Shown: positions 1 through 64,000 of the stretch, piece after piece
How the letters are laid out: each line of letters starts with the position of its first letter
Numbering within the stretch: position 1 is the stretch's first letter
The notes under the pieces: generated by a model
What the model was told of the DNA's origin: nothing
The model's input: only the letters and a program-made list of their open reading frames with translations
Databases searched by the model: none
Virus record (IMG/VR): IMGVR_UViG_3300028610_002615
From: an uncultured virus (IMG/VR IMGVR_UViG_3300028610_002615)
Taxonomy: Duplodnaviria > Heunggongvirae > Uroviricota > Caudoviricetes
DNA length: 64,000 nt
Strand: one strand, 5' to 3'
Translations under genes and position numbers: made by a program

Positions 1-163
1 ACTTGAGCTACTAGAACTTGACCTTGAAGATGATGAACTATTTGAACTTGAGCTAGCAGAACTTGAACTTGAAGATGATGAACTATTTGAACTTGAGCTA
101 GCAGAACTTGAACTTGAAGATGATGAACTTGAGCTAGCAGAACTTGAACTTGAAGATGATGAA
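1..163 (-). repeat. Poly-Ser coding low-complexity repeat
   Basis: ACTTGA/GCTAGCAGA/GATGATGA units encoding S-rich tract on minus strand. Confidence 0.9.
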
Positions 164-741
164 CCAAATTGTACCTCGTAATTTTCATATATTCCTGTTG
201 CCGTATCAGTGCCACCACCAGAACCTTGAGATTGCAGTACATGCATGTATCTCTTTGTACCTGTTTCTGATGTTATAGAAAGTGTATCGACAAGAGAAGT
301 TCTATCGGAATCGGAATAAATATATAGAGTAGTTGTTGAACCATTTCTAGTAAACGTACAATACTTCTTGGTAAGGGATGATCCTCCTTCGGTATAGGTA
401 TCAAAATTGACAGTATTTCTGTCTACTAACCATATTTCAGCACCACCACCAGCACCACCATACGCATAAACTTGTAGACTATCACTCGCAGAATCGTGGT
501 CCGCATAAGTTCCGATAGTATTAGAAACAGAACAAAATATTACCAATCCTAGATTCCCTATATTAGATACTTCTATTTCAAAGTCAATATCAAAATTACC
601 AAAGTAACCAGCACCAAAATCTTTATACACATAAGAAACTGCTCCCGCCTGCATCGTATCGAACACAACACTGGTTGAATCAACAGTTAAATCATCCGCA
701 CTGTCTACTTCTGTAAATGTAGTAAGATCTTCAAATGCCAT
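1..741 (-). CDS. Virion/structural-type protein with poly-Ser tract (partial, runs off window start)
   Basis: Not in ORF track; ATG at 741 with GAGGA SD at 748-752; read by hand as open frame MAFEDLTTFTEVDSADDL...YEVQFGSSSSSSSSASSSS to position 1. Confidence 0.75.
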   Translation of the reverse strand, partial: MAFEDLTTFTEVDSADDLTVDSTSVVFDTMQAGAVSYVYKDFGAGYFGNFDIDFEIEVSNIGNLGLVIFCSVSNTIGTYADHDSASDSLQVYAYGGAGGGAEIWLVDRNTVNFDTYTEGGSSLTKKYCTFTRNGSTTTLYIYSDSDRTSLVDTLSITSETGTKRYMHVLQSQGSGGGTDTATGIYENYEVQFGSSSSSSSSASSSSSSSSSSSASSSSNSSSSSSSSSASSSSNSSSSSRSSSSSSS

Positions 742-753
742 CTATTTTCCTCA

Positions 754-3444
754 TTATGGTATCAATTCATAGTATAAATACATTGTTACATAGTCTACGG
801 CAGCCCAGTCATAGAAAATAAAGAATCCTTCAGCAGCATTTTTTGACATAATATCATTTTCGCTATTTGTGAAATATGTACTAAAGTCAAGTTGTTTAAG
901 GGTTAAAATTGTATTATTTGGCCATATGCCTGCAACAGTAGGGTTATAGCTTCTGTCATCTGCGCCTGTCCTTAAATTGTCAATAAGTTCGTCTGCCGCT
1001 TCACCATCATCAACTGTTATGTTTTCAAGTTCAATAATACTCATCTTTTTGTTACCATCATCTTGAATTTTATTTATATGAACAGTCAGATCAGGAGAAA
1101 CACCTTGTGCATAAGCATCTATCCTATATCCAATAATTCTGAAGTTTCTATTACCCATATCAGGATAACCAATCAGACCGTAGTCATAATTTATAGCTGA
1201 AATTCCTGCTGGAATATCTATATTTGTTATTTCCCACCATTTCTTATCTGTTTGATAGTATGTACCTGAGGCATCAACTGTTATTACTTCAGTATCACCA
1301 ATTACAGGTACTGCACTTGACTCATTAACAGAAGTTCCAGTAATTGTTACAACACCAGATCCTGTTAAACTATTGATAAATAACCAAGCGTGTTGATTTT
1401 CGGCTGCCCAGTCTGCTGCTTCATCTCCAACTATACCTGCGGCAACTGTTGAAAAAGTTCCAGTTAACTCAAAAGGTGTATCGGCAACTCCAGCTATCGT
1501 AGAAGTATACATCATAGTTTGCATTTGATCAACTGATGGATGTGAATCTGAAACAATTCTTCCCTCTACTCCTATAGAAGTAGCAACTCCAATTGGATGA
1601 GCGATACTTGGAGACTTAGGTCTTTCACTAGTTATTACACCAGCAGTAGAATCAGAAATATATAAAATATCTCCAGGATCAAACTGAGATGTATCTACAT
1701 CATTAACTGCTCCTGTAACAGTAGTATATCCATCAGTACCATTATCTATATCATGGGTTGCTATAGTTACACTTGCTAGAGTAGAAACATCATCTGCTTT
1801 GGCAAGTTCAATAGTTGGTAGTCCTTGACTTGCTCCGCTAATATAAACAGGAGCACCATCAGGAATCAATGCTCCAGATTCATTTCTTACTCTTAGATGA
1901 GACTCCTGACCAACTTGTAGTGTGACAGCTGCTACATCATTATACACACCAAAAGTATGGTTGTCAGTGTCCCAGAAAACTCTTCCTTCTTGCCAAGCTG
2001 GTTTTTCATGGGCAATATCAAAATCAACATGTTTAACATCAATAAGACGTTCAACACTGATTTCAAGATTGTCTGTTCCATCAGTTCCTGGTACAGGCCA
2101 GAACATTCTTTGTGTATCAGTTCCTAACCTAGTCATATATCCAAGTGTTACAAAATCTGTAGATGATACTGGATCAATACCACCAACTGTTCCTGTGAAA
2201 TCTCTTGTTCCAGTAACTAATGAGTATTGAGTATGATCATCATTTGCAAGACCGCTTAAGTTTCCATGAACTGTCGTTCCTGCAAAGCTTAGAGTGTTGT
2301 CAAATGCAGTTTGAACTTCCCAAGCAATTACCGTAGCTTGTTGAAAAATAATTCTTCCTAACAGTAGAGAGTGTTCTGCTAAAATATGTGGAATATCTCC
2401 TGGAGCTGCTTCTGCTTCTGCTGTTGCTAGTGAATTAGTATTTGAAGTTCCATAAAGCATATGTAAACTATTATCGCTTGGAATCAGATAGAACCATAGA
2501 TTCCCATATCTATTATTATTAAGAAGTGCTAAATTTCCAGAACCATCATCGTATAGCAGATTTGGCCATTGAGTATTTCCCTGTGTAACATTCCATCCAC
2601 TACCACCATCACTCCAGTATTCTGCAAATTCACCTCCTGTTTCTGTATCAATAGCATCTATTGCGTCATACTCTAACAGGGCCCAAACATTTCCTTCTGA
2701 CATTGTAACATATTGACCGCCATCAGCAGATTCACCAAGAATAAGACCTGTACCTCCTACACGCATTACAGGTACAGTATCATACATCCTTTCAAGTAGT
2801 CTTGCTTTAAAATCACCAGCTCTCTGTACTATATTCGATAAGAACAGAGCGCCATCAACTGTTTCAATTTCACCAAGGACAATCATATCGCTTGTATTCA
2901 CATTACTTATATCTTCTCCAAAGACTTGTGGACTACCCGAATTGTATTTAACAACAATATTCTTCGTTACATCTTCTGGAAAATACAAACTTGTTCCGGG
3001 CCAATCAATAAATACAAGAGGTGCAGTTCTACTATCTGAAGTTCTAATCAGACCTGTACCTGCTGTTATACTAATAGTTGATGTACTGTCTTCAGAAATT
3101 ACACCACCAGAGATAACACCTGCTGATTGTAATTGATCAAGGCCTTCTTGTGCTGTACTATATGTTGCACCTTCAACTTTATTATAGCTGACATCCTGAG
3201 CTAAAACTCCAGTTGTACCATCGAGAGTTAAGTTTCCACTAACATATAGATTACCAGTAACTAAAGCTCCATCTGACGTTGTTTCAAATCTCTTAATTTC
3301 AGCATGATAAAGTTCCACCGCACCGCTGGATGGGTTTAATAAAAGGTCTGAACCATCATATTTTATAAGAGATTCTTGACTATCGCCAAGTTGGATTTGT
3401 TGGTCGGTTTTTAGTTGAAGATTGCCCCTTTTAAAGTGTGCCAT
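754..3444 (-). CDS. Tail fibre / virion structural protein
   Basis: 896 aa, acidic G/T/S-rich; GAVELYH..KRFETTSDG and HGNLSGLANDDHTQY motifs typical of phage fibre proteins; lies in structural cluster. Confidence 0.7.
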   Translation of the reverse strand: MAHFKRGNLQLKTDQQIQLGDSQESLIKYDGSDLLLNPSSGAVELYHAEIKRFETTSDGALVTGNLYVSGNLTLDGTTGVLAQDVSYNKVEGATYSTAQEGLDQLQSAGVISGGVISEDSTSTISITAGTGLIRTSDSRTAPLVFIDWPGTSLYFPEDVTKNIVVKYNSGSPQVFGEDISNVNTSDMIVLGEIETVDGALFLSNIVQRAGDFKARLLERMYDTVPVMRVGGTGLILGESADGGQYVTMSEGNVWALLEYDAIDAIDTETGGEFAEYWSDGGSGWNVTQGNTQWPNLLYDDGSGNLALLNNNRYGNLWFYLIPSDNSLHMLYGTSNTNSLATAEAEAAPGDIPHILAEHSLLLGRIIFQQATVIAWEVQTAFDNTLSFAGTTVHGNLSGLANDDHTQYSLVTGTRDFTGTVGGIDPVSSTDFVTLGYMTRLGTDTQRMFWPVPGTDGTDNLEISVERLIDVKHVDFDIAHEKPAWQEGRVFWDTDNHTFGVYNDVAAVTLQVGQESHLRVRNESGALIPDGAPVYISGASQGLPTIELAKADDVSTLASVTIATHDIDNGTDGYTTVTGAVNDVDTSQFDPGDILYISDSTAGVITSERPKSPSIAHPIGVATSIGVEGRIVSDSHPSVDQMQTMMYTSTIAGVADTPFELTGTFSTVAAGIVGDEAADWAAENQHAWLFINSLTGSGVVTITGTSVNESSAVPVIGDTEVITVDASGTYYQTDKKWWEITNIDIPAGISAINYDYGLIGYPDMGNRNFRIIGYRIDAYAQGVSPDLTVHINKIQDDGNKKMSIIELENITVDDGEAADELIDNLRTGADDRSYNPTVAGIWPNNTILTLKQLDFSTYFTNSENDIMSKNAAEGFFIFYDWAAVDYVTMYLYYELIP

Positions 3445-3516
3445 TTTTTTGTCTCCGTCATATTTGACCGTCGCATTAAGCGACCGATTGTTGTCTTCTT
3501 CCCATTAACTAACGCT

Positions 3517-4713
3517 TTAATTATTTGAGCTTGAGCTACTACTTGAGATCGAACTACTTGATCTTGAGCTACTTGAGCTTGATCTACTTGAACTTGAACT
3601 ACTTAAGCTGCTTGAACTGCTTGAGCTACTTGATCTACTTGAACTTGAACTACTTAAGCTTGAGCTGCTTGAACTGCTTGATCTACTTGAGCTTGAACTA
3701 CTTGAGCTTGAACTACTTGATCTACTTGAACTTGAACTACTTGAACTTGAACTACTTGAACTTGATCTACTTGAACTTGAACTACTTAAACTCGAACTAC
3801 TTGAGCTTGATGAACCAAGTAGTGCATCAGTAACAATCCATGAAACTTCATAGTTATCAGTATCCATCGGACTTGAAAACATTACTTTGAAACCATCAAT
3901 TGTTTTCTCGAATACACCACTCACAAATAGCAATGGTGGATTATCTACAGTATTAACTATTGAATATCCAATCGAATAATTTAATGAACCCTGTTGTTGA
4001 ACAAAAATAATATCTGCTGTTGTATCACCAGTTGATAGTTCTAAATTACCAGTTTCGATTCCTAATCCTATTTGTGCATCAACATAAGTTTTAACAGCAT
4101 TTTGAGTTGGTACCTTTGTATCCGAAGTTCCTAATGATGTGTCGTTTGAAAATTCATCTGCTTGAACTCCACTTTGTAATTTAAGTTTATTTACTTTAAG
4201 ACCGTCTGTATCTGCGGTTAGAGTTACGTTTCCTAAATAGATACTACTTCCAGATATAAATAGATCATCTGCATGGATATTACCAGAAAATATTACAGAT
4301 GTCGCATCTGAACTTATTTGATTATATAATTGTGCATCAAGATGATAAAACTCTAATGCAGTTGAATCTCCACCTTGTAATCCAATGAGTTCATTATGAT
4401 CTATTTCCAATAACGAAAATTCAGTATCAACATATGTCTTAACTGCTTTTTCTGTTGGAACTGCTATATCTGAATCGCCTCCTAATGTTCCATCGGTTGA
4501 GAATTCATTAACAGTTGCTCCACTTAAAACTTTAAGACTCGAGAATATTCCAGTTGATTCATTAGTTCCACCTATTGGACCGGGAGACCCCATAAGAGTC
4601 GCAAGAGTAATTCTGCTAGTTGTTGTAGTGTCAACATCCACTATCGCAAATAAATCTGCAACAGCTGGAGCGGCACTCATCGGTGGTAGTTGCGAAATCT
4701 TTAAATCTGGCAT
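3517..4713 (-). CDS. Virion structural protein with C-terminal poly-Ser tail
   Basis: N-terminal KISQLP motif, two EFSxDxxLGxxxxxVPTxxAVKTYVD repeats, 96-codon Ser-rich C-terminus. Confidence 0.7.
   Translation of the reverse strand: MPDLKISQLPPMSAAPAVADLFAIVDVDTTTTSRITLATLMGSPGPIGGTNESTGIFSSLKVLSGATVNEFSTDGTLGGDSDIAVPTEKAVKTYVDTEFSLLEIDHNELIGLQGGDSTALEFYHLDAQLYNQISSDATSVIFSGNIHADDLFISGSSIYLGNVTLTADTDGLKVNKLKLQSGVQADEFSNDTSLGTSDTKVPTQNAVKTYVDAQIGLGIETGNLELSTGDTTADIIFVQQQGSLNYSIGYSIVNTVDNPPLLFVSGVFEKTIDGFKVMFSSPMDTDNYEVSWIVTDALLGSSSSSSSSLSSSSSSRSSSSSSSSSSSSSSRSSSSSSSSSSSSRSSSSSSSSLSSSSSSRSSSSSSSSSLSSSSSSRSSSSSSRSSSSISSSSSSSNN
3526..3813 (-). repeat. Poly-Ser coding repeat (TCA/AGT/AGC alternation)
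   Basis: Imperfect ACTTGA/GCTTGA hexamer tandem; 96 codons almost all Ser with interspersed R/L/I. Confidence 0.95.
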
Positions 4714-4729
4714 TTTTTACCCCTCTAAA

Positions 4730-5029
4730 TTAGTCATTAAACATTACTTGTGTTCCGACGCTTATTGGTTTCTTATCATACAGATCTTGTAACTTGTCTC
4801 CAGTTAACAAGTCTGACTCTGCAACGTGATTCTTTAATATTGATTCTAAAGATTTAATTCGATCCAAAGCCTGATATGCCATATCGACGATCTGCACTTC
4901 AAATGGTTCTGGATCCTCTTTATTTTCTAGGTGATCAAGTAGGAAATCAAGTTTTTGAAAGAGGGATTGACTATCTTTCGAGTGTAGCTCAACTAAAAAT
5001 TGTTGGGCCATCTTACTAGTGGTTGTCAT
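4730..5029 (-). CDS. Hypothetical protein
   Basis: 99 aa ORF, AAGGAG SD, co-oriented in structural operon. Confidence 0.7.
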   Translation of the reverse strand: MTTTSKMAQQFLVELHSKDSQSLFQKLDFLLDHLENKEDPEPFEVQIVDMAYQALDRIKSLESILKNHVAESDLLTGDKLQDLYDKKPISVGTQVMFND

Positions 5030-5048
5030 AGTACAGCTCCTTATTTAT

Positions 5049-5948
5049 TTAAATTTGTCCAGCGATTGCAACATGTAGTGTATGTGTATTATCTGGCATC
5101 CAAATTTTTGTAATACTCGTACTAGAAAACTCAATATCTTGAGGTTCAATTTTCATATTATCACTGTCATCTACTACCGTAATTGTGTTATATTGAGTAC
5201 CAAGAGAATGAGTTACATCAGCATAATAGCTTGTACCGCTAAGAATCCAATCGCCAACGTTAATTGTTGTCTGAAAAATATTTGCATTTACTATTCCCCA
5301 ACGATCACTATATCCAAAATAAAATTCGTTCGACGTCGAATCATATACAATCCTTGACTGATCTCTTGTTTGGTCGTGAGTTGGTAGGAAAGGTTCTGCA
5401 CCTGCATAAGATTTTACATAGAGGCGTTTGTTATCGGTGTCGTCTGGGTCATAATCAAGTATCTCAACAACGGTTTGTTGTCCTGGTGGTAGTTCAGTTC
5501 CAATAATGTTAACTGCAGCAAGAAACAACCAACTACCTGGTGTTGAGAATGATCCACGTTGATTTGGTTTTATGATTTGATATGATGCTTGTGGCGCAGG
5601 TCTAGATTTGACATATGTATAGTTCAATACTATGTAATAATATCCATTTGGAGTGAACCCTGTATCAAAGTTATAGTAGTGATCAGGATTACTAAAATCT
5701 ACTATTGCTGTTGCGTCCACATGTATTAGAGTTTCATTTTCATATTGTACTGACTTCTTATATGCAAAACCTGTTGATACAACCACAGTTGTTGTTGCAT
5801 CTGTTCCTTCAGTGACCCTTAACGAATTGATGTTCGCCAATCCTTCTTCATCATAAGTAACCACTTTCGTTAGTTTAGTAACAACGTTACTACCATATGA
5901 AGAAAACGGATCTACCGTTCTTTGTTGACTTGGTATACTAGCAGCCAT
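5049..5948 (-). CDS. Putative virion structural (baseplate/fibre-associated) protein
   Basis: 299 aa; C-terminal VTHSLGT..ITVVD beta-rich motif common in fibre proteins; first gene after TAGAACA motif. Confidence 0.55.
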   Translation of the reverse strand: MAASIPSQQRTVDPFSSYGSNVVTKLTKVVTYDEEGLANINSLRVTEGTDATTTVVVSTGFAYKKSVQYENETLIHVDATAIVDFSNPDHYYNFDTGFTPNGYYYIVLNYTYVKSRPAPQASYQIIKPNQRGSFSTPGSWLFLAAVNIIGTELPPGQQTVVEILDYDPDDTDNKRLYVKSYAGAEPFLPTHDQTRDQSRIVYDSTSNEFYFGYSDRWGIVNANIFQTTINVGDWILSGTSYYADVTHSLGTQYNTITVVDDSDNMKIEPQDIEFSSTSITKIWMPDNTHTLHVAIAGQI

Positions 5949-6010
5949 TTACCTTGATCTCCTTACTTTAATTTGTTTTAAGCGAAAAACATACGTCCTG
6001 ACTCTTTCAT

Positions 6011-6020
6011 TTTTGTTCTA
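6011..6020 (-). promoter_or_regulatory. Putative late-promoter motif TAGAACAWAA
   Basis: Motif recurs upstream of several operons including the major capsid gene. Confidence 0.55.
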
Positions 6021-6079
6021 AAATTTGATAGTCTTCGTTATTGCTACAATGGGTAGGCAAATTTTAAATAAAGTGGTTT

Positions 6080-6093
6080 CTATATATATTAAT
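6080..6093 (+). promoter_or_regulatory. Putative early/middle promoter motif CTATATATATTAAT
   Basis: Exact 14-mer at 6080, 21686, 46313, 50246, each intergenic ahead of + strand genes. Confidence 0.6.
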
Positions 6094-6241
6094 AGGTGAA
6101 AGGATCATTTTAAATCCTTTTTATTTGGCGGGATTAAAGTGGGACACCGCTTTTTTTAACGGTGCCCCTTAACATTATCAATAACTAAAACAATCATTAA
6201 TTATTTTGGTATTTGTAATTTGTTCTAGTATTATGATGCAA

Positions 6242-6904
6242 TTAGAAGGTGTCCTGAATAACTTTTCCAATGGACTTGAGATCAGGATTTTTCCCATATA
6301 TTTCAACAACTTTCCATCCGAACTGCTCCATCTTTGTCCGCTTAACTGAATCAACCATATGACCCTCCCGATTATGCCAAAACGTATCAGGGAATTGAAT
6401 TACAACTTTTAATACAGGATCACAAAAGTCAGTAATGTACTCGAATCTTAATCTTTCGTCCATCTTGCCATACTGTCTTATTGTATAGTCCATTTGTATA
6501 TTAGTATAGAATAATCTTAAGTGATCTAAAATTCTATACTTGGTTTTTTCCATAGGTGTTCTAAAATGAATTATTCTTTCTAGCTCTTTTTGCATCGGGA
6601 ACTCTTCAACTATGGGTTGTTCCTTAACAATTAATTCATCCCCCAACATTGATTTTTCTTCTTGCTCTTTAAACACAGTTTTATTTCTACCATATTTACT
6701 GCGAGCATCAAATTTTTCACTAGTTTTAGGAGCGTTGGGATATCTTTTGAAGTAATCAGCAAACTTTATATTATGCTTTTTTAAATGTTGAGGCGATATT
6801 GTAAGAAACGATTTTCCACAAATTTGGCAGGCGACTTGTCCCTTCTCGTCGAAAAGAGGATGAGGGTATTCTTCATTCATCATTTTTATATTTCTCCCAT
6901 TCAT
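6242..6904 (-). CDS. Zn-finger + Vsr/DUF559-like putative homing endonuclease
   Basis: CQICGKSF..ISPQHLKKH zinc finger; DF...VVIQF.DTFWH...GWKVVEIY nuclease-like C-terminus. Confidence 0.6.
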   Translation of the reverse strand: MNGRNIKMMNEEYPHPLFDEKGQVACQICGKSFLTISPQHLKKHNIKFADYFKRYPNAPKTSEKFDARSKYGRNKTVFKEQEEKSMLGDELIVKEQPIVEEFPMQKELERIIHFRTPMEKTKYRILDHLRLFYTNIQMDYTIRQYGKMDERLRFEYITDFCDPVLKVVIQFPDTFWHNREGHMVDSVKRTKMEQFGWKVVEIYGKNPDLKSIGKVIQDTF

Positions 6905-6937
6905 ATTTTAATTTTGTTCTAATAATAGAGTGATTAA

Positions 6938-7333
6938 ATGCATGAAATTAAAGCAGATCCACAACTGCCATATCATTATATTATAGGTGTGGCAATCAAA
7001 ACACCATTTAGTAAAGATTATGGTCAATTATTTTTAAAGTATTTTCTAGAATTCCAACACGAGGATATTGAAAAAGTTAGAACGGCAGTAAGATTAAGTG
7101 AAGATAGAATGTTTCCATCGGGAATAACTAAAAAAGAAGCAATACAAATTGCTGGATGTGAGCAAATTGTATGGGGAATAGCTGCCCTGAAATTGTCAGC
7201 AGCTTCAAACGATGCAACAGTACATCACTTTTCTTCTCCCGTAAAGGTAGATGATAAATTTTTTGAAGATCTCGTAAAAAGAGCAAATACAGATAAACAC
7301 GATAAAAAGTTACTGGATAAATCTAGAATTTAG
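6938..7333 (+). CDS. Hypothetical protein
   Basis: 131 aa ORF at head of + strand accessory block. Confidence 0.65.
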   Translation: MHEIKADPQLPYHYIIGVAIKTPFSKDYGQLFLKYFLEFQHEDIEKVRTAVRLSEDRMFPSGITKKEAIQIAGCEQIVWGIAALKLSAASNDATVHHFSSPVKVDDKFFEDLVKRANTDKHDKKLLDKSRI

Positions 7334-7347
7334 ACTGGAGGTCTAAA

Positions 7348-7857
7348 ATGATTAGCAGATTTATCGGTGAGTACAAAGAGTTTAGTAACTTTGAACCAGC
7401 ACAAGTAAGATTCGAAAATATAACCTTCCCAACAGTTGAACATGCTTATGTTGCTGCAAAGAGTCGTGACCCAAAATTTCGAAGAGATATTGCTCTCATG
7501 CCAGCAAATAAAGCAGGACTTGCAAAAAAGTGGGGAAGAACAACAAATTTAAGAAGCGATTGGGAAAAGGTTAAAATTGAAATTATGAAGGAACTGCTCC
7601 TTCAAAAGTTTGCACCCAAGAAACCAGCTTCGAAGATTTCTATAGTTACATTATCCCTACACGATTTACTATTAAGTACAGGCGATGAACTATTAGTTGA
7701 AGGTAACTTTTGGCATGACAACTTTTGGGGAAATTGTCTTTGCGATAAGTGTATGAAGATTGAAGGGAAAAATCATCTCGGTTTACTTCTTATGAAAGTT
7801 AGAGAATACTACCAACTTGAAGAAGAAGGATTCAAAAATTTAGAGATGACGTCATGA
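7348..7857 (+). CDS. NADAR (YbiA-like) family protein
   Basis: FSNF, FPTVEHAY.AAK, LRSDWE.VK, LL.TGD..LVEGN.WHD.FWG, G.N.LG..LM.VR motifs. Confidence 0.9.
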   Translation: MISRFIGEYKEFSNFEPAQVRFENITFPTVEHAYVAAKSRDPKFRRDIALMPANKAGLAKKWGRTTNLRSDWEKVKIEIMKELLLQKFAPKKPASKISIVTLSLHDLLLSTGDELLVEGNFWHDNFWGNCLCDKCMKIEGKNHLGLLLMKVREYYQLEEEGFKNLEMTS

Positions 7858-8555
7858 AGATACTGGTCCTTGGAGACATACACAATCAGTTTGGAAGACT
7901 GAATGAGATATTACATAAAAAGCGACCAGATCTTATCATTTCATGTGGAGACTTTGGGTATTGGCCAAATTGGCCTGGTGATGATAAAATTAAAAGAATC
8001 AGCACACATGGTGCAAAATTATTGTTCTGTGATGGCAATCATGACGATCACTGGTCGTTGCGAGACAGGAAACAAGATGAGCTAGCACCAAATATTATAT
8101 ACATGCCAAGAGGATCCACATATGAATTAGATGACGGCAGAACTATTATGTTTATGGGAGGCGCACATTCGATTGACAAACATCTTAGAACAACTGGATG
8201 GGATTGGTTTCCAGAAGAAATTGTTACACAAAAAGATTTGCAAAACTTACCAAAAAAGAAAATTGATATTTTTATAACACATACATGTCCAGAAGAACTG
8301 GTGCATGATATGATTAAGTATTACCCTGAGAAAGCATGCGAACCATCAAATATTGCTCTATCGGAATTATGGAAAATCTACAAACCCAAACTTTGGATAT
8401 TTGGCCACTGGCATCACTACAACGAAGGGATAATGATGGGCACTCAATGGTATGCTCTCAGCCATCCCGCATCCCCAACTAGATGGTGGATGTGGCTACC
8501 GGAAAAGGAGGACGTTAGTGAAGATAGTAACGAAAAAGAAATTGAGGAAGTTTGA
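7854..8555 (+). CDS. Calcineurin-like metallophosphoesterase
   Basis: GDIH, GDFG, DGNHD, THTCP, GHWH motifs. Confidence 0.9.
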   Translation: MKILVLGDIHNQFGRLNEILHKKRPDLIISCGDFGYWPNWPGDDKIKRISTHGAKLLFCDGNHDDHWSLRDRKQDELAPNIIYMPRGSTYELDDGRTIMFMGGAHSIDKHLRTTGWDWFPEEIVTQKDLQNLPKKKIDIFITHTCPEELVHDMIKYYPEKACEPSNIALSELWKIYKPKLWIFGHWHHYNEGIMMGTQWYALSHPASPTRWWMWLPEKEDVSEDSNEKEIEEV

Positions 8556-8805
8556 GAATGAAATGACTCTCTGGAATTTTCAACGTGCATTAAAAATTGT
8601 TGAAGATTTCAAAGGTTTTCCAAGAAATGCGTATTATCTCATTAGTTCCCTTATGAATAATTATGGGGACTGTGGGTCACAACGAACGGGATATGCCTAT
8701 GTTGGTATCCCGAAATCTGTGAAAACGATCATGGAGATTGCAAGTCCATGGATCGATTCACATCGGAAAGGAGGAAAGAAAAAACCAAAGGCAATAGCCG
8801 TGTAG
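8518..8805 (+). CDS. Hypothetical protein
   Basis: Probable GTG start at 8518 after AAGGAGG, in frame with track ORF 8452..8805. Confidence 0.55.
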   Translation: MKIVTKKKLRKFENEMTLWNFQRALKIVEDFKGFPRNAYYLISSLMNNYGDCGSQRTGYAYVGIPKSVKTIMEIASPWIDSHRKGGKKKPKAIAV

Positions 8806-8850
8806 TCTCTCTTAACTAATTACATTCACTTAAGAAAGGAATTATGTATC

Positions 8851-10632
8851 ATGGTACTACTCGTATTTATGGGGCTAGCAATTATTGCAGCCATTATTAT
8901 TCCATTTGCAGTCCCCAAAGGGACAAAAGCATGGGTGATCAAAGGCGGTGCATGGGCAGCATGTGCAGTTTTATTCTTTTTCTGCTTCTTTCAAACCAGC
9001 TTTGTAATTGTCGGTGATATGGAAGTTGGCCATCTCAAGAGAATTTATTGGGGATCTGAAATGCAGGCAGGGCGAATCATCGCAATGCCATGGGAAAAAG
9101 GTCCGCAGGCCAGAGTCCTTACAGCCGGATTTCATTTCTTGCCGTTGATCCGTGTTACTCATGATCTGGAAATGCTTCCCGTCGTCAATGTGCCAGAAGG
9201 CAAATATGGTTTCCTTGTTGCCAAAGATGGAAAATCCATGCCTGATGGTCAATACATTGCGGACGCATGGAAAACTTCTGATGAAATGATTAATGCCCTT
9301 AACTTCATGGGATATACTCCAGACAAATCAGACTACAAAGGCCCGAGAGGAATAAAGGGTCCACAGCTGACTGTTATCAAACCAGGCACTTATCGTATTA
9401 ATCGCTACCTGTTTGAACCGACTGGAGGTACAGCAACAGATATTCCCATCGGTCATGTTGGTGTTATCAAATCGAATGTTGGCCCAAAATATACCGGAGA
9501 TCCAATCCTACCGGCCGGCGTTGAATTGACCAATCTATCTGTACCAATCGTTCCCAAGGGTAGTCGTGGTGTCTGGGATACAGTCATTGAACCCGACAGA
9601 TACTACCTGAACACCAAGGCATATGATGTAACAATCATTCCCACTCAGGTTCAAACCTGGAAGTACCTTGGTGGTTATGTCCGCAGGATCATCGATCTGA
9701 AGCTGGATAACGAGGGTAAAATTGAGCAGACCGTACGGAGTGAAAATGTTCCATTTGACCCTGTCATTTCAGCAGATAAAGCCGTTCTGTTGAGAGTTGA
9801 AAACTGGGATGTATTTCAAGATCTGAGAGCTCAAGTTCAGGTCACACCTCAGAATGCTCCATTCGTCGTTGCAGCTGCCGGTGGTCTAAAACAGATTGAG
9901 GACAAGATCTTCACCCCGACCCTCAGAAGTGTCCTTCGAAATGAAGTTGCCAGAGAAGTTGAGGACACCAGAGAAGTTTGGGATAAGAAAACACAGAAGA
10001 TGGTCAAAGAAACATATTGGAGACCTCGAAAAGTCCTCGATCTTCTATACAAGAGAGAAGCAACAGAAAAATCAGTTGAATTGAAACTGATTCCGGAAGG
10101 TGCCAAAGTCGGTCTTACAGTTATGGAAATCCGATTTGGCGATCCTGTTGTTCCACCCGAGCTACTGATCCCTGGAAAGAGAAAGCAACTTGCTGAATCT
10201 TTGATCGCTACGTACCAACAGGAGAAGATCGCTCAGGATGAACGGATCAAAACCCAGCAGGCATGGGCAGAGGCAGAACAACAACCTCGTCTTGTCAAGT
10301 CTCAAATTGGCATCACCGTCGCCGAAAACAATGCCAAGGCAAGAGAAAAAGAGGGTGTTGGTGAGGAAAAGTTTATGAAAGCACTCGCCAGAGGCCAAGA
10401 AGCCCAAGCAGATGTTCTGGGTAAAGCTGCCGCACTTGAACTGGCCGTTATTGAAAAGGTTCTCGCTGCTGCTCAGGCAAATCCGGAACTGGTTAAATAT
10501 CCTAACATCCTCGTCATTAACGGTGCCGACGGGATGGGATCTCTGGAAGGAGCTGCTGCTATTTTAGGGAAGAACAATCTGACGTTTGGATTGACTCCAA
10601 AGAGCTCCGTTAAGGAATCTGTTAATCAGTAG
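8851..10632 (+). CDS. SPFH/band-7 (flotillin-like) membrane protein
   Basis: Two N-terminal TM segments, KGPQ..L.PG repeats, A/E/Q-rich coiled-coil C-terminus. Confidence 0.8.
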   Translation: MVLLVFMGLAIIAAIIIPFAVPKGTKAWVIKGGAWAACAVLFFFCFFQTSFVIVGDMEVGHLKRIYWGSEMQAGRIIAMPWEKGPQARVLTAGFHFLPLIRVTHDLEMLPVVNVPEGKYGFLVAKDGKSMPDGQYIADAWKTSDEMINALNFMGYTPDKSDYKGPRGIKGPQLTVIKPGTYRINRYLFEPTGGTATDIPIGHVGVIKSNVGPKYTGDPILPAGVELTNLSVPIVPKGSRGVWDTVIEPDRYYLNTKAYDVTIIPTQVQTWKYLGGYVRRIIDLKLDNEGKIEQTVRSENVPFDPVISADKAVLLRVENWDVFQDLRAQVQVTPQNAPFVVAAAGGLKQIEDKIFTPTLRSVLRNEVAREVEDTREVWDKKTQKMVKETYWRPRKVLDLLYKREATEKSVELKLIPEGAKVGLTVMEIRFGDPVVPPELLIPGKRKQLAESLIATYQQEKIAQDERIKTQQAWAEAEQQPRLVKSQIGITVAENNAKAREKEGVGEEKFMKALARGQEAQADVLGKAAALELAVIEKVLAAAQANPELVKYPNILVINGADGMGSLEGAAAILGKNNLTFGLTPKSSVKESVNQ

Positions 10633-10643
10633 ATCCTCAAAAA

Positions 10644-10669
10644 GGAGACCTCCTTCTTGGGGGGTCTCC
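10644..10669 (+). terminator. GC-rich hairpin (terminator or processing site)
   Basis: GGAGACCTCC...GGGGGTCTCC inverted repeat after SPFH stop; no clear U-tract. Confidence 0.45.
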
Positions 10670-10689
10670 ACCCTTTAAAGGAGGACATT

Positions 10690-11433
10690 ATGATTGATCC
10701 AAATAAATCTCTTTTGATAGATGCAGAAAAATATTGGACTAATATGAACGTTGGCGACGAAGTTGGAACTCGAGATCTCTATAGAGCCATTACCTTAGAT
10801 AGGAGCTTCGACACCCATAAATTAAATTCTCTCGGAGCATTCCTCAATAATAAAATCAAGTATAAAATGTCTAAAATAGTTGATGACACAAAGTCTGACC
10901 CAAAGTTCAGAAAGATCTCAACTGAATCTTCTCGGGCAAAAAATAAAAGATTTTGTGATGTGATCAACTCAGCTTTTCAAATTGAGGAGAAAATCGATCC
11001 AGCCGAACTATCTCTTCGTTATAAAAATATGAATCCGAAAGATTCAATCACAAAAAACTACATGAGCAAGTTGCTCTTTTCTCTTGAGAGCCATAAGTAC
11101 CTCATAAAATTGAAGAGAGGAGTATATGCGAAAGTTAAAAACGTTTCGGAGCATGAGATGGCTTACGTTACGAGGTTCGTCAAGAAGGAACAAGTTGCTA
11201 AATCTAGAAAGATTCCTGATAAACTTAAAGCTCCTGTAGAAATGACGATGGTTGAGGTTTCAAAGATAAATGCTTACCTTAAAGAGATCATGGTGTTAAG
11301 AAATATCATAGCTGCTCAACGGAATGACATTGAGGAAGCAGAAAAAATCCTTAAAAACATTCCAACAACTATTCTACCTGATCTCGAAACCGAAGGATAT
11401 GCAGACTTGAAAGAAAAGTACAATATCACATAA
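10690..11433 (+). CDS. Hypothetical protein (possible DNA-binding)
   Basis: ATG 10690 after GGAGGA SD; basic, with LIKLKRGVY winged-helix-like segment. Confidence 0.6.
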   Translation: MIDPNKSLLIDAEKYWTNMNVGDEVGTRDLYRAITLDRSFDTHKLNSLGAFLNNKIKYKMSKIVDDTKSDPKFRKISTESSRAKNKRFCDVINSAFQIEEKIDPAELSLRYKNMNPKDSITKNYMSKLLFSLESHKYLIKLKRGVYAKVKNVSEHEMAYVTRFVKKEQVAKSRKIPDKLKAPVEMTMVEVSKINAYLKEIMVLRNIIAAQRNDIEEAEKILKNIPTTILPDLETEGYADLKEKYNIT

Positions 11434-11446
11434 CCGGAGTTAGATC

Positions 11447-11839
11447 ATGACTGAAGAGTTGTACGAAGGTTACTTTGATGGTTCCGCAATTCCAAATCCA
11501 GGTCAAATGACCATAGGTGGATATGTTGAACGAGTCTCCGACAAACGGAAAGTTCATATATATTCTATAAAACTTGGACACGGAACCAATAATGAGGCGG
11601 AGTATCTATCACTCATTGAACTATGTGAAACATTAGAAGGATTAGGAATAAAGAATATCAATATTTACGGAGATTCGCTTCTGGTAGTTAACCAGATAAA
11701 CAAAGTTTGGAAGGCCAGAGATCCAAGGATGCAGAGTTTTAAAGTTACCGTCCTTGATTTTCTCAAGCCAGTTCCAAAATGGTCTCTTACGCACATACGT
11801 AGGAAACTAAATATGTTGGCAGACGATCTTACTAGATAA
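11447..11839 (+). CDS. rnhA: Ribonuclease HI family protein
   Basis: YFDGS..NPG, TNNEAEY, GDSLLVVNQ, HI.R..N..AD.L motifs. Confidence 0.9.
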   Translation: MTEELYEGYFDGSAIPNPGQMTIGGYVERVSDKRKVHIYSIKLGHGTNNEAEYLSLIELCETLEGLGIKNINIYGDSLLVVNQINKVWKARDPRMQSFKVTVLDFLKPVPKWSLTHIRRKLNMLADDLTR

Positions 11840-11887
11840 CCCTGGAATGCTCATTAGAGCTTATTGCATGGCAAGGAGAAAACTTAC

Positions 11888-12850
11888 ATGAAAATACATT
11901 TGTTAATTATTGACCCGCAAATCGACTTTTGTTGGCCAGGTGCCGAAGAGGCGTTCAAAGATTTCCTCACGAGGGGAATAACTGCCAATGATTATGGAGA
12001 GGCCAGAAATGCAGTGATGGCAGCTTTTCAAGTTGCTGGTGTTGCAGCGCCTGGATCCCTGTACGTTCCCGGAGCTCACGATGATATGCTTCGGGTGGCA
12101 GCGATGATTGATCGAATCGGTGATAAACTCGATGATATTCACGTCACCCTCGATAGTCATCATTTTGTTGATATTGCACACCCCATATTCCTAGTGGACT
12201 CAAAAGGAAACCATCCGGATCCATTTACAATCGTTTCAGCTTCGGATGTGAAAAATGGTTTATGGAGGACAACGCAACCTGCATTTCAAAATAGAAAAAC
12301 AATGGAGAATGCGTTTCCGGATAAACCTCGTGATGGATTTGAAGAATATGTGCAAGCGTTAGAGACAAATGGAAGATATCCATTATGCGTTTGGCCTCCA
12401 CATACTCTGATTGCCAGCTGGGGATATAGTGTTCATCCCACATTGTATAAGGAGCTTCTTAAATGGGAAGAGTCCTTTGCAATGGTCGACTATGTAACAA
12501 AAGGTTCAAATTTCTGGACAGAGCACTATTCAGCTGTCCAAGCGGACGTCCCGGATCCCGATGATGCGGGCACAATGTTAAACATGGACCTTATCGAGAC
12601 TCTCGAAGATGCAGACATCATTCTGCTCGCAGGAGAAGCTCGAAGCCATTGTCTGGCTAATACGGTGACTGATATTGCCAATAATTTCGGTGAAGAAAGC
12701 ATCAAAAAGATGGTACTCCTAAAGGATGCCACAACAGATGTTCCTGATCCTCCTGGCACAACTATGTTTACAGATGCGGGCAACCAGTTTGTCTCAGATC
12801 TGACGGGCAGAGGAATGCAAATTTCTACAACAACCGAGTTCTTGAAATAG
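11888..12850 (+). CDS. Isochorismatase/nicotinamidase-family cysteine hydrolase
   Basis: IIDPQIDF, TLDSH, WPPH, KG, AGEARSHC motifs; ATG 11888 after AAGGAG. Confidence 0.85.
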   Translation: MKIHLLIIDPQIDFCWPGAEEAFKDFLTRGITANDYGEARNAVMAAFQVAGVAAPGSLYVPGAHDDMLRVAAMIDRIGDKLDDIHVTLDSHHFVDIAHPIFLVDSKGNHPDPFTIVSASDVKNGLWRTTQPAFQNRKTMENAFPDKPRDGFEEYVQALETNGRYPLCVWPPHTLIASWGYSVHPTLYKELLKWEESFAMVDYVTKGSNFWTEHYSAVQADVPDPDDAGTMLNMDLIETLEDADIILLAGEARSHCLANTVTDIANNFGEESIKKMVLLKDATTDVPDPPGTTMFTDAGNQFVSDLTGRGMQISTTTEFLK

Positions 12851-12861
12851 GAGGGATACTC

Positions 12862-13620
12862 ATGCCAAGATTGATGGCTCAAGATGATACACAAACTATT
12901 GCTATACCCGGACCCGGGAATTTCCAATTCTCCGGAGTTAAGATTGATGATCTCGGGGCAAGTGAATATACACTGGCGTCGATGGTGGTTGATATTTCCG
13001 GTAGCGTTTCGCCATTCAAAAATCAGCTGCTGGACTGTGTCAAGTCCGTTGTTGAAGCGTGTAAAAAACATGCACGTTCCGACAATCTTCTGTTCAGACT
13101 TCTGACTTTCAACTCAGGTCTCTATGAGATCCATGGGTTTCTGAATTTGGCAGACATTGATGTGGACAAGTATGATCCATTTATGCCGGATGGAATGACT
13201 GCCCTCTTCGATGCCTACTATGATGGAGTCGGTGCAACAGTCGAATACGGAAAACTGCTGGCGAAGCAGGATTTCGATGTCAATGGAATTGTTATCGGTG
13301 TCACAGATGGAATGAATAACCGCGGAACAATGACGCCGAACGAGATCAAAAAGAAGTGGCAAGGTGCCCTCGCAAAAGAGGAAATCGAGTCACTGATTAC
13401 AATTCTGATTGGTCTCCACGATCCCAACCTCGACTGGTCAGCTGAAGTTCAGTCAGCTCTATCAAAGTTTCACGCTGACGCCGAACTTTCACAGTTCATC
13501 GACATTGGGGATGCCACACCTGAAAACCTGGCCAAGCTGGGGAATTTCGTCAGTGAAAGCATCTCATCACAAAGCAATGCATTAGGAACCGGGGCGCCTT
13601 CCGTGAAGCTCAATTTCTAG
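12862..13620 (+). CDS. vWA (TerY-like) domain protein
   Basis: MIDAS DISGS, GMTALFDA, VTDG. Confidence 0.85.
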   Translation: MPRLMAQDDTQTIAIPGPGNFQFSGVKIDDLGASEYTLASMVVDISGSVSPFKNQLLDCVKSVVEACKKHARSDNLLFRLLTFNSGLYEIHGFLNLADIDVDKYDPFMPDGMTALFDAYYDGVGATVEYGKLLAKQDFDVNGIVIGVTDGMNNRGTMTPNEIKKKWQGALAKEEIESLITILIGLHDPNLDWSAEVQSALSKFHADAELSQFIDIGDATPENLAKLGNFVSESISSQSNALGTGAPSVKLNF

Positions 13621-13632
13621 CGACCCGCCTGG

Positions 13633-13659
13633 TGGGGGAATCTTTAATGATTCCCCCCA
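13633..13659 (+). terminator. GC-rich hairpin
   Basis: GGGGGAATC...GATTCCCCC inverted repeat after vWA gene. Confidence 0.5.
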
Positions 13660-13757
13660 TCTTAACATTCAAACTGCACGTTAACACGAAGAATGTTACT
13701 ATGCAGAAATTGCATTAAAATGATGTAAAACCCTTTACTCTAAGGAGAAAAAGTTAC

Positions 13758-14879
13758 ATGACAGAACGAAAGCACATCGCACAATCGTTGATGACTTTGC
13801 TCGTCAACCCACTAGTTCTGGATGCACTCGACAAGTCTAAAGATATTATTCCCGCCGCCGAAGAAGCAGTCGAGTTCTGGAATTATGATTTATTTGCAAG
13901 AAAACCAAGTCCTGCATATGATCAATATGGAGTTTTCAAAGGAACCGACCTCGATTTAGCATGCTTCCTATATTCTCTGGTCGGACGCAACGCCGTCATT
14001 AATATCCCCCGCTACAAAGCAGCCACCGTGCGCACAGAGCGTGCAGATCAAAAGCTGACTTCTACGTCCAATCGAAATGGGCGCCTCATGGGGGTTCTGG
14101 CCAACCAAGACTTCTGGAAATTCAACATTCGCATCATTGACCAGAATGTTATCAAGGAAGACGACGTTGGCGATTGGAGGACCTTTTCTCTGACCGACTA
14201 TGATGGATCCTGGTATGATGGGTGGGATAGGATCGAGTTTGTACCCACTCTGAATGAAAATAAATTCATCACCGAAAGTGAGCTCTGGTCGGGGCACACC
14301 ATCTCCTTCACGAACTTTATCCACCCAAACCGATGGACCAGCTTCTTCGGACATCACTTTGTGATATCCAAACTGGTAGTCGAGCGCCTAGCAGAGGAAG
14401 TCAGACACCTCAATAGAGAGATAAAAGCAATGCAGGCGGCCGGTATAAAGTTTCCTGGAGAAGGAGACCGTCCTTCATCGTACAGCGACTACACATATGG
14501 CGATGCGAAATCTGTCAAGTTTGATTCCTTTCAGGTAAAGATATTCATCCCTGAAATGGGTCTCACCGGTGAATGGCCAACTATCAAACATACTCAGAAA
14601 AATCTGGTTGAAACATACCAGAAACGCAAGAGACTCTCGACTCTCAAGGATGGTCTCATGTTCATGACTCGCGCAACTGAGTATGCTCACTCTATTAATC
14701 CTGATCGGATGCCACATTGGATTAAGAATGTTGAGTGGGAAAATGGATTCAGGGAATCATCCCGGAGCCGGACAGACTGGCAACGACTCAAACTATTCCA
14801 GCCTGAGGTTGGAAAGCATGCTGTCTCAATTCTCAAACGGACTTACGAAAAGTCAGCGCGAGTTAGTGCTGATTATTAG
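13758..14879 (+). CDS. Hypothetical protein
   Basis: 373 aa, AAGGAG SD; no family recognised. Confidence 0.75.
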   Translation: MTERKHIAQSLMTLLVNPLVLDALDKSKDIIPAAEEAVEFWNYDLFARKPSPAYDQYGVFKGTDLDLACFLYSLVGRNAVINIPRYKAATVRTERADQKLTSTSNRNGRLMGVLANQDFWKFNIRIIDQNVIKEDDVGDWRTFSLTDYDGSWYDGWDRIEFVPTLNENKFITESELWSGHTISFTNFIHPNRWTSFFGHHFVISKLVVERLAEEVRHLNREIKAMQAAGIKFPGEGDRPSSYSDYTYGDAKSVKFDSFQVKIFIPEMGLTGEWPTIKHTQKNLVETYQKRKRLSTLKDGLMFMTRATEYAHSINPDRMPHWIKNVEWENGFRESSRSRTDWQRLKLFQPEVGKHAVSILKRTYEKSARVSADY

Positions 14880-14897
14880 TTTGACCGGCATTTAAAG

Positions 14898-14918
14898 GGG
14901 AGGGGTTTATCCCCTCCC
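14898..14918 (+). terminator. GC-rich hairpin
   Basis: GGGAGGGG-TTTAT-CCCCTCCC. Confidence 0.45.
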
Positions 14919-14934
14919 ATATTTAGGAGGTCTT

Positions 14935-15450
14935 ATGAAGCGAATTATAGTTTCAATATTTTTTGGAATAGTATTGTGGACTCTTGGCTGTACCATTGAT
15001 CAGGGTAAAGGAACTTTTTATGTTGATGCAGAGATTACAGGCATTGGTCACACAATTCTTTCAGTCAAATATAAAATTGGAAATACTCTTGTCTTTGATG
15101 ATGTAGTCATGAAAGACAATATGGGTATTCTCGCAATGATCAAAGAAGAAAATCCTAAGGTCATTCCATTGAAAATTAACATTGAATTTACAACAGACAG
15201 CGAAGGGACAGAGGATGGTTTTCTAAAATATTACTATGGCGCTAATCTTTTGTCTGAAAGTAGGAGTTTTGATATTGATTCTCTTATTCTCGTTGCCAAA
15301 GAAAATAAAGATATGTTCAGTTGGACATACAGGGATTCTAAGGCGATGTCCGAAGATGCCAAAGAAGAATCTATTGAATCTGCATCTACACCAACATCTC
15401 CTCACCCCAAAACAATTACAGTCAAACCATCAGAAGGTGAAAAGCTATGA
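14935..15450 (+). CDS. Putative lipoprotein
   Basis: Signal peptide with lipobox TLG-C. Confidence 0.6.
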   Translation: MKRIIVSIFFGIVLWTLGCTIDQGKGTFYVDAEITGIGHTILSVKYKIGNTLVFDDVVMKDNMGILAMIKEENPKVIPLKINIEFTTDSEGTEDGFLKYYYGANLLSESRSFDIDSLILVAKENKDMFSWTYRDSKAMSEDAKEESIESASTPTSPHPKTITVKPSEGEKL

Positions 15451-16367
15451 TCAATACAGATACCTATTTGAAAATTGGAGATCAACACAAGATCTGTGAG
15501 GACTATGTTATTTCCGGAGAAATCACCGGAGAACATCCGATGAAGTATATTATACTTTCAGATGGTTGTTCAAAATCAAACAAAACTGAAATGGGTGCTA
15601 GAATCCTGTGCTATATGGCCCAACAGTATATTAGATACAACTATAGAGGATGGCCATTTCTTCCGGACTACAAACAAATGGGGCAGTGGGTAATTCACAA
15701 TGCTGAAATGACAGCGAGATCTCTCGGACTCAACAGGGATTGCCTGGATGCAACTCTCATTATATCATGGGTTGATTCAGAACCCCCGACTGCGAACATA
15801 TTCATATATGGAGATGGATTTGTTATCTTGAAAGGTAAAAATGGACTTCAGCTTCTTGGAGTTGATTTTCGGCCTGGGAATGCTCCATATTATTTATCAT
15901 ATGAACTTGATCCACAACGAAAGAAGCTCTATCATGATATGAAAGTTTCAAAGATCGTGACCGCAAACTTTTCAAGAGGAGCTCTTGCAAGTGGTTTTAC
16001 TGAAGACCAATACGCTTATGATGCAGGAATTATCAGACATCTTGATATGGACGAATATGACTCAATTGTGATCGCATCGGATGGATTAGGTTCTTTCTAT
16101 TCAGATAATGGACCCATGGAACCTGCAAACCCAGTTGACTCATTCAAATGGATAGTTCCTGAGTTCATCAATTTTAAAGGGAAGAAAAATATCGGAAGTT
16201 ATTTGCAGCGTAGAGTTTCCAAGGAAATAAAATTATTGATCAAAGAAGAGATATTTCACTTTGATGATCTTTCCCTTGGATCTTATGCTCAAGAGGAACC
16301 CAAATATGGCTACGTACACTCCGAAAAATCTGACGGACGCTCAGACCTTTCAAGCAAAGTATCCTAA
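15447..16367 (+). CDS. PP2C-like protein phosphatase (TerY-P type)
   Basis: H..CEDY, LSDGCS, YGDG, ASDGL, DDLS motifs. Confidence 0.85.
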   Translation: MINTDTYLKIGDQHKICEDYVISGEITGEHPMKYIILSDGCSKSNKTEMGARILCYMAQQYIRYNYRGWPFLPDYKQMGQWVIHNAEMTARSLGLNRDCLDATLIISWVDSEPPTANIFIYGDGFVILKGKNGLQLLGVDFRPGNAPYYLSYELDPQRKKLYHDMKVSKIVTANFSRGALASGFTEDQYAYDAGIIRHLDMDEYDSIVIASDGLGSFYSDNGPMEPANPVDSFKWIVPEFINFKGKKNIGSYLQRRVSKEIKLLIKEEIFHFDDLSLGSYAQEEPKYGYVHSEKSDGRSDLSSKVS

Positions 16368-16659
16368 TTCAGTTCATGCTATTGATCCGTATTACTGGAA
16401 TCGAGTTCAGGTTGATCACTACGTTCGTATAAGGAGTAACAATGAATACTTTTGGGTTCAAGTTCGAGAAGTTGATCAGAATGCTGGAATGGTCACCGGC
16501 GAGGTCTATTATGATTTAGGGACAAACCCATACTTAATCGGTGACCAGCTCATATTTGAAAACTGTCGAATGTTCGATATTTACGATCCCCAAATATTCA
16601 ATTTAATTCCAGGGATTGAAAACCTTCAATACAAAAGAGGGTCTGCTGTTTCCCCATAG
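16306..16659 (+). CDS. Hypothetical protein, DUF2314/YegJ-like
   Basis: ATG 16306 after GAGGA; EYFWVQV....G...G.V..D......GD...F pattern recalls DUF2314. Confidence 0.45.
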   Translation: MATYTPKNLTDAQTFQAKYPNSVHAIDPYYWNRVQVDHYVRIRSNNEYFWVQVREVDQNAGMVTGEVYYDLGTNPYLIGDQLIFENCRMFDIYDPQIFNLIPGIENLQYKRGSAVSP

Positions 16660-16670
16660 AAAGGAGTGAT

Positions 16671-18374
16671 ATGTTACAAGAGTATTATGTGAATGGTAAG
16701 AAGATCACCCTTACAGATCAAGACTTTGTGGCAAAGGGTGGTGAAAAACAAATATTTAGAAAGGGTGATATTGCATATGCCATCTACGAAAGCTTAAATA
16801 AAATGATTCCAGTTGCTAAGATTGGCGAACTTGCAGAAATGGATCACCCCAGTATTATCAGACCACTCGATGTTATCTTCAATAAAAAGAATCATCCTAT
16901 CGGTTTTACAATGCCTTTTCTTGATGAAGATGAAGATAATATTACCCCGCTTCCCAGAATTTTCACCAACACTTTCAGAGACAAACATAGCATCAATAAT
17001 GATATGGCCATTGAATTGGTGAAGAATCTAAAAGGTATATTTCATTTCATACATAGTAAAAAAGGTCTTGTGGTTGACGGAAATGAAATGAATTACTTGG
17101 TCGATGGAGGGTTTACGATTCCATTTTTAATTGATGTGAACTCTTTAAAGACCAAATCATTTCCTCCGACTGCATATCATCCAGCCACCAGAGATTGGAC
17201 AGTAACCGGTGACTTCAACGAACTAACCGACTGGTTTATCTTTGCCATCGTTTCATTTCAAATCATTATTGGGATTCATCCATTTAAGGGAAATCATCCT
17301 GGATATGGAAAAAATGATTTTATCAACAGAATCAAAGACTGTGTTTCAGTTTTTAATGATCAAGTAAGACTTCCGCCACCTGCCCGAGATTTCAGTCTAA
17401 TACCAGGAAATTATAAAGATTGGTACTTTAACATGTTTGAGAACGGTATGAGATTGGAGCCACCGCAGATGCCTGGAGAAGCTGGAATATCTGTTGTTAA
17501 AACTATTCTGGTTCAAAGTACTGACAACTTTGAGATCACATCTATAAGGGAATTCCCAGAAGATATTCTCTACTACAGTCATAAAACGGGTGTTGCTAAA
17601 ACCAAAACCAAAATCTTTCTTGGAAAAGCAGACTACGATGCTGAATCCGATGAAGAGATTATCTTTACTCCGCTCACAAACATTCCTATCTTTGTCAAAC
17701 TAAGAAACAAAATGCTTCAAGCCAGAATTGTAGTTCCAGGTTTTACAATTCAACCATTTAAGATTGGCGCTACAGATATGATGATCATTGATACTTCCCT
17801 TTATCTAAAGCGAGGTAAGAAATTGACAGAAGTTGGTTTCAAAGATTCAAATGGGAAAATTGTCATGTTCATTAAAAAGGACTGGCAGATTGAGAAAAAT
17901 TCCAGTAAAATGTTTGGAGAAATGATCGTTCAAAGTGTCCTAGGTAAAGCATACATTGTTATCCCGACTGTCAATGGGAATAGGAGCTCGTGTTATGTCA
18001 AAGCTATTCCCGAACTCGATGACTATCGAATTATGGACGCAGCTCACAAAAGATTTACTTGTATACTTATTGGAAGACAGGGGCATAAATATGATAGAAT
18101 CATACTGACATTTGATGTTAAATATGACAAATATAGATGCGTCATTCAGGATGATGTCGATTTTCAACCTGTCAATTTCACAGTCCTTGATAGTGGTGTC
18201 GTTATTCAGATTACAGATGACGATGGCATTGAAATTTTCTACAACACTCCTACCAAGGGAGATTTGAAAAGAGTTGAAGATCCAGCAATTGATTCGTCAA
18301 TGCGTCTTACTAAAGATGGAACCTCCGTTCTATTCTTTAAGGGGAACAAACTACACTCCATGAAAATGAAGTAA
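16671..18374 (+). CDS. Ser/Thr protein kinase (TerY-P type) with C-terminal beta-rich domain
   Basis: KGGEK Gly-loop, DGNEMNYLV catalytic loop, LIDVNS, TDWF.FA, GIHPFKG. Confidence 0.85.
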   Translation: MLQEYYVNGKKITLTDQDFVAKGGEKQIFRKGDIAYAIYESLNKMIPVAKIGELAEMDHPSIIRPLDVIFNKKNHPIGFTMPFLDEDEDNITPLPRIFTNTFRDKHSINNDMAIELVKNLKGIFHFIHSKKGLVVDGNEMNYLVDGGFTIPFLIDVNSLKTKSFPPTAYHPATRDWTVTGDFNELTDWFIFAIVSFQIIIGIHPFKGNHPGYGKNDFINRIKDCVSVFNDQVRLPPPARDFSLIPGNYKDWYFNMFENGMRLEPPQMPGEAGISVVKTILVQSTDNFEITSIREFPEDILYYSHKTGVAKTKTKIFLGKADYDAESDEEIIFTPLTNIPIFVKLRNKMLQARIVVPGFTIQPFKIGATDMMIIDTSLYLKRGKKLTEVGFKDSNGKIVMFIKKDWQIEKNSSKMFGEMIVQSVLGKAYIVIPTVNGNRSSCYVKAIPELDDYRIMDAAHKRFTCILIGRQGHKYDRIILTFDVKYDKYRCVIQDDVDFQPVNFTVLDSGVVIQITDDDGIEIFYNTPTKGDLKRVEDPAIDSSMRLTKDGTSVLFFKGNKLHSMKMK

Positions 18375-18389
18375 TTTAAAGGGGAACAT

Positions 18390-19091
18390 ATGAAGAAAAT
18401 CTTGAGTATATTAATTTTAGTCATATTTTTACTGCCATCTTCTGCCAGTGCAGTTAACGTTGTACTGGATGATGGTACTACAATAAACCTGGATGGTTTG
18501 TCTGATACCGAGAAAACCAACATGCTTAAGTATGTCGAAAAAATCAATCAAGCGAAGACCGGTAATAGTCTTACTCAATCAGCTGCTGATGTGATCCTTA
18601 ACTCTGCAAAAGATCCAGCCAAACTCAATGAATGGAGAAAACTCATTACTGGAACGATTAAAGATATTGCCAACGATCTCAATGTTTCAGTGAATGAATT
18701 TGTAAAAACTCCAGTCGGACTTGGTGTTGCTGCCTTAATCTTCTATAGGGTTGCTGGCAAAGAGATGATGGAAACTATTTTCGGCATTATCATGGCAATT
18801 CCTCTATGGTTCGTGATCATGATTATTATTGGTTTTACGACTAAATATTTCCTCGGTCATAAAACCGAGTATACGGAACTGGATACTAGACCACAAAGTC
18901 TCACTAACGATCAGGCCAGGAGGGCTGTCAGTGAACAAACCAGCAACAATGAAAAAGTTCATCTGAAATTTCCCATAAGAGTTTGTAGATACGACTGGCA
19001 ATCTAAAGATGCCAAAACCACATTTTGTGCCTTCATGGTAGGCATACCCATCGTCATAACCGCCATCTGTATGTTGATTGTCTTTGGTTAA
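18390..19091 (+). CDS. Membrane protein with signal peptide
   Basis: ASA signal cleavage, ANDLNVSVNEFVKTPVG segment, 3 hydrophobic segments. Confidence 0.7.
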   Translation: MKKILSILILVIFLLPSSASAVNVVLDDGTTINLDGLSDTEKTNMLKYVEKINQAKTGNSLTQSAADVILNSAKDPAKLNEWRKLITGTIKDIANDLNVSVNEFVKTPVGLGVAALIFYRVAGKEMMETIFGIIMAIPLWFVIMIIIGFTTKYFLGHKTEYTELDTRPQSLTNDQARRAVSEQTSNNEKVHLKFPIRVCRYDWQSKDAKTTFCAFMVGIPIVITAICMLIVFG

Positions 19092-19103
19092 GATGTCAAA
19101 GCG

Positions 19104-19147
19104 AAAATAATCCCTGACTTCCTATCCATGGTCAGGGTTTATTTTTT
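19104..19147 (+). terminator. Rho-independent terminator
   Basis: CCCTGACT...GGTCAGGG stem followed by TTTATTTTTT. Confidence 0.6.
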
Positions 19148-19158
19148 AAGGAGATAAC

Positions 19159-19425
19159 ATGAAAACAATAAAAGATAGAGAGTACAGTTTCAATCATACA
19201 AAGAAAAGATTAAAAGAAAGATATGGAATTGATATAACTATTGATGATTATAATTATCTTTGTACTAAAGTAATAACTAATGATGATATAACTCTTATTA
19301 TGATGGAAAAACAAGATAATGATACACAATATACTTATGATTTAGATTTTAAATATAGAGGTATTATAAGAGTTGTTTGGAGTGGAAGTAGACAATGTAT
19401 AACTACTGTTTTAGAAAGGAAATAA
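19159..19425 (+). CDS. Hypothetical protein
   Basis: 88 aa; H...RLKERYGI ... ITTVL pattern; very AT-rich codons. Confidence 0.65.
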   Translation: MKTIKDREYSFNHTKKRLKERYGIDITIDDYNYLCTKVITNDDITLIMMEKQDNDTQYTYDLDFKYRGIIRVVWSGSRQCITTVLERK

Positions 19426-20556
19426 ATGAGTTTAACTAAAGAAAAATTAAGGAGTCTAATACCGCTTCATGAACTTGAATGGTCTGCGCAAAATCAGATT
19501 TATGATGCTTTGAAATTAGATTTCTTAATCACACTAGCAGTAATGCCTGATTGTCATACAGGGTATTCATTGCCAATTGGTGGCGTTGCGCTTTTAGATA
19601 GTGTAATATCACCAGGATATGTAGGATATGACCAAGGTTGCGGTATGTGTTATATTGTCACAAGAATATTAGCAGCTGATTTTTTTAAACGTGAGAATAA
19701 GAAGCTTCAGATATTTGAATCTATTTATGATAGAATTCCAGTTGGTTTCAATTCAAGAGAAAAAGGTCTTGTCTATAATTCGTTTTCATCTGCATCAGGA
19801 AATAAAGATTTAAATAAAAAAGTTGAAGGCAGACTGTGGATACAACTTGGAACTCTTGGCGGTGGAAATCATTTCATTGAAATAGGAGTGAATAGAGAAG
19901 GTTACATAACCATCACTATTCACTCAGGTTCTAGAAACATTGGCCATTCAATTGCTTCATATTATATGAATCTTTCTAAAAATGTTGACAAAGATTTGCC
20001 AAATGGATTTCTGCATCTGAATGGTGAACATGGACAACACTACTTACGTGATATGAACTTTGCTCTTGACTATGCTCTTGCAAATCGAAAATTTATGATG
20101 GGAGATGTCTTATCCCTTTTTGGATATAATTCTCATGAAATAGATACTTTAATAAATACTTATATGGTCAATGAGAATCATAATCATGCTATAGTAGATA
20201 AAAATACAGTTCTTCATAGAAAAGGTGCAACTCCGGCTCATGATGGGCAAATTGGAATAATTCCTGGTAGTATGAAAACAGGAGTTTATGTTACAGAGGG
20301 TTTAGGAAATTCACACTATTTAAATTCTGCTTCTCACGGTGCAGGAAGAAAACTTGCTAGAAAAGCAGCTAAGAAGAAAATTACAATGGAGCGATTCAAA
20401 ACACAAATGGACGGAATTGTTGCTAAGATAGATCATTCAACAAAAGATGAAGCTCCAGATGCATATAAAAATTTACACAACATTATAAAGGAGCAGGAAG
20501 GGATAGTCATAAAAACTATTGACTATGCGAAACCATTGATTAACGTGAAAGGATAA
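19426..20556 (+). CDS. rtcB: RtcB RNA ligase
   Basis: MPDCH.G..LPIGGV, GYDQGCG, LGTLGGGNHF, HSGSR, NHNH, HRKGAT, PGSM, SHGAGR, DEAP.AYK. Confidence 0.95.
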   Translation: MSLTKEKLRSLIPLHELEWSAQNQIYDALKLDFLITLAVMPDCHTGYSLPIGGVALLDSVISPGYVGYDQGCGMCYIVTRILAADFFKRENKKLQIFESIYDRIPVGFNSREKGLVYNSFSSASGNKDLNKKVEGRLWIQLGTLGGGNHFIEIGVNREGYITITIHSGSRNIGHSIASYYMNLSKNVDKDLPNGFLHLNGEHGQHYLRDMNFALDYALANRKFMMGDVLSLFGYNSHEIDTLINTYMVNENHNHAIVDKNTVLHRKGATPAHDGQIGIIPGSMKTGVYVTEGLGNSHYLNSASHGAGRKLARKAAKKKITMERFKTQMDGIVAKIDHSTKDEAPDAYKNLHNIIKEQEGIVIKTIDYAKPLINVKG

Positions 20557-20558
20557 AA

Positions 20559-20876
20559 ATGAATAAGAGACATATTATTGTCAGCGGACATAAATTTCCA
20601 GGTTGTCAAAAATACTGGTTGATAAAAAGAAAAGAATTATATGGCGTTGATGCTGATACTGATATCTTTGATATTTCTATGGGGTATTCTACTTTTTATT
20701 TTAAAGGAAAAACTTTACAAGAAGCAGAAGACTATCTTTTAGACTTTATCAAAGAAAAGGCCGAAAGAAAAATTAGAGTAGCAGAAAAGTTAGTGGCCGG
20801 ATTAAGAGGATTCTTAGAGGATAAGAGAGTTTTAACTACTGAACAATTATTGGAAAAATACAAAATAATGGATTGA
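20559..20876 (+). CDS. Hypothetical protein
   Basis: 105 aa, tightly packed after rtcB. Confidence 0.6.
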   Translation: MNKRHIIVSGHKFPGCQKYWLIKRKELYGVDADTDIFDISMGYSTFYFKGKTLQEAEDYLLDFIKEKAERKIRVAEKLVAGLRGFLEDKRVLTTEQLLEKYKIMD

Positions 20877-20898
20877 TTAACTTGAAAGGATAAAACAT

Positions 20899-21111
20899 AT
20901 GAAAGAATTTTTAATGGCATATGGAATCGTAGGAATATATCTTGGTTGTCTGATATTTTTACCCAAAGCAAATTTACAGAGTCAATCCGGAAGAGAAATG
21001 AATGCTAAGTGGAAATTTGAAAAATTCATGATCGTCCTCATAATTTGGCCATATTTTCTATACTTATACGCTATTAACCAATTTAAAAAACCTAGACAAA
21101 ACATGGGATGA
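20899..21111 (+). CDS. Small membrane protein
   Basis: 70 aa, two hydrophobic segments, GAAAGGA SD. Confidence 0.55.
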   Translation: MKEFLMAYGIVGIYLGCLIFLPKANLQSQSGREMNAKWKFEKFMIVLIIWPYFLYLYAINQFKKPRQNMG

Positions 21112-21422
21112 CAAACATGGCATACATCTTCGGAAAAATAAAATGTTATTTTTGTAGAGGGAAGGATGGTGTAATTCATTCAGTTTGTGCCTATGGAGTA
21201 TATGGTGATGTCGGCCAACGAATATTCTATCATCCTGAGTGTCTCGAGACGGTAGAATACAAACCTGAAAAGTTTGGTCATATAATGATGGATAAAGCTA
21301 TTCATATTGACGAACTGAAAAAAGAAAATATAAGAAAATGCAATAATGATCTCTATGAAGAATTTCAGAAAAAAGTAGAAAAACTCCATCGAAATCATTT
21401 CGAAAAAATGATGCCTAGATAG
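21108..21422 (+). CDS. Hypothetical Cys/His protein
   Basis: CxxC...HxxC; ATGA overlap. Confidence 0.55.
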   Translation: MTNMAYIFGKIKCYFCRGKDGVIHSVCAYGVYGDVGQRIFYHPECLETVEYKPEKFGHIMMDKAIHIDELKKENIRKCNNDLYEEFQKKVEKLHRNHFEKMMPR

Positions 21423-21427
21423 TTAAT

Positions 21428-21655
21428 ATGGTGGCTATAGTGAAAAAGTCTAAGAAGAAACATAAGAAAAAATCTTGCGGATCAAAGAAGGGTCACAAAA
21501 TAATTGATGGAGCCTACGGCGAGATAAGAAGTCTAAATAAAAGGCACTTCATTTTTCATAAACTACAACCATATAAATGTAAGTATTGTGGACTGTGGCA
21601 TGTTGGAAGGACAAAACAAATTCATTATGATAGATTTGATGAATTGAAAAAATAG
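21428..21655 (+). CDS. Small basic Zn-ribbon protein
   Basis: C..KK...Y.C.YCG.WH.G motif. Confidence 0.6.
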   Translation: MVAIVKKSKKKHKKKSCGSKKGHKIIDGAYGEIRSLNKRHFIFHKLQPYKCKYCGLWHVGRTKQIHYDRFDELKK

Positions 21656-21684
21656 ACCTTACATTATCCTAGGTCTATTTTTTT
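21647..21684 (+). terminator. Rho-independent terminator
   Basis: AAAAAATAGACCT...AGGTCTATTTTTTT. Confidence 0.65.
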
Positions 21685-21685
21685 G

Positions 21686-21699
21686 CTATATATATTAAT
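21686..21699 (+). promoter_or_regulatory. Promoter motif CTATATATATTAAT
   Basis: Exact copy directly after a terminator and ~45 nt before ATG 21744. Confidence 0.65.
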
Positions 21700-21743
21700 A
21701 ATTGAATAGTAGTTTACATTAACTTTTAACAGGAGGTGCTAAA

Positions 21744-22469
21744 ATGAATTATAATATCGTGAAGAAAATATGTCTTTACCTGATCATTGGAATCTTTATC
21801 TCTATTTACCTTTCGTTAGCCTTCTCATCATTTGTGACATATGTGCCACCTAGCTCTCAGGGAGAAACTTACTTTCAGGCAGAAAATCATCGGCAGCTGA
21901 TTGCTGATTTTCAAAAAAGGGTCATTGAACAGGAAGTTCAAATTGAAAAATTAGAAGCTCAACATCAGAGAAAATATGCTGCCATGAAGGAATCACATCG
22001 AAACCATCTTGAAACTGTCTCTGGGTCTTGGGAAAAACTGGTCGAGAGCCTTCGGATTCAAAATCGTGAACTTCAAATGAATCTCAGTCTCAATCTCAAA
22101 CATGATGCGCTCAGCCGCCTGTACAATACCAGTCAAATATCAAAAGAACAAGAGCTGGCACCGGCGAGGATTGAAGTTAAAAATATTCCGTTTGAGCAAA
22201 GGCTTTCAAAAGAGGATATGGACACTAAATATGACGTATACAACGCTTCTTTGATGATCGATCCTGAAAGAAGTTATGATCACGTTATGTACATTATAGG
22301 TCCTGAAACCGAATTTGAAAAAAAATGTATAAAGGTCCTTGACACAAATGTTTACATAGGAGAATCCGAGCGCTCATCTGAAAAAATCCGACAGTCGATT
22401 AAACACTGGAAGAAAACTTTATCATTCAACGTAGTGATCATAAACAGCATTTCAAGTCAATTTAACTGA
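21744..22469 (+). CDS. Membrane-anchored coiled-coil protein
   Basis: N-terminal TM, Q/E/K-rich heptads; AGGAGG SD. Confidence 0.7.
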   Translation: MNYNIVKKICLYLIIGIFISIYLSLAFSSFVTYVPPSSQGETYFQAENHRQLIADFQKRVIEQEVQIEKLEAQHQRKYAAMKESHRNHLETVSGSWEKLVESLRIQNRELQMNLSLNLKHDALSRLYNTSQISKEQELAPARIEVKNIPFEQRLSKEDMDTKYDVYNASLMIDPERSYDHVMYIIGPETEFEKKCIKVLDTNVYIGESERSSEKIRQSIKHWKKTLSFNVVIINSISSQFN

Positions 22470-22485
22470 TGAAAAGAGGTGTCTT

Positions 22486-22827
22486 ATGAAATTCAAAAAT
22501 TGTTTCGTTGATCAAAACGGAAACGTTTGGAGAACACAAACGCTTATTCAGAAATCTAAAGATCTTAAAGTGGATGCATTTCACATTACCGACAGTATCA
22601 TGGACGAGAATATTATGTGGACACTGAAAAATGTCCATGATTATCTTATCCATTATAAGAGAGTTCAGAGGGCAGATCTCAATGAGCCTCTGATATTGAG
22701 ATCTGACGGTTACGTCATGGACGGGTGGCATCGAATTATTAAAGCAATAAGCTGTGGAATAGAGGTCCTTCCGTCTAAACAGTTTATTGTGGATCCCGAA
22801 CCTGACTTTAAAGGAGAAGCAGAATGA
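22486..22827 (+). CDS. ParB/Srx-like domain protein
   Basis: ADL..PLIL...G.VMDGWHRI.KA motif. Confidence 0.65.
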   Translation: MKFKNCFVDQNGNVWRTQTLIQKSKDLKVDAFHITDSIMDENIMWTLKNVHDYLIHYKRVQRADLNEPLILRSDGYVMDGWHRIIKAISCGIEVLPSKQFIVDPEPDFKGEAE

Positions 22828-23291
22828 AACGATTAAGTGATGAAGGCAAAATCAATCTCGTAATAGAAATGGGAGAAGCTCTAGAAAGAAAACTATCCGA
22901 AGATGTAAAGTTAAGCCCATTTATTTCGATGGAGAAGGGATTTCTTTTAGAGTTAGCAAAACAAATTCGGAGAATGAGAGGGCTGAATCCCAAACCTGAC
23001 TCTAAAATGACTAAAAAACAATTCATACAAAAGTTTTTATATATGGGAGGATGTAATAGTCCTCAGCCAGTATACAGTGACGAAGGTTACTGTGTAGACT
23101 GTGATGTAGAAGGTGAAGTTATTAAAAAGGAAGAAGAATCTAATAGAATTGTGACTGATCGCGGACCAAGATTAGATTCTTGGGATGTTATAAATCTCAA
23201 ATGTCCAAAATGTAAAAAGACAGGTAAAATTGAAGGTTGTGTCTCTGAAAAAGATTTGACATTTACATCCATGTCTCAACCAGATGGATAA
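22824..23291 (+). CDS. Hypothetical Zn-ribbon protein
   Basis: CVDC...CPKC; ATGA overlap. Confidence 0.55.
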   Translation: MKRLSDEGKINLVIEMGEALERKLSEDVKLSPFISMEKGFLLELAKQIRRMRGLNPKPDSKMTKKQFIQKFLYMGGCNSPQPVYSDEGYCVDCDVEGEVIKKEEESNRIVTDRGPRLDSWDVINLKCPKCKKTGKIEGCVSEKDLTFTSMSQPDG

Positions 23292-23375
23292 TTTCCAACG
23301 GAAAATAGACCCTGAGCATGAGTAGATAGATGAGGCATGGGACAATCAAATGTAACGAAAGAAAGGAAATACGAT

Positions 23376-24146
23376 ATGCAAGTAAATCCTATTGAAGATC
23401 TTGTTTCTATGCTTAGACCGCCAGCTGAAACTCTTTTCGATGTGATCAACGGAACACAACCACCTGAACCTACAAACATCTTCAAGACTCTTCAAAGTCA
23501 TTCTCAAAATGCTTACACCTCAAAAGATTTGATTTCTTGGGATCCTGTGTGGATCAACATTTGGTTACAGTGGCCGAATCAAGAAATAAAAGATTTAGCT
23601 ATGTCTATTATTAACGCTTCAGATTCCGACGATATCAAAATGAAAAAAATTCAAACTTGGGTTTTTCGAAATATTGAATACATGCAAGATAAAGAGCAAT
23701 ATGGGTTTGAAGAGCTTTGGGTTCCTCCCATCATGTTATTGAAAACAATGAAGGGTGACTGTGAAGATGGAGCGTTTTTGATCATGAGTTTGGGGTTAAA
23801 TGCTGGAGTCGATCCAACTCGTCTTCGAATGTATGGTGGGTTTGTCAATGCAGGACCTGGAGCAGCGTCTGGAGGTCATGGCTGGATAGCTTACAGACGT
23901 GAATCAGATGATGAATGGGTAGCTGTTGATTATTCATACTATGTAGATCTTCGTTCAATGGATAAGAGAACTCCTTTGAAGGATGATGAAAAATATGTAG
24001 ATGATTATTTCTTCATGACAAATCAGTACATGGTCGTAACTGATCAAACTAATCGAATACGCAATCCGGAAATTTATACCCCAAACGGAGGTTACGTTCA
24101 ACCAAATGTACTTATGCCTGGATCTTGGTTAAGTGCATATGCGTAA
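23376..24146 (+). CDS. Transglutaminase-like cysteine peptidase
   Basis: GDCEDGA (Cys), GHGW (His), AVD (Asp) triad; ATG 23376 after GAAAGGA. Confidence 0.8.
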   Translation: MQVNPIEDLVSMLRPPAETLFDVINGTQPPEPTNIFKTLQSHSQNAYTSKDLISWDPVWINIWLQWPNQEIKDLAMSIINASDSDDIKMKKIQTWVFRNIEYMQDKEQYGFEELWVPPIMLLKTMKGDCEDGAFLIMSLGLNAGVDPTRLRMYGGFVNAGPGAASGGHGWIAYRRESDDEWVAVDYSYYVDLRSMDKRTPLKDDEKYVDDYFFMTNQYMVVTDQTNRIRNPEIYTPNGGYVQPNVLMPGSWLSAYA

Positions 24147-24159
24147 TAACTTTAGCGAA

Positions 24160-24200
24160 AAATATCCCTGAGTTGTCGTGAGAAAAACTCAGGGATATTT
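24160..24200. terminator. Bidirectional terminator hairpin between convergent genes
   Basis: 15-bp perfect inverted repeat AAATATCCCTGAGTT/AACTCAGGGATATTT. Confidence 0.75.
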
Positions 24201-24219
24201 AATTGTAAAACAACTTCTA

Positions 24220-25671
24220 TTATCCACTGATTGTCAGTGTAGCAATTCCAGCTGCTCTTACTAATGCAGTCGCGTATCTTGATAAGATTGTCAGACTTGG
24301 TGTAAATCCTAAAGGATACGGATGTAAAACCGCGGGAACGTAAGGAGAGTAGAAATAAATAGCTTTCAACTCTTCTACTGGTTTATAAACCATTAACATC
24401 GTCCCTTGTGTAACAACTGCAGATGTTAGAACTCTCCATTTTCCACCAGCAACTGTAGCACTTCTATATCCAAGATCACCATCAACAGACGATGTTCCTG
24501 TGTAGTTGAATGTTTGCAGGTCTTCTAGGATTGCAACATCTAGTGGGTTAGCAGCAATTGTGTTACCCGCTTCAATGTTTGTATCTTCGTAGATTTGTCC
24601 TGAAAGTTCATTCAGTGGTACGATGATATTTTCATGCCAATACTTAGTTCCCCAAGTATATGTGTTTGGCGGAGTTCTACTGAAAGCTCTTGTATGTGTA
24701 GCATCATTCAGTCTGGTATTTGCTGTAACCAGAGCATTGATGATTTCTCTATCAATGTCTAAAGCAACCTGTTGGCCCAGAATGTTTACAATTTCCGCTT
24801 GCATGGAGATATCAAACAGAGCACGCATATCCTGTTCCATGTTGATGGTCCAGTTTGCGCTGATCTGTCTGTCTCTTGCATACAGACGAATCTTATCTAC
24901 GTTCAGGGTTACTGAAGGATTGATTCTGTTTTCTTCTAGTGAAGTTGTTACTTGGTAACGAGCGAAAGTAACAGTTCCAGTTGTGCTGGAAATGTCAACT
25001 GTTCCCGCCAGGTAGTCAACTTTACCTGAGATAACGTCTGCTACACCACCGACTGTTACACTAGCTGAGAAGTGACCTTCAACAGCTGGTACAATAGAAA
25101 CGTCAGTGAAGTTAGTTCCGTCGGTAGAAACACCAGTAATCTCGAAATCTCTCTCTAAGTGTGCTTCCGTACTAGTTAATCCGACTTGCGCCAGTACATC
25201 ATAACCTGAACTCGGAACGGCCATTGATGCAGCGACAGGAGTTCCAAATGCAACACCACGAGAAATGTCCGTATTAACAACAGGAGCATTATACTGTGTT
25301 GAACTATTTGAAGGTGTAAATGTCGCTCTTACGAATGCTTTAACAGATTCAGGTTTATCCATAGGTGAAACTGTTACTAGCTCTTTCGCAACTAGTTTAG
25401 GATAGAACACACGAAGAATTGGAAGTGTCAATGTTTCATAAGGGTTGATCTGGAACATTGAATTTTCAAGAAGGTTTATTCTGGTATTTTCTGCCAGTTG
25501 TAGGAACTGAGCACGGTCTTTCTTATTCTCGATAGATTCGGCCAGACCTTGAGAGTATGCACTCCAAGCAGCGTCATCGACAAGAACTTGTTTCAGATTT
25601 CCGGGCTTTGATGGATCTACTCCACTAATTTTCTTTGTGGTCTGGTAGACTTCAAGCAGTAATTCCTTCAT
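24220..25671 (-). CDS. Major capsid protein (T4 gp23-like)
   Basis: PILRVFYPKLVAKELVTVSPM, ANWTINMEQDMRA...LDIDREII, YSPYVP, SRYA gp23-family motifs. Confidence 0.9.
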   Translation of the reverse strand: MKELLLEVYQTTKKISGVDPSKPGNLKQVLVDDAAWSAYSQGLAESIENKKDRAQFLQLAENTRINLLENSMFQINPYETLTLPILRVFYPKLVAKELVTVSPMDKPESVKAFVRATFTPSNSSTQYNAPVVNTDISRGVAFGTPVAASMAVPSSGYDVLAQVGLTSTEAHLERDFEITGVSTDGTNFTDVSIVPAVEGHFSASVTVGGVADVISGKVDYLAGTVDISSTTGTVTFARYQVTTSLEENRINPSVTLNVDKIRLYARDRQISANWTINMEQDMRALFDISMQAEIVNILGQQVALDIDREIINALVTANTRLNDATHTRAFSRTPPNTYTWGTKYWHENIIVPLNELSGQIYEDTNIEAGNTIAANPLDVAILEDLQTFNYTGTSSVDGDLGYRSATVAGGKWRVLTSAVVTQGTMLMVYKPVEELKAIYFYSPYVPAVLHPYPLGFTPSLTILSRYATALVRAAGIATLTISG

Positions 25672-25732
25672 AACTTTTTTTCCTCCCTTGTATTTAAACT
25701 ACGTGTATAACTAGAAATCTCTAGTCTTTCAA

Positions 25733-25742
25733 TTATGTTCTA
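25733..25742 (-). promoter_or_regulatory. Putative late-promoter motif TAGAACATAA upstream of capsid gene
   Basis: Recurrent motif ~60 nt upstream of MCP ATG. Confidence 0.6.
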
Positions 25743-25821
25743 TTTAACTATATAGTTAGAAATATACCTACAACAAAAATCGTATGTAGTTTGTTTCCCA
25801 AGCTTTTAGAAACAAACTACT

Positions 25822-26235
25822 TTACTTAGCAAATCTTTTATTAAGGAGAAGCATTGTTTTATTTAATTGTTCATCTAATTTTTCTGTGGGCAATCTTTCT
25901 AAAATTTTCAATAGGATAACCGTTTCATGTCTCAATGCCCCATCGTTTATAAGACCAGCTTTTACCATTGTCTTTATTCTGTCTAAAATTTTAGAAATTT
26001 TCTTAGCTTTTGAGTAACGAACTAAAAGTCCTTTTATTGAATCTTTCTCATGTTTTAGAACGCTTTTTAACTTTGAGAGGTTTTGTTCATATTTTATAAC
26101 GTCTTTTTCTTTTCCTTTATGTAGATCATTAAATAGAGGATAGACATTAGAAATGATACTATTTGCTAAAATCATCTTTGATTCATCTATATTATTTATG
26201 GTTACATCAGGAATTTTTGTTTGAAGGATTTTCAT
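25822..26235 (-). CDS. Hypothetical head-module protein
   Basis: 137 aa between protease and MCP. Confidence 0.65.
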   Translation of the reverse strand: MKILQTKIPDVTINNIDESKMILANSIISNVYPLFNDLHKGKEKDVIKYEQNLSKLKSVLKHEKDSIKGLLVRYSKAKKISKILDRIKTMVKAGLINDGALRHETVILLKILERLPTEKLDEQLNKTMLLLNKRFAK

Positions 26236-26522
26236 TATTCGCTCCCTATAAAATCTAATAATTGATCCCTTACTTCTATATTTCTCTCTTCTAGATCAGT
26301 AATTCTTTCTATGAGATCTTCTCTAGCTTTTTTAGATCTTCTAGCAATTTCCATCTGCCTCATTGCTTTTTCTTTTAATGACGAAACTTTCCCATCAAGA
26401 GTTTTAGTCTTATTTTTTAAGGGAAAGTTAGGATCTGTCTTACAAATTGAAAAGATGCGTTGAATTACTTGTGGTAACATTTCTTTATTTTCAGAGGTTA
26501 TTGATTCGCTAATGATTTCCAT
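26235..26522 (-). CDS. Hypothetical head-module protein
   Basis: 95 aa, AAGGAG SD, coiled-coil. Confidence 0.65.
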   Translation of the reverse strand: MEIISESITSENKEMLPQVIQRIFSICKTDPNFPLKNKTKTLDGKVSSLKEKAMRQMEIARRSKKAREDLIERITDLEERNIEVRDQLLDFIGSE

Positions 26523-26534
26523 TTCACTCCTTTC

Positions 26535-27200
26535 TTATATCCATCTGTCAAAAAATTCAATTGTTTTTGATTCAATTAATTTATCAAAATAATCCGGCAT
26601 AAAACATTTTCCATCTATACATACTAATCCGGAAGCTGTTTCTAGTAGTGCAGTTTGTTCAAATTTCATTTCGTTAAAGTCAACAACTGCAGATTTATGT
26701 GAAGGCATTGAGACTGCATCAAACGAAATAACTGTCAATGGGGATTTAACAACATTATGATCTTGTAGATGTTCAAGTTCAGCTAATCCTCTCATACTAA
26801 ATCCAACGCCCGTTTTATCGCTTAATAATGCAAAAAGCTCACCACCCTTTGTTGTGCTCAATGTTTCCATCTCACCTACTAAAAAGTTGCTATTAAAATC
26901 ATAACTTCTGATGATATGTGACGCATTACTCAAAGCAACAGTTGTTTGTCTTATACCATCAATTTGTTGATTTCCTGTTGGCAAAGGATGATCAAGTTCT
27001 GAATAGAACGCTCGCCTATTCATTCTATCCTCACAATTACCCATACCTTCTTTCAAAACTATTTCGGGATACATTCTTTTATTTTGATTTATCTCATTTA
27101 CAGTCTGAATAGGGCATCTAAAAATTGCCCTTCCTCCACTAGTTTTTATCAACTCAGCTTCAGACATAATACTGCTTTCAATAATTAAACTTGGTCCCAT
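26535..27200 (-). CDS. Prohead core protease (T4 gp21-like)
   Basis: NQNKRMYP, ELDHP, SHII, GFSMRG, FDAVSMPS motifs. Confidence 0.9.
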   Translation of the reverse strand: MGPSLIIESSIMSEAELIKTSGGRAIFRCPIQTVNEINQNKRMYPEIVLKEGMGNCEDRMNRRAFYSELDHPLPTGNQQIDGIRQTTVALSNASHIIRSYDFNSNFLVGEMETLSTTKGGELFALLSDKTGVGFSMRGLAELEHLQDHNVVKSPLTVISFDAVSMPSHKSAVVDFNEMKFEQTALLETASGLVCIDGKCFMPDYFDKLIESKTIEFFDRWI

Positions 27201-27204
27201 TGTA

Positions 27205-27840
27205 TTACCTCTCTTTGTATTGTTCTACATGGTATTTTCTTAGAATAGAGTAAACTTGATCAAGAAATTCATAAAATGTTACAATAATTGGATCTATTTT
27301 ATCTTTAAACTTTGAGATGTTGGTAATAACAACTTCAAAAAGATTAATTGCTTTTCCCACTCCTCTTCTTAATTCAAGGAGATTCTGATCTGTTGACTCA
27401 GATAAATATGCTTCTACTGATGTAAGTCTTGCATAAATTTTTTTCATTTCATACACTCGGCCAAGCTCGCTTGAATCTAATTTTACATAATCTCTATCTT
27501 GGGGACCACCAATTCCAAGAGCGCCTGCTCCTAAACCTGCCATAGCTGGATCAGTAGCACCCATTGCAGCAGGATCACCCCCAGGCATCCCACCACCCAT
27601 TGCAGGATCGTTAGGAGCTCGTGGAGTAGTTCCACCGGCCGGTTGTTCTATCAACTTATGTTCCATAGCTTTATGAGTTATAAAAGGTGTTGGATCTTCA
27701 ACATAGGGGAAATCCTCAAATTCATCTTCATTTCCCATATGATCTTTATCACCTTTAAGTCTTGGAGGTGTATATCTTGTAGTAGTTACACTCTCCAATG
27801 CTCTTCTTATAGATTTAGAGTAAGACATTTTTTTCTCCAT
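27205..27840 (-). CDS. Hypothetical head-associated protein
   Basis: 211 aa with G/M/P-rich linker; in head operon. Confidence 0.65.
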   Translation of the reverse strand: MEKKMSYSKSIRRALESVTTTRYTPPRLKGDKDHMGNEDEFEDFPYVEDPTPFITHKAMEHKLIEQPAGGTTPRAPNDPAMGGGMPGGDPAAMGATDPAMAGLGAGALGIGGPQDRDYVKLDSSELGRVYEMKKIYARLTSVEAYLSESTDQNLLELRRGVGKAINLFEVVITNISKFKDKIDPIIVTFYEFLDQVYSILRKYHVEQYKER

Positions 27841-28646
27841 TATAAACGACTGTATAGTGTTCCAGATTTATATCTAACTTTTTTAATTTTAATATCTAAT
27901 TGACTTCTGCATTTTTCTGGATTTTTAGAACCCGGACAATCATTTCTAGCTTTTACATAAGCATTCATTTTAGCTTGGAGTCCAGCTTTTTTAAATCTTA
28001 CAATACAATTTCTTCTTTCAGGTCCACTAAAACCTTTGCATTGTCTTGCTGCTTTAGATAAATAAATTTTATAAACTCTATGTCCTGCCGCAGAAGCAGC
28101 TGCAACTAAGACAACAACACTCCCACCTTTTAAATATCTTTTCGCCGTTGGTGCGTGTTTTGTAGCTCCGCTTCTTAATTTCGCATAACTTGTTTTTCCG
28201 AGCTCTTTTCCCTTACTATATCCTTTTAGTAAATCTTCTTTTGGAGTTGTAGTTTTAAATTTTGGTGATTTTGTTTCGGGTGTTGATTTCGGAGCTGTTG
28301 CAGCAGCTTTTACTTCTGATGGAGTTGGTGATCCTCCTCCAAATTTTTGTTTTATAGATCCAGCTTCTTGTTTCTCTTTTTTAGTTAATTTCTTTCTTCC
28401 TTTTCCTTCAGACATATATCTGAAAATCAAAGGATAAATAAAGTTTTCGGCTTGTGCTTCAAGAATATATTGTTCATTGATTGTTAATTTTCGAGAAGGC
28501 TTAGTTCCATTGAAAACAAGATTTAATATCTGATCCCACTCAGCTTCTTTAACGTAATCAATCATATCACATTTTTCTTTTGCCAAAAGATTGGACTCCA
28601 TAATATATGCAGCACCAAAGTATCTTATAGTATCAATATCCATCAT
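27840..28646 (-). CDS. Hypothetical (possible internal head) protein
   Basis: ATG 28646 after AAGGAGGA; basic C-terminus with Cys pairs. Confidence 0.65.
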   Translation of the reverse strand: MMDIDTIRYFGAAYIMESNLLAKEKCDMIDYVKEAEWDQILNLVFNGTKPSRKLTINEQYILEAQAENFIYPLIFRYMSEGKGRKKLTKKEKQEAGSIKQKFGGGSPTPSEVKAAATAPKSTPETKSPKFKTTTPKEDLLKGYSKGKELGKTSYAKLRSGATKHAPTAKRYLKGGSVVVLVAAASAAGHRVYKIYLSKAARQCKGFSGPERRNCIVRFKKAGLQAKMNAYVKARNDCPGSKNPEKCRSQLDIKIKKVRYKSGTLYSRL

Positions 28647-28653
28647 ATCCTCC

Positions 28654-30618
28654 TTAAATTGCGCCACCTTCCATTCCGCCTCCTCCTCCCATTCCGCCGT
28701 AATCACCGCCTAATGCGCCCAAACCTCCACCCATGCCCATTTCATCTGAAGTTCTTTTCTTTGGATCTAGAGTCTTATCAATCTTATCTTCAATTTCATA
28801 TTTTTTAACTTCTTCCCAATCAATTTGAGATAGATATTTTTTCTTTGAGTATTCTTTTGGAATACCAATTCTTTCTAAATTCTCAACAAGGGTCGTAAGT
28901 TCGTTCATGTATCTGGCTTCTCGCTCGAATTGTAGTGAGCGCGGAACTGGTAATGACACTTCAACATGTTCTAAAATAGTTAAAGCTTCTTCGGGATCGA
29001 TAATATCAAATATTTTTTGTAGCAATTCTCTTAGTTGATGCGTTAAATATTTTTGATGACCAACTATTGTTCTAGCGAATAAGATATTTTCTTCGCTAAG
29101 AGCTGCCTTGTTTGAAAGGTTTTCTTCAATACCAAGGAAACTAGGTGGAACTCCCAAACTTGCAACCATCTGATCCCTTAAAAATTTTAGTTCGTCTGTT
29201 TTACTTCGTACATCAACATTTCCTTCTGTAAATGTTGAAATATCAACAAACGGTTTTCCGTCCTTCTGAGGAATATAAACGTCCTCAAATGTTGTAATCA
29301 TACTTGGAATTGTATCAACGCTTCCAAAGCTATCAAGACTTATCTTTCTTTTTCTAAATTCTTCTTTTAACAGTTCAACTGCTTTTCTTGCATCTCTTGG
29401 AAGACCGATTTCAACAGCGATCTTTCTTTTTTCAGTTGATCTAGATAATCTTTGAACAGCTAAAGCAGTCTCTAAGGCAATCAACACTTTTGAAGTGTAT
29501 TGAGTGCTATCAAAAATAGATTCCCCATATGGATAATATTTAGTTGTTGGTCTTATAAAATGAGTCATCTTATCTGGAGCAACATATCGAATATCAATTG
29601 CCTTATTTAAATCAGCATTGCTAATCATAGATTTAATAATTTGCTTTAATTCTTCGTCACCTTTAAAGTCTTTCATTTGAGGTAATTTCTTTTCTAGACT
29701 TTTTAGAATTGCCAAGCAAATATTATTAATTGCCTCATCTGCCAATGCCATTCCTGGCATAGACATCATCATAGGAAAAACTAAATAACCAAAACACATA
29801 GGAAACATTCCACTTTGAAGTTTAACCACATATTGCGGATCGTGAAAAACCATTTTTATATTAGCTAATTTTTTCTGCCTATTTCTATTTTCATCTTTTT
29901 CGGATGTCTTTTTATCAGAAGCAGCTTCGTAAAGAGCTGTATAATCTAGATTGATTTTACAATGTTTATCCTTCCCTATTGGTTCTGTTATTAATTCTTT
30001 TTGTCCAGAAGAAAATTCTTCTTCGACTCTTTGAAGGTAAGTTTGAGCTTCAGATAATAATGTTTGGCTTGTTAAAGCAGCTATAGGACCGCCAATCTCA
30101 CAGAATAAATCTCCAAATAAAAGAGTATTTCGCACAATACCATCTAGTTTTCTTTCAAGATCAATTTTTTTAACAACCTCTCTAACATATCTAACTTTTG
30201 TTTCTACTGGAGTTTCAGTCTCTAAAAATGATGTTGGTCTTATTTCAAGTGCTGTTTTTGTTATATCATCCGGGGATAGAATATTGTCAACTAAAACTTG
30301 TAAAGCTCTATATGCATAGTTTATTTGTGATATAATAGCTTGATATGCTTTATATCTCATTATCCTACTGCCCTGTCCAAATGCTGTAGGAGTTACACCT
30401 TGAGCGAATAAACCACCTCCAACACCACTAATTTTCACATCTGCAGTTTTTGAAATGATGCTGCGGACCAGTTCCACATAACCATTTCTTCCTGAATGAC
30501 TCTTTAATGCAACAATGTCTTGAACTGCTTTATCAAGTTTCGCATCAATTTTAGAAGTTTGAGTTCTAACGACTGTAGTTTTAAGTTTACTAAGTGTATC
30601 AGCTATTGATGGTGCCAT
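28654..30618 (-). CDS. Portal protein (T4 gp20-like)
   Basis: PYGESIF, RLSRSTEKR, EDVYIPQKDG, GVPPSFLG motifs; G/M-rich tail; head-operon position. Confidence 0.85.
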   Translation of the reverse strand: MAPSIADTLSKLKTTVVRTQTSKIDAKLDKAVQDIVALKSHSGRNGYVELVRSIISKTADVKISGVGGGLFAQGVTPTAFGQGSRIMRYKAYQAIISQINYAYRALQVLVDNILSPDDITKTALEIRPTSFLETETPVETKVRYVREVVKKIDLERKLDGIVRNTLLFGDLFCEIGGPIAALTSQTLLSEAQTYLQRVEEEFSSGQKELITEPIGKDKHCKINLDYTALYEAASDKKTSEKDENRNRQKKLANIKMVFHDPQYVVKLQSGMFPMCFGYLVFPMMMSMPGMALADEAINNICLAILKSLEKKLPQMKDFKGDEELKQIIKSMISNADLNKAIDIRYVAPDKMTHFIRPTTKYYPYGESIFDSTQYTSKVLIALETALAVQRLSRSTEKRKIAVEIGLPRDARKAVELLKEEFRKRKISLDSFGSVDTIPSMITTFEDVYIPQKDGKPFVDISTFTEGNVDVRSKTDELKFLRDQMVASLGVPPSFLGIEENLSNKAALSEENILFARTIVGHQKYLTHQLRELLQKIFDIIDPEEALTILEHVEVSLPVPRSLQFEREARYMNELTTLVENLERIGIPKEYSKKKYLSQIDWEEVKKYEIEDKIDKTLDPKKRTSDEMGMGGGLGALGGDYGGMGGGGGMEGGAI

Positions 30619-30620
30619 AT

Positions 30621-30863
30621 TTATCTCCGAGCTTTACTTCGAACTCTTGGTCCGTATTTTTTATGAATCTTCTCTCTATACTTATAGAATAAATCGCGAT
30701 AAAAAATCATTTTGTCGTATAAGGGATCTCCTTTTTCTTTAGCTTCTCTACTTGCCAATTGACCAATAGCTCTTTTGATTTTTGTTTGACGAGTCACAAC
30801 TATTCGAGAAGTTTTCTTACCTTCTTCAATGTTGTCTAGGTATCTTTGAAGTAGTTTTCCCAC
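30621..30863 (-). CDS. Small basic head-module protein
   Basis: 80 aa, GGAGGA SD. Confidence 0.6.
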   Translation of the reverse strand: MGKLLQRYLDNIEEGKKTSRIVVTRQTKIKRAIGQLASREAKEKGDPLYDKMIFYRDLFYKYREKIHKKYGPRVRSKARR

Positions 30864-31311
30864 CTGTTAATTCCTCCGGTACTTCTATATCTGATTGCAT
30901 AAGATTTTCTATTGAAGCTTTTCTAATTTCATCCTCTTCATACTTAGAATTGAAATGTTCTATTAAGTAGAAAGTGAAAGTACCCTCATCCCCGAATAAA
31001 TATACGAACTCTGAAGTCAACGTAGGGCCCAATAATTTTACGACCAGTCTCACAAATTCTTTTGAAAAAACCCCAAATTCTTTATCAGGTAGTTTAGTTG
31101 CTTCTAATGAATATATTAGAATCTTATCCTTGTGAATCATATCATATGCTTTATCTATAAAAAACGAAAGCACTGTTGTATAGTTCGCAAATTGTAGTAT
31201 TAGTCTTTCTTTTTTTTTATCTCGATAAGTCCATAAGTAAATCCATGTCCCTATTCCTACGATCAAAAGAAGAAAGACTATCAAAATAATATGTATATCA
31301 TTAACTAACAT
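30826..31311 (-). CDS. Membrane-anchored hypothetical protein
   Basis: N-terminal TM helix. Confidence 0.6.
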   Translation of the reverse strand: MLVNDIHIILIVFLLLIVGIGTWIYLWTYRDKKKERLILQFANYTTVLSFFIDKAYDMIHKDKILIYSLEATKLPDKEFGVFSKEFVRLVVKLLGPTLTSEFVYLFGDEGTFTFYLIEHFNSKYEEDEIRKASIENLMQSDIEVPEELTGGKTTSKIPRQH

Positions 31312-31585
31312 CAGTGATTATATCTACCTTTTGTTTTGGTTTTTGAGCTTTCTTTTTTTCTTTGGATGTTTTGATTTCATCTTTTATAAGGATGGAAATA
31401 ACTTTGCTTGGTCTGATAATTAATGCGGCATCGCTTGTATTGATGATTGATACTGTATTACCCTTCAACACATTTGATAACGCTCGAGATGAACCTTCAA
31501 TGTCACCATCCTCATCATCAATGAGTTCAATTTTCTCTACACCCTCTTGATATACTATAATCTTCTTCATGGTTTCTCCATTCAT
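31301..31585 (-). CDS. Hypothetical protein
   Basis: 94 aa, operon-packed. Confidence 0.55.
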   Translation of the reverse strand: MNGETMKKIIVYQEGVEKIELIDDEDGDIEGSSRALSNVLKGNTVSIINTSDAALIIRPSKVISILIKDEIKTSKEKKKAQKPKQKVDIITDVS

Positions 31586-31896
31586 TTATCTTCAGCAATT
31601 AACTTGTCTAAAATTGAATCAGGTTCCTTTCCTTCCTTTAGATATAATTCTTCAACTTTTACCTCACCATTTTCTTTAACAACTTCATCGAACAAATTAT
31701 CGTTTAAAACTGCTTCTCCAGTACTATTTTTATCAATATTATATTTCATTGATTTCTGTTTTAGTTGTAATCTTAAAACATCTATCTCATGCTTATAAAC
31801 AGTTTCAAAGACAACAGGTGTTCTACAAGATCGATTCCTGAAAAAAATTGTTAAACCTGGTGAAGTTACATTTACTCTATATGTAGTATTCTCCAT
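31582..31896 (-). CDS. Hypothetical protein
   Basis: ATG 31896 after AAGGAAG. Confidence 0.55.
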   Translation of the reverse strand: MENTTYRVNVTSPGLTIFFRNRSCRTPVVFETVYKHEIDVLRLQLKQKSMKYNIDKNSTGEAVLNDNLFDEVVKENGEVKVEELYLKEGKEPDSILDKLIAEDK

Positions 31897-31959
31897 TACA
31901 TCTTCCTTTGCTATGCTAAGCGGGCACAATAATAAAGTACCCACTTAGCTATATTTGAA

Positions 31960-33138
31960 TTACACTCTAAGATCGTCTGAATCAATTTCGTCTACATCTT
32001 CATTTTCGATTTCTTCTTTAAAAAGCTCAAATGCTTCTCCATAGTATTTCTCATCTTCTTCCCAGTCTTCACCTGTTTTTTTAGGAGAAGGTCCACCTGG
32101 AACGGCTGTTTGTTCTTCGACGTCTGACTCTTCTTCTAGTTCAGATTCTAAAATGCCTAAAGACTCTTTCATTTCTTTATCAACATCAAGATCTTCACCT
32201 TCATCTTCGCCTTTATCATCAGGTGTTGGAGGTTCATCATCTTGCTCTTGAAGTTCCAGTTCTAGATCTTCAAGAATATCAGACTCAATTACATCAAGAC
32301 CTTCTGTAGTCTTGTTTTCATCTCTAAAGGCATTTGGTTTTACCATTTTATCATGGAGATCTTTTCTTGGTGGAATTTGACCTTCATCAGGTCCAGTTCC
32401 AGCCTGATCAGTTCCAGCGCCATGTGTATCTTCTTCTGAATCTCTAGATTTCTTTTCGTCTTTAGCATTCATGCCAGGTGCTACGTCGTCACCTGTGTAA
32501 CTCATAACATCTGCTTCATCTAGATCATCTGCTTCCATTTCAGAGATGAGTTTTTCGATAATGGCATTTTCCATATCGGAACCTTCATCTTCTGTGGTTA
32601 CTTCTTCTTCACGATATTTTTTGGCTTTTGGAACATCTTTATCTGACCATTCATCTTCTTGAAGTTCTGATTCGGCACCTTCTTCAAGAGCTGTTTCAAG
32701 ATCGTCTAAAGCTAGTTCAACATCTTCTTTAGCAATATCTTCTTTCTTCTCTTCTTTGGATCCTAAAATAGTCGGTGAATCGCTTGTTCCGGCTTGCTCA
32801 GTTCCGGCACCTTTAGCGTTTTCCATTCCCTTACCAGATGCAGACCCTTTATCATTTTCCTCTGCCTTTGATAGAGAGTCACCTGTTCTCTTATCAGCCA
32901 TTGTAGCAGCATCTTCTTCTCCGAGAACTTCAATGGGTTGTTCTTTATCTTCATTAAAGTAATACCTTTCAAGAATGCTAGCTGCATCTTTATAAGTCGG
33001 GATCTCTCCACCGCCATCCCACGAGATAATTGGGTCTAACATCGGACCCTTTACTTCTAGATTATCGCTCGTATCAAATTCCGAAATCGCTTCCTTGAGC
33101 AAATTCATGTATGATTGTTTTTTACTCTGTGTATTCAT
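31960..33138 (-). CDS. Highly acidic scaffold/prohead-core-like protein
   Basis: 392 aa very D/E-rich, repeated GAGT(E/D)QAGT, many L/I-x-E sites matching gp21-type cleavage consensus. Confidence 0.55.
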   Translation of the reverse strand: MNTQSKKQSYMNLLKEAISEFDTSDNLEVKGPMLDPIISWDGGGEIPTYKDAASILERYYFNEDKEQPIEVLGEEDAATMADKRTGDSLSKAEENDKGSASGKGMENAKGAGTEQAGTSDSPTILGSKEEKKEDIAKEDVELALDDLETALEEGAESELQEDEWSDKDVPKAKKYREEEVTTEDEGSDMENAIIEKLISEMEADDLDEADVMSYTGDDVAPGMNAKDEKKSRDSEEDTHGAGTDQAGTGPDEGQIPPRKDLHDKMVKPNAFRDENKTTEGLDVIESDILEDLELELQEQDDEPPTPDDKGEDEGEDLDVDKEMKESLGILESELEEESDVEEQTAVPGGPSPKKTGEDWEEDEKYYGEAFELFKEEIENEDVDEIDSDDLRV

Positions 33139-33236
33139 TGTATTAATTCCTCCTAGTAATATATGCTACCAAAGATAACTTAGGTTTCATTTGAATTATG
33201 TTCTCATTATCAGGAGGAATTTTTCACAGTTTGTTT

Positions 33237-34733
33237 CTAAAAAACTTCGAATCCTTGAAACTTAAGAGGACCGCTTGACGATGAGGAATCATCCTGTTTA
33301 TCTTTATTTGATGAGAATGTATCATTTACAAATTTAAATCTTGAAAAGTCAACTTTAAAATCAATTGATACATTGGTTTCTCCTGATCTATTTTTTCCAA
33401 CTTTTCCATGAATCAACTCATTATCAAATTCATTTTTAGCTAATAGAGCGACAAAGTCAGCATGTTCAACCTTCTTGATTGATTCAGACATTAAATCAAC
33501 ATTCAACTCTTGAGAACTTGAAATTTTGTAAACTCCTCTGCTTAACTGAGTTCCTGTCACAACTGGAATGTTATATTGAACTGCAAGAGTTTTCAAGGCG
33601 AGAGTAATATGCCCAAGTTCAATTCGATACATATCATATTTTGTATCTGTCTTTAAAAGATCAAGATAATCAACGTATAAACCAGCAATTGATTCTTTAC
33701 CATATTGATCAATAGCATCATCTACAACACTCATTATATCTACAACACTAACTGTCATGGCTGGAAAATATTTCATTATAATTGCTGCACTATTTTTAGC
33801 CAATTCACCTCTTATCATTCCTCTAATATCAGCACCGCCACGAATATCGCTTATCATCTCAGGTGTAGTTTTATCGAACATAGGCTGATAAGTTCTCATT
33901 AAAGCTTCTTCAATTGTATTCTCTAATGATACATAAACATACACTCTATGAATTTCTCCCATCACTGGTATTCTAGCCTCTGGAACCATATGAATAATAT
34001 TTGTTGTAGCAGACTTTATAATTGTATTATTCAGCAATGTTGATTTTCCTGCTCCAGATCCTCCACCAAAAACATATAACCGAGATGGTTCATAACCTCC
34101 ATGCATAATTCTTCCATCAAAGACAGAAAATCCAGTTGGAGTTTTATTCGACTTGTCGTACTTTGTATTGATCATCTCAATAACAGGACCGTAATCATCT
34201 TTTCCCAAATCAAGAGAAGCAGCGGCTTCAATAGTTACACTTCTATTTGCTTCCATCATATTTGAATAAAGGGTTTTGATTGTAACTTCATAATCTTCTA
34301 CAAGATCATCTATTGAATCAAATGAACCATCCTTAATTGATTCTAAAACCTTATCTAAATCATCATAATTTTGAAACAGAGCAGCAATTTTTTTTCTGAG
34401 TTTTACTTGTTTAATAATATCCTGAAATGCCTGCTCTTTAACTGCTTCATTGACTTTTAAATCTAAATAATCTCTGTGCTCCATAAACTTTTCGCTGAAT
34501 GAAATGCTATCTAATATATTTTGAATTTCTCTGTCGTCCAATAGCATGGTTGTTATCTTCCGTAAACAATCCAGTTTACTTTTTATATTCAGCGGGATTT
34601 CATACGCTTCTCTACTTTCGCTAAACTCCAATACTTCAACGATATCTCTATACAATGCTTTAGTCTTTTTTATTTTTGAGGTTTTGTTTAGGATAATCGT
34701 GAAGCAGGAGTCAAGGAAGGAATCAGTAATCAT
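33237..34733 (-). CDS. DnaB-like replicative helicase (gp41-like)
   Basis: Walker A GGSGAGKS, VSLEN, VDYLDLL, TGTQLSR, ESI.K...AD, KNRSG. Confidence 0.9.
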   Translation of the reverse strand: MITDSFLDSCFTIILNKTSKIKKTKALYRDIVEVLEFSESREAYEIPLNIKSKLDCLRKITTMLLDDREIQNILDSISFSEKFMEHRDYLDLKVNEAVKEQAFQDIIKQVKLRKKIAALFQNYDDLDKVLESIKDGSFDSIDDLVEDYEVTIKTLYSNMMEANRSVTIEAAASLDLGKDDYGPVIEMINTKYDKSNKTPTGFSVFDGRIMHGGYEPSRLYVFGGGSGAGKSTLLNNTIIKSATTNIIHMVPEARIPVMGEIHRVYVYVSLENTIEEALMRTYQPMFDKTTPEMISDIRGGADIRGMIRGELAKNSAAIIMKYFPAMTVSVVDIMSVVDDAIDQYGKESIAGLYVDYLDLLKTDTKYDMYRIELGHITLALKTLAVQYNIPVVTGTQLSRGVYKISSSQELNVDLMSESIKKVEHADFVALLAKNEFDNELIHGKVGKNRSGETNVSIDFKVDFSRFKFVNDTFSSNKDKQDDSSSSSGPLKFQGFEVF

Positions 34734-34746
34734 AAATATTTCCTCC

Positions 34747-35154
34747 TTATCTCAATTTTGATTTTGTTACTGAAATGTTAATCATCTTCCCTATTATTTC
34801 TTCATCTATTTCTTTTGCTATTTCTTCACTCATAGCATCAATTATTTTTTGTCCTAGATCACTATCATACAAACCACATAAATCTTCTTGTTCTTCTAAT
34901 GTCCAATCTGCTTTTAGAGTGTGATATGGACTGGGCTTACCCATAATCCTTTCAATCCAGTCTAGCTTTCCAGCACCCCAACATCTATCACATCTATAGT
35001 CCCAATCTTTTTCACCGACTATCCAGCCAGTACCTTTACACTTAGGACATATTATATCCCCCGGATCAAGCGTGGGCTTGGCGGTAGAGGTGGCCCCTTC
35101 TTTCTTTTTCCCATTGCTTTTTCTATCCAATCTAATACTCCTGTTCCAAAACAT
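34747..35154 (-). CDS. DnaJ-type Zn-finger protein fused to capsid-like helix (ZnF-F); start uncertain
   Basis: CPKCKGTG..CDRCWGAG-KLDWIERIMG core; tail aligns with MCP 268-314. Confidence 0.8.
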   Translation of the reverse strand: MFWNRSIRLDRKSNGKKKEGATSTAKPTLDPGDIICPKCKGTGWIVGEKDWDYRCDRCWGAGKLDWIERIMGKPSPYHTLKADWTLEEQEDLCGLYDSDLGQKIIDAMSEEIAKEIDEEIIGKMINISVTKSKLR

Positions 35155-35303
35155 TTATGACAAACTAAACCTTGCCTATATGGATCATAAGATGATTTGA
35201 TTCGTTCAAGGGGTATAGTTCCTTTCCCTTTACATTTATCACAAAACTCTTCTCCTTCTTCTGCACGAATATACTTTTTTATGTGAGTATTAAAAACTGT
35301 CAT
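35052..35303 (-). CDS. DnaJ-type Zn-finger protein with Pro-rich tail (ZnF-E)
   Basis: CDKCKGKG..CHKCFGTG-VLDWIEKAMG core. Confidence 0.8.
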   Translation of the reverse strand: MTVFNTHIKKYIRAEEGEEFCDKCKGKGTIPLERIKSSYDPYRQGLVCHKCFGTGVLDWIEKAMGKRKKGPPLPPSPRLIRGI

Positions 35304-36705
35304 ATTTCATTATCCTAGTTTTTTCATCTAGATCTATAAACTCATCCTTTGCTAAATGTTTTGTGATAAGATACTGACAATAATCTTCATCAAGATTTTT
35401 TAACATATCAAGAGATTTTGCAATGCTACTTGATTTAATTTTTTGCTTTTTAGTCAATTTTCCTTGATTCAAAACTCTAGTCATCTCAAGGCATTCATCA
35501 TTAAAATCTTCAACATGTCCTTGCTCATATAGTTTATAAGATTCATATGCAAACTTTTTCATGTCCTCTTGAATCTCTTGATATAAATCTAATGTGTAAA
35601 GAACTGAATATGCTTTAACATCTTCATGAAAAGTTTTCGTATTTGGATCATATACTCCATCAGTCTTAATTCTTTTGAAGTTCCATTTATCAGATACATG
35701 ATCAACTATATCCTGATATATACTTTCAATAGATCTATCTTCTCCAGAAGGACCAAAAGGTATATTAAATCTGTATCCAATATTATCGCTCTTAACATTC
35801 ATCTTTCTCATGTAACCTTCTTCATCTCTAACATTTAAGAAACGAGCATTCATAACTTGTTTATAAAGACCAGATGAGTCATATGTAATATTTAAATCCA
35901 TTCCATGCATTTTCTTTACAGCATGCTGACACATCTCATAAAATAAAACATCTCTAAAATTAGCACCACCCAGAATATGAAAGTTCAAATAGTTTCGTCC
36001 ACATCTCTTTGCTTCATTTAATAATGGAATCATTGGTAAAACATATATAACACAAGGTATAGTCATATCACTTGCCATGTTTGCTACAATACCACCAGTC
36101 CCATGATATTCAAATGAATCAAACATATCATAGTCTCTCATTATCTTTGTGTATATTTCCCAAAGTTTTGGAGTTCTAAAGTGGTGAATATAAATCATTT
36201 TCTTTCTTAATTCATCTGGAAGTTCTTTTGCTTTTTGATACGATTCTAAATTTAATTTATAAACATCATAAAAGTTTTTGAATATCTCACACCCTGGTCC
36301 AGGTGGAACATCCAAAATAAAAAACTTGTCAACAACATGGGCAGCTTGTGGAATCCAATCGTAGTACATATCCAACAGAAGCTCAGATTCACGTCTTGTT
36401 AATTTACCAATGGAAATCTGGAATCCTCCGCTATCCGCAATTAATGTGCAGTCATCAAAGAATCCCATATCTCTACATTTCTGGTACATCCCAGTTTCAT
36501 TTGCATTATATTTTTCATACTTCTTTTTGTTATGAAAATTCTGACCATAAGAATGTAAATAACCTGTTATAGTTTGAGATAGAAATTTACCTACTTCTTC
36601 TCTAGTAAAATTGTTTTCCCATCTCCCTCTTTTGCCTAACATAAAGTTGTCGAATATTGTAGCTAATGTTTCGAAACCTGCGAGAATGTAACCACTTTGT
36701 ATCAT
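35290..36705 (-). CDS. TGT-fold protein, DpdA-like deazaguanine DNA transglycosylase
   Basis: IADSGGFQ, ILDVPPGP, FHILG, YDSS motifs; ATG 36705 after GAAGGAG; QueE 3.4 kb away. Confidence 0.7.
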   Translation of the reverse strand: MIQSGYILAGFETLATIFDNFMLGKRGRWENNFTREEVGKFLSQTITGYLHSYGQNFHNKKKYEKYNANETGMYQKCRDMGFFDDCTLIADSGGFQISIGKLTRRESELLLDMYYDWIPQAAHVVDKFFILDVPPGPGCEIFKNFYDVYKLNLESYQKAKELPDELRKKMIYIHHFRTPKLWEIYTKIMRDYDMFDSFEYHGTGGIVANMASDMTIPCVIYVLPMIPLLNEAKRCGRNYLNFHILGGANFRDVLFYEMCQHAVKKMHGMDLNITYDSSGLYKQVMNARFLNVRDEEGYMRKMNVKSDNIGYRFNIPFGPSGEDRSIESIYQDIVDHVSDKWNFKRIKTDGVYDPNTKTFHEDVKAYSVLYTLDLYQEIQEDMKKFAYESYKLYEQGHVEDFNDECLEMTRVLNQGKLTKKQKIKSSSIAKSLDMLKNLDEDYCQYLITKHLAKDEFIDLDEKTRIMKYDSF

Positions 36706-36949
36706 TATTTGCTCCTTCTCTTTTAGTTGATGTACTATACGAACATGAACTTGACGAACAACTACAGCAAGAGAGTTCCTGCTCAAAATGTTTACCCATT
36801 GCCATTTGAATCCAATCAAGTTTTCCGTCGCCCCAACATTTATTACATGGTTTCCATTTTACACCCCAAGGTGTATGATCGTTATACGTTTCACCTTTTC
36901 CTTTACACTTGGGACATATTTCTTCACCTGGCAGTAATTCAATTTCCAT
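36602..36949 (-). CDS. DnaJ-type Zn-finger protein with Ser/Cys-rich tail (ZnF-D)
   Basis: CPKCKGKG..CNKCWGDG-KLDWIQMAMG core. Confidence 0.8.
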   Translation of the reverse strand: MEIELLPGEEICPKCKGKGETYNDHTPWGVKWKPCNKCWGDGKLDWIQMAMGKHFEQELSCCSCSSSSCSYSTSTKREGANNDTKWLHSRRFRNISYNIRQLYVRQKREMGKQFY

Positions 36950-37209
36950 TACATCACCCTTATTCCTATTTTCGTAGTTTCTAATATCTTTCTTCCTCTA
37001 TGATAAAGTTCAACTGATCCATCAGAGGCGGCTCTGAGAAAAGACGAGGATGATTGTTTACCCATTGCCATTTCAATCCAGTCAAGTTTTCTATCACCCC
37101 AACATCTATGACATGTTATTCTAATACCATCTATAAAATTCCCAGGTTCTTCACCACTTCCCTTACAATTAGGACATATTTCTTCACCTGGTGCTAATTC
37201 AAGTTTCAC
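36949..37209 (-). CDS. DnaJ-type Zn-finger protein fused to tail-fibre motif (ZnF-C)
   Basis: CPNCKGSG..CHRCWGDR-KLDWIEMAMG core; tail GSVELYH..K.LETT. Confidence 0.8.
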   Translation of the reverse strand: MKLELAPGEEICPNCKGSGEEPGNFIDGIRITCHRCWGDRKLDWIEMAMGKQSSSSFLRAASDGSVELYHRGRKILETTKIGIRVM

Positions 37210-37499
37210 TATCTCTTAAATCCTTTCACTATTCCTGGACTAGGCATTGGTTGAACGCCTACAAGATCTTTAGCAATTAACTTTGGATAATGATGCCTTA
37301 CTAAAGGAATTTGTACTGAATCATAAGGGGATAGTTCCCTTTGTCCCATCGCTCTTGTAACCCAATCAACTTTTCCAGTTCCACGACATCTAAAACAAAT
37401 AAAGTAAAAAGAACGGTCTGTTTCATCTCTTTCGTTATTTCCTGTTCCTTTACATTTAGGGCATATTTCTTCACCTGGGAGCAATTCAATTTTATGCAT
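37209..37499 (-). CDS. DnaJ-type Zn-finger protein fused to capsid Gol-like peptide (ZnF-B)
   Basis: CPKCKGTG..CFRCRGTG-KVDWVTRAMG core; tail aligns with MCP 74-115. Confidence 0.85.
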   Translation of the reverse strand: MHKIELLPGEEICPKCKGTGNNERDETDRSFYFICFRCRGTGKVDWVTRAMGQRELSPYDSVQIPLVRHHYPKLIAKDLVGVQPMPSPGIVKGFKR

Positions 37500-37725
37500 T
37501 ATTCACCTCAGAATTGATGACTAAGCTATGATCTACTTCTTTTGTATATACACCTGGTCTAACTAAATGCCCTTGCACTCCCATTATGTTCTCCACCCAA
37601 TCAACAATTCCTTTTCCTTTACACTTTGGACAAAGTTTTGACCAATGATGCGAATGACCTGGAGACACGATTTCACCTTGACCAGAGCATTCCGAGCATA
37701 CCATTTCTCCTGGTTTCAATTCCAT
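37492..37725 (-). CDS. DnaJ-type Zn-finger protein fused to tail-sheath-like N-terminal motif (ZnF-A)
   Basis: ATG 37725 after GAGGTG; CSECSGQG..CPKCKGKG-IVDWVENIMG; tail RPGVYTKEVDHS. Confidence 0.8.
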   Translation of the reverse strand: MELKPGEMVCSECSGQGEIVSPGHSHHWSKLCPKCKGKGIVDWVENIMGVQGHLVRPGVYTKEVDHSLVINSEVNNA

Positions 37726-38249
37726 TATATCACCTCTATTGTATATGGAGGACCACAAGATGTCAAAAATTCTGTTGCGGCATTCAAGGCTAAATAAACT
37801 TTCTGCTCGGGTGTAAGATCAAAATCCTTGCTTGTAAAAAGAGATCCCAAAGCTATTGAAGAACCTGCTCCAATTGATGTATAACCTTCCTTATTTACTT
37901 CATTAATTTGAAAGTCGGATAGTAATTCATATAACTTTCCTTTACTAGCGATAATAAAATTACTCGACTGTACTTCAACTTGCCCTTCACTTCTAATCAT
38001 GGCGCCCCTTTCAGTAATTTGTTCCCTAATTATATCAGGCCATCCCCAAATATTCCTCGGAAGTTTATAAGAACTACGTTGAATAATTTGTCCAGTTCTT
38101 ATAGATCCTGCAAACCCGAATAGATAAGATCCTCTTCTAAATATCTTAGTCGCATTTATCGGGTGTCTATCTCCATCTTCAGTTGATGCAACTCCGTCAC
38201 AACCCAAATAGACTTTTTTCTTATGTATAAGTCCAACAATACAAGACAT
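37725..38249 (-). CDS. HslV/proteasome-beta-like Ntn-hydrolase peptidase
   Basis: M-SCIVG...VYLGCD, KIF, GFAGS, SIGAGS..ALG motifs. Confidence 0.75.
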   Translation of the reverse strand: MSCIVGLIHKKKVYLGCDGVASTEDGDRHPINATKIFRRGSYLFGFAGSIRTGQIIQRSSYKLPRNIWGWPDIIREQITERGAMIRSEGQVEVQSSNFIIASKGKLYELLSDFQINEVNKEGYTSIGAGSSIALGSLFTSKDFDLTPEQKVYLALNAATEFLTSCGPPYTIEVI

Positions 38250-38250
38250 A

Positions 38251-38430
38251 CTAAACCTCCTTATCCAAAATTCTATGTAACTCTTCGTAGTTTAGTATTA
38301 GATCTTCCTCTCCCCAATGGGGATCATCTTTTCCTTCATTATCTAACATGTATTTTTTTCCTTCTTCTGTAATTTCTCGATAAGATATATCCCCAAGAAA
38401 AGTTTTTTGTACTACTAGCATAGTCTTCAT
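38251..38430 (-). CDS. Small hypothetical protein (59 aa)
   Basis: Read by hand (below track cutoff): MKTMLVVQKTFLG...DKEV*, AAGGAGGAG SD. Confidence 0.55.
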   Translation of the reverse strand: MKTMLVVQKTFLGDISYREITEEGKKYMLDNEGKDDPHWGEEDLILNYEELHRILDKEV

Positions 38431-38452
38431 TTAAATCTCCTCCTTATCTATT

Positions 38453-39244
38453 TTATTCCCCTTTTAATTTCATATCATCTCGCATCCTTAAACATTTAGC
38501 AAGATCAAATGAGTAGTCATAGATGTGCAACCCTTTACTTGAAGCAATAATTTCACCATCTTCTACACCAATTTCTGCTGCAACATATTCTTTCAGTAGC
38601 TGAATCCCACCGAGATTGGCAGGTAACCCACCCCATAAGTCCCAGCTGCGGAAATATGGATAAAAATGTAATTTTCCATCTTGAATCCTCGTATCAATAT
38701 GTCTTAAACAAGGCGGATCTTGAAGTAACATATCATCAGGTTGAGCAACTTGCAGAACCATTTGATTATTTCTATATCCTTTATTTTTATAAGTCCATAT
38801 TAAAAGATCAACTTGACTTAAAAATCCAGATTTTCTGACTTGATTCCATGCTTCATCATCTTGAATAAGAATTTCCTTATTATTTTCATCACCATAATAT
38901 CGTCCCCACAAAGGATCAATTCTAACTTTTGTCATTCGTTGACCATAAGTATAAGACTCACCCGGACTAACATCTCCAGTCATTAGATACGAAATATATT
39001 CATCTAAATAATCATCTTCGACTGGATTTGGAATGCTATAATGTTCTTCAATTTGTGGCAGCAAAGGACGAGTGCCTGGATGTTCGATTTCAATAACAAC
39101 AAAATCAAACTCCAATCTCTTTTGACCAGCAAATGATCCTCGATCAATTTTGAATACTGAACCTTCTTCGAGTATTCTATAAAGAGTTTGAAACCAGGCA
39201 TCTCCTAAATCCCGCGCCTTAATGTATTGATAATTAAGGGGCAA
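38453..39244 (-). CDS. thyA: Thymidylate synthase (ThyA-fold)
   Basis: YTYGQR, DPPCL, FRSWDLWGGLPAN, GLHIYD; probable TTG start after GGAGGTG. Confidence 0.8.
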   Translation of the reverse strand: MPLNYQYIKARDLGDAWFQTLYRILEEGSVFKIDRGSFAGQKRLEFDFVVIEIEHPGTRPLLPQIEEHYSIPNPVEDDYLDEYISYLMTGDVSPGESYTYGQRMTKVRIDPLWGRYYGDENNKEILIQDDEAWNQVRKSGFLSQVDLLIWTYKNKGYRNNQMVLQVAQPDDMLLQDPPCLRHIDTRIQDGKLHFYPYFRSWDLWGGLPANLGGIQLLKEYVAAEIGVEDGEIIASSKGLHIYDYSFDLAKCLRMRDDMKLKGE

Positions 39245-39635
39245 TGATCTCACCTCCAGCCTGTGTTTGTCTGAGTCCTGACAATGGTTGAATAAGAGGT
39301 GTTCCTTCTGTAGAACCTGCTAATGTCATCTCACTCAGATTTGCAATGAAATCTTCGTTTGTCAAGATTCCATATACATCAAAAATAGTAACAATTCTCA
39401 AAATCTGCCCTTCCATGACCAGGTCGAATCCGGCATGAGTCTGAAAAACAATCACATCACCTTCTTTAAGATTCTTTTCTGGTGTATCTTTATATGTAGG
39501 AACTTCAGGACCAACTGAAATGATCTCTCCGTATCCTTGAGGATCAGCAGAATTACCCGGTAGTACGATACCGCCTGCGGTCTTCTCTCTCCTCAGAAGT
39601 TTTACTAATACTTTGTCTCCCACTGCTTCTATCAT
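39234..39635 (-). CDS. groES: GroES-like co-chaperonin
   Basis: GDKVLVK...KTAGGIVLP, G.IISVGP, GD.IVF. Confidence 0.85.
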   Translation of the reverse strand: MIEAVGDKVLVKLLRREKTAGGIVLPGNSADPQGYGEIISVGPEVPTYKDTPEKNLKEGDVIVFQTHAGFDLVMEGQILRIVTIFDVYGILTNEDFIANLSEMTLAGSTEGTPLIQPLSGLRQTQAGGEIIAP

Positions 39636-39936
39636 TTTTATCTTCCTTTCTTTGTTGTTTTCTTTTTTTCTTGAGATATCTTTCTCTCATTAATTGTAAT
39701 TTTTCTTCTTCTTTATCTCGTAACCTTTGTGCCTGCATCCTCTTTCGACGTTTCTTTTCGCTAGGTTTTTGAAACGCCATTCTTTCTTTTAGTTCTCGAG
39801 CGATGCCGCTTTTTGAGTATTTTTTTCTGAATCTTTTGATAAAATCTTCATCTGATTCATTCTTCCTACGAACTACACATATACCATTATGTTCAGCAGG
39901 ATAGTAGTTCTTATGATAACTTGTATTTGATGCCAT
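39553..39936 (-). CDS. rpsU: Ribosomal protein bS21
   Basis: V.R.NES.E.FIKRFRKK..KSGI..E.K.R..F.KPSEKKRRK signature. Confidence 0.85.
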   Translation of the reverse strand: MASNTSYHKNYYPAEHNGICVVRRKNESDEDFIKRFRKKYSKSGIARELKERMAFQKPSEKKRRKRMQAQRLRDKEEEKLQLMRERYLKKKRKQQRKEDKNDRSSGRQSISKTSEEREDRRRYRTTG

Positions 39937-40095
39937 TTGTAAGATACTAATTCACCCCCTTACACTTCTCAATTATTGACAACATTTTTAACACAATTAT
40001 TAAAATAATTATATCTATAAATGTAGATATTAAAAATATAAAAACTATGAAAAAATTCTGTCCATTTTGGTCGATTAAACTTTTCAAAAATTCCA

Positions 40096-40770
40096 TTATA
40101 CGAAACCAAATATTATATGACTTCTTGATGAAAAACACATTCTAAACTCTTCGCAAATATCAAATGTTTCTTCAGCATTTTTGATTAGTTCAGCTCTTGT
40201 AACACCCTGTGGCATTACCCAAACTCTATGCTCAGTTAATAAATCTTCTTGATGAGTTAACCACGCCAAAAATGCTTTAGTGTGAGCGTTACCATCCCAA
40301 ACAATTTTCAAATAAACATTATGATGACCTATAATTGTCTCTGCTGTTTGTTTAGCGATTTTGAAATCATCTGAATTGAAGATTTTTGGCGAGTACATAA
40401 ATTTGACGGGTTTTCTTGGATCGACTTCTTGTATAAATTCATAAAGTCTGAATCCATTTGATTCAACATTTGCTACTGGGTAATTAAGATCATTCAAAAG
40501 AGATACTGCTTCATTAAAATGTTTTGGAACTGTTGGTTCTCCACCTGTGACGAGGATACCAGCTTTTCTTTGATTAATAGTCTTTTGAATGTCTGATAAT
40601 TTATACGGTGCTTCAGAAGATACTCTCATTTTCACTGCTGTATCACACCAATAACATTTTAAATTACACGTTTTAAATCTGAGTATAATCATGGTTCGGC
40701 CAGAATCTATTCCTTCTCCTTGCCATGAAACAAAATTCTCAATTAAGTGTGCTACTTTTTCTTCGGACAT
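40096..40770 (-). CDS. queE: 7-carboxy-7-deazaguanine synthase-like radical SAM enzyme
   Basis: F.SWQGEG..SGR, CNLKCYWCDT, TGGEP, ESNG, SPK, MPQG. Confidence 0.85.
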   Translation of the reverse strand: MSEEKVAHLIENFVSWQGEGIDSGRTMIILRFKTCNLKCYWCDTAVKMRVSSEAPYKLSDIQKTINQRKAGILVTGGEPTVPKHFNEAVSLLNDLNYPVANVESNGFRLYEFIQEVDPRKPVKFMYSPKIFNSDDFKIAKQTAETIIGHHNVYLKIVWDGNAHTKAFLAWLTHQEDLLTEHRVWVMPQGVTRAELIKNAEETFDICEEFRMCFSSRSHIIFGFV

Positions 40771-40820
40771 AGTTCATTCCTTTCAATTTATATTATGTTC
40801 TAAATTACAATACATTCATC

Positions 40821-41264
40821 TTATTTCTTTTTATGTCTTCTACTATTTTTTAATAGTAATCCTCTTCTCCTTATACTATCTTTTTTAGTAGTTATCCTCA
40901 ATGGTTCTTCGAATCTATCTTCATACCAAGAATCTGACTCTTTGTGGCTTCTATCTCTTTTAATAGTATATGTTGTTCCATTACGTCTAGTTCTTTTATC
41001 AATAAATAAAGGAACTTCTCCACCTTCACCATTTTTAAAACTTCCTGAAGTAATTTTTATTCTGTATTTTCCATCTTTTAAATTCGATAACAAAAAAGCA
41101 AATATCATATCAAAAGATGGCTCCAATGTAAGTTCGATACCATTAATTAATACAACATAATAATCTACATCTTCTAGTGGTTCTGCTATTAGTAGTTGAT
41201 CTCCAAACGATATTCCCACAAAAAATATTAAACATAATAACAGAACCACTATTTTAAATATCAT
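40821..41264 (-). CDS. Secreted hypothetical protein
   Basis: Signal peptide; 147 aa. Confidence 0.6.
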   Translation of the reverse strand: MIFKIVVLLLCLIFFVGISFGDQLLIAEPLEDVDYYVVLINGIELTLEPSFDMIFAFLLSNLKDGKYRIKITSGSFKNGEGGEVPLFIDKRTRRNGTTYTIKRDRSHKESDSWYEDRFEEPLRITTKKDSIRRRGLLLKNSRRHKKK

Positions 41265-41710
41265 TATTTATTATATCTTTCGTTACAGATATCCCAGTTA
41301 TTGGAATCATCATCAGATATTCCATCATAATAATCACAGTCTAGTAGTTTAATCCCTCCTACTGCTGCTGGACCTGTATGACCTGCGCCACTTTCTGTCC
41401 AATAAAAAGATACAACATTAGAATCGCCTGATTCCTCTTGGTTATTAGAATCATATGATCTCATCTTATAATAAACTCTTTCACCATCGGTTGTATGATC
41501 ATCAAGTTCTGACGCAACCATATTAGTAGGAATGCTATCAACCAATATAGACCAAGTAGCTGGATCTGTTGGATCTGTTGTTGAATAAATCCTAAGATCT
41601 GTTGCTACTGGATCGATGAATGTATCCCATGCTAAAGTCATAGCGCTTGCTGATCCAATTAAAAATAATCCTAATATAACTGAAATAAAAACTAATAATA
41701 TCTTTTTCAT
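41264..41710 (-). CDS. Secreted fibronectin-III-like protein
   Basis: Signal peptide ASA-MTLAWD...YYKMRSYD...ESGDSN.V. Confidence 0.6.
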   Translation of the reverse strand: MKKILLVFISVILGLFLIGSASAMTLAWDTFIDPVATDLRIYSTTDPTDPATWSILVDSIPTNMVASELDDHTTDGERVYYKMRSYDSNNQEESGDSNVVSFYWTESGAGHTGPAAVGGIKLLDCDYYDGISDDDSNNWDICNERYNK

Positions 41711-41758
41711 ATAATTTTTCTCTCCCGTTTTTTAATTTGCTCCCTATATTATTATGTT

Positions 41759-43009
41759 CTAATTACATATAAGATTTGCTAATTGACCAGTAGAGCATTC
41801 TTCAGAATGTCCTTTTTTATAATGACATTTTTCACATGATGCTAATCCATAATCAGGATCCAAAGAAAAGAATGGTTCTAATTTTTTAGGTTTGATGTGG
41901 TGACAATCTGTAGCTAGTTCACCACAATACTCACATTTATAATCAGCTCTTTTTAACACTTCTTGTCTCCATATGTTATATTCCTCCTGAGTATAATCAA
42001 ATTTTTGAGGATCATTTATTTTGCATTGTTTCTTATATTGGTTTGCCAATGTTCTAGAATTAACATTATAGTGAGTACATTCGTGTTTACAATTTTCAGA
42101 GCAATAAATAAACACACCACCAGTGCCTGTAACATCCAATGCTCTATATCTTTGAGAAATTTGACTAATATTAGGAGTAAACCAACCTTCTTTTTCTTTA
42201 CTATTTGGACATTTGCTATTTTTACAGTGAGTTTGAATTATTTTTTCTTTGCTATTTGGGTCATATCTTATATCTTCTTCAACTGAAAAAATTGGGTAGT
42301 TATCTTTAATGTGTTCGATTGTTACGACATCACGGCCAAACCTTTCCGGTGCATTTTTTTTTCCTTTTTTTCCCCTGAAATGATGAGGTCGCTCGAGTAG
42401 TTTTTTACTATGGTTTGGTCTTTTTTTACCAGCATTCCAAGAAGGTTTTCCTATACTGTGGTGGCCTGTCGCCCATTTTTTATGAACTTTTGTTCCACAA
42501 CCACAAGCACAATAATTTTCTTTTTTAACCTCTTTTGGTTCAACTTTACCGTGCTTTTCTACTCTTGTGACTAACTGTTGAATTCTTATTTTTTTGCAAT
42601 TTATAGCTAATGATGAACAACAAACAAGTCCTGAACCAAACATAATATACTTAGCAACTTCTCCACAACCATAATCACAAAATAAAGATTTTCCATTATT
42701 TAGTCTTTTTATTAATTTATAGCTATTTTTTTTTCTTTTACCGTAACATTTCGTAGCATTTATTTCACACACCCAATATCCATTTCGAAAATATTTGCCT
42801 GGTTTCTCATAACAGAATTGACATATCGGATTTATTAAATTTCTCTTTATCTCTATTTCTTTTTTTGCTTCGATTGTTTTATGAGTAAATTTTTTTCTTG
42901 ATATACATACAGACATACTATTCAAACAGCACCATTTGCTGGTTGATTTATGAAAGTATAAAGCAGGCCTCTCATAACAAAACTCACATATTCTTAATTT
43001 TTTCATCAT
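41759..43009 (-). CDS. HNH homing endonuclease with Cys-rich repeats
   Basis: C-terminal WRQEVLKRADYKCEYCG...HHIKP...G...CEKCH; N-terminal CxxC/CxYGCG repeats. Confidence 0.8.
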   Translation of the reverse strand: MMKKLRICEFCYERPALYFHKSTSKWCCLNSMSVCISRKKFTHKTIEAKKEIEIKRNLINPICQFCYEKPGKYFRNGYWVCEINATKCYGKRKKNSYKLIKRLNNGKSLFCDYGCGEVAKYIMFGSGLVCCSSLAINCKKIRIQQLVTRVEKHGKVEPKEVKKENYCACGCGTKVHKKWATGHHSIGKPSWNAGKKRPNHSKKLLERPHHFRGKKGKKNAPERFGRDVVTIEHIKDNYPIFSVEEDIRYDPNSKEKIIQTHCKNSKCPNSKEKEGWFTPNISQISQRYRALDVTGTGGVFIYCSENCKHECTHYNVNSRTLANQYKKQCKINDPQKFDYTQEEYNIWRQEVLKRADYKCEYCGELATDCHHIKPKKLEPFFSLDPDYGLASCEKCHYKKGHSEECSTGQLANLICN

Positions 43010-43014
43010 TCCTC

Positions 43015-46000
43015 CTAAAATGTTAATATAGTTGCTCGTTGCTTTCTAATTTCATCTTGAGTGAGTGGCTTTAACAGAAGTTCATACCGATCTTTGAATG
43101 AAAACTTTAAAGCTGCATCTCTATCGGGAATGAAATAATCAGGTAATTTTTCTTCTTCATCGGGCACTCCAATAACTTCCAATTTTTTTCCACCTTTAAC
43201 AAACTTATGATAACTTTCAATAACTTCTTTAGGAGCCTTTTCAATATCAACTCCTCTTACCCAAAACATATACGATTTATTTCCAGCATTATGAACAGGA
43301 TACATTATCTCATTCCATGCTTGCATTGCTCTGACCCCCTGAGGAATTAGTTTATAATCTTCAATTTTCTTTCCCCATGTTACAGGTCTAGCAATACTTT
43401 TATCTCCATCTTCAATCAAATGTTTAAATTTCTGCTCTTCTTTTTGCACAAATGCGAGTAACTTTGAAAGTCTGACTCTTTCTGATCTAAGAATCATATC
43501 TGATAGAGTTTTCATAAATTCTTTTGATGCGCTTGGATAATCTGATCTCTTAATTTCAACTCCCATAAAGTTAATTTCATCAACATCTTTTCCTTCATTA
43601 TTTACAACTCTAATTGCATATCGTTTTTTAGCTAAGAAAATACCCCTTGAAATAACTAACTCATTCTTTAATCTCAGTCTATTGAAATCTGGGTCAACTC
43701 TATGTCTATTGGTAAGCGTAAGCATTTTATCATCATTTAAATACGTTTCAATTCCAGCACACCAATTGTGAATATTTTTCACTGACTTTTCTTCTGGAAC
43801 TTTTTCAAAACAACAGAAAATTGAATCTGTATCACCAGTTACAATATATTCATTGCTCCTATCTGGCATTTCATTATCAAACATTTCTCTTTTAGTTAAT
43901 GGGGATGGTTCTTCAATCGGTTTACTTAGAACTAAACTTTTCATATACTCATGACCATATATAATTGATAACTTCAATGCTTCTTGACCAGTTAATGTAA
44001 TAGCTGAAGCAAGAGATGTATCAAAAAATCTGAATGCTTTATTTGCAATGACTCCATAGAGAGTATTTGCCAACACCTTGTAAACTAATTGTCTTGTGAA
44101 GTAAAACTTTCTTTTATCATCATCCTTTGCTTCAATAGCATCAAACATCTTTTCTTTATAGTCTTTTCGAGAACTCATAAGCATATTTACAACTTCTCCA
44201 AACGATGAAAAAGCTTCTTTGTGAGGTTTAAAGAAGCATCCATTGATTGTATGAACCAAATTCTTCTCTTCTATTTTCTTAAATAATTGTTCTGATGTAA
44301 CTTCCATAACTTTATTTTCATACATCGGATCAATAATTACATTGAATTTTGCTGGTAATTTCTCTGGATTATATGCAATATCAAAACCAAGTTCAGGATC
44401 TTGCGTCTTCATTACAAAACTATTAACACCGATGTTATATGTAATCATTAAATTTGGATACAGTGATTTAAAGTCAAAATCTGTAATATGATCATAAACG
44501 CCCGGAGTTGGTTCAAATACAAATGCTCCCGGATACGCCTCTTTCAAAACATGAGGATCACTATTTCGAGACGCTAACCCTTTTTCCCTTAAATATGAAA
44601 CCATTATAGAATCAATTTGACCAAACGATGATACTGAATCAAAACTTGTATTACAAATGATTCTCAGCTCGTTTAACAGGTTAATATGAGCGAGTTTTTC
44701 ATCAAGTCGCTCTAACAGCTCAACGTCTCTAATATTGTACTCTATTGTTTTATTTAACATTTCCCAATACATTCTATTGAATGGTAAAGGCAGCTGAATC
44801 TTTGTGACACCTTTCAATTCATGTGCAGCAATGAATCCCAGTTTATAATTTTCCATCTTTGTAAATGTAAATGTTTTATACAAAAAGTCTTGATCAATAA
44901 CAACAGTTCCGGGAAGATGACACACATATCTTGAACCGTCAATGTATATTTCATTAAACTTCGAAAGAGAAGCTGAAGCAATCCCCAACTTAGGTAAACG
45001 ATTATAAATATACTCCATATCAAAATTGATCAAATTCCATCCTGAAATAAAATCTGGATCTGCTGCTTTAAAGTCTTTAATGAAAGTATGCAAAAGTTTC
45101 TTTTCATTATCGAAGATTTTCATGTTAATGCCAACAAAACTTTGTATTGGCTCCGTCTTATTATCAACAACATAACAAGTTTTATCACCATTATAAAATG
45201 TTGTCAACATATTTATTGGAAAATCTGCTTCGGTTGGTTTGGGAAATATTCTTTCATCTCCAGTGTCAATTTCAATATCAGCAAACATAACATTTAATTG
45301 AGTTGGACAATCACCCTTATTAAAATGATAATAGTCCATAGCATGCTTAACTGTAATCCTCACATCACCCTCGTATGTTATTTTTGGGTCCAAATTATAT
45401 CTGTCTCTATACTTTATTTTTATTTGATCCAATTCGTTATATGGAACTATTCTTCGAGCCTCTAGTCCATCTGGTGCTTGATAACAAACAAAATCATCAT
45501 TCATTTTATGATAAACTTTATTGTTATCTTTATCTCTAAAAATGTATAGAACCTGATTTGTCTTATTTAAAAACTGAACATCAACCAATCTATACTCATC
45601 CGTATAAAATTTCTCAGGAATCTGATATCTGAATATGCCTTTTCCTATTGAATGTGTCTTTTCTCTTGAGAACGTAACATCCCCTTTTCCGCTCATAAGA
45701 CTCGCAATTTTTGACATAGCTTGCTCAAATCTAGGTTCCCAAACTTGTGACCTCCGATTTACAAATGATGGATGCACAATAATTGCAGTACTTAAACCCT
45801 CCCACCCTTCCAATACGCCTTCTAAAAATTGATCATGTTTTTTAGTAATTCCACCTTTTCCAAAACCAAATGCTTCCATTGGACTTCCACCCATTAAAAC
45901 TATAAGTTTGGGATTACACTCTTTAATGATACTCATACAATTCTGTTTGCACAAGTCAATAACTTCACTAGTCGGATTTCCTGTTTTGCCATCAACTAAA

Positions 46001-46260
46001 GTTTGACACAAAACAACATTTGTCAGAAGATAATTCATTTTATTAATTCCGAACTTATTGAAATATTTTCTGAACATTTGACCAGCTTTACCAATCAACG
46101 GAACTTCTTTCTTAACCTCATTCGTACCAGGATTTTCAGCAACAAAAACAACATCTACTTCTCTCAAATCCTTTTCGCAATTAGTCTCAAGAATGCATGA
46201 TTGTGCATCTAAAAGATCACACGCTGAACAATTTGAATATGATTGTTTTATTGAATACAA
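43015..46260 (-). CDS. Family B DNA polymerase with N-terminal family-4-like uracil-DNA glycosylase domain
   Basis: UDG: CSACDL, AENPG..E, GKAG, TNVVLC, HPS; exo: DIEID, GWN..FD, YN..D; pol: DFKSLYP, K...NTLYG, GDTDS, KKRY. Confidence 0.9.
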   Translation of the reverse strand: MYSIKQSYSNCSACDLLDAQSCILETNCEKDLREVDVVFVAENPGTNEVKKEVPLIGKAGQMFRKYFNKFGINKMNYLLTNVVLCQTLVDGKTGNPTSEVIDLCKQNCMSIIKECNPKLIVLMGGSPMEAFGFGKGGITKKHDQFLEGVLEGWEGLSTAIIVHPSFVNRRSQVWEPRFEQAMSKIASLMSGKGDVTFSREKTHSIGKGIFRYQIPEKFYTDEYRLVDVQFLNKTNQVLYIFRDKDNNKVYHKMNDDFVCYQAPDGLEARRIVPYNELDQIKIKYRDRYNLDPKITYEGDVRITVKHAMDYYHFNKGDCPTQLNVMFADIEIDTGDERIFPKPTEADFPINMLTTFYNGDKTCYVVDNKTEPIQSFVGINMKIFDNEKKLLHTFIKDFKAADPDFISGWNLINFDMEYIYNRLPKLGIASASLSKFNEIYIDGSRYVCHLPGTVVIDQDFLYKTFTFTKMENYKLGFIAAHELKGVTKIQLPLPFNRMYWEMLNKTIEYNIRDVELLERLDEKLAHINLLNELRIICNTSFDSVSSFGQIDSIMVSYLREKGLASRNSDPHVLKEAYPGAFVFEPTPGVYDHITDFDFKSLYPNLMITYNIGVNSFVMKTQDPELGFDIAYNPEKLPAKFNVIIDPMYENKVMEVTSEQLFKKIEEKNLVHTINGCFFKPHKEAFSSFGEVVNMLMSSRKDYKEKMFDAIEAKDDDKRKFYFTRQLVYKVLANTLYGVIANKAFRFFDTSLASAITLTGQEALKLSIIYGHEYMKSLVLSKPIEEPSPLTKREMFDNEMPDRSNEYIVTGDTDSIFCCFEKVPEEKSVKNIHNWCAGIETYLNDDKMLTLTNRHRVDPDFNRLRLKNELVISRGIFLAKKRYAIRVVNNEGKDVDEINFMGVEIKRSDYPSASKEFMKTLSDMILRSERVRLSKLLAFVQKEEQKFKHLIEDGDKSIARPVTWGKKIEDYKLIPQGVRAMQAWNEIMYPVHNAGNKSYMFWVRGVDIEKAPKEVIESYHKFVKGGKKLEVIGVPDEEEKLPDYFIPDRDAALKFSFKDRYELLLKPLTQDEIRKQRATILTF

Positions 46261-46312
46261 AAATATACCTCCTTTTACTTTTACATTTTGTTACTTTTAA
46301 ATTTTTAATCAT

Positions 46313-46326
46313 CTATATATATTAAT
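46313..46326 (+). promoter_or_regulatory. Promoter motif CTATATATATTAAT
   Basis: Exact copy ahead of lone + strand gene at 46372. Confidence 0.65.
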
Positions 46327-46371
46327 TAATGATTGAGTTGTTTCTTTTTTTTCGACTATTTATAACACCCT

Positions 46372-47064
46372 ATGGAAAGGAGTTTACGCATGGAATCTAT
46401 GGAGTTAGGTCACGCTGAGAAACTTATCGGAATTGGAACTGAATATGACATGCAACATGTGTTGAAATGTTTCGAAATTGTTCACTGGGCAAACAAACAA
46501 AATCGAGAGTTCGACTTGATGCCGACTACTATTAAAGCGAAGAATGTCATAATGCGTCACCTTGTAACAGAACAGAAGAAGAAATTTCGTTTCTTCGAAA
46601 TTGAATCGCCTTATGAAGACCCGTGTCCAAAATGTAAAGGTGCTGGTGAAATCTACAAATTTTTCAAAAAAAGTGTTAAGGTAAATTGTCACATCTGTGG
46701 AGGATCAGCTACAGTTATGGGAGCATGCCCAAAATGTAAAAACACTCCTGGTAGATTCATCAAGCGCTGGACAACAGGTGGAGGAGTTGATTTAGTATGT
46801 AAAAGATGTGATGGTGAAGCAAAAGTTAAATTCAAATGCGAAGAGTGCAAAGGTAAAGGAAAAATTCAAAAGGCAGTCTTAAGTGACGAACTAAAATCAA
46901 CAACCCCCTGTAAAAAATGTCGTGAGTTAGGATTTATATCAAAAGATTTCCCAAGTCCGAAAAAGAAAAAACAACACTCACATCAACGTCGTCCATTTAA
47001 TCCTATCTCAAAAATCACCAGCAAAGATGGAAAAACTCTCGCAGATGTAATAAAGACCAGTTAA
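46372..47064 (+). CDS. DnaJ-type multi-Zn-finger protein (no J domain)
   Basis: Six CxxC(xGxG) motifs; no HPD. Confidence 0.75.
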   Translation: MERSLRMESMELGHAEKLIGIGTEYDMQHVLKCFEIVHWANKQNREFDLMPTTIKAKNVIMRHLVTEQKKKFRFFEIESPYEDPCPKCKGAGEIYKFFKKSVKVNCHICGGSATVMGACPKCKNTPGRFIKRWTTGGGVDLVCKRCDGEAKVKFKCEECKGKGKIQKAVLSDELKSTTPCKKCRELGFISKDFPSPKKKKQHSHQRRPFNPISKITSKDGKTLADVIKTS

Positions 47065-47594
47065 TTTTTGGAGGGCATTTCTCTGTATAAGGAGAAATGC
47101 TCTTCCAAAAAGTCCTTTAAAACTATCTTTCCCTTCTTAACTTTTTTTCCGGTTCTTATCTTTCTTTTCTTTGGTGCTTCTAGTCCCACAGCGTTATATA
47201 CCCCCTCTTTCTCATCTGATTTATCAATCTCTTCAATCAATAAATAAACATCATCTTTTTTCAAAAACGGAAACTTTAATCTTAAAATATCAAATAATTT
47301 ATTCTGAGCTCTTCTGGGATAAAATACTGTATCCCTTTTATTAAACCTGAAATCAATCACACATTTTTTAATGAATTTAAAAAACTCTTCTTTATCCAGA
47401 TATCTCAGTCCAATATTATTAAAGTATTTATTTAAAAAATTATTCAAACTACCATTTCTTAGAAATAATTGTAATACAAACGTATGGGTAATCGGTGAGT
47501 TATATTTCAACAGATCCATCTTATCTGTAGCTTTAGGAAATGGGGTATTTAAACTCCCATCAAACAACCAATTGTTGAACGTTTTGTATGGCAT
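47061..47594 (-). CDS. Hypothetical protein
   Basis: 177 aa in replication region. Confidence 0.65.
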   Translation of the reverse strand: MPYKTFNNWLFDGSLNTPFPKATDKMDLLKYNSPITHTFVLQLFLRNGSLNNFLNKYFNNIGLRYLDKEEFFKFIKKCVIDFRFNKRDTVFYPRRAQNKLFDILRLKFPFLKKDDVYLLIEEIDKSDEKEGVYNAVGLEAPKKRKIRTGKKVKKGKIVLKDFLEEHFSLYREMPSKN

Positions 47595-48309
47595 TATCTA
47601 CAAATTCCTTTATTTTAATTTTAACTTTGCTCCTATTTCTTTTATCATAATCTACGATAACTAAACAGAAGTATCCATGTGCTTTCCAGTGTGCAATTCT
47701 TTTTTCTGGATAGTCTTTCTTATGGTGATGAGTACCACAATGTTCAATTATTATGGGATATTTTATACCAGTTATATCTGGGTATTTATCACCAATTCTA
47801 TTTTGAGGTAATATAGCACCTGTAAATTTAAACCCCCCCGGGTATAATTCATTACAGATATCCATAATCTCTCTTTCAGAAATATTCGGACATAAATGAG
47901 AGACCCTCTGATTCAAAAATATCCCTTTGAGTGCTTCATATGGAAGTTCGCTAAAAGGAGCATTATTCATGTAAAAAAACACCCAACCTCTTTTTGTACG
48001 TAGTTTTTGTCCAATATCATACTTCTTAATAGAAGTACTTAAGATACCGTTATGCATAAGACCTGAAGGATGTATCAAATTATTTTTGACTGTGCCCCTT
48101 CCAAATCCTATAATTCCTCCAATCTCTTTCATCGTTAACATTCTTCTTGGAGTTTCTTTATGTAATGCCCAAATTATACCCAACTTACAATTATTATTGT
48201 ATATTCGTCTATATTCGGATTCTGTAATTCCATTAAGAATATCCTCAGAAATTCTCTTTTCACCTCTACATTCTTTTTCTCTTTGCTTTGAATAAGGTTT
48301 AGTTCTCAT
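47560..48309 (-). CDS. HTH + Vsr/DUF559-like putative homing endonuclease
   Basis: HTH-like TMKEIGGIIG; KYPD...IIEHCG.HHH...GY.CLVI. Confidence 0.6.
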   Translation of the reverse strand: MRTKPYSKQREKECRGEKRISEDILNGITESEYRRIYNNNCKLGIIWALHKETPRRMLTMKEIGGIIGFGRGTVKNNLIHPSGLMHNGILSTSIKKYDIGQKLRTKRGWVFFYMNNAPFSELPYEALKGIFLNQRVSHLCPNISEREIMDICNELYPGGFKFTGAILPQNRIGDKYPDITGIKYPIIIEHCGTHHHKKDYPEKRIAHWKAHGYFCLVIVDYDKRNRSKVKIKIKEFVDNAIQNVQQLVV

Positions 48310-48339
48310 TTTTACAATTCCTTTCTGAAATGGGTAATC

Positions 48340-49287
48340 TTACTTCACTTCCCCTTTCATCACTTGTATTATGTTACTATAAAAGTTCTCCATTTCTTCA
48401 TGACATAGAAGTTTAGGAACATTTACATTATCATCGCTATTGAATATATAATCAAGACGTCTTAATAGCTCATCCTCATCTTCATACAAATACGCTCTTG
48501 GTAATATCTCTGGATATGCACATCTTAATGGTGCTAAAGGAATACAGTTATTCATAACAGCATCCACAATTTGATATCCAAATGTATCCTCAAAAGATGT
48601 AATTATTAATACTCTTGATTTACTTAAAAATTTATAATAGTCTTCCCAATTATTGTGATCTTGTCTAATAATTGGGTAATTTAATATTTCTTCAATCCGA
48701 CATTCTAAATCAAGATCAACTTTTTGTGCAGTCGGTCTTGAGGCAGAGATCGTTAATATTGATTTCTTTTCTCTGAATGTTTTTAAAGGTGGGTACGGTA
48801 GACGAACAGTTAATGTATTTGGCCAACACAATTTAAGTTCGTGATATTCACTTCCAACAAATACAACATCAAACATAAGCGAGTGAGCTGATTCTACTGG
48901 AAATTTACTGAATCTTACTGATTCAAAATAATCCATTCTATTCAAACTTGTAGCATGACAAAATGCAAAACATCTTTTTGGTTTTTTATGATATAGAACA
49001 TTTGTAAAGAGACCAGGGAAACTTATATCCGCAAGAAATAGAACATCATCATCTTTCAATTCAAGATTTATATATTCATCTATTTGAACACATTCAAATT
49101 CAATTGCAGAATGAATAGGAGAAAACATTGACATTGTTCCCCTACGCATGTGCATCTCTCTAATTTTCTGCTCTCCCAAAATATGAAAATCAAGACCCGC
49201 TTTCTCAAATTCTTTTGGAAATTTCCAAAACCACCATTCGTTATATCTCATTGGAGTGGGATATTGTGGTACAAATATTATTCTCAT
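48340..49287 (-). CDS. Glycosyltransferase (GT-B-like)
   Basis: R...QK, YYKFLSKSRV...TSFEDTFGYQIVDAV..NCIPLAP....YPE. Confidence 0.75.
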   Translation of the reverse strand: MRIIFVPQYPTPMRYNEWWFWKFPKEFEKAGLDFHILGEQKIREMHMRRGTMSMFSPIHSAIEFECVQIDEYINLELKDDDVLFLADISFPGLFTNVLYHKKPKRCFAFCHATSLNRMDYFESVRFSKFPVESAHSLMFDVVFVGSEYHELKLCWPNTLTVRLPYPPLKTFREKKSILTISASRPTAQKVDLDLECRIEEILNYPIIRQDHNNWEDYYKFLSKSRVLIITSFEDTFGYQIVDAVMNNCIPLAPLRCAYPEILPRAYLYEDEDELLRRLDYIFNSDDNVNVPKLLCHEEMENFYSNIIQVMKGEVK

Positions 49288-49517
49288 CTATTCTCCTTTT
49301 CCCAGTCATTCAACATTCCTTGTATGTCCAAAGGTTTCCTATGTTTACAATATAGACATAAACCATTACTCAGGTTCTGATCAATCCTACAATACAATGT
49401 TCCTGGTCTATATTTTGTACACCAGTCTCTTTTAGTGATCTTAAGATTAAGATGTTTTGTCGGACTGTATTTTCCTATCGTTTCCGTCGGATCTGTGCTC
49501 ATTTTCCATCCTTTCAA
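49284..49517 (-). CDS. Small Cys-containing hypothetical protein
   Basis: Operon-packed; C..C..CLYC. Confidence 0.5.
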   Translation of the reverse strand: MKGWKMSTDPTETIGKYSPTKHLNLKITKRDWCTKYRPGTLYCRIDQNLSNGLCLYCKHRKPLDIQGMLNDWEKENR

Positions 49518-49638
49518 TTTGTTTTCTTAGAATATCATTCACAGCATAATTTAAGAAGAAGTCTACTTCTTTCTCCGAAAAACTGCACTCCATTATACAA
49601 CTTCCATCAGGTTGGTCTGTCACTTTTAAAATATCCAT
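49447..49638 (-). CDS. Small hypothetical protein
   Basis: 63 aa, DQPDGSC motif, GAGGGA SD. Confidence 0.5.
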   Translation of the reverse strand: MDILKVTDQPDGSCIMECSFSEKEVDFFLNYAVNDILRKQIERMENEHRSDGNDRKIQSDKTS

Positions 49639-50162
49639 TTTGAATATCCCTCAAATAGAAAATATTTATGATCATACTCCCAAAGGTTTCCTTGATCAGG
49701 ATAAACCTTTTCTAATAACTCTCTTTTCTCATCTGGTTTTGGAACCTCGTGAATATATGGAGCATTCATATTGGTTGAATAGAATACAACATCAAAACCA
49801 TTTCTTGCTAACTGTTCACCCATAAATCCCCATGCACGATGAGCTGGATGTAATTCATAAATTGGATCTGGAAATAAATATTTATTTGCTTGATTTAGAA
49901 ATGGTTGTGGTACTGTCATTTGAAACAATTGTAATTTACAGCTAACGTGTTCTTTGAGTTTTAATGCAGAGTTTTTTCTGTCTGTATCTAGATCGCCAGA
50001 ATAAATTATGATTGGTCTAACACCTGGTTTCGTTAAGTATTTATATGCCCCAATTATTTCATCATCTGGATGGGGTGCCACAATTATAAGTTCTGTTGCA
50101 GGTTCTTTCTCCTGTTCATTCTTGTCTACTACTGTATATTCAGCATCAATAATCTCTGTCAT
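49626..50162 (-). CDS. PIG-L/LmbE family de-N-acetylase
   Basis: APHPDDE and HPAH motifs. Confidence 0.8.
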   Translation of the reverse strand: MTEIIDAEYTVVDKNEQEKEPATELIIVAPHPDDEIIGAYKYLTKPGVRPIIIYSGDLDTDRKNSALKLKEHVSCKLQLFQMTVPQPFLNQANKYLFPDPIYELHPAHRAWGFMGEQLARNGFDVVFYSTNMNAPYIHEVPKPDEKRELLEKVYPDQGNLWEYDHKYFLFEGYSKWIF

Positions 50163-50245
50163 TCTGATCTCCTTTCATTTTGTTATATGTTCCTATTTGA
50201 AGTAATTTTTTCTTAATTATATGTTCTAAATAAGTAATTGATTAT

Positions 50246-50259
50246 CTATATATATTAAT
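50246..50259 (+). promoter_or_regulatory. Promoter motif CTATATATATTAAT
   Basis: Exact copy at the strand switch before the tRNA region. Confidence 0.65.
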
Positions 50260-50443
50260 AAGTAATAGAGAAATTGAAGGTTACATTTCTCGAAGGTTGG
50301 GTGTGACAAATTTAACATATTTTTATTCATTCTCCAAATAACTAGTTAAACCACACACCAGTCCTTTCTATGTAGTTTGTTTCTTATATTTTCAAGATTT
50401 TTTTATTAGAACATAATTTAAGACTAAACGTTAGGAGAATGAA

Positions 50444-50992
50444 ATGACCGAAAAAGGAATGATGATTGTCGAAGGGATGAAAACTCTGAGAATCGTTGAA
50501 AAAAAGATGAGCACGAATACCTCTGATATTCAGCGATATTCATCTCAGGTTTCAACCGAACGTCCGCTGTTTGAGACAGAGGACAAACAGAAACAAGCTA
50601 TTAAGGAATTGATCCAGTCAAATGTGGATTTGATGCTTAGGTATCTGAACCTCAAGACTCGGGTCGAGTTCACAAATCTAATGACCACGGTGGAATTGGA
50701 TGGTGAAAAGCATACCATCTCAGAGCTGCTGGTCATACAGAGGAAACTTGCTGCTATGATGTTTGCAACTTATAACGCTTTAAACGACACGGAGGGAAAA
50801 TCGCGACTGAGGTCTTCATATCAGACGCCAGTCCAAACCGGTGGGGAACAACCACATGTTGTCAGGTTTTATAAGGAAGAGGACAAACGAGAGCAAAGTC
50901 GCAAATGGCAAGACCTCATGAACAATATCACAATACGACTTGAGGTCATAAATGCCACGACGCCACTTCTCGACCTCCCCTCCCAGTCGTAG
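50444..50992 (+). CDS. DIP1984-like coiled-coil protein
   Basis: LK.RV..TN..T.V..DG...TISELL..RKL ... LE..NATT pattern. Confidence 0.55.
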   Translation: MTEKGMMIVEGMKTLRIVEKKMSTNTSDIQRYSSQVSTERPLFETEDKQKQAIKELIQSNVDLMLRYLNLKTRVEFTNLMTTVELDGEKHTISELLVIQRKLAAMMFATYNALNDTEGKSRLRSSYQTPVQTGGEQPHVVRFYKEEDKREQSRKWQDLMNNITIRLEVINATTPLLDLPSQS

Positions 50993-51000
50993 AAAATTCG

Positions 51001-51297
51001 AGATTCGGTAACGAAAAAATAGACAAACTGTAAGCCTTCGTATATTGGGTTAAATATGCAAAAAAATATTCCTTAACAGGGAATGGCCTATAAAGCCATT
51101 ACATGACAAAGCTATCAAGACTCAAGATTTAAGCGTCAAGATTAACTCGCCTACCCATGTGAGAAAAAATATAATGGGCATTAAAGAGTCAAGAGCTAAG
51201 ACTAAAGACAGGGGTTCAGGGAAACCGACTGGAGAAATCTAGACTCAAGTGGGGCAGCTTACAGGCAATCAACCACTTCTAGCTGTTATACGGATCT
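51001..51297 (+). ncRNA. Putative ~300-nt structured ncRNA with heptamer repeats
   Basis: Nested long-range pairings 51001-12/51285-97 and 51028-35/51257-64, several internal hairpins, no ORF. Confidence 0.65.
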
Positions 51298-51312
51298 TAT
51301 TTTTTAATTTAT

Positions 51313-51391
51313 CGGTGAGTAGAGGAGTCTGGTTTTTCTCACGTGGTTTGGGTCCACGGGCACGTCAGTTCGAATCTGACCTCACCGACCA
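51313..51391 (+). tRNA. tRNA-Pro(TGG)
   Basis: CGGTGAG/CTCACCG acceptor, CGTGG-TTTGGGT-CCACG, TTCGAAT, CCA. Confidence 0.9.
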
Positions 51392-51439
51392 ACTTTAATT
51401 TGTAAAATATGAAAAATGCTAAAAGGAGAATTGTGAATC

Positions 51440-51709
51440 ATGGTAACATTGTCATTACTCGGTAAAAAACATCGTCGAACATTTGAATCTATTGTTGCAC
51501 CCTTGAAAACCATTGAATCTGATCTATCTTCTTATATAGGAGAACAAGAGGACAAAGTTCTTTCTCTGAATGAAGACAGGAAAAAAATAGATGATGATAT
51601 TCAGGAAGCAACCGTAGAGAAAGCTAAATCAATACACACAGTTAACAAAATTGCTCAGCTATTGGGCAGTGATTTTCAAGAAACAGTTGCCGAAGATGCC
51701 AAAGATTAA
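51440..51709 (+). CDS. Small coiled-coil protein
   Basis: 89 aa, AAGGAG SD. Confidence 0.6.
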   Translation: MVTLSLLGKKHRRTFESIVAPLKTIESDLSSYIGEQEDKVLSLNEDRKKIDDDIQEATVEKAKSIHTVNKIAQLLGSDFQETVAEDAKD

Positions 51710-51714
51710 TAAAC

Positions 51715-52206
51715 ATGAAATGTGAATACGGTTGTGGCCAAGAAGCAAAAGTATTTTTTAAAACTGTAAAAAAATGGTGCTGTTCACAATTTGCAACACA
51801 ATGTTCAGTTGTTATAAAAAGAAGTAAAGAAGGTTTATCAAAATCATATACAACTGGGAAAAGAAAAGTAATAATTCCTGATCAGACAATAGAAAATGGA
51901 ATTAGAAAATGCACAATAACTTTAAGAAAAAATCTTCAAGAAAAATATAGTAACCTATTATTTGAAGATAAACCTCATGTTGAAAGGCGAAGAATTTTAA
52001 ATGAGGAGCAAAAGAACATTTGTGCTATATGTGGAATAGAACCCATATGGAATGACAAACCTTTAAAGCTCCATTACGATCATGTAAATGGAGATAGAAA
52101 AAATAATAAAAGAGAAAATAGTAGATTAATTTGCCCAAATTGTCATTCACAAACTGATACTTATTGCAGATCGATTAAAAAAGTGCCACTGTGGCGTAAT
52201 TGGTAG
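51715..52206 (+). CDS. HNH endonuclease
   Basis: CAICG...LHYDHVNGD..NN..EN.R.ICPNCHSQT; 3' end overlaps tRNA-Leu. Confidence 0.85.
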   Translation: MKCEYGCGQEAKVFFKTVKKWCCSQFATQCSVVIKRSKEGLSKSYTTGKRKVIIPDQTIENGIRKCTITLRKNLQEKYSNLLFEDKPHVERRRILNEEQKNICAICGIEPIWNDKPLKLHYDHVNGDRKNNKRENSRLICPNCHSQTDTYCRSIKKVPLWRNW

Positions 52207-52270
52207 GCGCGCAAGATTTAGGATCTTGTGTCCATAGGGCGTGGGGGTTCGATTCCCTTCAGTGGCACCA
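52185..52270 (+). tRNA. tRNA-Leu(TAG)
   Basis: GCCACTG/CAGTGGC, CAAGA-TTTAGGA-TCTTG, long V arm, CCA. Confidence 0.9.
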
Positions 52271-52285
52271 TTCTAAAGGTGAATC

Positions 52286-52720
52286 ATGAGCGAAAAATTT
52301 TATGAGTATTATTTCCCGTGTGTTGAATGTATTGTAAGGCCGATATGCAAAGATAAAGAACGAATGATGGAGCAAATTAAAGTTAGAGGAGATGTTCCAT
52401 CATTAGGCGTACCAATATGGAATTGGGAAGAAAAGTCTTATCATAAGGGTCTACTTGAGTGTATAATTAATATCTTAAAAAGAGTTACGGATAAAATTTC
52501 ACGAACAGAACCTGAAAATAGGACCAACAGAGAACAGGATAAAATTCCTATGGAATACGTCCATACTCTTATTGATTTGGCAGATGTAATGTGTCATATG
52601 ATTCATTCAACCAGTTGGGACATAGGAACTCTTAAAGAATTTGACAGATTAGAATTATATAATCGACTTGATAAACTCAAGCGTTGGTTATGTTACAAAA
52701 CAGAACATAAAGTTAATTAG
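52286..52720 (+). CDS. PCxxC-family hypothetical protein
   Basis: FPCVECIVRPIC. Confidence 0.65.
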   Translation: MSEKFYEYYFPCVECIVRPICKDKERMMEQIKVRGDVPSLGVPIWNWEEKSYHKGLLECIINILKRVTDKISRTEPENRTNREQDKIPMEYVHTLIDLADVMCHMIHSTSWDIGTLKEFDRLELYNRLDKLKRWLCYKTEHKVN

Positions 52721-52805
52721 CCACCGTCGCTTAGTGGTTGATAGCACCGGATTTGTAATCCGGCGGTGTAAGCCCACGCAGGTTCGAATCCTGCCGGTGG
52801 CTCCA
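52720..52805 (+). tRNA. tRNA-Thr(TGT) with long variable arm
   Basis: GCCACCG/CGGTGGC, CCGGA-TTTGTAA-TCCGG, 14-nt variable region, CCA. Confidence 0.85.
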
Positions 52806-52832
52806 CTCTCTTAGTCAGAAAGGAATTATCAT

Positions 52833-53396
52833 ATGAATCCAGGTGACAATCACAAAAAATTAACAATCGCTCTCTTTGGAACATGTGATAACATTCCATG
52901 GAGAGAAGAGAAATTCATTCCAGTTTATGAAGAAAAAGGAATTGCATGGTACAATCCAGCCCTTGAAAACTGGGATGAATTACTCGAATTAAGCAGACAA
53001 GGCAAATGTGCCAATCCAACTGAGGAAGAAAATTACTATCTCAACAATGCAGAGATCATTGTCTTCCCTATATTAAAAGATTCTTTAGGTCAAGGTAGTC
53101 TTGCTGAAATGGGATTTAGCGTTCAGCGTGTTATTCGCAATATTATGAACGGAAAACAACAATTCCTTGTTACGCTAATTGATGATAAGTGTGAAGATAT
53201 GAGGAAAACTCCAGAAGAACGAATGGATTCAGAAAGAAATCGAGTTCTGGTAAAATCAAAACTGATTGAAAATGTTTCTTATCCTATTATCACACTTGTT
53301 GAAGACCTTAATCAGATGTTAGACATGAGTTTAACTATATATGACATTTTGAAAAAAGAAGGATGTCGAACCGAAGACCAGAAGAAATCAGCGTAA
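52833..53396 (+). CDS. Nucleoside 2-deoxyribosyltransferase-like protein
   Basis: LFGTC...WRE, YNP...W, EE..L..AE...F, GSLAEMG. Confidence 0.65.
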   Translation: MNPGDNHKKLTIALFGTCDNIPWREEKFIPVYEEKGIAWYNPALENWDELLELSRQGKCANPTEEENYYLNNAEIIVFPILKDSLGQGSLAEMGFSVQRVIRNIMNGKQQFLVTLIDDKCEDMRKTPEERMDSERNRVLVKSKLIENVSYPIITLVEDLNQMLDMSLTIYDILKKEGCRTEDQKKSA

Positions 53397-53403
53397 CGTA
53401 TTG

Positions 53404-53481
53404 GCCCCCGTAGCTCAGCGGAATTAGAGCATAGCACTTCTAATGCTAGGGTCGCTGGTTCGAATCCAGTCGGGGGTTCCA
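53404..53481 (+). tRNA. tRNA-Arg(TCT)
   Basis: TAGCA-CTTCTAA-TGCTA, TTCGAAT, CCA. Confidence 0.9.
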
Positions 53482-53502
53482 TATCTTGACTGAAAGGATG
53501 CC

Positions 53503-53736
53503 ATGATAAAAACATTCTTTAAGGATTTATTAATACAATTATATTTGACGTTATCTACTCCGGATCCATGCAAAAGATGTGTGGTCAGAGCATGTTGTTC
53601 TGAAGAATGTAACCAAAGAGCGAACTATAATATCTTATATGGCCCAAACCCGTATACTCAAAAATTCTGTGCTGTTAGTGTCATCTTTGGTATGATAACA
53701 TTCATCTTTGGTGTGGTAACATTCATCTTTAAATAG
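53503..53736 (+). CDS. PCxxC-family membrane protein
   Basis: DPCKRCVVRACC, C-terminal TM. Confidence 0.6.
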   Translation: MIKTFFKDLLIQLYLTLSTPDPCKRCVVRACCSEECNQRANYNILYGPNPYTQKFCAVSVIFGMITFIFGVVTFIFK

Positions 53737-53816
53737 ACCCGTGGTGAAGTCTGGCTCAACACGCAGGGCCTTGGACCCTGTATTTATCCTTGGTTCGAAT
53801 CCAAGCGGGTCTTCCA
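53735..53816 (+). tRNA. tRNA-Gln(TTG), atypical
   Basis: AGACCCG/CGGGTCT, CAGGG-CCTTGGA-CCCTG (C33), CCA. Confidence 0.75.
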
Positions 53817-53832
53817 AATTAGGAAGGTAACA

Positions 53833-54027
53833 ATGGCATTAGGAATTGGTTCAACAATGAAAGAAGATCTCAAAAGAGATCGAGACAGACTCAACGATGA
53901 TTCAATGGCAATCAGTTCAACAATGAAAGAAGATCTCAAAAGAGACCGAGACACACTCGAAGACTCTTCTCTTGCTGTCGGATCTGCTATGAAGGAAGAT
54001 CTAAAAAAAGATCTTGAAAGGGGATGA
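53833..54027 (+). CDS. Small protein of three 22-aa tandem repeats
   Basis: S(T/A)MKEDLK(R/K)D x3; 66-nt DNA repeat. Confidence 0.65.
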   Translation: MALGIGSTMKEDLKRDRDRLNDDSMAISSTMKEDLKRDRDTLEDSSLAVGSAMKEDLKKDLERG

Positions 54028-54262
54028 AATGATATCTCTTCTATTCGGCGTTGGTTATGGCGAAGTAGTTTGGTGGCTTATTAAAGAAGAAAAAAATACA
54101 CTTTCCAGCGCCAAATCTTGGGGTTGGGGTATGATCATATTTAATTTCATGGTGGCGATGGTTGAAGGATCGTTAGTTAACTTGGAGATAAGTATTATCA
54201 TCTTGATTTACGTGTTGGTTATCTTTAATCTGAGGTCAAATGATGGAAAATCAAAAACATAA
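54014..54262 (+). CDS. Small membrane protein
   Basis: Hydrophobic; start probably ATG 54029. Confidence 0.5.
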   Translation: MKGDEMISLLFGVGYGEVVWWLIKEEKNTLSSAKSWGWGMIIFNFMVAMVEGSLVNLEISIIILIYVLVIFNLRSNDGKSKT

Positions 54263-54422
54263 TATTAACTGGAGCCCGAGTATCTCAGTTCCAATAACTC
54301 TATTTAAAACTATACCCATATGTATTACAATAATTATTATTCTAATTCTCGGAGAGCCAGATCTAATTGATGGAACTATAAAGGTTTTGGAAGCTTTAGC
54401 CGAATTTCTTAAATGTAAATAA
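54240..54422 (+). CDS. Small membrane protein
   Basis: TM helix followed by GEPDLID. Confidence 0.55.
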   Translation: MMENQKHNINWSPSISVPITLFKTIPICITIIIILILGEPDLIDGTIKVLEALAEFLKCK

Positions 54423-54423
54423 T

Positions 54424-54513
54424 GGCCCGGTGTTGGAATATGGTAGACATCACAGACTTAAAATCTGTGGCCCCTTAGTGGGCGTGTGGGTTCGATGCCC
54501 TCCCGGGCTACCA
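54424..54513 (+). tRNA. tRNA-Leu(TAA)
   Basis: ACAGA-CTTAAAA-TCTGT, long V arm, CCA. Confidence 0.9.
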
Positions 54514-54536
54514 AACTATAATGAAAGGATGATGTT

Positions 54537-55211
54537 ATGTTAACCCAAGAAAAACTTGCGGAAGGAATCAAGATCATCGCTAAAGACTCTTTGGAGGATG
54601 AGAATGAGGCAATAAAAAAATTTCAAGAATACTTCAAAGACAACTTTTGGCCACCAACAATGAGCAAAACGAAAACTCTTAAAGGTTTGCAGATGTTAAT
54701 GGATGAAGAATTACCCACACCCGATCCCGGAGAAGCAATGGTCGATATGATGGCGATGCAAACTAGGAAGCCGCTCAAGATTTCTAAGAGGAGGAAAGGT
54801 CTTTTGAAAAAGCTTAAGAAGCTTATTGAAGATTCAAAAGATAACGACTGTTCACATCCACATGAAGATCTGGGGATTGCAGCATTCATGCACGGAGGTG
54901 GGTTTACTCCAAATATTGGCGTCCCTGAGTTAATTTGTAAAACATGTGGACTGAATATTTCATTGTTCCGTGGTATCGTTCCGAAGAAATACGGGATCAA
55001 AATTTCAAAAACAAATCTCAAAAAATTAAGTGAGTGGGCAAATCATTGTCTTAACAATCAGAACTATGAGGATAAAAGTACTCATGTCCTGAGTGCAAAC
55101 GATATTACCAAAAACCCACTCATGGCATACAAGAACACAGTGAAATGGGAAAAAGAAGTTCCGGTTGAAATTGTCAACCCGGGTAAAGCAACACTTAATA
55201 CGGGTGTTTAA
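54537..55211 (+). CDS. Hypothetical protein
   Basis: 224 aa, CxH...CxxC. Confidence 0.7.
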   Translation: MLTQEKLAEGIKIIAKDSLEDENEAIKKFQEYFKDNFWPPTMSKTKTLKGLQMLMDEELPTPDPGEAMVDMMAMQTRKPLKISKRRKGLLKKLKKLIEDSKDNDCSHPHEDLGIAAFMHGGGFTPNIGVPELICKTCGLNISLFRGIVPKKYGIKISKTNLKKLSEWANHCLNNQNYEDKSTHVLSANDITKNPLMAYKNTVKWEKEVPVEIVNPGKATLNTGV

Positions 55212-55253
55212 CCCAAAACAGATCCTTAGGATCACTCTTGAAAGGAGCGAAAT

Positions 55254-55739
55254 ATGAAAGTAGCAAAACAATTACTGGTATTGATGATGGCAATAGGACT
55301 TTTATCCGGATGTGGTACCTATTACGGAGCCGCTGGAGGAAAACTGGTTGATGCGGTTCTCATCGAAGATCCCGAAGTCGAAGTTGTCAAAGCAGATCCC
55401 ATAATAACAGTCAAAATCAAAGATAAAGTCCTCTTTGACTTCGATTCTTACAAACTGGATGCCAAAGCGCAGGGAGTAGTTCAGGTAGTTGCCGGCTTGA
55501 TGAAAAGATATCCAGGCACATTACTGGCCTTGGAAGGTCACACCGACAAGTATGGATCAAATGTATACAATGACCAATTATCAATGAATCGCGCTGAAGC
55601 TGTTAAATCTGCCCTGATCAATGAGGGTGTTACTAAAGATCGTATTGATGCAGTTGGTTTCGGAAAAACACAATTCATTCCGGATCTGACCAACCGGCAA
55701 AATCGTCGTGTTATTATTCTATCCATCGGCGATGAGTAA
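55254..55739 (+). CDS. OmpA-family peptidoglycan-binding lipoprotein
   Basis: Lipobox LSGC; VLFDFDS, EGHTD..G...YN..LS..RA..V, GFG, NRRV. Confidence 0.9.
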   Translation: MKVAKQLLVLMMAIGLLSGCGTYYGAAGGKLVDAVLIEDPEVEVVKADPIITVKIKDKVLFDFDSYKLDAKAQGVVQVVAGLMKRYPGTLLALEGHTDKYGSNVYNDQLSMNRAEAVKSALINEGVTKDRIDAVGFGKTQFIPDLTNRQNRRVIILSIGDE

Positions 55740-55746
55740 AATTTGA

Positions 55747-55832
55747 TGCGGTGTCGAGAAGCCTGGACCATCTCGCTGGGCTCATAACCCAGTGGTCATT
55801 TGACCCCGGGGGTTCGAATCCCCCCACCGCTA
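55747..55832 (+). tRNA. Initiator-type tRNA-Met(CAT) with long variable arm
   Basis: 1:72 T-T mismatch, CTGGG-CTCATAA-CCCAG (three G-C pairs), GGTC-ATTT-GACC V-arm; CCA not adjacent. Confidence 0.8.
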
Positions 55833-55880
55833 CTTTGACCCCGCTACCATAGAACAAAATATAAAAAGGAGTAATCTTTT

Positions 55881-56492
55881 ATGCTTTGTTCCTATGGTTG
55901 CGGGGCTCCTTCTTTATTTAAATTGAAAAATGGTAAAGAATGCTGCTCTGAAAGTTATAATTCATGCCCAGTTAATAGATCAAAAAATTCATTGGCTAGT
56001 CTTGGACATGAAGATAGAAATCCAACACATAAAGAAAATATAAAAAGCGTTCATTGTCAATACTGCAATGGTCTTTATGGTAGTGCAGGATTAAAATCTC
56101 ATAAACTTTATTGTTATTTAAATCCAATAAATAAAAGAGACTGCCCAGTTTGTAATCAGGCAATAAAAAATTATAACCAAAATAAAACCTGTTCTCGAAA
56201 ATGTGGTGCAGTTTTAAGCGCTCAAACTGTTGCTTCTGGAGAAGCAAAAGTAAATTATAGATTTATTTGTTTTAAACATCATGGACATAAATGTCTCGTT
56301 TGTGATGAAGATTTATTTATAGTTGCTCATCATGTGAATGGGGATAGGACAAACAACGAACCATCAAATCTATTACCATTTTGCCATACACATCATTTAT
56401 ATATTCATCATAAAGAATATATGTATATCCTAAAAGAATGTGTAGATGAATATTTAATGAACTATAATGGGGGAGGCAGTCGAGACAATTGA
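55881..56492 (+). CDS. HNH endonuclease with Zn-finger repeats
   Basis: CLVCD...HHVNGDRTNN..SNL...C..HH. Confidence 0.85.
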   Translation: MLCSYGCGAPSLFKLKNGKECCSESYNSCPVNRSKNSLASLGHEDRNPTHKENIKSVHCQYCNGLYGSAGLKSHKLYCYLNPINKRDCPVCNQAIKNYNQNKTCSRKCGAVLSAQTVASGEAKVNYRFICFKHHGHKCLVCDEDLFIVAHHVNGDRTNNEPSNLLPFCHTHHLYIHHKEYMYILKECVDEYLMNYNGGGSRDN

Positions 56493-56560
56493 GCTTTACT
56501 GAGCTAACTGCAGGGCTCAGTATCCTCTACGGTATCCTCCCCCCATTACTTTACCACTGT

Positions 56561-56637
56561 GGCGACGTAGCTCAGTCTGGTAGAGTAGCAGTCTCATACG
56601 CTGCGAGTCGTGGGTTCGAATCCCATCGTCGTCACCA
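56561..56637 (+). tRNA. tRNA-Met/Ile2(CAT)
   Basis: GGCGACG/CGTCGTC, GCAGT-CTCATAC-GCTGC, CCA. Confidence 0.85.
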
Positions 56638-56665
56638 ATTAATTTTTTTTGAGAAAGGAATACTA

Positions 56666-56932
56666 ATGAAATACTATCACTACATCCCATTTGCTTTCAC
56701 ATACTGTTTAGTTAAGATGCTTGAATTTTGTTCAGATGACCCAGATCCAAAAGTAAGATGGAAAGTATATTTCTCAAATGGTTGCACGAAAGAAAATTTT
56801 TGCCGCTTTATAGACGATATGAAAAATAATGATCTACACACATATTCGATAATGATCGCTGGTCCAAATATAGTAGGCTGTACATTGATATTAATCATAT
56901 TAACCATATTGTTCATAGGCATTTTTAAATAA
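56666..56932 (+). CDS. Small membrane protein
   Basis: ATG 56666 after GAAAGGA; C-terminal TM. Confidence 0.55.
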   Translation: MKYYHYIPFAFTYCLVKMLEFCSDDPDPKVRWKVYFSNGCTKENFCRFIDDMKNNDLHTYSIMIAGPNIVGCTLILIILTILFIGIFK

Positions 56933-56962
56933 TCAGTTTAATCTTTTAATGAAAGGAAGATC

Positions 56963-57256
56963 ATGAAAAATATCTTTATGAAAATATGTGCTTTTTTCCT
57001 TAGAAGACTAGCAATCATATATAATAACTATGATGTGATGAAAGAACCCAAAAGATTTTATGTAGCAATGGGTTTTGGAATGGGCCCATTTCTTTTGCTT
57101 GAACTTCTTGCAGTAATTACAAACAATAAAGGATTTGAAATTTCTGCATGGGTATGGATCTTATTAATGATCGGCTTGAGATTCTGGTGGGTAAAAGGAC
57201 AATTATATCTTTGGCTACCAGGAACACATGAACATCATTACTTGCATTTTAAATAA
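56963..57256 (+). CDS. Small membrane protein
   Basis: Two TM segments, GAAAGGA SD. Confidence 0.6.
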   Translation: MKNIFMKICAFFLRRLAIIYNNYDVMKEPKRFYVAMGFGMGPFLLLELLAVITNNKGFEISAWVWILLMIGLRFWWVKGQLYLWLPGTHEHHYLHFK

Positions 57257-57262
57257 TAATTT

Positions 57263-57352
57263 GGTGGGATAACCATAATTTGGTACTGGAGCTGGTTGCT
57301 ACCCAGTTCAGGTTCATAGCCTGTGCAGGTTCAAGTCCTGTTCCCACCGCCA
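57263..57352 (+). tRNA. tRNA-Ser(GCT)
   Basis: GGTGGGA/TCCCACC, GCTGG-TTGCTAC-CCAGT, long V arm, G73 CCA. Confidence 0.85.
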
Positions 57353-57372
57353 TACTTTTGAAAGGATTAATC

Positions 57373-57552
57373 ATGAGTAAAAAATGTTCTTCTTGCGGAG
57401 AAGGAAGTGAAAAACTTTATATGCACTCAAGATGCCACATCGAAGAACCAACATGGGCAATCTTGGACGAGGAAAAAAATGAGCTTGAAATTATTTGTGC
57501 TAAATGTAGACAATCAATTACAACATTTAAAATTTTGAGGGTTGTAAAATGA
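57373..57552 (+). CDS. Small Cys-rich protein
   Basis: ATG 57373 after GAAAGGA; CSSC..HSRCH..CAKC. Confidence 0.55.
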   Translation: MSKKCSSCGEGSEKLYMHSRCHIEEPTWAILDEEKNELEIICAKCRQSITTFKILRVVK

Positions 57553-57600
57553 AGAAGCTCTTAATGAAGGAAAGCAATTGATGAGAAAGAAAGGAAAATC

Positions 57601-57912
57601 ATGCTCCCAATATATACCATAACAACAATACCACGTGAGTTTCCTCATAAGGATTCACGTTGTATAGGATGGCTTGAAAGTTGTCATGCAGCATTTCAAG
57701 AAGTTAGAAACAACTCCGGAGATATGTATGAAGAAGGTTATTATCACTATGCAGTCATTGAAGAAGTTACACCAGGAATATACACATTTCCAAGGAAAGA
57801 ATTTTGGTTTGAGTGGAGCAGGGGAAAGGACGGGATTATATCTCCTGGCTATGTCATACTAGAGAAAAAACCAAACAGATTCAACAATGTTGTCTGCTTT
57901 AGCATGGGGTGA
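57601..57912 (+). CDS. Hypothetical protein
   Basis: RCIGW...N..DM.E..Y.YAVIEEV..GIY. Confidence 0.65.
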   Translation: MLPIYTITTIPREFPHKDSRCIGWLESCHAAFQEVRNNSGDMYEEGYYHYAVIEEVTPGIYTFPRKEFWFEWSRGKDGIISPGYVILEKKPNRFNNVVCFSMG

Positions 57913-57915
57913 AGA

Positions 57916-58224
57916 ATGTATAAAATTGAAATTAAGTGGGACTTTAGAAGTCCAACTATGGCAGTATTGACTGGAGAAGCCAGGATAGGTCACATAGATA
58001 TGGGAATGTTGACTGACATAGATTCTACTCCATTCTCAATCAAAAAAGAGAGACATAGTCTTGGTTACGAGGGATGTCCAGCAATATTCCAAAGAGCTAA
58101 ACCATTACTGGATATAATGGTTCATTCATATTATGATGGAATGCTTATGAGAAATGAATCTATAATATGGTTCAAAGAATGCTATAGAAAGAATAACGAA
58201 GTGTTCTTAACTATACCAGATTAA
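57916..58224 (+). CDS. Hypothetical protein
   Basis: Operon-packed 102 aa. Confidence 0.55.
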   Translation: MYKIEIKWDFRSPTMAVLTGEARIGHIDMGMLTDIDSTPFSIKKERHSLGYEGCPAIFQRAKPLLDIMVHSYYDGMLMRNESIIWFKECYRKNNEVFLTIPD

Positions 58225-58225
58225 G

Positions 58226-58441
58226 GTGAATAAAATGGCTGACAAGATAATATTTAATTGGTCACTATTTTCCGATGTAGAGCTCCAATTATCAAAAACT
58301 GAGGAAATAGTCATAAAAGAACATTTTAATATTTGGGTCGAAGGTAACTCAGGCATTGAAGATTGCTCAGCTCCAGAGATGAAAGAGAAGTTTAATACAT
58401 TTAAATCTGCCTGGATTATGTCTCAAATGTTTACAAATTAA
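58226..58441 (+). CDS. Hypothetical protein
   Basis: Operon-packed; start uncertain. Confidence 0.5.
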   Translation: MNKMADKIIFNWSLFSDVELQLSKTEEIVIKEHFNIWVEGNSGIEDCSAPEMKEKFNTFKSAWIMSQMFTN

Positions 58442-58451
58442 GGAGGGTAAT

Positions 58452-58757
58452 TTGAACTATAGAATAGAGAAAGTTGGTGAGGTTGAGTCGGGTATACAAT
58501 GGGAAAACCTCCCACCTGAAACAAAAACAAAACATGTTGCATTAAAAGTTATTTCTAATAGTGGACTTTTCAAAAAAGATCTTGGAACAGCTCTCATTTC
58601 ACATAAATTCTATAATGCAATAAATGAAGATTTAGATTTAAGAAATGATATCCTAATTACAATTTCTTTTGCATTCCAAGATCCAGAAAAGACTTTTAAT
58701 CAATTAATGACAGAGATGGAAAAACAATGGAAGAGAGAAGACGAAAAGGAAGTTTGA
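58452..58757 (+). CDS. Hypothetical protein
   Basis: TTG start after AGGAGG. Confidence 0.55.
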   Translation: MNYRIEKVGEVESGIQWENLPPETKTKHVALKVISNSGLFKKDLGTALISHKFYNAINEDLDLRNDILITISFAFQDPEKTFNQLMTEMEKQWKREDEKEV

Positions 58758-59074
58758 CTGAATTAGCAGTTGCTAAAGCGCTATTAGCAAAAGGCTATTC
58801 TGTATCATTTCCATATGGAGAAAATCAACGATATGATCTAGTTGTTGAGATGAATAATGGATTGAAAAAAGTTCAATGTAAACATGCTAGATATTCAGAA
58901 GGAAAAATAGTATTTCAATGTTCAGGAACAATAGGTCCGTATACCAATGATGCCGATTTCTTTGGAGTCTATTCATCTGAAATTGATAAAGCTTATTTAA
59001 TTCCAGTATCAAATGTTGGGATTAATCAATGTACTTTATTAGTTGAGAGCACTGCTAAACAATACGAAATTTAA
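58727..59074 (+). CDS. PD-(D/E)XK endonuclease (group I intron-associated type)
   Basis: KG...E..V...L...GY.VS.P.GE..RYDLVVE......VQCK; ends 2 nt before tRNA-Ser. Confidence 0.8.
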   Translation: MEERRRKGSLTELAVAKALLAKGYSVSFPYGENQRYDLVVEMNNGLKKVQCKHARYSEGKIVFQCSGTIGPYTNDADFFGVYSSEIDKAYLIPVSNVGINQCTLLVESTAKQYEI

Positions 59075-59076
59075 AC

Positions 59077-59165
59077 GGAGGGGTGGTCAAGTATGGTGTG
59101 ACAACGCTCTTGAAAAGCGTCGGGTGTCAAAAGCCTTGTAGGTTCGAATCCTATCCCCTCCGCCA
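59077..59165 (+). tRNA. tRNA-Ser(TGA)
   Basis: GGAGGGG/CCCCTCC, ACGCT-CTTGAAA-AGCGT, long V arm, G73 CCA. Confidence 0.9.
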
Positions 59166-59181
59166 CTTTGAAAGGAACAAA

Positions 59182-59355
59182 ATGGTTAAAATAACAGAGC
59201 CATGTGTTGATTGCATATGTTTTCCAATGTGTGTAAATCAATCTATAATCAGATGCAGCATATTATATAAATATGTATCAACCAAAATAAATATGCGTGG
59301 TGAATTTCTTAAACCGGAACATTTTCCCAATGTTGTGTCAGTATGGGAAGGTTAA
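59182..59355 (+). CDS. PCxxC-family small protein
   Basis: ATG 59182 after GAAAGGA; EPCVDCICFPMC. Confidence 0.55.
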   Translation: MVKITEPCVDCICFPMCVNQSIIRCSILYKYVSTKINMRGEFLKPEHFPNVVSVWEG

Positions 59356-59376
59356 CCAAAAAAGGATAATGTTACT

Positions 59377-59817
59377 ATGAAGACCAAAATACATACGGAT
59401 TTTGATCAATGGTACGCTGAACAGGCAGCTCAGATCAATCAGCTGCCGATTAGCTCTGTACATACGAGGCGCGACGAGCTCAAGGTCCAGCTAGAAAACT
59501 TACACAATTTAATGCGTGAAGGAAATCTCACCGACGAGAGACGAAAATATTACAAAGGACGTCGCAAATTCATTACCCGGTTAATCTCACACACCAACGA
59601 GCGCATCAAGCTGTTTAACATCGTCGCTCACAATGGAGTGGCCAAAAATCTGGCTCTTAGATTCGTCCAGATAGCCGCTGAGGAACTGCCACAAGGACTT
59701 TTTCAACGGATTTATGCTATAAGTGCCATGGAAGAAGAACAGGAAGAAAGTAGCATTGAAGACATCCGACGATTTATTGCTGAATTTAAAGATCGCTTTG
59801 AACTGGAGGGCATATGA
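59377..59817 (+). CDS. Hypothetical protein
   Basis: 146 aa, visibly more GC-rich than neighbours. Confidence 0.65.
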   Translation: MKTKIHTDFDQWYAEQAAQINQLPISSVHTRRDELKVQLENLHNLMREGNLTDERRKYYKGRRKFITRLISHTNERIKLFNIVAHNGVAKNLALRFVQIAAEELPQGLFQRIYAISAMEEEQEESSIEDIRRFIAEFKDRFELEGI

Positions 59818-59842
59818 CATTCGAATCCTGTCCCTTCCGCCA
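59805..59842 (+). pseudogene. tRNA-Ser-like remnant (T-loop, acceptor 3' strand, CCA)
   Basis: GGAGGG...TTCGAATCCTGTCCCTTCCGCCA; no D or anticodon arm. Confidence 0.6.
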
Positions 59843-59862
59843 ACTTTTGAAAGGCAATCATA

Positions 59863-60165
59863 ATGTCAGAAGGATATGAAAAATTTAAAGATTTTATTTC
59901 CAGTATAAATCTAAAGGCAATCGGTGGAGGTAATTTTAAGATTGGAAAAAAGTATGATGTATACTTTGAAGAATTATTTCTGGGTTTAACTTTAGATGAT
60001 AATCTTCTTTATGTTTATTATGAAAATTGTCCAGGTAGAGACTACTCTATTTTTAAATGGAATAAATCAAAAGAAGACTTTGACGATTTTGTTACAATCA
60101 TTGAAGAGTTGATGGATCGAACTACTATGGTCGGTTTAGCTTTTCATTTTATCAACAATAAATAA
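59863..60165 (+). CDS. Hypothetical protein
   Basis: 100 aa, GAAAGG SD. Confidence 0.6.
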   Translation: MSEGYEKFKDFISSINLKAIGGGNFKIGKKYDVYFEELFLGLTLDDNLLYVYYENCPGRDYSIFKWNKSKEDFDDFVTIIEELMDRTTMVGLAFHFINNK

Positions 60166-60182
60166 TCAAAGGATATGTTGCT

Positions 60183-60542
60183 ATGGGAATCGAAGTCTAT
60201 ACCGAAATACCAACTCCATTCAGAATAGCTGGACCATCTTATTCTCCACTCAAAACTGAAATTGAAGAATATGAAAGAGTTCATATAGGTGAAGGATACT
60301 ATGGCATTTTATTCCACAATGATCATGTAAACCTATGGCATATGGCTCTGGAAGATTGCGGTGCTTTGATAGGAACTGATCACTCGAAGATGAAATTAGT
60401 TAGAAAAGTCAAAGCTGATGTTTCAGGCGGTAACACAGAACTTATGAAAAAGCAGATTGAAATGGGAAAGAAACAACTGGCTATAGCAGATTATATTAGC
60501 CCAGAAGGATGGTTCAACCGCTTTCGGAAGGAGAAGAAATGA
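60183..60542 (+). CDS. Hypothetical protein
   Basis: 119 aa. Confidence 0.6.
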   Translation: MGIEVYTEIPTPFRIAGPSYSPLKTEIEEYERVHIGEGYYGILFHNDHVNLWHMALEDCGALIGTDHSKMKLVRKVKADVSGGNTELMKKQIEMGKKQLAIADYISPEGWFNRFRKEKK

Positions 60543-60946
60543 GAAAAGCAAGACTCATAAAAGAGTTTATTGAACGAGATAACCAAGGAGACAGAACTCT
60601 CTGTGGGTTTCACAAAACAATTCAAGTTGATGATGTTCCTCCTATTGGTTATACAGTTACATTTCCAGAAGATGGCAGACTTGGCAGATTTTATATAGAA
60701 CGTGCTGATATTCAGAGTGAGAGTGGGAACGTTACTCTATACAGTACCAAGGAAATACAACGATATGAAAATTGGAACTATGAGCAATCTATATACATTA
60801 TGTTAAGCATGAGAACACAAGGATGGACAATCAAAAAACCTCATAAGAGAATTAAAGAAAAATGGAAAGAAGCCCAAGAAAAATTCAAAGTAAAAACATC
60901 ATCACGAAGCATCTTCACAGATACGAAGTTAAACATGGTCCTATAA
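60539..60946 (+). CDS. Hypothetical protein
   Basis: Probable ATG 60539 after AAGGAG (ATGA overlap). Confidence 0.55.
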   Translation: MRKARLIKEFIERDNQGDRTLCGFHKTIQVDDVPPIGYTVTFPEDGRLGRFYIERADIQSESGNVTLYSTKEIQRYENWNYEQSIYIMLSMRTQGWTIKKPHKRIKEKWKEAQEKFKVKTSSRSIFTDTKLNMVL

Positions 60947-61314
60947 CAGTTTTTGTTCATGACAATACAAACAGTAAAGATTGGAGAACAATAACTGCGT
61001 TTACAAAAAATGCTTCGGTTGCAGAATTATCTGACTTTGGTTCAATAATTCATATTGAAGGGTTAGATAACCCAGTTTATTACTTTAATCGAATCAAAGC
61101 TAAACTAAAGTTTGAAGGGACTGGAGAAGGAAAAGCTCTGATGATTGAAGTCTGTAAATTAGCTGATAAGCGTGGAATTACAATTCTTAATGAACTCAAT
61201 CCCTATGGTAAACGAGATATGGAAAGTCTCAAGGAATTCTTCGAAGCCTCTGGATTTAAAGAATTCAATGACAATAACACGATGGTAAGAAAACCAAAGG
61301 TGAAGAATGAATAA
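60862..61314 (+). CDS. GNAT-like acetyltransferase
   Basis: EGTGEGKALM acetyl-CoA motif, L..FF...GF; start uncertain. Confidence 0.6.
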   Translation: MERSPRKIQSKNIITKHLHRYEVKHGPITVFVHDNTNSKDWRTITAFTKNASVAELSDFGSIIHIEGLDNPVYYFNRIKAKLKFEGTGEGKALMIEVCKLADKRGITILNELNPYGKRDMESLKEFFEASGFKEFNDNNTMVRKPKVKNE

Positions 61315-61696
61315 ACTAATTCTAACAGTCGGATTGCCAAAAAGTGGAAAGACAACATGGGCATTAAAACAAGGGCATCCAGTTGTAAGTAGGGATGCAA
61401 TTCGATTAGCCCTACATGGTGAAGCATATTTACAATCGGCAGAGAATATGGTCAGCACAATTGAAGCATATATGGTTGCATCTCTATTCTATGCTGGTCA
61501 TGAAACTGTTATTATTGACGCCGCTCATTTAAGAAAAAGATATGTAGACAGATGGGAAAGCTCACTATGGGAACTTGAATTAAAGTTCTTTTCAACTCCA
61601 GCAGATATTTGCATCGAGAGAGCAGTGGCTGACGAAAAACCTGAATTAATTCCCATTATTAAAGCAATGGACAAACCTGAATACTATAACGGGTAA
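61307..61696 (+). CDS. P-loop kinase (AAA_33/polynucleotide-kinase-like)
   Basis: VGLPKSGKTTWA, SRDAIR, VIIDA, C.ER. Confidence 0.8.
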   Translation: MNKLILTVGLPKSGKTTWALKQGHPVVSRDAIRLALHGEAYLQSAENMVSTIEAYMVASLFYAGHETVIIDAAHLRKRYVDRWESSLWELELKFFSTPADICIERAVADEKPELIPIIKAMDKPEYYNG

Positions 61697-61714
61697 AGTG
61701 AAAGGATAATAAAC

Positions 61715-61876
61715 ATGCCACCAATGGATGTAATCATAGGAAAAAGTGTTGCTATAATCTTAGTTGTGCTATTTATAGGAATCATATTTGCTGATTTATT
61801 TGCAAGTAAGAAATCTATCATCATAACTATGTGGAAGCAAATAGCGGCTCGCATATCTAAAAATCGGAAGAAATAG
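61715..61876 (+). CDS. Small membrane protein (53 aa)
   Basis: Read by hand: MPPMDVIIGKSVAIILVVLFIG...MWKQIAARISKNRKK*; GAAAGGA SD. Confidence 0.5.
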   Translation: MPPMDVIIGKSVAIILVVLFIGIIFADLFASKKSIIITMWKQIAARISKNRKK

Positions 61877-61878
61877 AT

Positions 61879-61949
61879 ACCACGTGTAGCTCACCGGTAG
61901 AGCCTGAAAAGTTCGGTAGAAAGCAGTTCAATTTTGCTCCGTGGCACCA
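61879..61949 (+). pseudogene. Degenerate tRNA (Phe-like)
   Basis: TAGCTCACCGGTAGAGC D arm, CTGAAAA loop lacking stem, GTTCAATT, GTGGCACCA end. Confidence 0.55.
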
Positions 61950-61967
61950 AATTTGAAAGGAATTGTT

Positions 61968-62348
61968 ATGTCTAGAGAAGCTGCTATATTTGTACTCGTC
62001 AGTGATGAAGATCAAACCATAAAACAATTGATATTGAAACACAAAGAACAGATCATGTCACTCATTAGATTTCATCAGCATGTAAATGAACTCAAAGAGA
62101 TGTCTGATTTTGAAGACACTCCTAATGAATATTTTGATAAAGTATTTCTCGATTATGATACATGCTACACCGAGTATGATCCTGACTATAAGAAAATATT
62201 CGACGTAAAAAAGGCAGAGTCTCTAATCGTTATTCTTACAGTCAACAGTGCTGGTTGTTGGGAAGGTCTTCAACCAATTCCATTAATCTATGGAAGAGGA
62301 ACTATGAGATACTATACAAAACTAAGAACTATTCATATGCCCAGTTAA
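61968..62348 (+). CDS. Hypothetical protein
   Basis: ATG 61968 after GAAAGGA. Confidence 0.6.
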   Translation: MSREAAIFVLVSDEDQTIKQLILKHKEQIMSLIRFHQHVNELKEMSDFEDTPNEYFDKVFLDYDTCYTEYDPDYKKIFDVKKAESLIVILTVNSAGCWEGLQPIPLIYGRGTMRYYTKLRTIHMPS

Positions 62349-62441
62349 AATGAATCTCCATAATCCCATAATTTTAAGGGCGTGTGGAAGCAAATAACGG
62401 CTCGCATATCTGAAAATCGACAGAAGTAAAATGCCACACGT

Positions 62442-62520
62442 GGAGAGATAGCTCAGTCCGGTAGTAGCGCGAGGGTGAAGACCTCGGTCGTCACAGGTTC
62501 AATTCCTGTTCTCTCCACCA
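62442..62520 (+). tRNA. tRNA-Phe(GAA)
   Basis: GGAGAGA/TCTCTCC, CGAGG-GTGAAGA-CCTCG, CCA. Confidence 0.85.
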
Positions 62521-62540
62521 TAAATTAGAAAGGATTCTAA

Positions 62541-62774
62541 ATGAATGATAAACTATACAAAATTCTAACAAAGCTTCCAAGAAAAAATCTGATTCATTTA
62601 ATGTGGGAAGCTTTAGATGAAATGCAAGCACATAATGCACGCTCAAGAATGGAATGTATAATGTTAGCCCTTGAAGGTGCCACAGAAAGTAAAGAAAAGA
62701 AAGATGGTAGTATGTCATACAAAATTAAATCTTTAGCAGAAGTCAAACGGATAACCGAAAACATGGGACTTTGA
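62541..62774 (+). CDS. Hypothetical protein
   Basis: 77 aa, GAAAGGA SD. Confidence 0.6.
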   Translation: MNDKLYKILTKLPRKNLIHLMWEALDEMQAHNARSRMECIMLALEGATESKEKKDGSMSYKIKSLAEVKRITENMGL

Positions 62775-62778
62775 AATA

Positions 62779-62961
62779 ATGACAATAATTGAATTTTTAG
62801 AAGAAGATAGACATAAGAAACTATCATATGCATTAACCGATGGTTATGAGGTTATTATATGTGAACCTGGTATTGATGGAGAAACACTACTTACTACAGA
62901 TATTCACTCAATTCTAGAGGAGTTAATGGAGCACTATGGGCTGGAAAATGAATCTCCATAA
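62779..62961 (+). CDS. Hypothetical protein
   Basis: 60 aa acidic. Confidence 0.5.
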   Translation: MTIIEFLEEDRHKKLSYALTDGYEVIICEPGIDGETLLTTDIHSILEELMEHYGLENESP

Positions 62962-62967
62962 TTTTAA

Positions 62968-63044
62968 GGGCGTGTGAAGGCGAGAGGCTAGCCGTCATCC
63001 TTACAAGGTGAAATACGTAGGTTCGACTCCTACCGCGCCTACCA
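62968..63044 (+). tRNA. tRNA-Val(TAC)
   Basis: GGGCGTG/CGCGCCT, TCATC-CTTACAA-GGTGA, TTCGACT, CCA. Confidence 0.85.
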
Positions 63045-63116
63045 TTACATTTCATTTGCAAAACATTACATAAAACGTAACATTTTGCAATTACTGCATC
63101 ATTGAAAGGATCATCC

Positions 63117-63359
63117 ATGGCACAAAAAGGTGGTTACTGGGTCCAAGCTGATATAGAAGATGAAGAAATTACATACTCATTTGAAGCTCACAAACCAAGA
63201 AAGTTAAGCAAACGTCTTCCTTGGTTGTATTGTGCTTATTGTGGATTGTTATTCTTAAGGAATCCGATAACTAAATGGTGTATAAAGATGGGATGTAATC
63301 ATTCTTATCATAATCAATATCAATACATGCTCAATAAAATGACAAAAAGGAGGGCTTGA
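63117..63359 (+). CDS. Small Cys/His protein
   Basis: ATG after GAAAGGA; H...W.YC..CGL..L.N..T...I..GC. Confidence 0.55.
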   Translation: MAQKGGYWVQADIEDEEITYSFEAHKPRKLSKRLPWLYCAYCGLLFLRNPITKWCIKMGCNHSYHNQYQYMLNKMTKRRA

Positions 63360-63547
63360 ATCATGGGGCGGTGTCACATAAAAATTCCAAACGAAACTTC
63401 CATATAGTTGAACTTGGCGGTAATAAGTATAAACTTCAAATTAAAAAATTCGGAATATGGTTCTATGTTAGAAAGAATTTCAAACCAGTAGTGTTTGAAA
63501 GTTTTTCTAGTGTGGTTCATGAAGTCCAAAGAAGAACAAAAAAATGA
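63356..63547 (+). CDS. Hypothetical protein
   Basis: 63 aa; TTGA overlap. Confidence 0.45.
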   Translation: MNHGAVSHKNSKRNFHIVELGGNKYKLQIKKFGIWFYVRKNFKPVVFESFSSVVHEVQRRTKK

Positions 63548-63551
63548 ATAA

Positions 63552-63639
63552 GCGTGGGCTGGGCATGGTTGGCGAGCCCAAGAGATTGTAAATCTCCCGT
63601 CCTCGGACTGTGGCGGTTCGATCCCGTCCCTGCGCACCA
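63552..63639 (+). tRNA. tRNA-Tyr(GTA)
   Basis: GCGTGGG/CCTGCGC, GAGA-TTGTAAA-TCTC, long V arm, CCA. Confidence 0.85.
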
Positions 63640-63649
63640 AAGGCGAATA

Positions 63650-63943
63650 ATGAAAAAGATACGAAACATAATAAATTATTTCAAAAACGTTGATCCATGT
63701 GGACCAGAGTCAAATTGTTTAGTTAAAGCAGCGTGTCATATTCGTCAACTGACACCTTGGATGAGAACTACACATTGTCCTGACTATACAAAATACAGTA
63801 AACGAAAAGCAAAATTCTCTGAAATAAAAGTTGAAACAATAGATTGGTTTTGGATTATTGTCATGTTAAGTAGTTTCTTGTTCATAGCCTTTATCTTTGG
63901 TTTGGGAATAATGAAATTTATCGAAATAATCAAGTGGTGGTAA
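63650..63943 (+). CDS. PCxxC-family membrane protein
   Basis: DPCGPESNCLVKAAC; C-terminal TM. Confidence 0.55.
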   Translation: MKKIRNIINYFKNVDPCGPESNCLVKAACHIRQLTPWMRTTHCPDYTKYSKRKAKFSEIKVETIDWFWIIVMLSSFLFIAFIFGLGIMKFIEIIKWW

Positions 63944-63945
63944 AA

Positions 63946-64000
63946 ATGCAAAATCCATGTGATCTATGTATTATCAAAGTTAATTGTACTCAAGTGTGTT
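63946..64000 (+). CDS. PCxxC-family protein (partial)
   Basis: MQNPCDLCIIKVNCTQVC... runs off window end. Confidence 0.5.
   Translation, partial: MQNPCDLCIIKVNCTQVC

Follow-up and report, generated by a model that had tools for sequence, protein, structure and literature searches.

The question raised by this locus was what purpose could be served by a row of small viral genes that share one zinc finger (ZnF) and differ in the tails that follow it. The window, meaning the whole 64,000-nucleotide stretch of uncultured virus DNA that was analysed, contained six such minus-strand ORFs at 34747-37725, and ORF calls and alignment confirmed a common zinc-finger core followed by divergent tails. 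The original prediction had described a constant finger with swappable virion-derived tails and had proposed that it acts as decoy, poison or adaptor. The architecture was supported and extended, and the three functions are not separated by the evidence. The genes, here called Z1 to Z6, and their neighbours were as follows.

Z1, 37492..37725, minus strand: 77 aa, core and class D tail with the sheath N-terminal motif PGVYTKEVDHS.
Z2, 37209..37499, minus strand: 96 aa, core and class A tail, homologous to residues 74-115 of the major capsid protein (MCP).
Z3, 36949..37209, minus strand: 86 aa, core and class C tail, the tail-fibre repeat motif VELYHRGRKILETT.
Z4, 36602..36949, minus strand: 115 aa, core and Ser-rich tail continuing into a basic stretch.
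Z5, 35052..35303, minus strand: 83 aa, core and short Pro-rich tail.
Z6, 34747..35154, minus strand: 135 aa from the ATG, core and class B tail, homologous to MCP residues ~270-315.
HslV-family-like peptidase, 37725..38249, minus strand: 174 aa, phrog_1040 E 3.5e-16.
orf471, 35290..36705, minus strand: 471 aa, inside the array.
GroES/Cpn10 co-chaperonin homologue, 39234..39635, minus strand: PF00166 53.4 bits against a cut-off of 21.1, phrog_3188.

The HslV-like gene was the first of a run through Z1, Z2, Z3 and Z4 in which every stop overlapped the following start; its own stop overlapped the ATG of Z1 (TAATG), and Z3 began with GTG overlapping the Z2 stop. The array was split by orf471 into Z1-Z4 and Z5-Z6, and the basic stretch of Z4 overlapped the initial ~100 nt of orf471. 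Z6 lay in the -1 frame relative to Z5 with an overlap of ~100 nt, and the MGK codons of Z5 formed a G_GGA_AAA heptamer. An alternative TTG start of Z6 at 35130 would give 127 aa (34747-35130).

The array was located among replication and nucleotide-metabolism genes, outside the structural module and directly upstream of the head block. The GroES homologue lay 1.5 kb upstream of the array in the same transcription direction. The HslV-like peptidase had no Pfam match, and orf471 had no PHROG or Pfam match. Across 52 loci, an orf471 homologue adjoined ZnF genes in 23, an HslV-like homologue was found within 1.6 kb of the array in 17, and the GroES homologue was syntenic in 11. Distant arrays (L001, L038, L040, L046 and L042/43) had no neighbour in common with the clade, HslV and GroES included (BLASTP, E 1e-8).

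Alignment of the six proteins showed invariant residues at G6, C10, C13, G15, G17, C32, C35, G37, D42, W43, M48 and G49. The core motif proposed earlier described six paralogues with a finger ending in LDWIxxxMG correctly; it was slightly too strict in that GDR replaces GxG in the second knuckle of Z3 and Z5 has no L.PGE start. In the AF2 model of Z2, the pLDDT was 81-93 in the core and 52-65 in the tail. The N-terminal ~50 residues form a single-zinc finger of the DnaJ cysteine-rich type, closed by a short LDWIxxxMG helix and followed by a flexible tail. The top Foldseek and PDB-profile matches were DnaJ cysteine-rich domains, BSD2 and Anti-TRAP. The Foldseek matches, with the AF2 model as query, were weak (best E 0.03), and the best PDB sequence-profile match was 1EXK, the E. 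coli DnaJ cysteine-rich domain (E 2.2e-5).

The CxxCxGxG motif is common to bacterial DnaJ (Hsp40) and the Z family. Unlike DnaJ, the Z family had neither a J domain (PF00226) nor a C-terminal client-binding domain (PF01556) in Pfam scans, and it has one zinc centre against two in DnaJ; its PF00684 scores were 17-28 bits, under the cut-off of 32.7. BSD2, the plant Rubisco assembly chaperone, is also a small stand-alone CxxCxGxG zinc-finger protein without a J domain. BSD2 chains took Foldseek ranks 4-7 with the AF2 model, three of them with probabilities of 0.96-0.98 and E 0.05-0.1, and PF25436 matched the Z family weakly; these BSD2 matches fall short of family thresholds. BSD2 has two zinc centres and no attached copy of its own client, whereas the Z family has one centre and a tail. 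Anti-TRAP (RtpA), a single-zinc protein of 53 residues, has the same order of elements: an N-terminal strand, one zinc centre from two CxxCxGxG knuckles, and a C-terminal helix. PF15777 ranked first or second among the Pfam matches of 11 out of 12 scanned class D members and joint third in the remaining one (E 5e-7 to 7e-3), never reaching the gathering cut-off of 32 bits (maximum 30.1), and Anti-TRAP PDB profiles matched at E 0.011 (3LCZ) and E 0.14 (2BX9). Anti-TRAP works by binding and blocking another protein, and it has no tail.

The origin of the tails was investigated by BLASTP searches of the window's full set of 556 stop-to-stop ORFs, and by tail-class profiles made from non-window homologues only and then run on the window. 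Two virion proteins of the window were concerned.

Major capsid protein (MCP), 24220..25671, minus strand: 483 aa, T4 type, phrog_20655 E 6e-40, phrog_138 E 2e-32, also identified by tblastn.
Tail-fibre protein, 754..3444, minus strand: 896 aa, phrog_5668 tail fiber E 8e-23.

The window MCP was 23-24% identical to T4-like MCPs. The predicted alignment of two tails to it was recovered by BLASTP: Z2 55-96 matched MCP 74-115 (47.6% identity, 42 aa, E 2e-10) and Z6 80-125 matched MCP ~270-315 (28% identity, 46 aa, E 1e-6), the copied segments being encoded at ~25327-25452 and ~24727-24870, respectively. The MCP was also matched by the class A profile (E 1.4e-18) and the class B profile (E 4.2e-16), and phrog_138 (major head) matched Z6 (E 5e-8) and Z2 (E 1.7e-5). 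For the class A, B and C profiles, a virion protein was the top match after the ZnF gene itself. In tblastn, Z2 matched annotated major capsid genes of T4-like phages.

Profile alignment to T4 gp23 placed the class A tail at 98-121 and the class B tail at 263-311, and S-ShM2 gp23 was also matched by both profiles. The class A match falls inside Gol (gp23 93-122), and the link to Lit and Gol is sharper than in the original prediction. The Z2 tail covers the same gp23 region as Gol; in T4 Gol belongs to the capsid protein, whereas in Z2 the segment stands on its own as the tail of a zinc-finger protein. Excerpts of PMC3014915 place Gol in the first quarter of gp23 and describe it as a stretch of 29 residues, more conserved than any other part of the protein, that binds EF-Tu and licenses Lit. 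In excerpts of PMC9546572, gp23 Met98 lies in the N-terminal region forming the N-arm, and the spine helix contains residues 292, 306 and 307. The class A tail corresponds to the capsid N-arm and first P-domain strand, equivalent to Gol, and the class B tail to the spine helix with the strand preceding it.

Compared with the MCP segments of the phage itself, identity was only 46% for the class A tails and 27-30% for the class B tails, whereas these segments are 89-97% identical among the MCPs of the clade. A partner of the phage's own capsid might have been expected to stay closer to it. The class A tails retain GVQPM, like T4 and S-ShM2, where the phage's own MCP has TVSPM; this fits a mimic directed at canonical T4-type capsids, or a relic of an older state. 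The tail of one family member, P0106, was 74-79% identical to the clade MCP segment.

The predicted match of a third tail to the tail fibre also held. Z3 51-85 aligned with fibre residues ~28-62 (45.7% identity, 35 aa, E 0.002), near the fibre N-terminus (~nt 3259-3363), and the class C profile matched the fibre at E 8.8e-4. On viral contigs, 72 of 76 occurrences of the class C motif were in ORFs of at least 300 aa, and all 12 tested ORFs with the motif matched PHROG tail-fibre families.

Z1 was matched by the class D profile at E 4e-17, and no sheath gene was found within the window. The assignment of this fourth tail to the sheath N-terminus was borne out elsewhere. PGVYVxEVD was found at 30 viral-contig loci, 3-9 codons past the start codon in 27 of them, in ORFs of 395-1027 aa; 25 of the 30 ORFs were sheath proteins, 20 recognised with a profile built from the sheath C-terminal tails that ZnF proteins carry and five by Pfam. 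In relatives, class H tails amounted to a complete sheath C-terminal domain; in P0325, PF17482 scored 32.6 bits (cut-off 26.9). tblastn of P0325 returned 58 phage records, with 11 of 12 annotated as tail sheath among the matches listed. Excerpts of PMC10457771 describe the sheath N-terminus as pairing with the neighbour's C-terminus, the pair augmenting the C-terminal domain of a next-ring subunit. Both partners of this sheath 'handshake' are held by the family, the N-terminal strand as class D and the receiving C-terminal domain as class H. Precedents are donor-strand complementation by pilus chaperones and the sheath initiator proteins of contractile tails. There, a strand or domain is given in trans in the neighbour's stead and steers polymerisation, and classes D and H carry such pieces; those proteins are dedicated, conserved assembly factors, whereas the Z genes are variable arrays of zinc-finger fusions.

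The family consisted of 520 clusters at E≤1e-10, every one from uncultivated contigs; the array is real and wider than first described, and no prior description of such arrays was found in the literature. Homologue tails were enriched for structural-protein fragments, as predicted: tails of classes A-D occurred in 78 of the best 150 representatives (50% identity clusters), and the only named non-finger PHROG families among these 150 were major head and tail sheath. Some further members carried the whole sheath C-terminal domain. Tail dN/dS was 0.13-0.76, below 1 in 13/13 pairs and with no stops, and the invariant residues specific to each class were retained. The tails are under purifying selection, and the neutral evolution that would have spoken against function was not seen.

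Between the same genome pairs, dN was 0.24-0.47 for ZnF genes versus 0.04-0.08 for helicase, orf471 and portal. The ZnF genes evolve 5-8 times faster than these nearby core genes, a pace that fits conflict genes better than assembly factors. Array size varied from two to six genes among relatives with 80-83% identical MCP. Of these relatives, L019 and L032 had just two ZnF genes in total and none between the HslV-like gene and orf471, so that the Z proteins are dispensable for assembly. The array is accessory and fast-evolving.

The tails of Z4 and Z5 had no significant virion-protein match in window BLASTP or PHROG searches. The Ser-rich-plus-basic tail of the Z4 type recurred in homologues. 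In the combined set of loci and first-search proteins, about one third of distinct tails fell in a cluster mixing Ser-rich and class B tails, 39 of 227 were singletons and 19 of 227 were virtually absent.

The identified recurrent tail classes are copies of conserved subunit-contact elements in virion proteins. The best explanation, held tentatively, is that the Z proteins mimic subunit interfaces competitively and so cap or poison the polymerisation of virion subunits. On a capsid, sheath or fibre subunit not yet assembled, the tail would take the place meant for the same segment of a neighbouring subunit, and the zinc finger would be a soluble, bulky cap halting further addition. From gene order, in a GroES/HslV-like block ahead of the head genes, the Z proteins may be present before virion proteins accumulate. 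BSD2 sits on an assembly intermediate, at a site where a subunit binds, and gives way when the true partner arrives. The same mode is proposed for the Z proteins, with putative client binding: they might stop the phage's own subunits from polymerising aberrantly, and would be displaced by the proper template. Alternatively, assembly of co-infecting T4-type relatives might be poisoned. Interface mimicry is favoured by the homology of the tails to virion proteins, by their enrichment for contact or fold-core pieces, by the core fold, by the selection on the tails, by the synteny with GroES and the HslV-like peptidase, and by the overlapping stops and starts of the run from the HslV-like gene to Z4. 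It is weakened by the low identity of the tails to the phage's own MCP, by the dispensability and fast evolution of the genes, and by the mixed Ser-rich/class B cluster and the singleton and near-absent tails, which stay outside the explanation. The spine helix, moreover, is hidden inside the subunit once folded, and it is not obvious where a copy of it would dock on a native monomer. The evidence leans towards action at subunit-contact sites, that is, a poison of co-infecting phages or an assembly adaptor.

It is rather unlikely that the tails are immune decoys, mimicking virion segments seen by abortive-infection sensors (Lit/Gol, CapRel, sheath or fibre types) and binding sensor or co-factor non-productively before late proteins appear. 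Decoys would suit the class A alignment inside the Gol region, the apparent copying of the most conserved segments of each protein, which are typical sensor targets, the array size of two to six among close relatives, the elevated dN, as in arms-race genes, and a gene order suggesting expression ahead of the head genes. However, trigger binding fires such sensors, and a faithful mimic should activate rather than block them, which makes this version less easy; the Gol peptide by itself activates Lit in excerpts of PMC3014915. For a sensor, an entire sheath C-terminal domain or a spine helix that is buried would also be odd epitopes, and literature searches gave no phage precedent for a trigger-mimic antagonist. 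EF-Tu is too abundant for titration, which speaks against a decoy of that kind.

Minor virion or assembly-initiation components, whose tails would fill positions in the capsid or sheath lattice that lack a neighbouring segment (at vertices, or in the first or last ring of the sheath), would resemble sheath initiator or terminator proteins that use handshake-like strands. The tails are strands or domains making lattice contacts, the sheath N-terminal strand and C-terminal domain are both present in the family, and the array is directly upstream of the head genes; its variable presence among close relatives, fast evolution and position outside the structural module make such a role improbable. 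There is a similarly slim chance of targeting adaptors, in which the tail would bind a client (either a virion protein or one of its host binding partners) and the finger would deliver it to the HslV-like peptidase or GroEL/GroES. The overlap of the HslV-like stop with Z1, continued through Z4, and the synteny of HslV (17/52) and GroES (11/52) agree with delivery, and the class B spine-helix region holds the T4 gp31-bypass sites 292, 306 and 307 (PMC9546572, in excerpt), but this is the whole-clade synteny of one phage clade, and the distant arrays have no HslV or GroES neighbour. Functionless debris, a duplicating zinc-finger gene fused by chance to structural-gene fragments, is very unlikely. 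The P0106 tail suggests that fragments are still being captured, and the 39 singletons agree with this; against it, the same tail classes recur in 78 of the best 150 clusters, class-specific invariant residues are retained, frames are open with dN/dS below 1 in 13/13 pairs, and the class profiles still match the MCP at E 1e-16 to 1e-18.

The six zinc-finger genes of the window and the ORF dividing them into Z1–Z4 and Z5–Z6 were arranged as follows:

Z1: 37492-37725, minus strand, zinc-finger ORF
Z2: 37209-37499, minus strand, zinc-finger ORF
Z3: 36949-37209, minus strand, zinc-finger ORF
Z4: 36602-36949, minus strand, zinc-finger ORF
orf471: 35290-36705, minus strand, ORF of 471 aa without a family match
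Z5: 35052-35303, minus strand, zinc-finger ORF
Z6: 34747-35154, minus strand, zinc-finger ORF

The stop codon of an HslV-family-like peptidase gene (phrog_1040, E 3.5e-16) overlapped the start of Z1, and overlapping junctions were also found at Z1/Z2, Z2/Z3 and Z3/Z4. The six proteins were 77-135 aa long and could be aligned over about 50 residues; past the MG that ends this core they were mutually unrelated.

The original prediction that three of these tails align to virion proteins encoded in the window was borne out by BLASTP against the 556 stop-to-stop ORFs of the window. Residues 55-96 of Z2 (tail class A) matched residues 74-115 of the major capsid protein (MCP) with 47.6% identity (E 2e-10), residues 80-125 of Z6 (class B) matched MCP residues of about 270-315 with 28% identity (E 1e-6), and residues 51-85 of Z3 (class C) matched residues of about 28-62 of an 896-aa fibre protein with 45.7% identity (E 0.002). 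Profiles of classes A, B and C, built from non-window homologue tails only (21, 20 and 10 members), recovered the MCP segments (class A, E 1.4e-18; class B, E 4.2e-16) and the same place in the fibre (E 8.8e-4), and found nothing else in the window below E 0.1. The major head family phrog_138 matched Z2 (E 1.7e-5) and Z6 (E 5.3e-8), and precomputed PF07068 labels were present on many homologues. Phage records matched by tblastn of Z2 numbered 110, and the matches listed were located in annotated major capsid genes. By three independent routes of sequence comparison, the tails of Z2, Z3 and Z6 are recognised as copies of virion-protein segments.

The window MCP is a distant T4 type, 23-24% identical to T4-like MCPs, and the class A and B profiles also matched gp23 of T4 and of S-ShM2. 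The tails compared with the T4-type MCP family were 28-63 aa long; they covered 32-51 residues of the 444-position phrog_138 profile, and the complete HK97-type fold (A, P and insertion domains) was missing. Class B aligned to residues 263-311 of T4 gp23, and with classes A and B the family displays two core elements of the capsid P-domain. Class A aligned to residues 98-121 (envelope 94-134), and the Gol stretch is presumably at 93-122. By positional homology the class A tail would be the Gol equivalent, with putative EF-Tu binding. Gol is described as spanning 29 residues within the first quarter of gp23, as the most conserved part of that protein and as binding domains II/III of EF-Tu (PMC3014915). 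For the T4 head, Met98 is placed in the N-terminal region that turns into the N-arm upon expansion (PMC9546572).

The class A tails had a mean identity of 46% with the window MCP segment and of 41-43% with the T4 and S-ShM2 segments, and the window MCP segment shared only 26-33% identity with those two. GVQPM was retained in the class A tails, where the MCPs of the clade have TVSPM. Direct recent copying of the phage's own MCP into the tails was not supported, identity being just 46% in class A and 27-30% in class B. One family protein, P0106, had a tail sharing 74-79% identity with the clade MCP, suggesting that it was captured recently.

For the fibre-type tail, the motif V[DE]LYxxGxKxxETT was found in at least 122 stretches of viral DNA. 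Its distinct occurrences in the 80 loci represented by DNA numbered 76, of which 72 fell within ORFs of 300 aa or longer. Mostly the motif was internal, the median distance to the first start being 286 aa, and 12 of 12 tested ORFs carrying it matched PHROG tail-fibre families.

The tail of Z1 (class D) had been taken for the N-terminal motif of the contractile sheath. No sheath gene was found in the window or in the record of the homologous locus L001. Sheath families were absent from Pfam scans of 12 class D members (E<=10), and the class D profile gave no significant match to gp18 of T4 or S-ShM2. A word-index search for longer proteins yielded DnaJ-like and longer finger proteins only. The tblastn matches of the family protein P0109 in the C-terminal part of the PBS1/AR9 sheath (E 2-3) were dismissed as chance on inspecting the alignment.

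Some family members, none of them in the window, carried a tail of about 90 residues that was a complete sheath C-terminal domain (class H). P0325 matched PF17482 with 32.6 bits (cut-off 26.9) over profile positions 2-103 of 104; P0271 and P0251 were sub-threshold for PF17482, and P0291 had no match. By tblastn, P0325 matched 58 phage records, and among the matches listed 11 of 12 were annotated as tail sheath, with one record unannotated; a word-index search with its tail gave no match. When IMG/VR was scanned for DNA that encodes PGVYVxEVD, 30 loci came up, none adjoining a zinc finger; 27 had the motif 3-9 codons past the start codon of an ORF 395-1027 aa in length. A profile built solely from finger-borne class H tails matched twenty of the 30 ORFs. 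Five further ORFs were sheath by Pfam, in a scan of 14 of the 30 that took in every one of the seven long ORFs missed by the class H profile. The motif begins sheath ORFs in 25 of its 30 viral-contig occurrences, the rest being two long ORFs truncated by locus ends and three small ORFs. Because of the class H tails and this DNA-pattern scan, the original assignment stands, and the Z1 tail is identified from sequence as a sheath N-terminal strand.

In phage XM1, the sheath N-terminus is reported to pair with the C-terminus of a neighbour, in a 'handshake' by which a subunit of the next ring has its C-terminal domain augmented (PMC10457771). Since the family tails include both the N-terminal strand and the C-terminal domain, both handshake partners are displayed. 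At about 2986-3108 of L080, an IMG/VR contig of 436 kb, a 62-aa ORF held little beyond a sheath-type N-terminus (M..YVSPGVYVKEVD...) and no zinc finger; this very large viral contig may thus carry a sheath N-terminal peptide as a gene of its own.

In the core, G6, C10, C13, G15, G17, C32, C35, G37, D42, W43, M48 and G49 were invariant in Z1–Z6. Two CxxCxGxG knuckles provided four cysteines for one zinc, the second knuckle of Z3 being CxxCxGxR, and the Cys and Gly residues were invariant in 150 representatives. The top Pfam matches were Anti-TRAP and DnaJ_CXXCXGXG, all sub-threshold: PF15777 (Anti-TRAP) reached at best 30.1 bits (E 5e-7; cut-off 32 bits), and PF00684 reached 17-28 bits in the 12 class D members scanned (gathering cut-off 32.7 bits). 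The finger proteins share CxxCxGxG with DnaJ/Hsp40, but those of the window are without a J domain; PF00226 (J domain) and PF01556 (C-terminal client-binding domain) were absent from the Pfam scans of 26 members. A PDB profile search matched DnaJ (1EXK, E 2.2e-5), Anti-TRAP (3LCZ, E 0.011) and BSD2 (6EKB, E 0.62). The AF2 model of Z2 (146-row alignment) had a mean pLDDT of 75.6, with 71-93 for residues 1-60, 52-65 for the tail and a short helix at 46-51; that of Z6 (12-row alignment) had a mean of 50.3, too low for a fold search. The best Foldseek matches of the Z2 model were DnaJA2, BSD2 and Anti-TRAP, all weak (E 0.03-0.1). The BSD2 structures 8ILB and 6EKC matched with a probability of 0.96-0.98, but weakly by E (0.05-0.1) and by TM (about 0.3 over the whole model), in 39 aligned columns. 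Of the two stand-alone proteins matched, Anti-TRAP forms trimers and dodecamers through its C-terminal helix, and BSD2 occupies a subunit interface of an assembly intermediate until the true partner takes its place. From the Pfam, PDB-profile, AF2 and Foldseek results and the lack of a J domain, the core is predicted to be a single-zinc finger of the DnaJ cysteine-rich type with a flexible tail.

A separate 230-aa protein (46372-47064, plus strand) contained several CxxCxGxG knuckles and passed the threshold of the DnaJ central domain (PF00684, 36.7 bits; cut-off 32.7). It was conserved in 10 related loci, and in four homologous loci (L014, L026, L041 and L051) its gene adjoined a finger gene whose fibre-like tail has two repeats.

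The alignment of the six proteins, used in a word-index search, returned 221 proteins at E<=1e-3, the first 120 of which entered the tail clustering below. A full HMMER scan of 1.84 billion representatives gave 2597 clusters at E<=1e-3, of which 520 also passed E<=1e-10. This family is near-absent from 185,579 species genomes (one marginal match of 19 residues) and has no functional name in the sources searched, its members being named only generically, such as 'hypothetical protein' or 'DnaJ-class molecular chaperone'. At the sensitivity of a distant blastn of the whole array and a tblastn of Z6, no match was found in 50,697 phage isolate records. The locus set comprised 52 metagenome loci and one viral locus, L002 being identical to the window, and the arrays held 1 to 11 finger genes. 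Assembly chimeras as the source of the fusions were ruled out by the 52 independent metagenome loci. Two members (P0055 and P0092) carried the source label of a Heimdallarchaeaceae metagenome-assembled genome, which is a label only and not a host assignment. Full-text searches of the literature, supplements aside, returned no description of zinc-finger fusions to virion-protein fragments, nor of phage-encoded arrays of capsid or sheath fragments, PMC7824862 included.

Tail classes among the best 150 representatives, partly defined by in-house patterns and profiles
Class A, capsid N-arm/Gol-equivalent: 28
Class B, capsid spine helix: 26
Class C, fibre repeat: 10
Class D, sheath N-terminus: 14
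Ser-rich tails: 4
Virtually tail-less: 2
Core-end motif unmatched by the search pattern: 2
Other tails, the sheath C-terminal-domain class among them: 64

By eye, the other tails included a recurrent GxxYxDxxxxxxxxYxGxxW, which we take to be a form known from fibre proteins. The original prediction looked to structural-protein matches among the tails of homologues, and these were found: in the best 150, the named non-finger PHROG families were major head (phrog_138 in 11, phrog_12830 in 6) and tail sheath (phrog_23 in 2, phrog_10581 in 2) only. The loci and the first 120 proteins together gave 227 distinct tails. Clustering placed 79 of these in a cluster mixing Ser-rich and class B tails, 27 in class A, 19 in a class C-like cluster, 15 in class D and 29 in twelve small clusters; 39 were singletons and 19 were shorter than 12 aa.

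The gene order of the clade, with the number of loci out of 52 holding a homologue, was polymerase (13), QueE-like (11), GroES (11), thymidylate synthase (16), HslV-like (17), fingers, orf471 (23), fingers, DnaB-like helicase (21), acidic protein (16), portal (11), protease (7) and MCP (4 full-length genes); five further MCP matches in the loci were class B finger tails. In an all-against-all BLASTP, the only neighbours common to the window clade and more distant arrays were the polymerase, an HNH gene and the 230-aa DnaJ-like gene.

The array is fluid within the clade. In L019 and L032, whose MCPs were 80% and 83% identical to that of the window, and in L022 and L023, the interval from HslV to orf471 lacked finger genes, just two followed orf471, and class A, C or D fingers were absent. 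Core and tail both change fast. In L005, the helicase and orf471 were 87% and 93% identical to those of the window (dN 0.04-0.08), against 55% for the Z6 core and 44% for its tail (dN 0.41-0.47). In L031, identity was 91% for the helicase, 92% for orf471 and 90% for the portal (dN 0.05-0.06), against 64% for the Z6 core and 52% for its tail (dN 0.24-0.33). The tails are nevertheless under purifying selection rather than neutral, with dN/dS of 0.13-0.76, below 1 in 13 of 13 pairs; the cores gave 0.17-0.82, and dS in these pairs was partly saturated.

Tentatively, and with somewhat less than even confidence, we read the finger proteins as interface mimics acting on virion subunits. A tail would occupy the place meant for the genuine segment of an adjoining subunit, and the finger would block the addition of the next subunit. 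Of the mechanisms that draw together a conserved soluble handle, a flexible contact-element tail and selection on that tail, such competition would be the simplest. Virion subunits as the target are suggested by the copied pieces, which are contact elements and include both halves of the sheath handshake. By analogy, the nearest stand-alone fingers point the same way, BSD2 being an assembly chaperone and Anti-TRAP a protein-blocking inhibitor, and the neighbouring GroES and peptidase genes also favour it. A housekeeping role in assembly is argued against by dispensability in close relatives, fast evolution and poor match to the phage's own MCP. These three features fit a conflict role instead, in which rival T4-type phages would be poisoned or host sensors interfered with.

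Interference with host sensors of virion proteins, the tails serving as immune decoys, shares this fit but is considered unlikely; the main reservation is that a faithful mimic of a trigger should activate sensors that are triggered by binding. We also regard it as possible, though less likely than not, that the clade carries an exchangeable 'mimicry cassette'. One zinc-finger handle with copies of the most conserved capsid, sheath and fibre contact segments would then be a conflict weapon, disarming host sensors or sabotaging rival T4-type assembly, with the phage's own capsid spared through divergence at the mimicked site (GVQPM in tails, TVSPM in its own MCP). If the tails are interface or epitope mimics, the array would be a natural modular viral peptide display, with one scaffold and many baits. 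It would flag the capsid, sheath and fibre segments most important for assembly or host recognition. Short peptides that may stop T4-type capsids and contractile sheaths from polymerising would be gained as testable reagents, and the strong conservation of the Gol region of gp23, long a puzzle, could be approached from a new side.

Z6 lies in the -1 frame of Z5, with a G_GGA_AAA heptamer on the MGK codons of Z5 (overlap 35052-35154). The downstream ORF was in the -1 frame in five of five pairs of a Z5-type and a class B gene (window, L005, L007, L031 and L044), and a zero-frame heptamer of the X_XXY_YYZ form (lambda G/GT type), G_GGA_AAA or G_GGA_AAG, was present in four of the five. The same heptamer occurred at 15 of the other 115 distinct core ends (120 in all), a consequence of GGA-AAA being the most frequent codon pair for Gly-Lys (28 of 66). 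Folding z-scores downstream of the heptamer were -1.9, -1.6, +1.8 and 0.1, with no consistent structure. Alternatively, Z6 could start at a TTG with an upstream GGAG; a TTG start was always present in Z5-Z6-type pairs. P0121 is a natural double-finger protein in one ORF. A programmed -1 frameshift that would give a two-finger protein is possible at Z5-Z6.

The Z4 frame is open for about 100 nt into orf471 (36602-36705), giving a basic extension past a Ser-rich stretch, and extensions of this type were open and similar in more than 15 homologues. The extension may be a real C-terminal part, or it may only mirror conservation of the gene that it overlaps. Z4-type fingers have Ser-rich tails with an apparent likeness, blurred by low complexity, to the C-terminal part of a 398-aa fibre-like protein (3517-4713, minus strand), of which about 130 residues are almost pure Ser with R/L at regular spacing. 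A guess from a motif that orf471 is a DpdA/TGT-like DNA transglycosylase was unsupported by any Pfam or PHROG match. Upstream of orf471, at a distance of 3.4 kb, is a QueE-like radical-SAM gene (40096-40770, minus strand; phrog_2076, E 3e-32). Between the helicase and the portal block, an extremely acidic, D/E-rich protein of 392 aa without a family match (31960-33138, minus strand) was kept in 16 related loci and may be a scaffold or internal head protein.

Follow-up and report, generated by a model that had tools for sequence, protein, structure and literature searches.

TRAP, which acts on the trp leader in Bacillus, is, like HutP on the hut terminator RNA, a symmetric oligomer that reads spaced triplets in single-stranded RNA. 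The bacterial Ro60 (Rsr)/Y RNA (YrlA) system is composed of a noncoding RNA encoded beside the gene of its partner protein, with a tRNA-like module in some cases, while type III toxin–antitoxin systems have tandem repeats of ~30–45 nt upstream of the gene of an endoribonuclease toxin. The DIP1984/DUF6847 family of proteins has, to our knowledge, no known function; DIP1984 is reportedly mentioned once in a plasmid survey, and nothing on the mechanism of the family was found in the literature, as judged from titles and abstracts.

In HutP, each of the two faces reads a site composed of three XAG motifs; a linker separates the two sites, and the RNA is located just 3' of hutP, as described in the available part of the source (PMC2425495). 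The GOLLD and ROOL RNAs, in the sections of the source at hand, are phage-encoded and multiply pseudoknotted, lie near tRNA islands, and sometimes contain an internal tRNA (PMC12286853).

The AAG-repeat RNA and the protein gene described here look like an undescribed protein–RNA particle, because the two are found together in roughly a hundred uncultivated phages. In the preferred reading, to which a probability of roughly 0.55 is given, the two form a phage ribonucleoprotein whose protein subunits bind the phased U-N-A-A-G units of the RNA.

Locus and features of the element

The window, i.e., the whole stretch of 64,000 nucleotides that was analyzed, comes from a T4-like phage with genes for a Gp23 capsid protein, a T4 portal, and a family B polymerase. 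The same phage encodes RtcB (E 3.3e-81), a protein with a role in tRNA repair, and ARAGORN identified 13 tRNA genes in the window, of which the first is tRNA-Pro (UGG) and the last reaches 63639. The locus is composed of the following features, given with the basis of each call.

50444..50992, + strand: gene of a 182-aa protein, all-helical apart from one beta-hairpin (ORF list)
51001..51297, + strand: structured RNA, delimited by the outer ends of P1 (nhmmer profile, homologues, covariation)
51001..51013, + strand: P1 5' strand, AGATTCG-GTAAC plus G51013 (helix 1 covariation)
51014..51027, + strand: A-rich joining strand whose start, G-(U/A)-A-A-A, is near invariant (columns G18, A20, A21, and A22 of alignment A2)
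51028..51034, + strand: P2 5' strand CTGTAAG, in a pseudoknot with the P6 loop CTTACAG at 51258-51264 (helix 2 covariation)
51035..51059, + strand: PK1, an H-type pseudoknot with stems CCT/GGG (51035-37 / 51047-49) and GTATAT/ATATGC (51040-45 / 51054-59) (helices 3 and 4 covariation)
51066..51099, + strand: variable region with two local hairpins, stems ATTCC/GGAAT (51068-72 / 51080-84) and ATGGC/GCCAT (51083-87 / 51095-99), and 7-nt loops TTAACAG and CTATAAA (sequence)
51115..51145, + strand: repeat tract 1, four U-N-A-A-G units starting at 51115, 51122, 51129, and 51136, plus a fifth partial U-A-A (column counts, pattern statistics)
51146..51178, + strand: PK2, an H-type pseudoknot separating tract 1 from tract 2, with stems CTCGC/GTGAG (51146-50 / 51159-63) and CCCAT/ATGGG (51154-58 / 51174-78) (helices 5 and 6 covariation)
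51182..51207, + strand: repeat tract 2, four units with the final G at 51186, 51193, 51200, and 51207 (column counts, pattern statistics)
51209..51232, + strand: variable hairpin, missing or far larger in homologues (A2 columns 363-404)
51231..51242, + strand: conserved A-rich strand, consensus GGAAAAAU, and P4 5' strand CTAG (51239-42), which pairs with 51279-82 (helix 7)
51247..51278, + strand: P5 AAGTGG/CCACTT around hairpin P6 (GC 51254-55 / GC 51265-66), whose loop makes P2 (helices 8 and 9)
51279..51297, + strand: P4 3' strand, invariant C-U-G junction, and P1 3' strand (invariant C284, G287, C288, and T289 of A2)
51285-51297, + strand: P1 3' strand GTTAT-A-CGGATCT (sequence; pairs with 51001-51012)
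51298..51312, + strand: U-rich tail TATTTTTTAATTTAT immediately 3' of P1, a possible termination signal (tail counts in homologues)
51313..51391, + strand: tRNA-Pro (UGG) (ARAGORN; below Rfam's tRNA cut-off)

Only one frame of at least 40 aa overlaps the RNA element, a 49-aa GTG frame at 51249-51398 that enters the tRNA. A coding tract of 46 open codons from 51114 to a TAG at 51240-42 was considered and rejected, since it has no start codon in the ORF list, the conservation has a period of 7 and not 3, and homologues differ by 1-2-nt gaps.

The Rfam search proposed in an earlier note on this DNA matched no known RNA family to the element. At gathering scores, Rfam 15 gave only eight tRNA matches in the window; at E up to 10, the window element and two of its homologues (L043 and L075) drew chance-level snoRNA and skipping-rope matches or nothing; and the GOLLD, ROOL, RNase P, tmRNA, SRP, and 6S models gave no match to the element. 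A tmRNA, considered for the pseudoknots and closed ends, was rejected, as neither ARAGORN nor Rfam found one in the window. No description of this AAG-repeat RNA was found in the open-access literature, which was mostly judged from abstracts.

Covarying fold and invariant repeat units of the RNA

The stretch 51001-51297 on the + strand is a conserved structured RNA. Its copies were located with an iterated nhmmer profile, not a covariance model; the profile matches the window once (50999-51297), and the RNA alignment A2 has 480 columns, with 62 sequences in the pair and column counts. The fold comprises the closing helix P1, a P4/P5/P6 stack, and three pseudoknots, with 50 proposed pairs, of which 46 show compensatory change on both sides, so the absence of covariation that would have refuted a structured RNA is not what is observed. 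Over all helices, 85.7% of cells are paired against 40–45% in slid-partner controls, and for the pseudoknot helices alone, the values are 78.1% and 31–57%. None of 500 shuffles equaled the observed pairing values, a count that is not readable as a probability because the shuffle control ignores relatedness, the slid-partner control being the fairer one. RNAalifold independently recovered P1, the first stem of PK2 (PK2a), P4, and P5. The energy of the single-sequence fold is unremarkable (z = -1.14, with 15 of 100 shuffles folding equally well), so the support for the structure comes from the comparison of homologues and not from thermodynamics.

P1 (helix 1) has 12 pairs, 11 of them changed on both sides, with 90.4% of cells paired, and G51013-U51284 is a G-U pair in 62/62 sequences. 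The earlier note had read AGATTCG-GTAAC (51001-51012) and GTTAT-A-CGGATCT (51285-51297) as the strands of a closing helix, and both are present in the sequence and covary. A second pairing given there, CTGTAAG (51028-51034) with CTTACAG (51258-51264), also forms, but it is really a pseudoknot between the 5' strand and a hairpin loop, i.e., P2 (helix 2), with six of its seven pairs changed on both sides and 86.8% paired. Similarly, the pairing CCCAT/ATGGG exists, but it belongs to PK2 (helices 5 and 6) as its second stem and does not stand alone as a hairpin; PK2 has both-side changes in 5/5 pairs of each helix (86.7% and 77.3% paired). PK1 (helices 3 and 4) has such changes in 3/3 and 6/6 pairs (80.1% and 68.1% paired). 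P4 (helix 7) is 100% paired, two of its four pairs being invariant and two changed on both sides (13 sequences have UA for CG and 18 have GC for AU), while P5 and P6 (helices 8 and 9) have both-side changes in 6/6 and 2/2 pairs (89.3% and 86.1% paired). The local hairpins ATTCC/GGAAT and ATGGC/GCCAT are both present in the sequence as noted earlier, in a variable region (51066-51099) that aligns poorly among homologues.

In its strand order (P1, P2 5', P4 5', P2 3', P4 3', P1) and its A-rich strand before P4, the element can be read as resembling the catalytic core of RNase P. A ribozyme with an RNase P-like core, acting on neighboring tRNA precursors with the protein as its cofactor, would fit the crossing P2/P4 topology and the invariant junction bases of an element that adjoins tRNA arrays. 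It is highly improbable, as no RNase P or tmRNA model matched three diverse members at E up to 10, 30 of 64 elements have no tRNA within 1 kb, and the repeat tracts would stay unexplained.

The U-N-A-A-G units form two single-stranded tracts of four units each at 7-nt spacing, ~40 nt apart, and are near invariant in the 62 sequences. In tract 1, the U is found in 60–62 of the 62 sequences in units 1–3 and in 56/62 in unit 4, and the G in 61–62 of 62 in units 1, 2, and 4 and in 51/62 in unit 3; in tract 2, no sequence departs from the final G in units 3 and 4 or from the first A in units 1, 3, and 4 (62/62). Some units carry ACG or AUG instead of AAG. The two runs of four heptamers previously pointed out at 51114-51141 and 51181-51208 are present and lie beyond chance, for the pattern AAG-N4-AAG-N4-AAG-N4-AAG has exactly two matches in the 64 kb, with both strands searched and 0.03 expected, and 0/100 shuffles gave two matches. 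Both tracts lie outside every covarying helix, and units that are unpaired yet invariant call for a sequence reader.

Direct 7-bp repeats in two clusters resemble iteron sites. In such a reading, the heptads would be DNA iterons of a centromere or operator bound by the protein, with the RNA fold incidental, and the tracts themselves carry no strand-specific evidence; however, they stand at fixed places in a covarying scaffold that uses G-U pairs, the Pfam matches listed for the protein include no recognizable DNA-binding domain, and the reading is barely credible. G-U pairs are frequent (U-G in 48/62 at columns 10/473 and G-U in 62/62 at columns 18/464), and the RNA lies on the + strand because these pairs would become mismatches on the opposite strand. 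Together with the covariation, they argue for selection at the RNA level on the + strand and not for DNA iterons.

An anticodon loop is composed of a pyrimidine and U, three bases, a purine, and A, and the heptamer Y-U-N-A-A-G-A fits this rule; the position counts agree (C/U before the invariant U, a variable base, and then A-A-G-a), and the reverse complement of the heptamer fits a lysine-type anticodon loop. The RNA may then be a decoy or docking platform for tRNA-directed factors, titrating out an anticodon nuclease or tRNA enzyme of the host, or binding tRNA loops, while the protein keeps its shape. Hairpins with an anticodon-like 7-nt loop (Y-U-N-N-N-R-N) occur in the variable region of 42/84 distinct elements, whereas shuffles average 7.7 and never exceed 16; divergent variants have a tRNA gene or, as seen by eye in L116 and L153, an apparently permuted tRNA-like domain with a closed acceptor end; and the phage encodes RtcB along with its 13 tRNAs. 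All of this is pattern matching, and the units do not lie in stem-loops, half of the elements have no anticodon-like hairpin, and some units read ACG or AUG. In addition, a G after an anticodon ending in A is unusual in real tRNAs, which counts against a decoy, and we consider this function improbable. The same doubt applies to a phage counter-measure in which eight anticodon-loop-like heptamers on a protein ladder, beside tRNA-like hairpins or whole tRNAs, would decoy or dock host anticodon nucleases or tRNA enzymes and thereby guard the phage tRNAs; a decoy would be the first such ribonucleoprotein and the first function for a DIP1984-fold protein.

Co-inheritance of the RNA with a helical protein

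A total of 124 loci were found via the protein, and the removal of 11 duplicates and of 10 loci with less than 350 nt of downstream DNA left 103 assessable. The earlier note had named the DNA downstream of homologous genes as a place to look, and the full RNA is found there, 3' of the gene on the same strand, in 88/103 loci, whereas three have a partial RNA and 12 give no profile match. The median distance between the stop codon and P1 is 17.5 nt, and in 61/88 it does not exceed 30 nt. In the reverse direction, IMG/VR was scanned with a strict heptamer pattern that matches 23/83 known elements; 27 loci were obtained, nine of them with the full RNA, and the protein gene lies just upstream in 9/9, including three on contigs missed by the protein search. 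No other neighbor gene is widely shared, the next real one being found in 19/91 loci once an antisense artefact is set aside, and the DNA downstream of the gene–RNA pair is not conserved. To judge from these contigs, gene and RNA are inherited together while their neighbors change.

Among the ten most divergent distinct loci (24–37% protein identity), seven have AAG chains of at least four units within 700 nt downstream and two have them upstream, over a background of 38 chains in 476 kb, so the AAG tracts are the RNA feature that stays longest with the protein. Divergent variants sometimes have a tRNA built into the RNA. At four loci with 51–58% identity (L021, L027, L035, and L052), the protein is present with no RNA and no AAG chains in the available DNA, which indicates that the protein can exist without this RNA. 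The family is not rare: in the protein profile search, 1068 cluster representatives passed E <=1e-3, and 172 of them also passed E <=1e-30; they come from sediments, bioreactors, and other habitats, on contigs of up to 277 kb. GenBank phages gave no DNA match and, with three family members searched by tblastn against 50,697 records, no protein-level match.

The linkage bears on a particle made of RNA only, an "ornate" phage RNA like ROOL or GOLLD whose scaffold self-assembles, with the tracts as flexible linkers or RNA–RNA contact strands and the protein merely co-transcribed or helping in folding or assembly. The element is indeed phage-encoded and multiply pseudoknotted, with a tRNA within 1 kb in 34/64; the internal tRNA of the divergent variants is matched in the GOLLD linker region, and ROOL and GOLLD are without a known protein partner, in the portion of the source available (PMC12286853). 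However, neither ROOL nor GOLLD is so strictly inherited together with a single protein gene, near-invariant U, A, A, and G at a 7-nt phase are not expected of linkers, and the element has no Rfam match to those RNAs and, at 297 nt, is well under their size. The conserved partner gene argues against a particle of RNA only, which is unlikely.

The AlphaFold2 model of the 182-aa protein has a pLDDT of 91.3, and its best Foldseek match is PDB 3kdq (E 5.3e-4, probability 1.00, TM 0.55/0.64 over 172 columns), a Corynebacterium diphtheriae protein whose crystal structure has been available since 2009; the runner-up has E 0.6. The family profile PF20935 matches 42/77 family members and NF038048 matches 47/77 weakly, the best member at E 3.6e-7 and none shown to reach the 70-bit curated cut-off, while the window protein itself matches neither at E up to 0.1; phrog_1491 matches 77/77. 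By its modeled fold, the protein belongs distantly to the DIP1984/DUF6847 group, and the likeness to DIP1984 that the earlier note had seen is borne out by 3kdq and by the weak NF038048 matches of its relatives. A profile of the protein gave no match to PDB sequences, and among the 25 Pfam families listed, neither HutP nor TRAP appears for the window protein or its 77 relatives at E up to 1. The nearest ESM Atlas clusters are viral and unnamed, together with one auto-named "Siphovirus Gp157 family" at 0.95, a family absent from the Pfam matches listed for the protein family. The protein lacks a known RNA-binding domain, and its family is not markedly basic (median pI of 8.6; <6.5 in 7/77 members).

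As a homo-oligomer, modeled with four copies, the protein scored 0.72 against 0.00 for the best control; when the score was calibrated on two copies, the mark was reached by 20/30 proteins solved as pairs and by 1/23 single chains. Contacts are at least 83% concordant between runs, the partner pLDDT is 84, and the protein is predicted to self-associate. The oligomer score may mirror the likeness to the multi-chain crystal 3kdq.

PADLOC defense models gave no consistent match, with at most 3/77 members for any model. A type III toxin–antitoxin system was rejected on this inconsistency and because the 7-nt units lie downstream of the gene, inside a larger scaffold.

The 3' end, the candidate particle, and known systems

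A U-rich tail (at least nine T in the 20 nt after P1) is found in 52/79 distinct elements and is lacking in 27/79. A same-strand tRNA starts at most 60 nt from the 3' end in 27/79 distinct elements, seven of these 27 also being without a T-rich tail, and for 64 elements, 1 kb or more of DNA is available downstream, with a tRNA inside that 1 kb in 34 and none in the other 30. The release of the 3' end by RNase P at the downstream tRNA, as suggested in the earlier note, fits the abutting tRNAs, and 5' processing of the tRNA-Pro could also set the RNA 3' end, but with a U-rich tail in 52/79, a terminator-like end is the commoner arrangement. A simple terminator scan reported none at 51298-51312 because P1 is a long-range helix.

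A cis-acting control of the HutP type would make P1 and the U-tract the terminator of the protein's mRNA, with the protein on the tracts tuning read-through into the downstream tRNA and other genes. The short distance from the stop codon (median 17.5 nt), the U-rich tail after P1 in 52/79, and the tRNA or other genes next on the same strand are consistent with it, and the hut terminator with its two XAG sites likewise lies just after hutP in the available part of the source (PMC2425495). On the other hand, an attenuator needs far less than a 300-nt scaffold whose three pseudoknots covary and whose junction bases are invariant, the tracts are >80 nt from either P1 strand with no conserved pairing seen that competes with P1, 27/79 elements have no T-rich tail, including 7/27 of those abutted by a tRNA, and the downstream content is not conserved. 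Such control is doubtful, and somewhat more so than a particle of RNA only.

In the two-part ribonucleoprotein preferred here, an ~300-nt RNA would be carried at the 3' end of the mRNA of the small helical protein, the two presumably being co-transcribed. The RNA closes into a multiply pseudoknotted scaffold of P1, the P4/P5/P6 stack, PK1, and PK2, with the P6 loop pairing back to the 5' side, and presents two single-stranded tracts of four U-N-A-A-G units each, for which PK2 may serve as a fixed spacer. Each unit may be bound by one subunit of the protein, which is predicted to self-associate, for a maximum of eight, or four dimers may bridge both tracts, and this reading of spaced units would resemble that of spaced triplets by HutP and TRAP. 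The RNA would end at the U-tract after P1 or be cut free at an abutting tRNA, and the role of the particle is probably linked to the phage tRNA supply.

If this is true, the element would represent a new class of ~300-nt structured RNA with three pseudoknots and an obvious protein partner, unlike the enigmatic phage RNAs GOLLD and ROOL beside tRNA islands. With the partner at hand, the proposal is directly testable with one small protein and one in vitro transcript. The DIP1984/DUF6847 fold would also gain its first link to a function, and the phased U-N-A-A-G code would be a new example of proteins reading spaced RNA motifs.

The divergent variants resemble the Ro60/YrlA system in carrying tRNA-like domains, but the protein here is not like Ro60, and the RNA matches no Y RNA model. 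The protein has the same fold as 3kdq of the DIP1984/DUF6847 group, while the two canonical bacterial DIP1984 genes that were examined have no AAG-repeat RNA downstream. The element shares its phage origin, multiple pseudoknots, tRNA neighbors, and occasional internal tRNA with GOLLD and ROOL, and the phage origin and the position at a tRNA island hold for the window element itself. GOLLD and ROOL are 500–800 nt long against ~300 nt here, and the two phased U-N-A-A-G tracts and the dedicated protein gene directly upstream are found here and not in those RNAs. From HutP and TRAP, the locus differs in its 3kdq-like helical protein, which is neither of the two and makes the comparison with TRAP an analogy only, in its unit of U-N-A-A-G with four units per cluster, and in tracts that are embedded in a large covarying scaffold, antitermination being hypothetical here. 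The likeness consists of regularly spaced short motifs in unpaired RNA, arranged in two clusters as in HutP; here, the two four-unit clusters likewise lie just downstream of the gene, and by analogy, its protein may bind them.

The gene–RNA locus and its recurrence

The locus consists of a 182-aa protein gene followed on the same strand by a structured RNA element, and everything that the earlier note had described between 50444 and 51391 (ORF, pairings, stems, heptamers and tRNA-Pro) was found in the sequence. The features of the window are as follows:

19426-20553, +, RtcB RNA ligase (Pfam E 3.3e-81)
50444-50992, +, 182-aa ORF, stop codon TAG at 50990-50992
51001-51297, +, RNA element
51035-51059, PK1, H-type pseudoknot
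51114-51141 and 51181-51208, tracts 1 and 2, four phased heptamers each
51146-51178, PK2, H-type pseudoknot
51239-51242 with 51279-51282, helix P4
51247-51252 with 51273-51278, helix P5
51254-51255 with 51265-51266, helix P6
51313-51391, tRNA-Pro(UGG), first of a 13-tRNA array (ARAGORN)

P1, the closing helix of the molecule, begins nine bases after the stop codon, its 5′ strand AGATTCG-GTAAC (51001-51012) being complementary to GTTAT-A-CGGATCT (51285-51297). CTGTAAG (51028-51034) is likewise complementary to CTTACAG (51258-51264), and ATTCC/GGAAT, ATGGC/GCCAT and CCCAT/ATGGG form local stems. The pattern AAG-N4-AAG-N4-AAG-N4-AAG matches only the two tracts on both strands of the 64-kb window (0.03 matches expected; two reached by 0 of 100 shuffles). 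The single-sequence minimum free energy fold is ordinary (z = -1.14; 15 of 100 shuffles equally stable), so thermodynamics is insufficient by itself to support a structured RNA.

Homologues of the protein gene were recovered from a 90% clustered collection (122 from 139 candidates), metagenome contigs (114 confirmed stretches, the best 80 of which were retained), IMG/VR (35 loci) and MAG contigs (nine loci, labelled Synergistaceae/Synergistetes, Desulfovibrionaceae, Bacillota and Deltaproteobacteria), and a protein profile search gave 1068 cluster representatives at E of at most 1e-3. An nhmmer profile, iterated from the window element, was run on all 124 protein-derived loci; with 11 duplicates and 10 loci with <350 nt downstream left out, 103 were assessed. 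The element that the earlier note placed downstream of the gene is a recurrent feature, present in full on the same strand at 88 of these 103 loci and in part at three, while 12 gave no profile match. P1 starts at a median distance of 17.5 nt from the stop codon, the gap being at most 30 nt in 61 of the 88 and reaching 710 nt where other elements intervene. A GC-rich insert of ~290 nt, apparently structured and containing a tRNA-like piece, lies between gene and RNA at two loci (L063:3041-3330 and L056:898-1166).

A search the other way, from RNA to gene, with a strict heptamer pattern that detects 23 of 83 known elements, returned 27 IMG/VR loci. Nine carry the full RNA, all nine with the protein gene immediately upstream, and three of them are on contigs that the protein route had missed. 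The other 18 were tandem repeats, coding sequence or heptamer-only matches, among them L153, a divergent variant whose protein match is weak. On an unrelated viral contig (L131:1420-1560, minus strand as fetched), eight AAG heptamers run straight into about seven complementary CTTAAAT units, which would pair as one long hairpin. Clustering of flanking ORFs at 91 loci, with an antisense artefact overlying the protein gene set aside, revealed no further widely common neighbour (the top real one in 19/91); gene and RNA together thus make up the conserved unit.

We infer that gene and RNA are co-transcribed, because the gap of ~9-20 nt between stop codon and P1 leaves no space for a promoter and the only nearby promoter-like site (50389-50417) precedes the gene. 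Past P1, a T-rich tail occurs in 52 of 79 distinct elements, including the window's (TATTTTTTAATTTAT). A same-strand tRNA gene (Pro, Met, Thr or Leu) begins within 60 nt in 27 of the 79, mostly at 8-20 nt, and several elements devoid of a T-tail carry a tRNA there instead. Both a terminator-like stop and tRNA 5′ processing are thus plausible routes to the 3′ end.

RNA architecture and repeat tracts

The structure, drawn on the aligned sequences of 62 distinct elements, comprises 50 pairs in nine helices. The P4/P5/P6 stack adjoins P1, from which C51283 alone separates P4, and P2 is a pseudoknot between the P6 loop and 51028-51034. Comparison of homologous elements bore this folding out: standard pairs fill 85.7% of 2942 cells, against 40.4-45.5% with the 3′ partners slid by 1-3 columns; compensatory changes on both sides occur in 46 of 50 pairs; and covariation scores 0.474, the slid controls reaching no more than 0.149. 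The observed pair statistics were matched by 0 of 500 shuffles, a control that ignores relatedness. The three pseudoknot helices alone are 78.1% paired against 31-57% (score 0.393 against at most 0.173), percentages that are likely underestimates since the MAFFT alignment is not structure-aware. RNAalifold, given no structure, recovers P1, the first stem of PK2, P4 and P5, with compensatory changes in 23 of its 27 predicted pairs, and adds an invariant pair, G51013-U51284. In GC-rich relatives (L038-L050), whole helices are swapped for other sequence with pairing kept. The frequent G-U pairs locate selection in the + strand RNA, and a reading of the repeats as DNA iterons is barely credible.

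Both tracts fall outside all covarying helices. Column counts over the 62 sequences define the unit as U-n-A-A-G plus two weakly conserved bases (a, then c/u), the second A being occasionally C. In tract 1, U and the first A are each present in 56-62 of 62 sequences; G occurs in 51 for unit 3 and in 61-62 for each of the other three units, and a fifth, partial unit (U-a-A) runs into PK2. Unit 2 of tract 2 is less well conserved than units 1, 3 and 4, with G of units 3 and 4 in 62/62. Hairpin insertions are tolerated at unit 3 of tract 1 and in mid-tract 2 (L041, L042, L050, L055, L072, L047, L053). Unpaired, near-invariant bases in fixed phase demand a sequence reader, either a protein or specific tertiary contacts. 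We consider it unlikely that the RNA assembles by itself, in the manner of ROOL and GOLLD.

The protein and the proposed ribonucleoprotein

AlphaFold2 (77 sequences) predicted five helices and one beta-hairpin (pLDDT 91.3), and the one clear PDB match from Foldseek was 3kdq (E 5.3e-4, probability 1.00; runner-up E 0.6), a functionally uncharacterised protein from Corynebacterium diphtheriae. The designation "DIP1984-like" in the earlier note accordingly holds for the fold and fails for family membership, as no Pfam or NCBIfam model matches the window protein. Its relatives match DUF6847 (42/77) and DIP1984_fam (47/77) weakly (best E 3.9e-7 and 3.6e-7, respectively), and all 77 match phrog_1491, whose PHROGs label, "tail fiber protein", is treated as provisional. 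The median pI is 8.6, with 7 of 77 members below 6.5.

A four-copy self-association prediction scored 0.72 (best of three controls, 0.00), with contact agreement between runs of at least 83% and partner pLDDT of 84. In a calibration based on two copies, 20 of 30 proteins with structures solved as pairs scored at least as high, as did 1 of 23 whose structures are single chains; the signal may stem from resemblance to 3kdq, which crystallised with several chains. Conservation is highest in the block R-L-E-V-I-N-A-T-T (165-173), which sits off the predicted interface and may be the functional site.

We put at slightly over one half (roughly 55%) the probability that the module is a ribonucleoprotein in which protein subunits read phased units on an RNA scaffold. 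The pseudoknotted scaffold would hold the two single-stranded tracts in place, with PK2 as spacer, and the U-N-A-A-G units would be read by subunits of the self-associating protein, up to eight of them or four dimers bridging the tracts. The strongest argument is that protein and AAG tracts persist together through turnover of neighbours, base composition and much of the scaffold.

tRNA context, divergent variants and known systems

The window belongs to a T4-like phage with a Gp23-type capsid, T4-type portal, family B polymerase and DnaB-like helicase, and the presence of RtcB with such genes and 13 tRNAs suggests that the phage invests in supplying or repairing tRNAs. The 13 ARAGORN tRNA genes (51313-63639) are 75-90 nt long, only eight reaching the Rfam tRNA cut-off. 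The tRNA-Pro has an unusually long D-arm, and in L002, where the protein is 100% identical, the tRNA-Pro at the equivalent place is very different in sequence. A 163-aa ORF between the first two tRNA genes (51715-52206, +), weakly similar to HNH/endonuclease VII (E 0.003-0.007), may be a homing endonuclease inside the array.

Homologues of 24-37% identity gave no full nhmmer profile match. Chains of at least four AAG units lie within 700 nt downstream at 7 of 10 distinct loci of this group (background, 38 chains in 476 kb), four of the seven carrying two chains that recall the 4+4 layout; at two further divergent loci the chain is upstream. These variants share a conserved A-rich 5′ motif, after which comes a real tRNA gene in L117 (3565-3830), L122 (3770-3990), L124 and L001 (2150-2410) and, as read by eye, a tRNA-like domain and then AAG tracts in L116:3560-3690 and L153:1320-1465. 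This domain looks circularly permuted (T-arm, loop-closed acceptor stem, D-arm), with which predicted folds agree only partly. At another locus, a divergent homologue of the protein gene is preceded at ~350 nt by a phage-encoded tmRNA (L118:2306-2661; 116 bits in Rfam, tag ANPDLALQAA). The AAG-repeat RNA does not follow the protein gene in L021, L027, L035 and L052, which have tRNA-bearing repeat units instead; these tandem units (L021:560-2007, L027:3008-5504, L035:479-1040, L052:2949-5445) are ~250 nt each and consist of a tRNA gene flanked by conserved stretches that look mutually pairable. Of 301 genomes searched, two carry a canonical bacterial DIP1984 gene, in neither case with an AAG tract downstream.

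Sixty-four elements have 1 kb or more of sequence downstream, and 34 of them have a tRNA gene within that first 1 kb. Anticodon-like 7-nt-loop hairpins are present in the variable region of 42 of 84 elements of the window's subfamily (shuffle mean 7.7, maximum 16). Recurrent loops at 51066-51099 and in relatives, CUGAUAA (12 cases) and CUUGAAA (nine), match the anticodon-loop or U-turn pattern. With its tRNA islands, the tRNAs inside variant RNAs, the anticodon-like loops and RtcB, this context fits a tRNA-related role, which is a conjecture. A decoy or docking platform for tRNA-directed factors, which would draw on the same features, appears improbable, and an RNase P-like ribozyme beside the abutting tRNAs very improbable; no Rfam covariance model matches the element.

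The literature covered, which lies outside subscription journals, yielded no description of the RNA. By context, the closest known systems are GOLLD and ROOL, phage RNAs near tRNA islands that have no known partner, the GOLLD linker sometimes containing tRNAs (PMC12286853). By logic, the closest is HutP with its RNA, which lies just downstream of hutP and presents two clusters of XAG motifs to the two faces of the HutP hexamer (PMC2425495). A HutP-like attenuator is nevertheless quite unlikely here. The element belongs to neither type, since it matches no Rfam model and the protein is unrelated to HutP.
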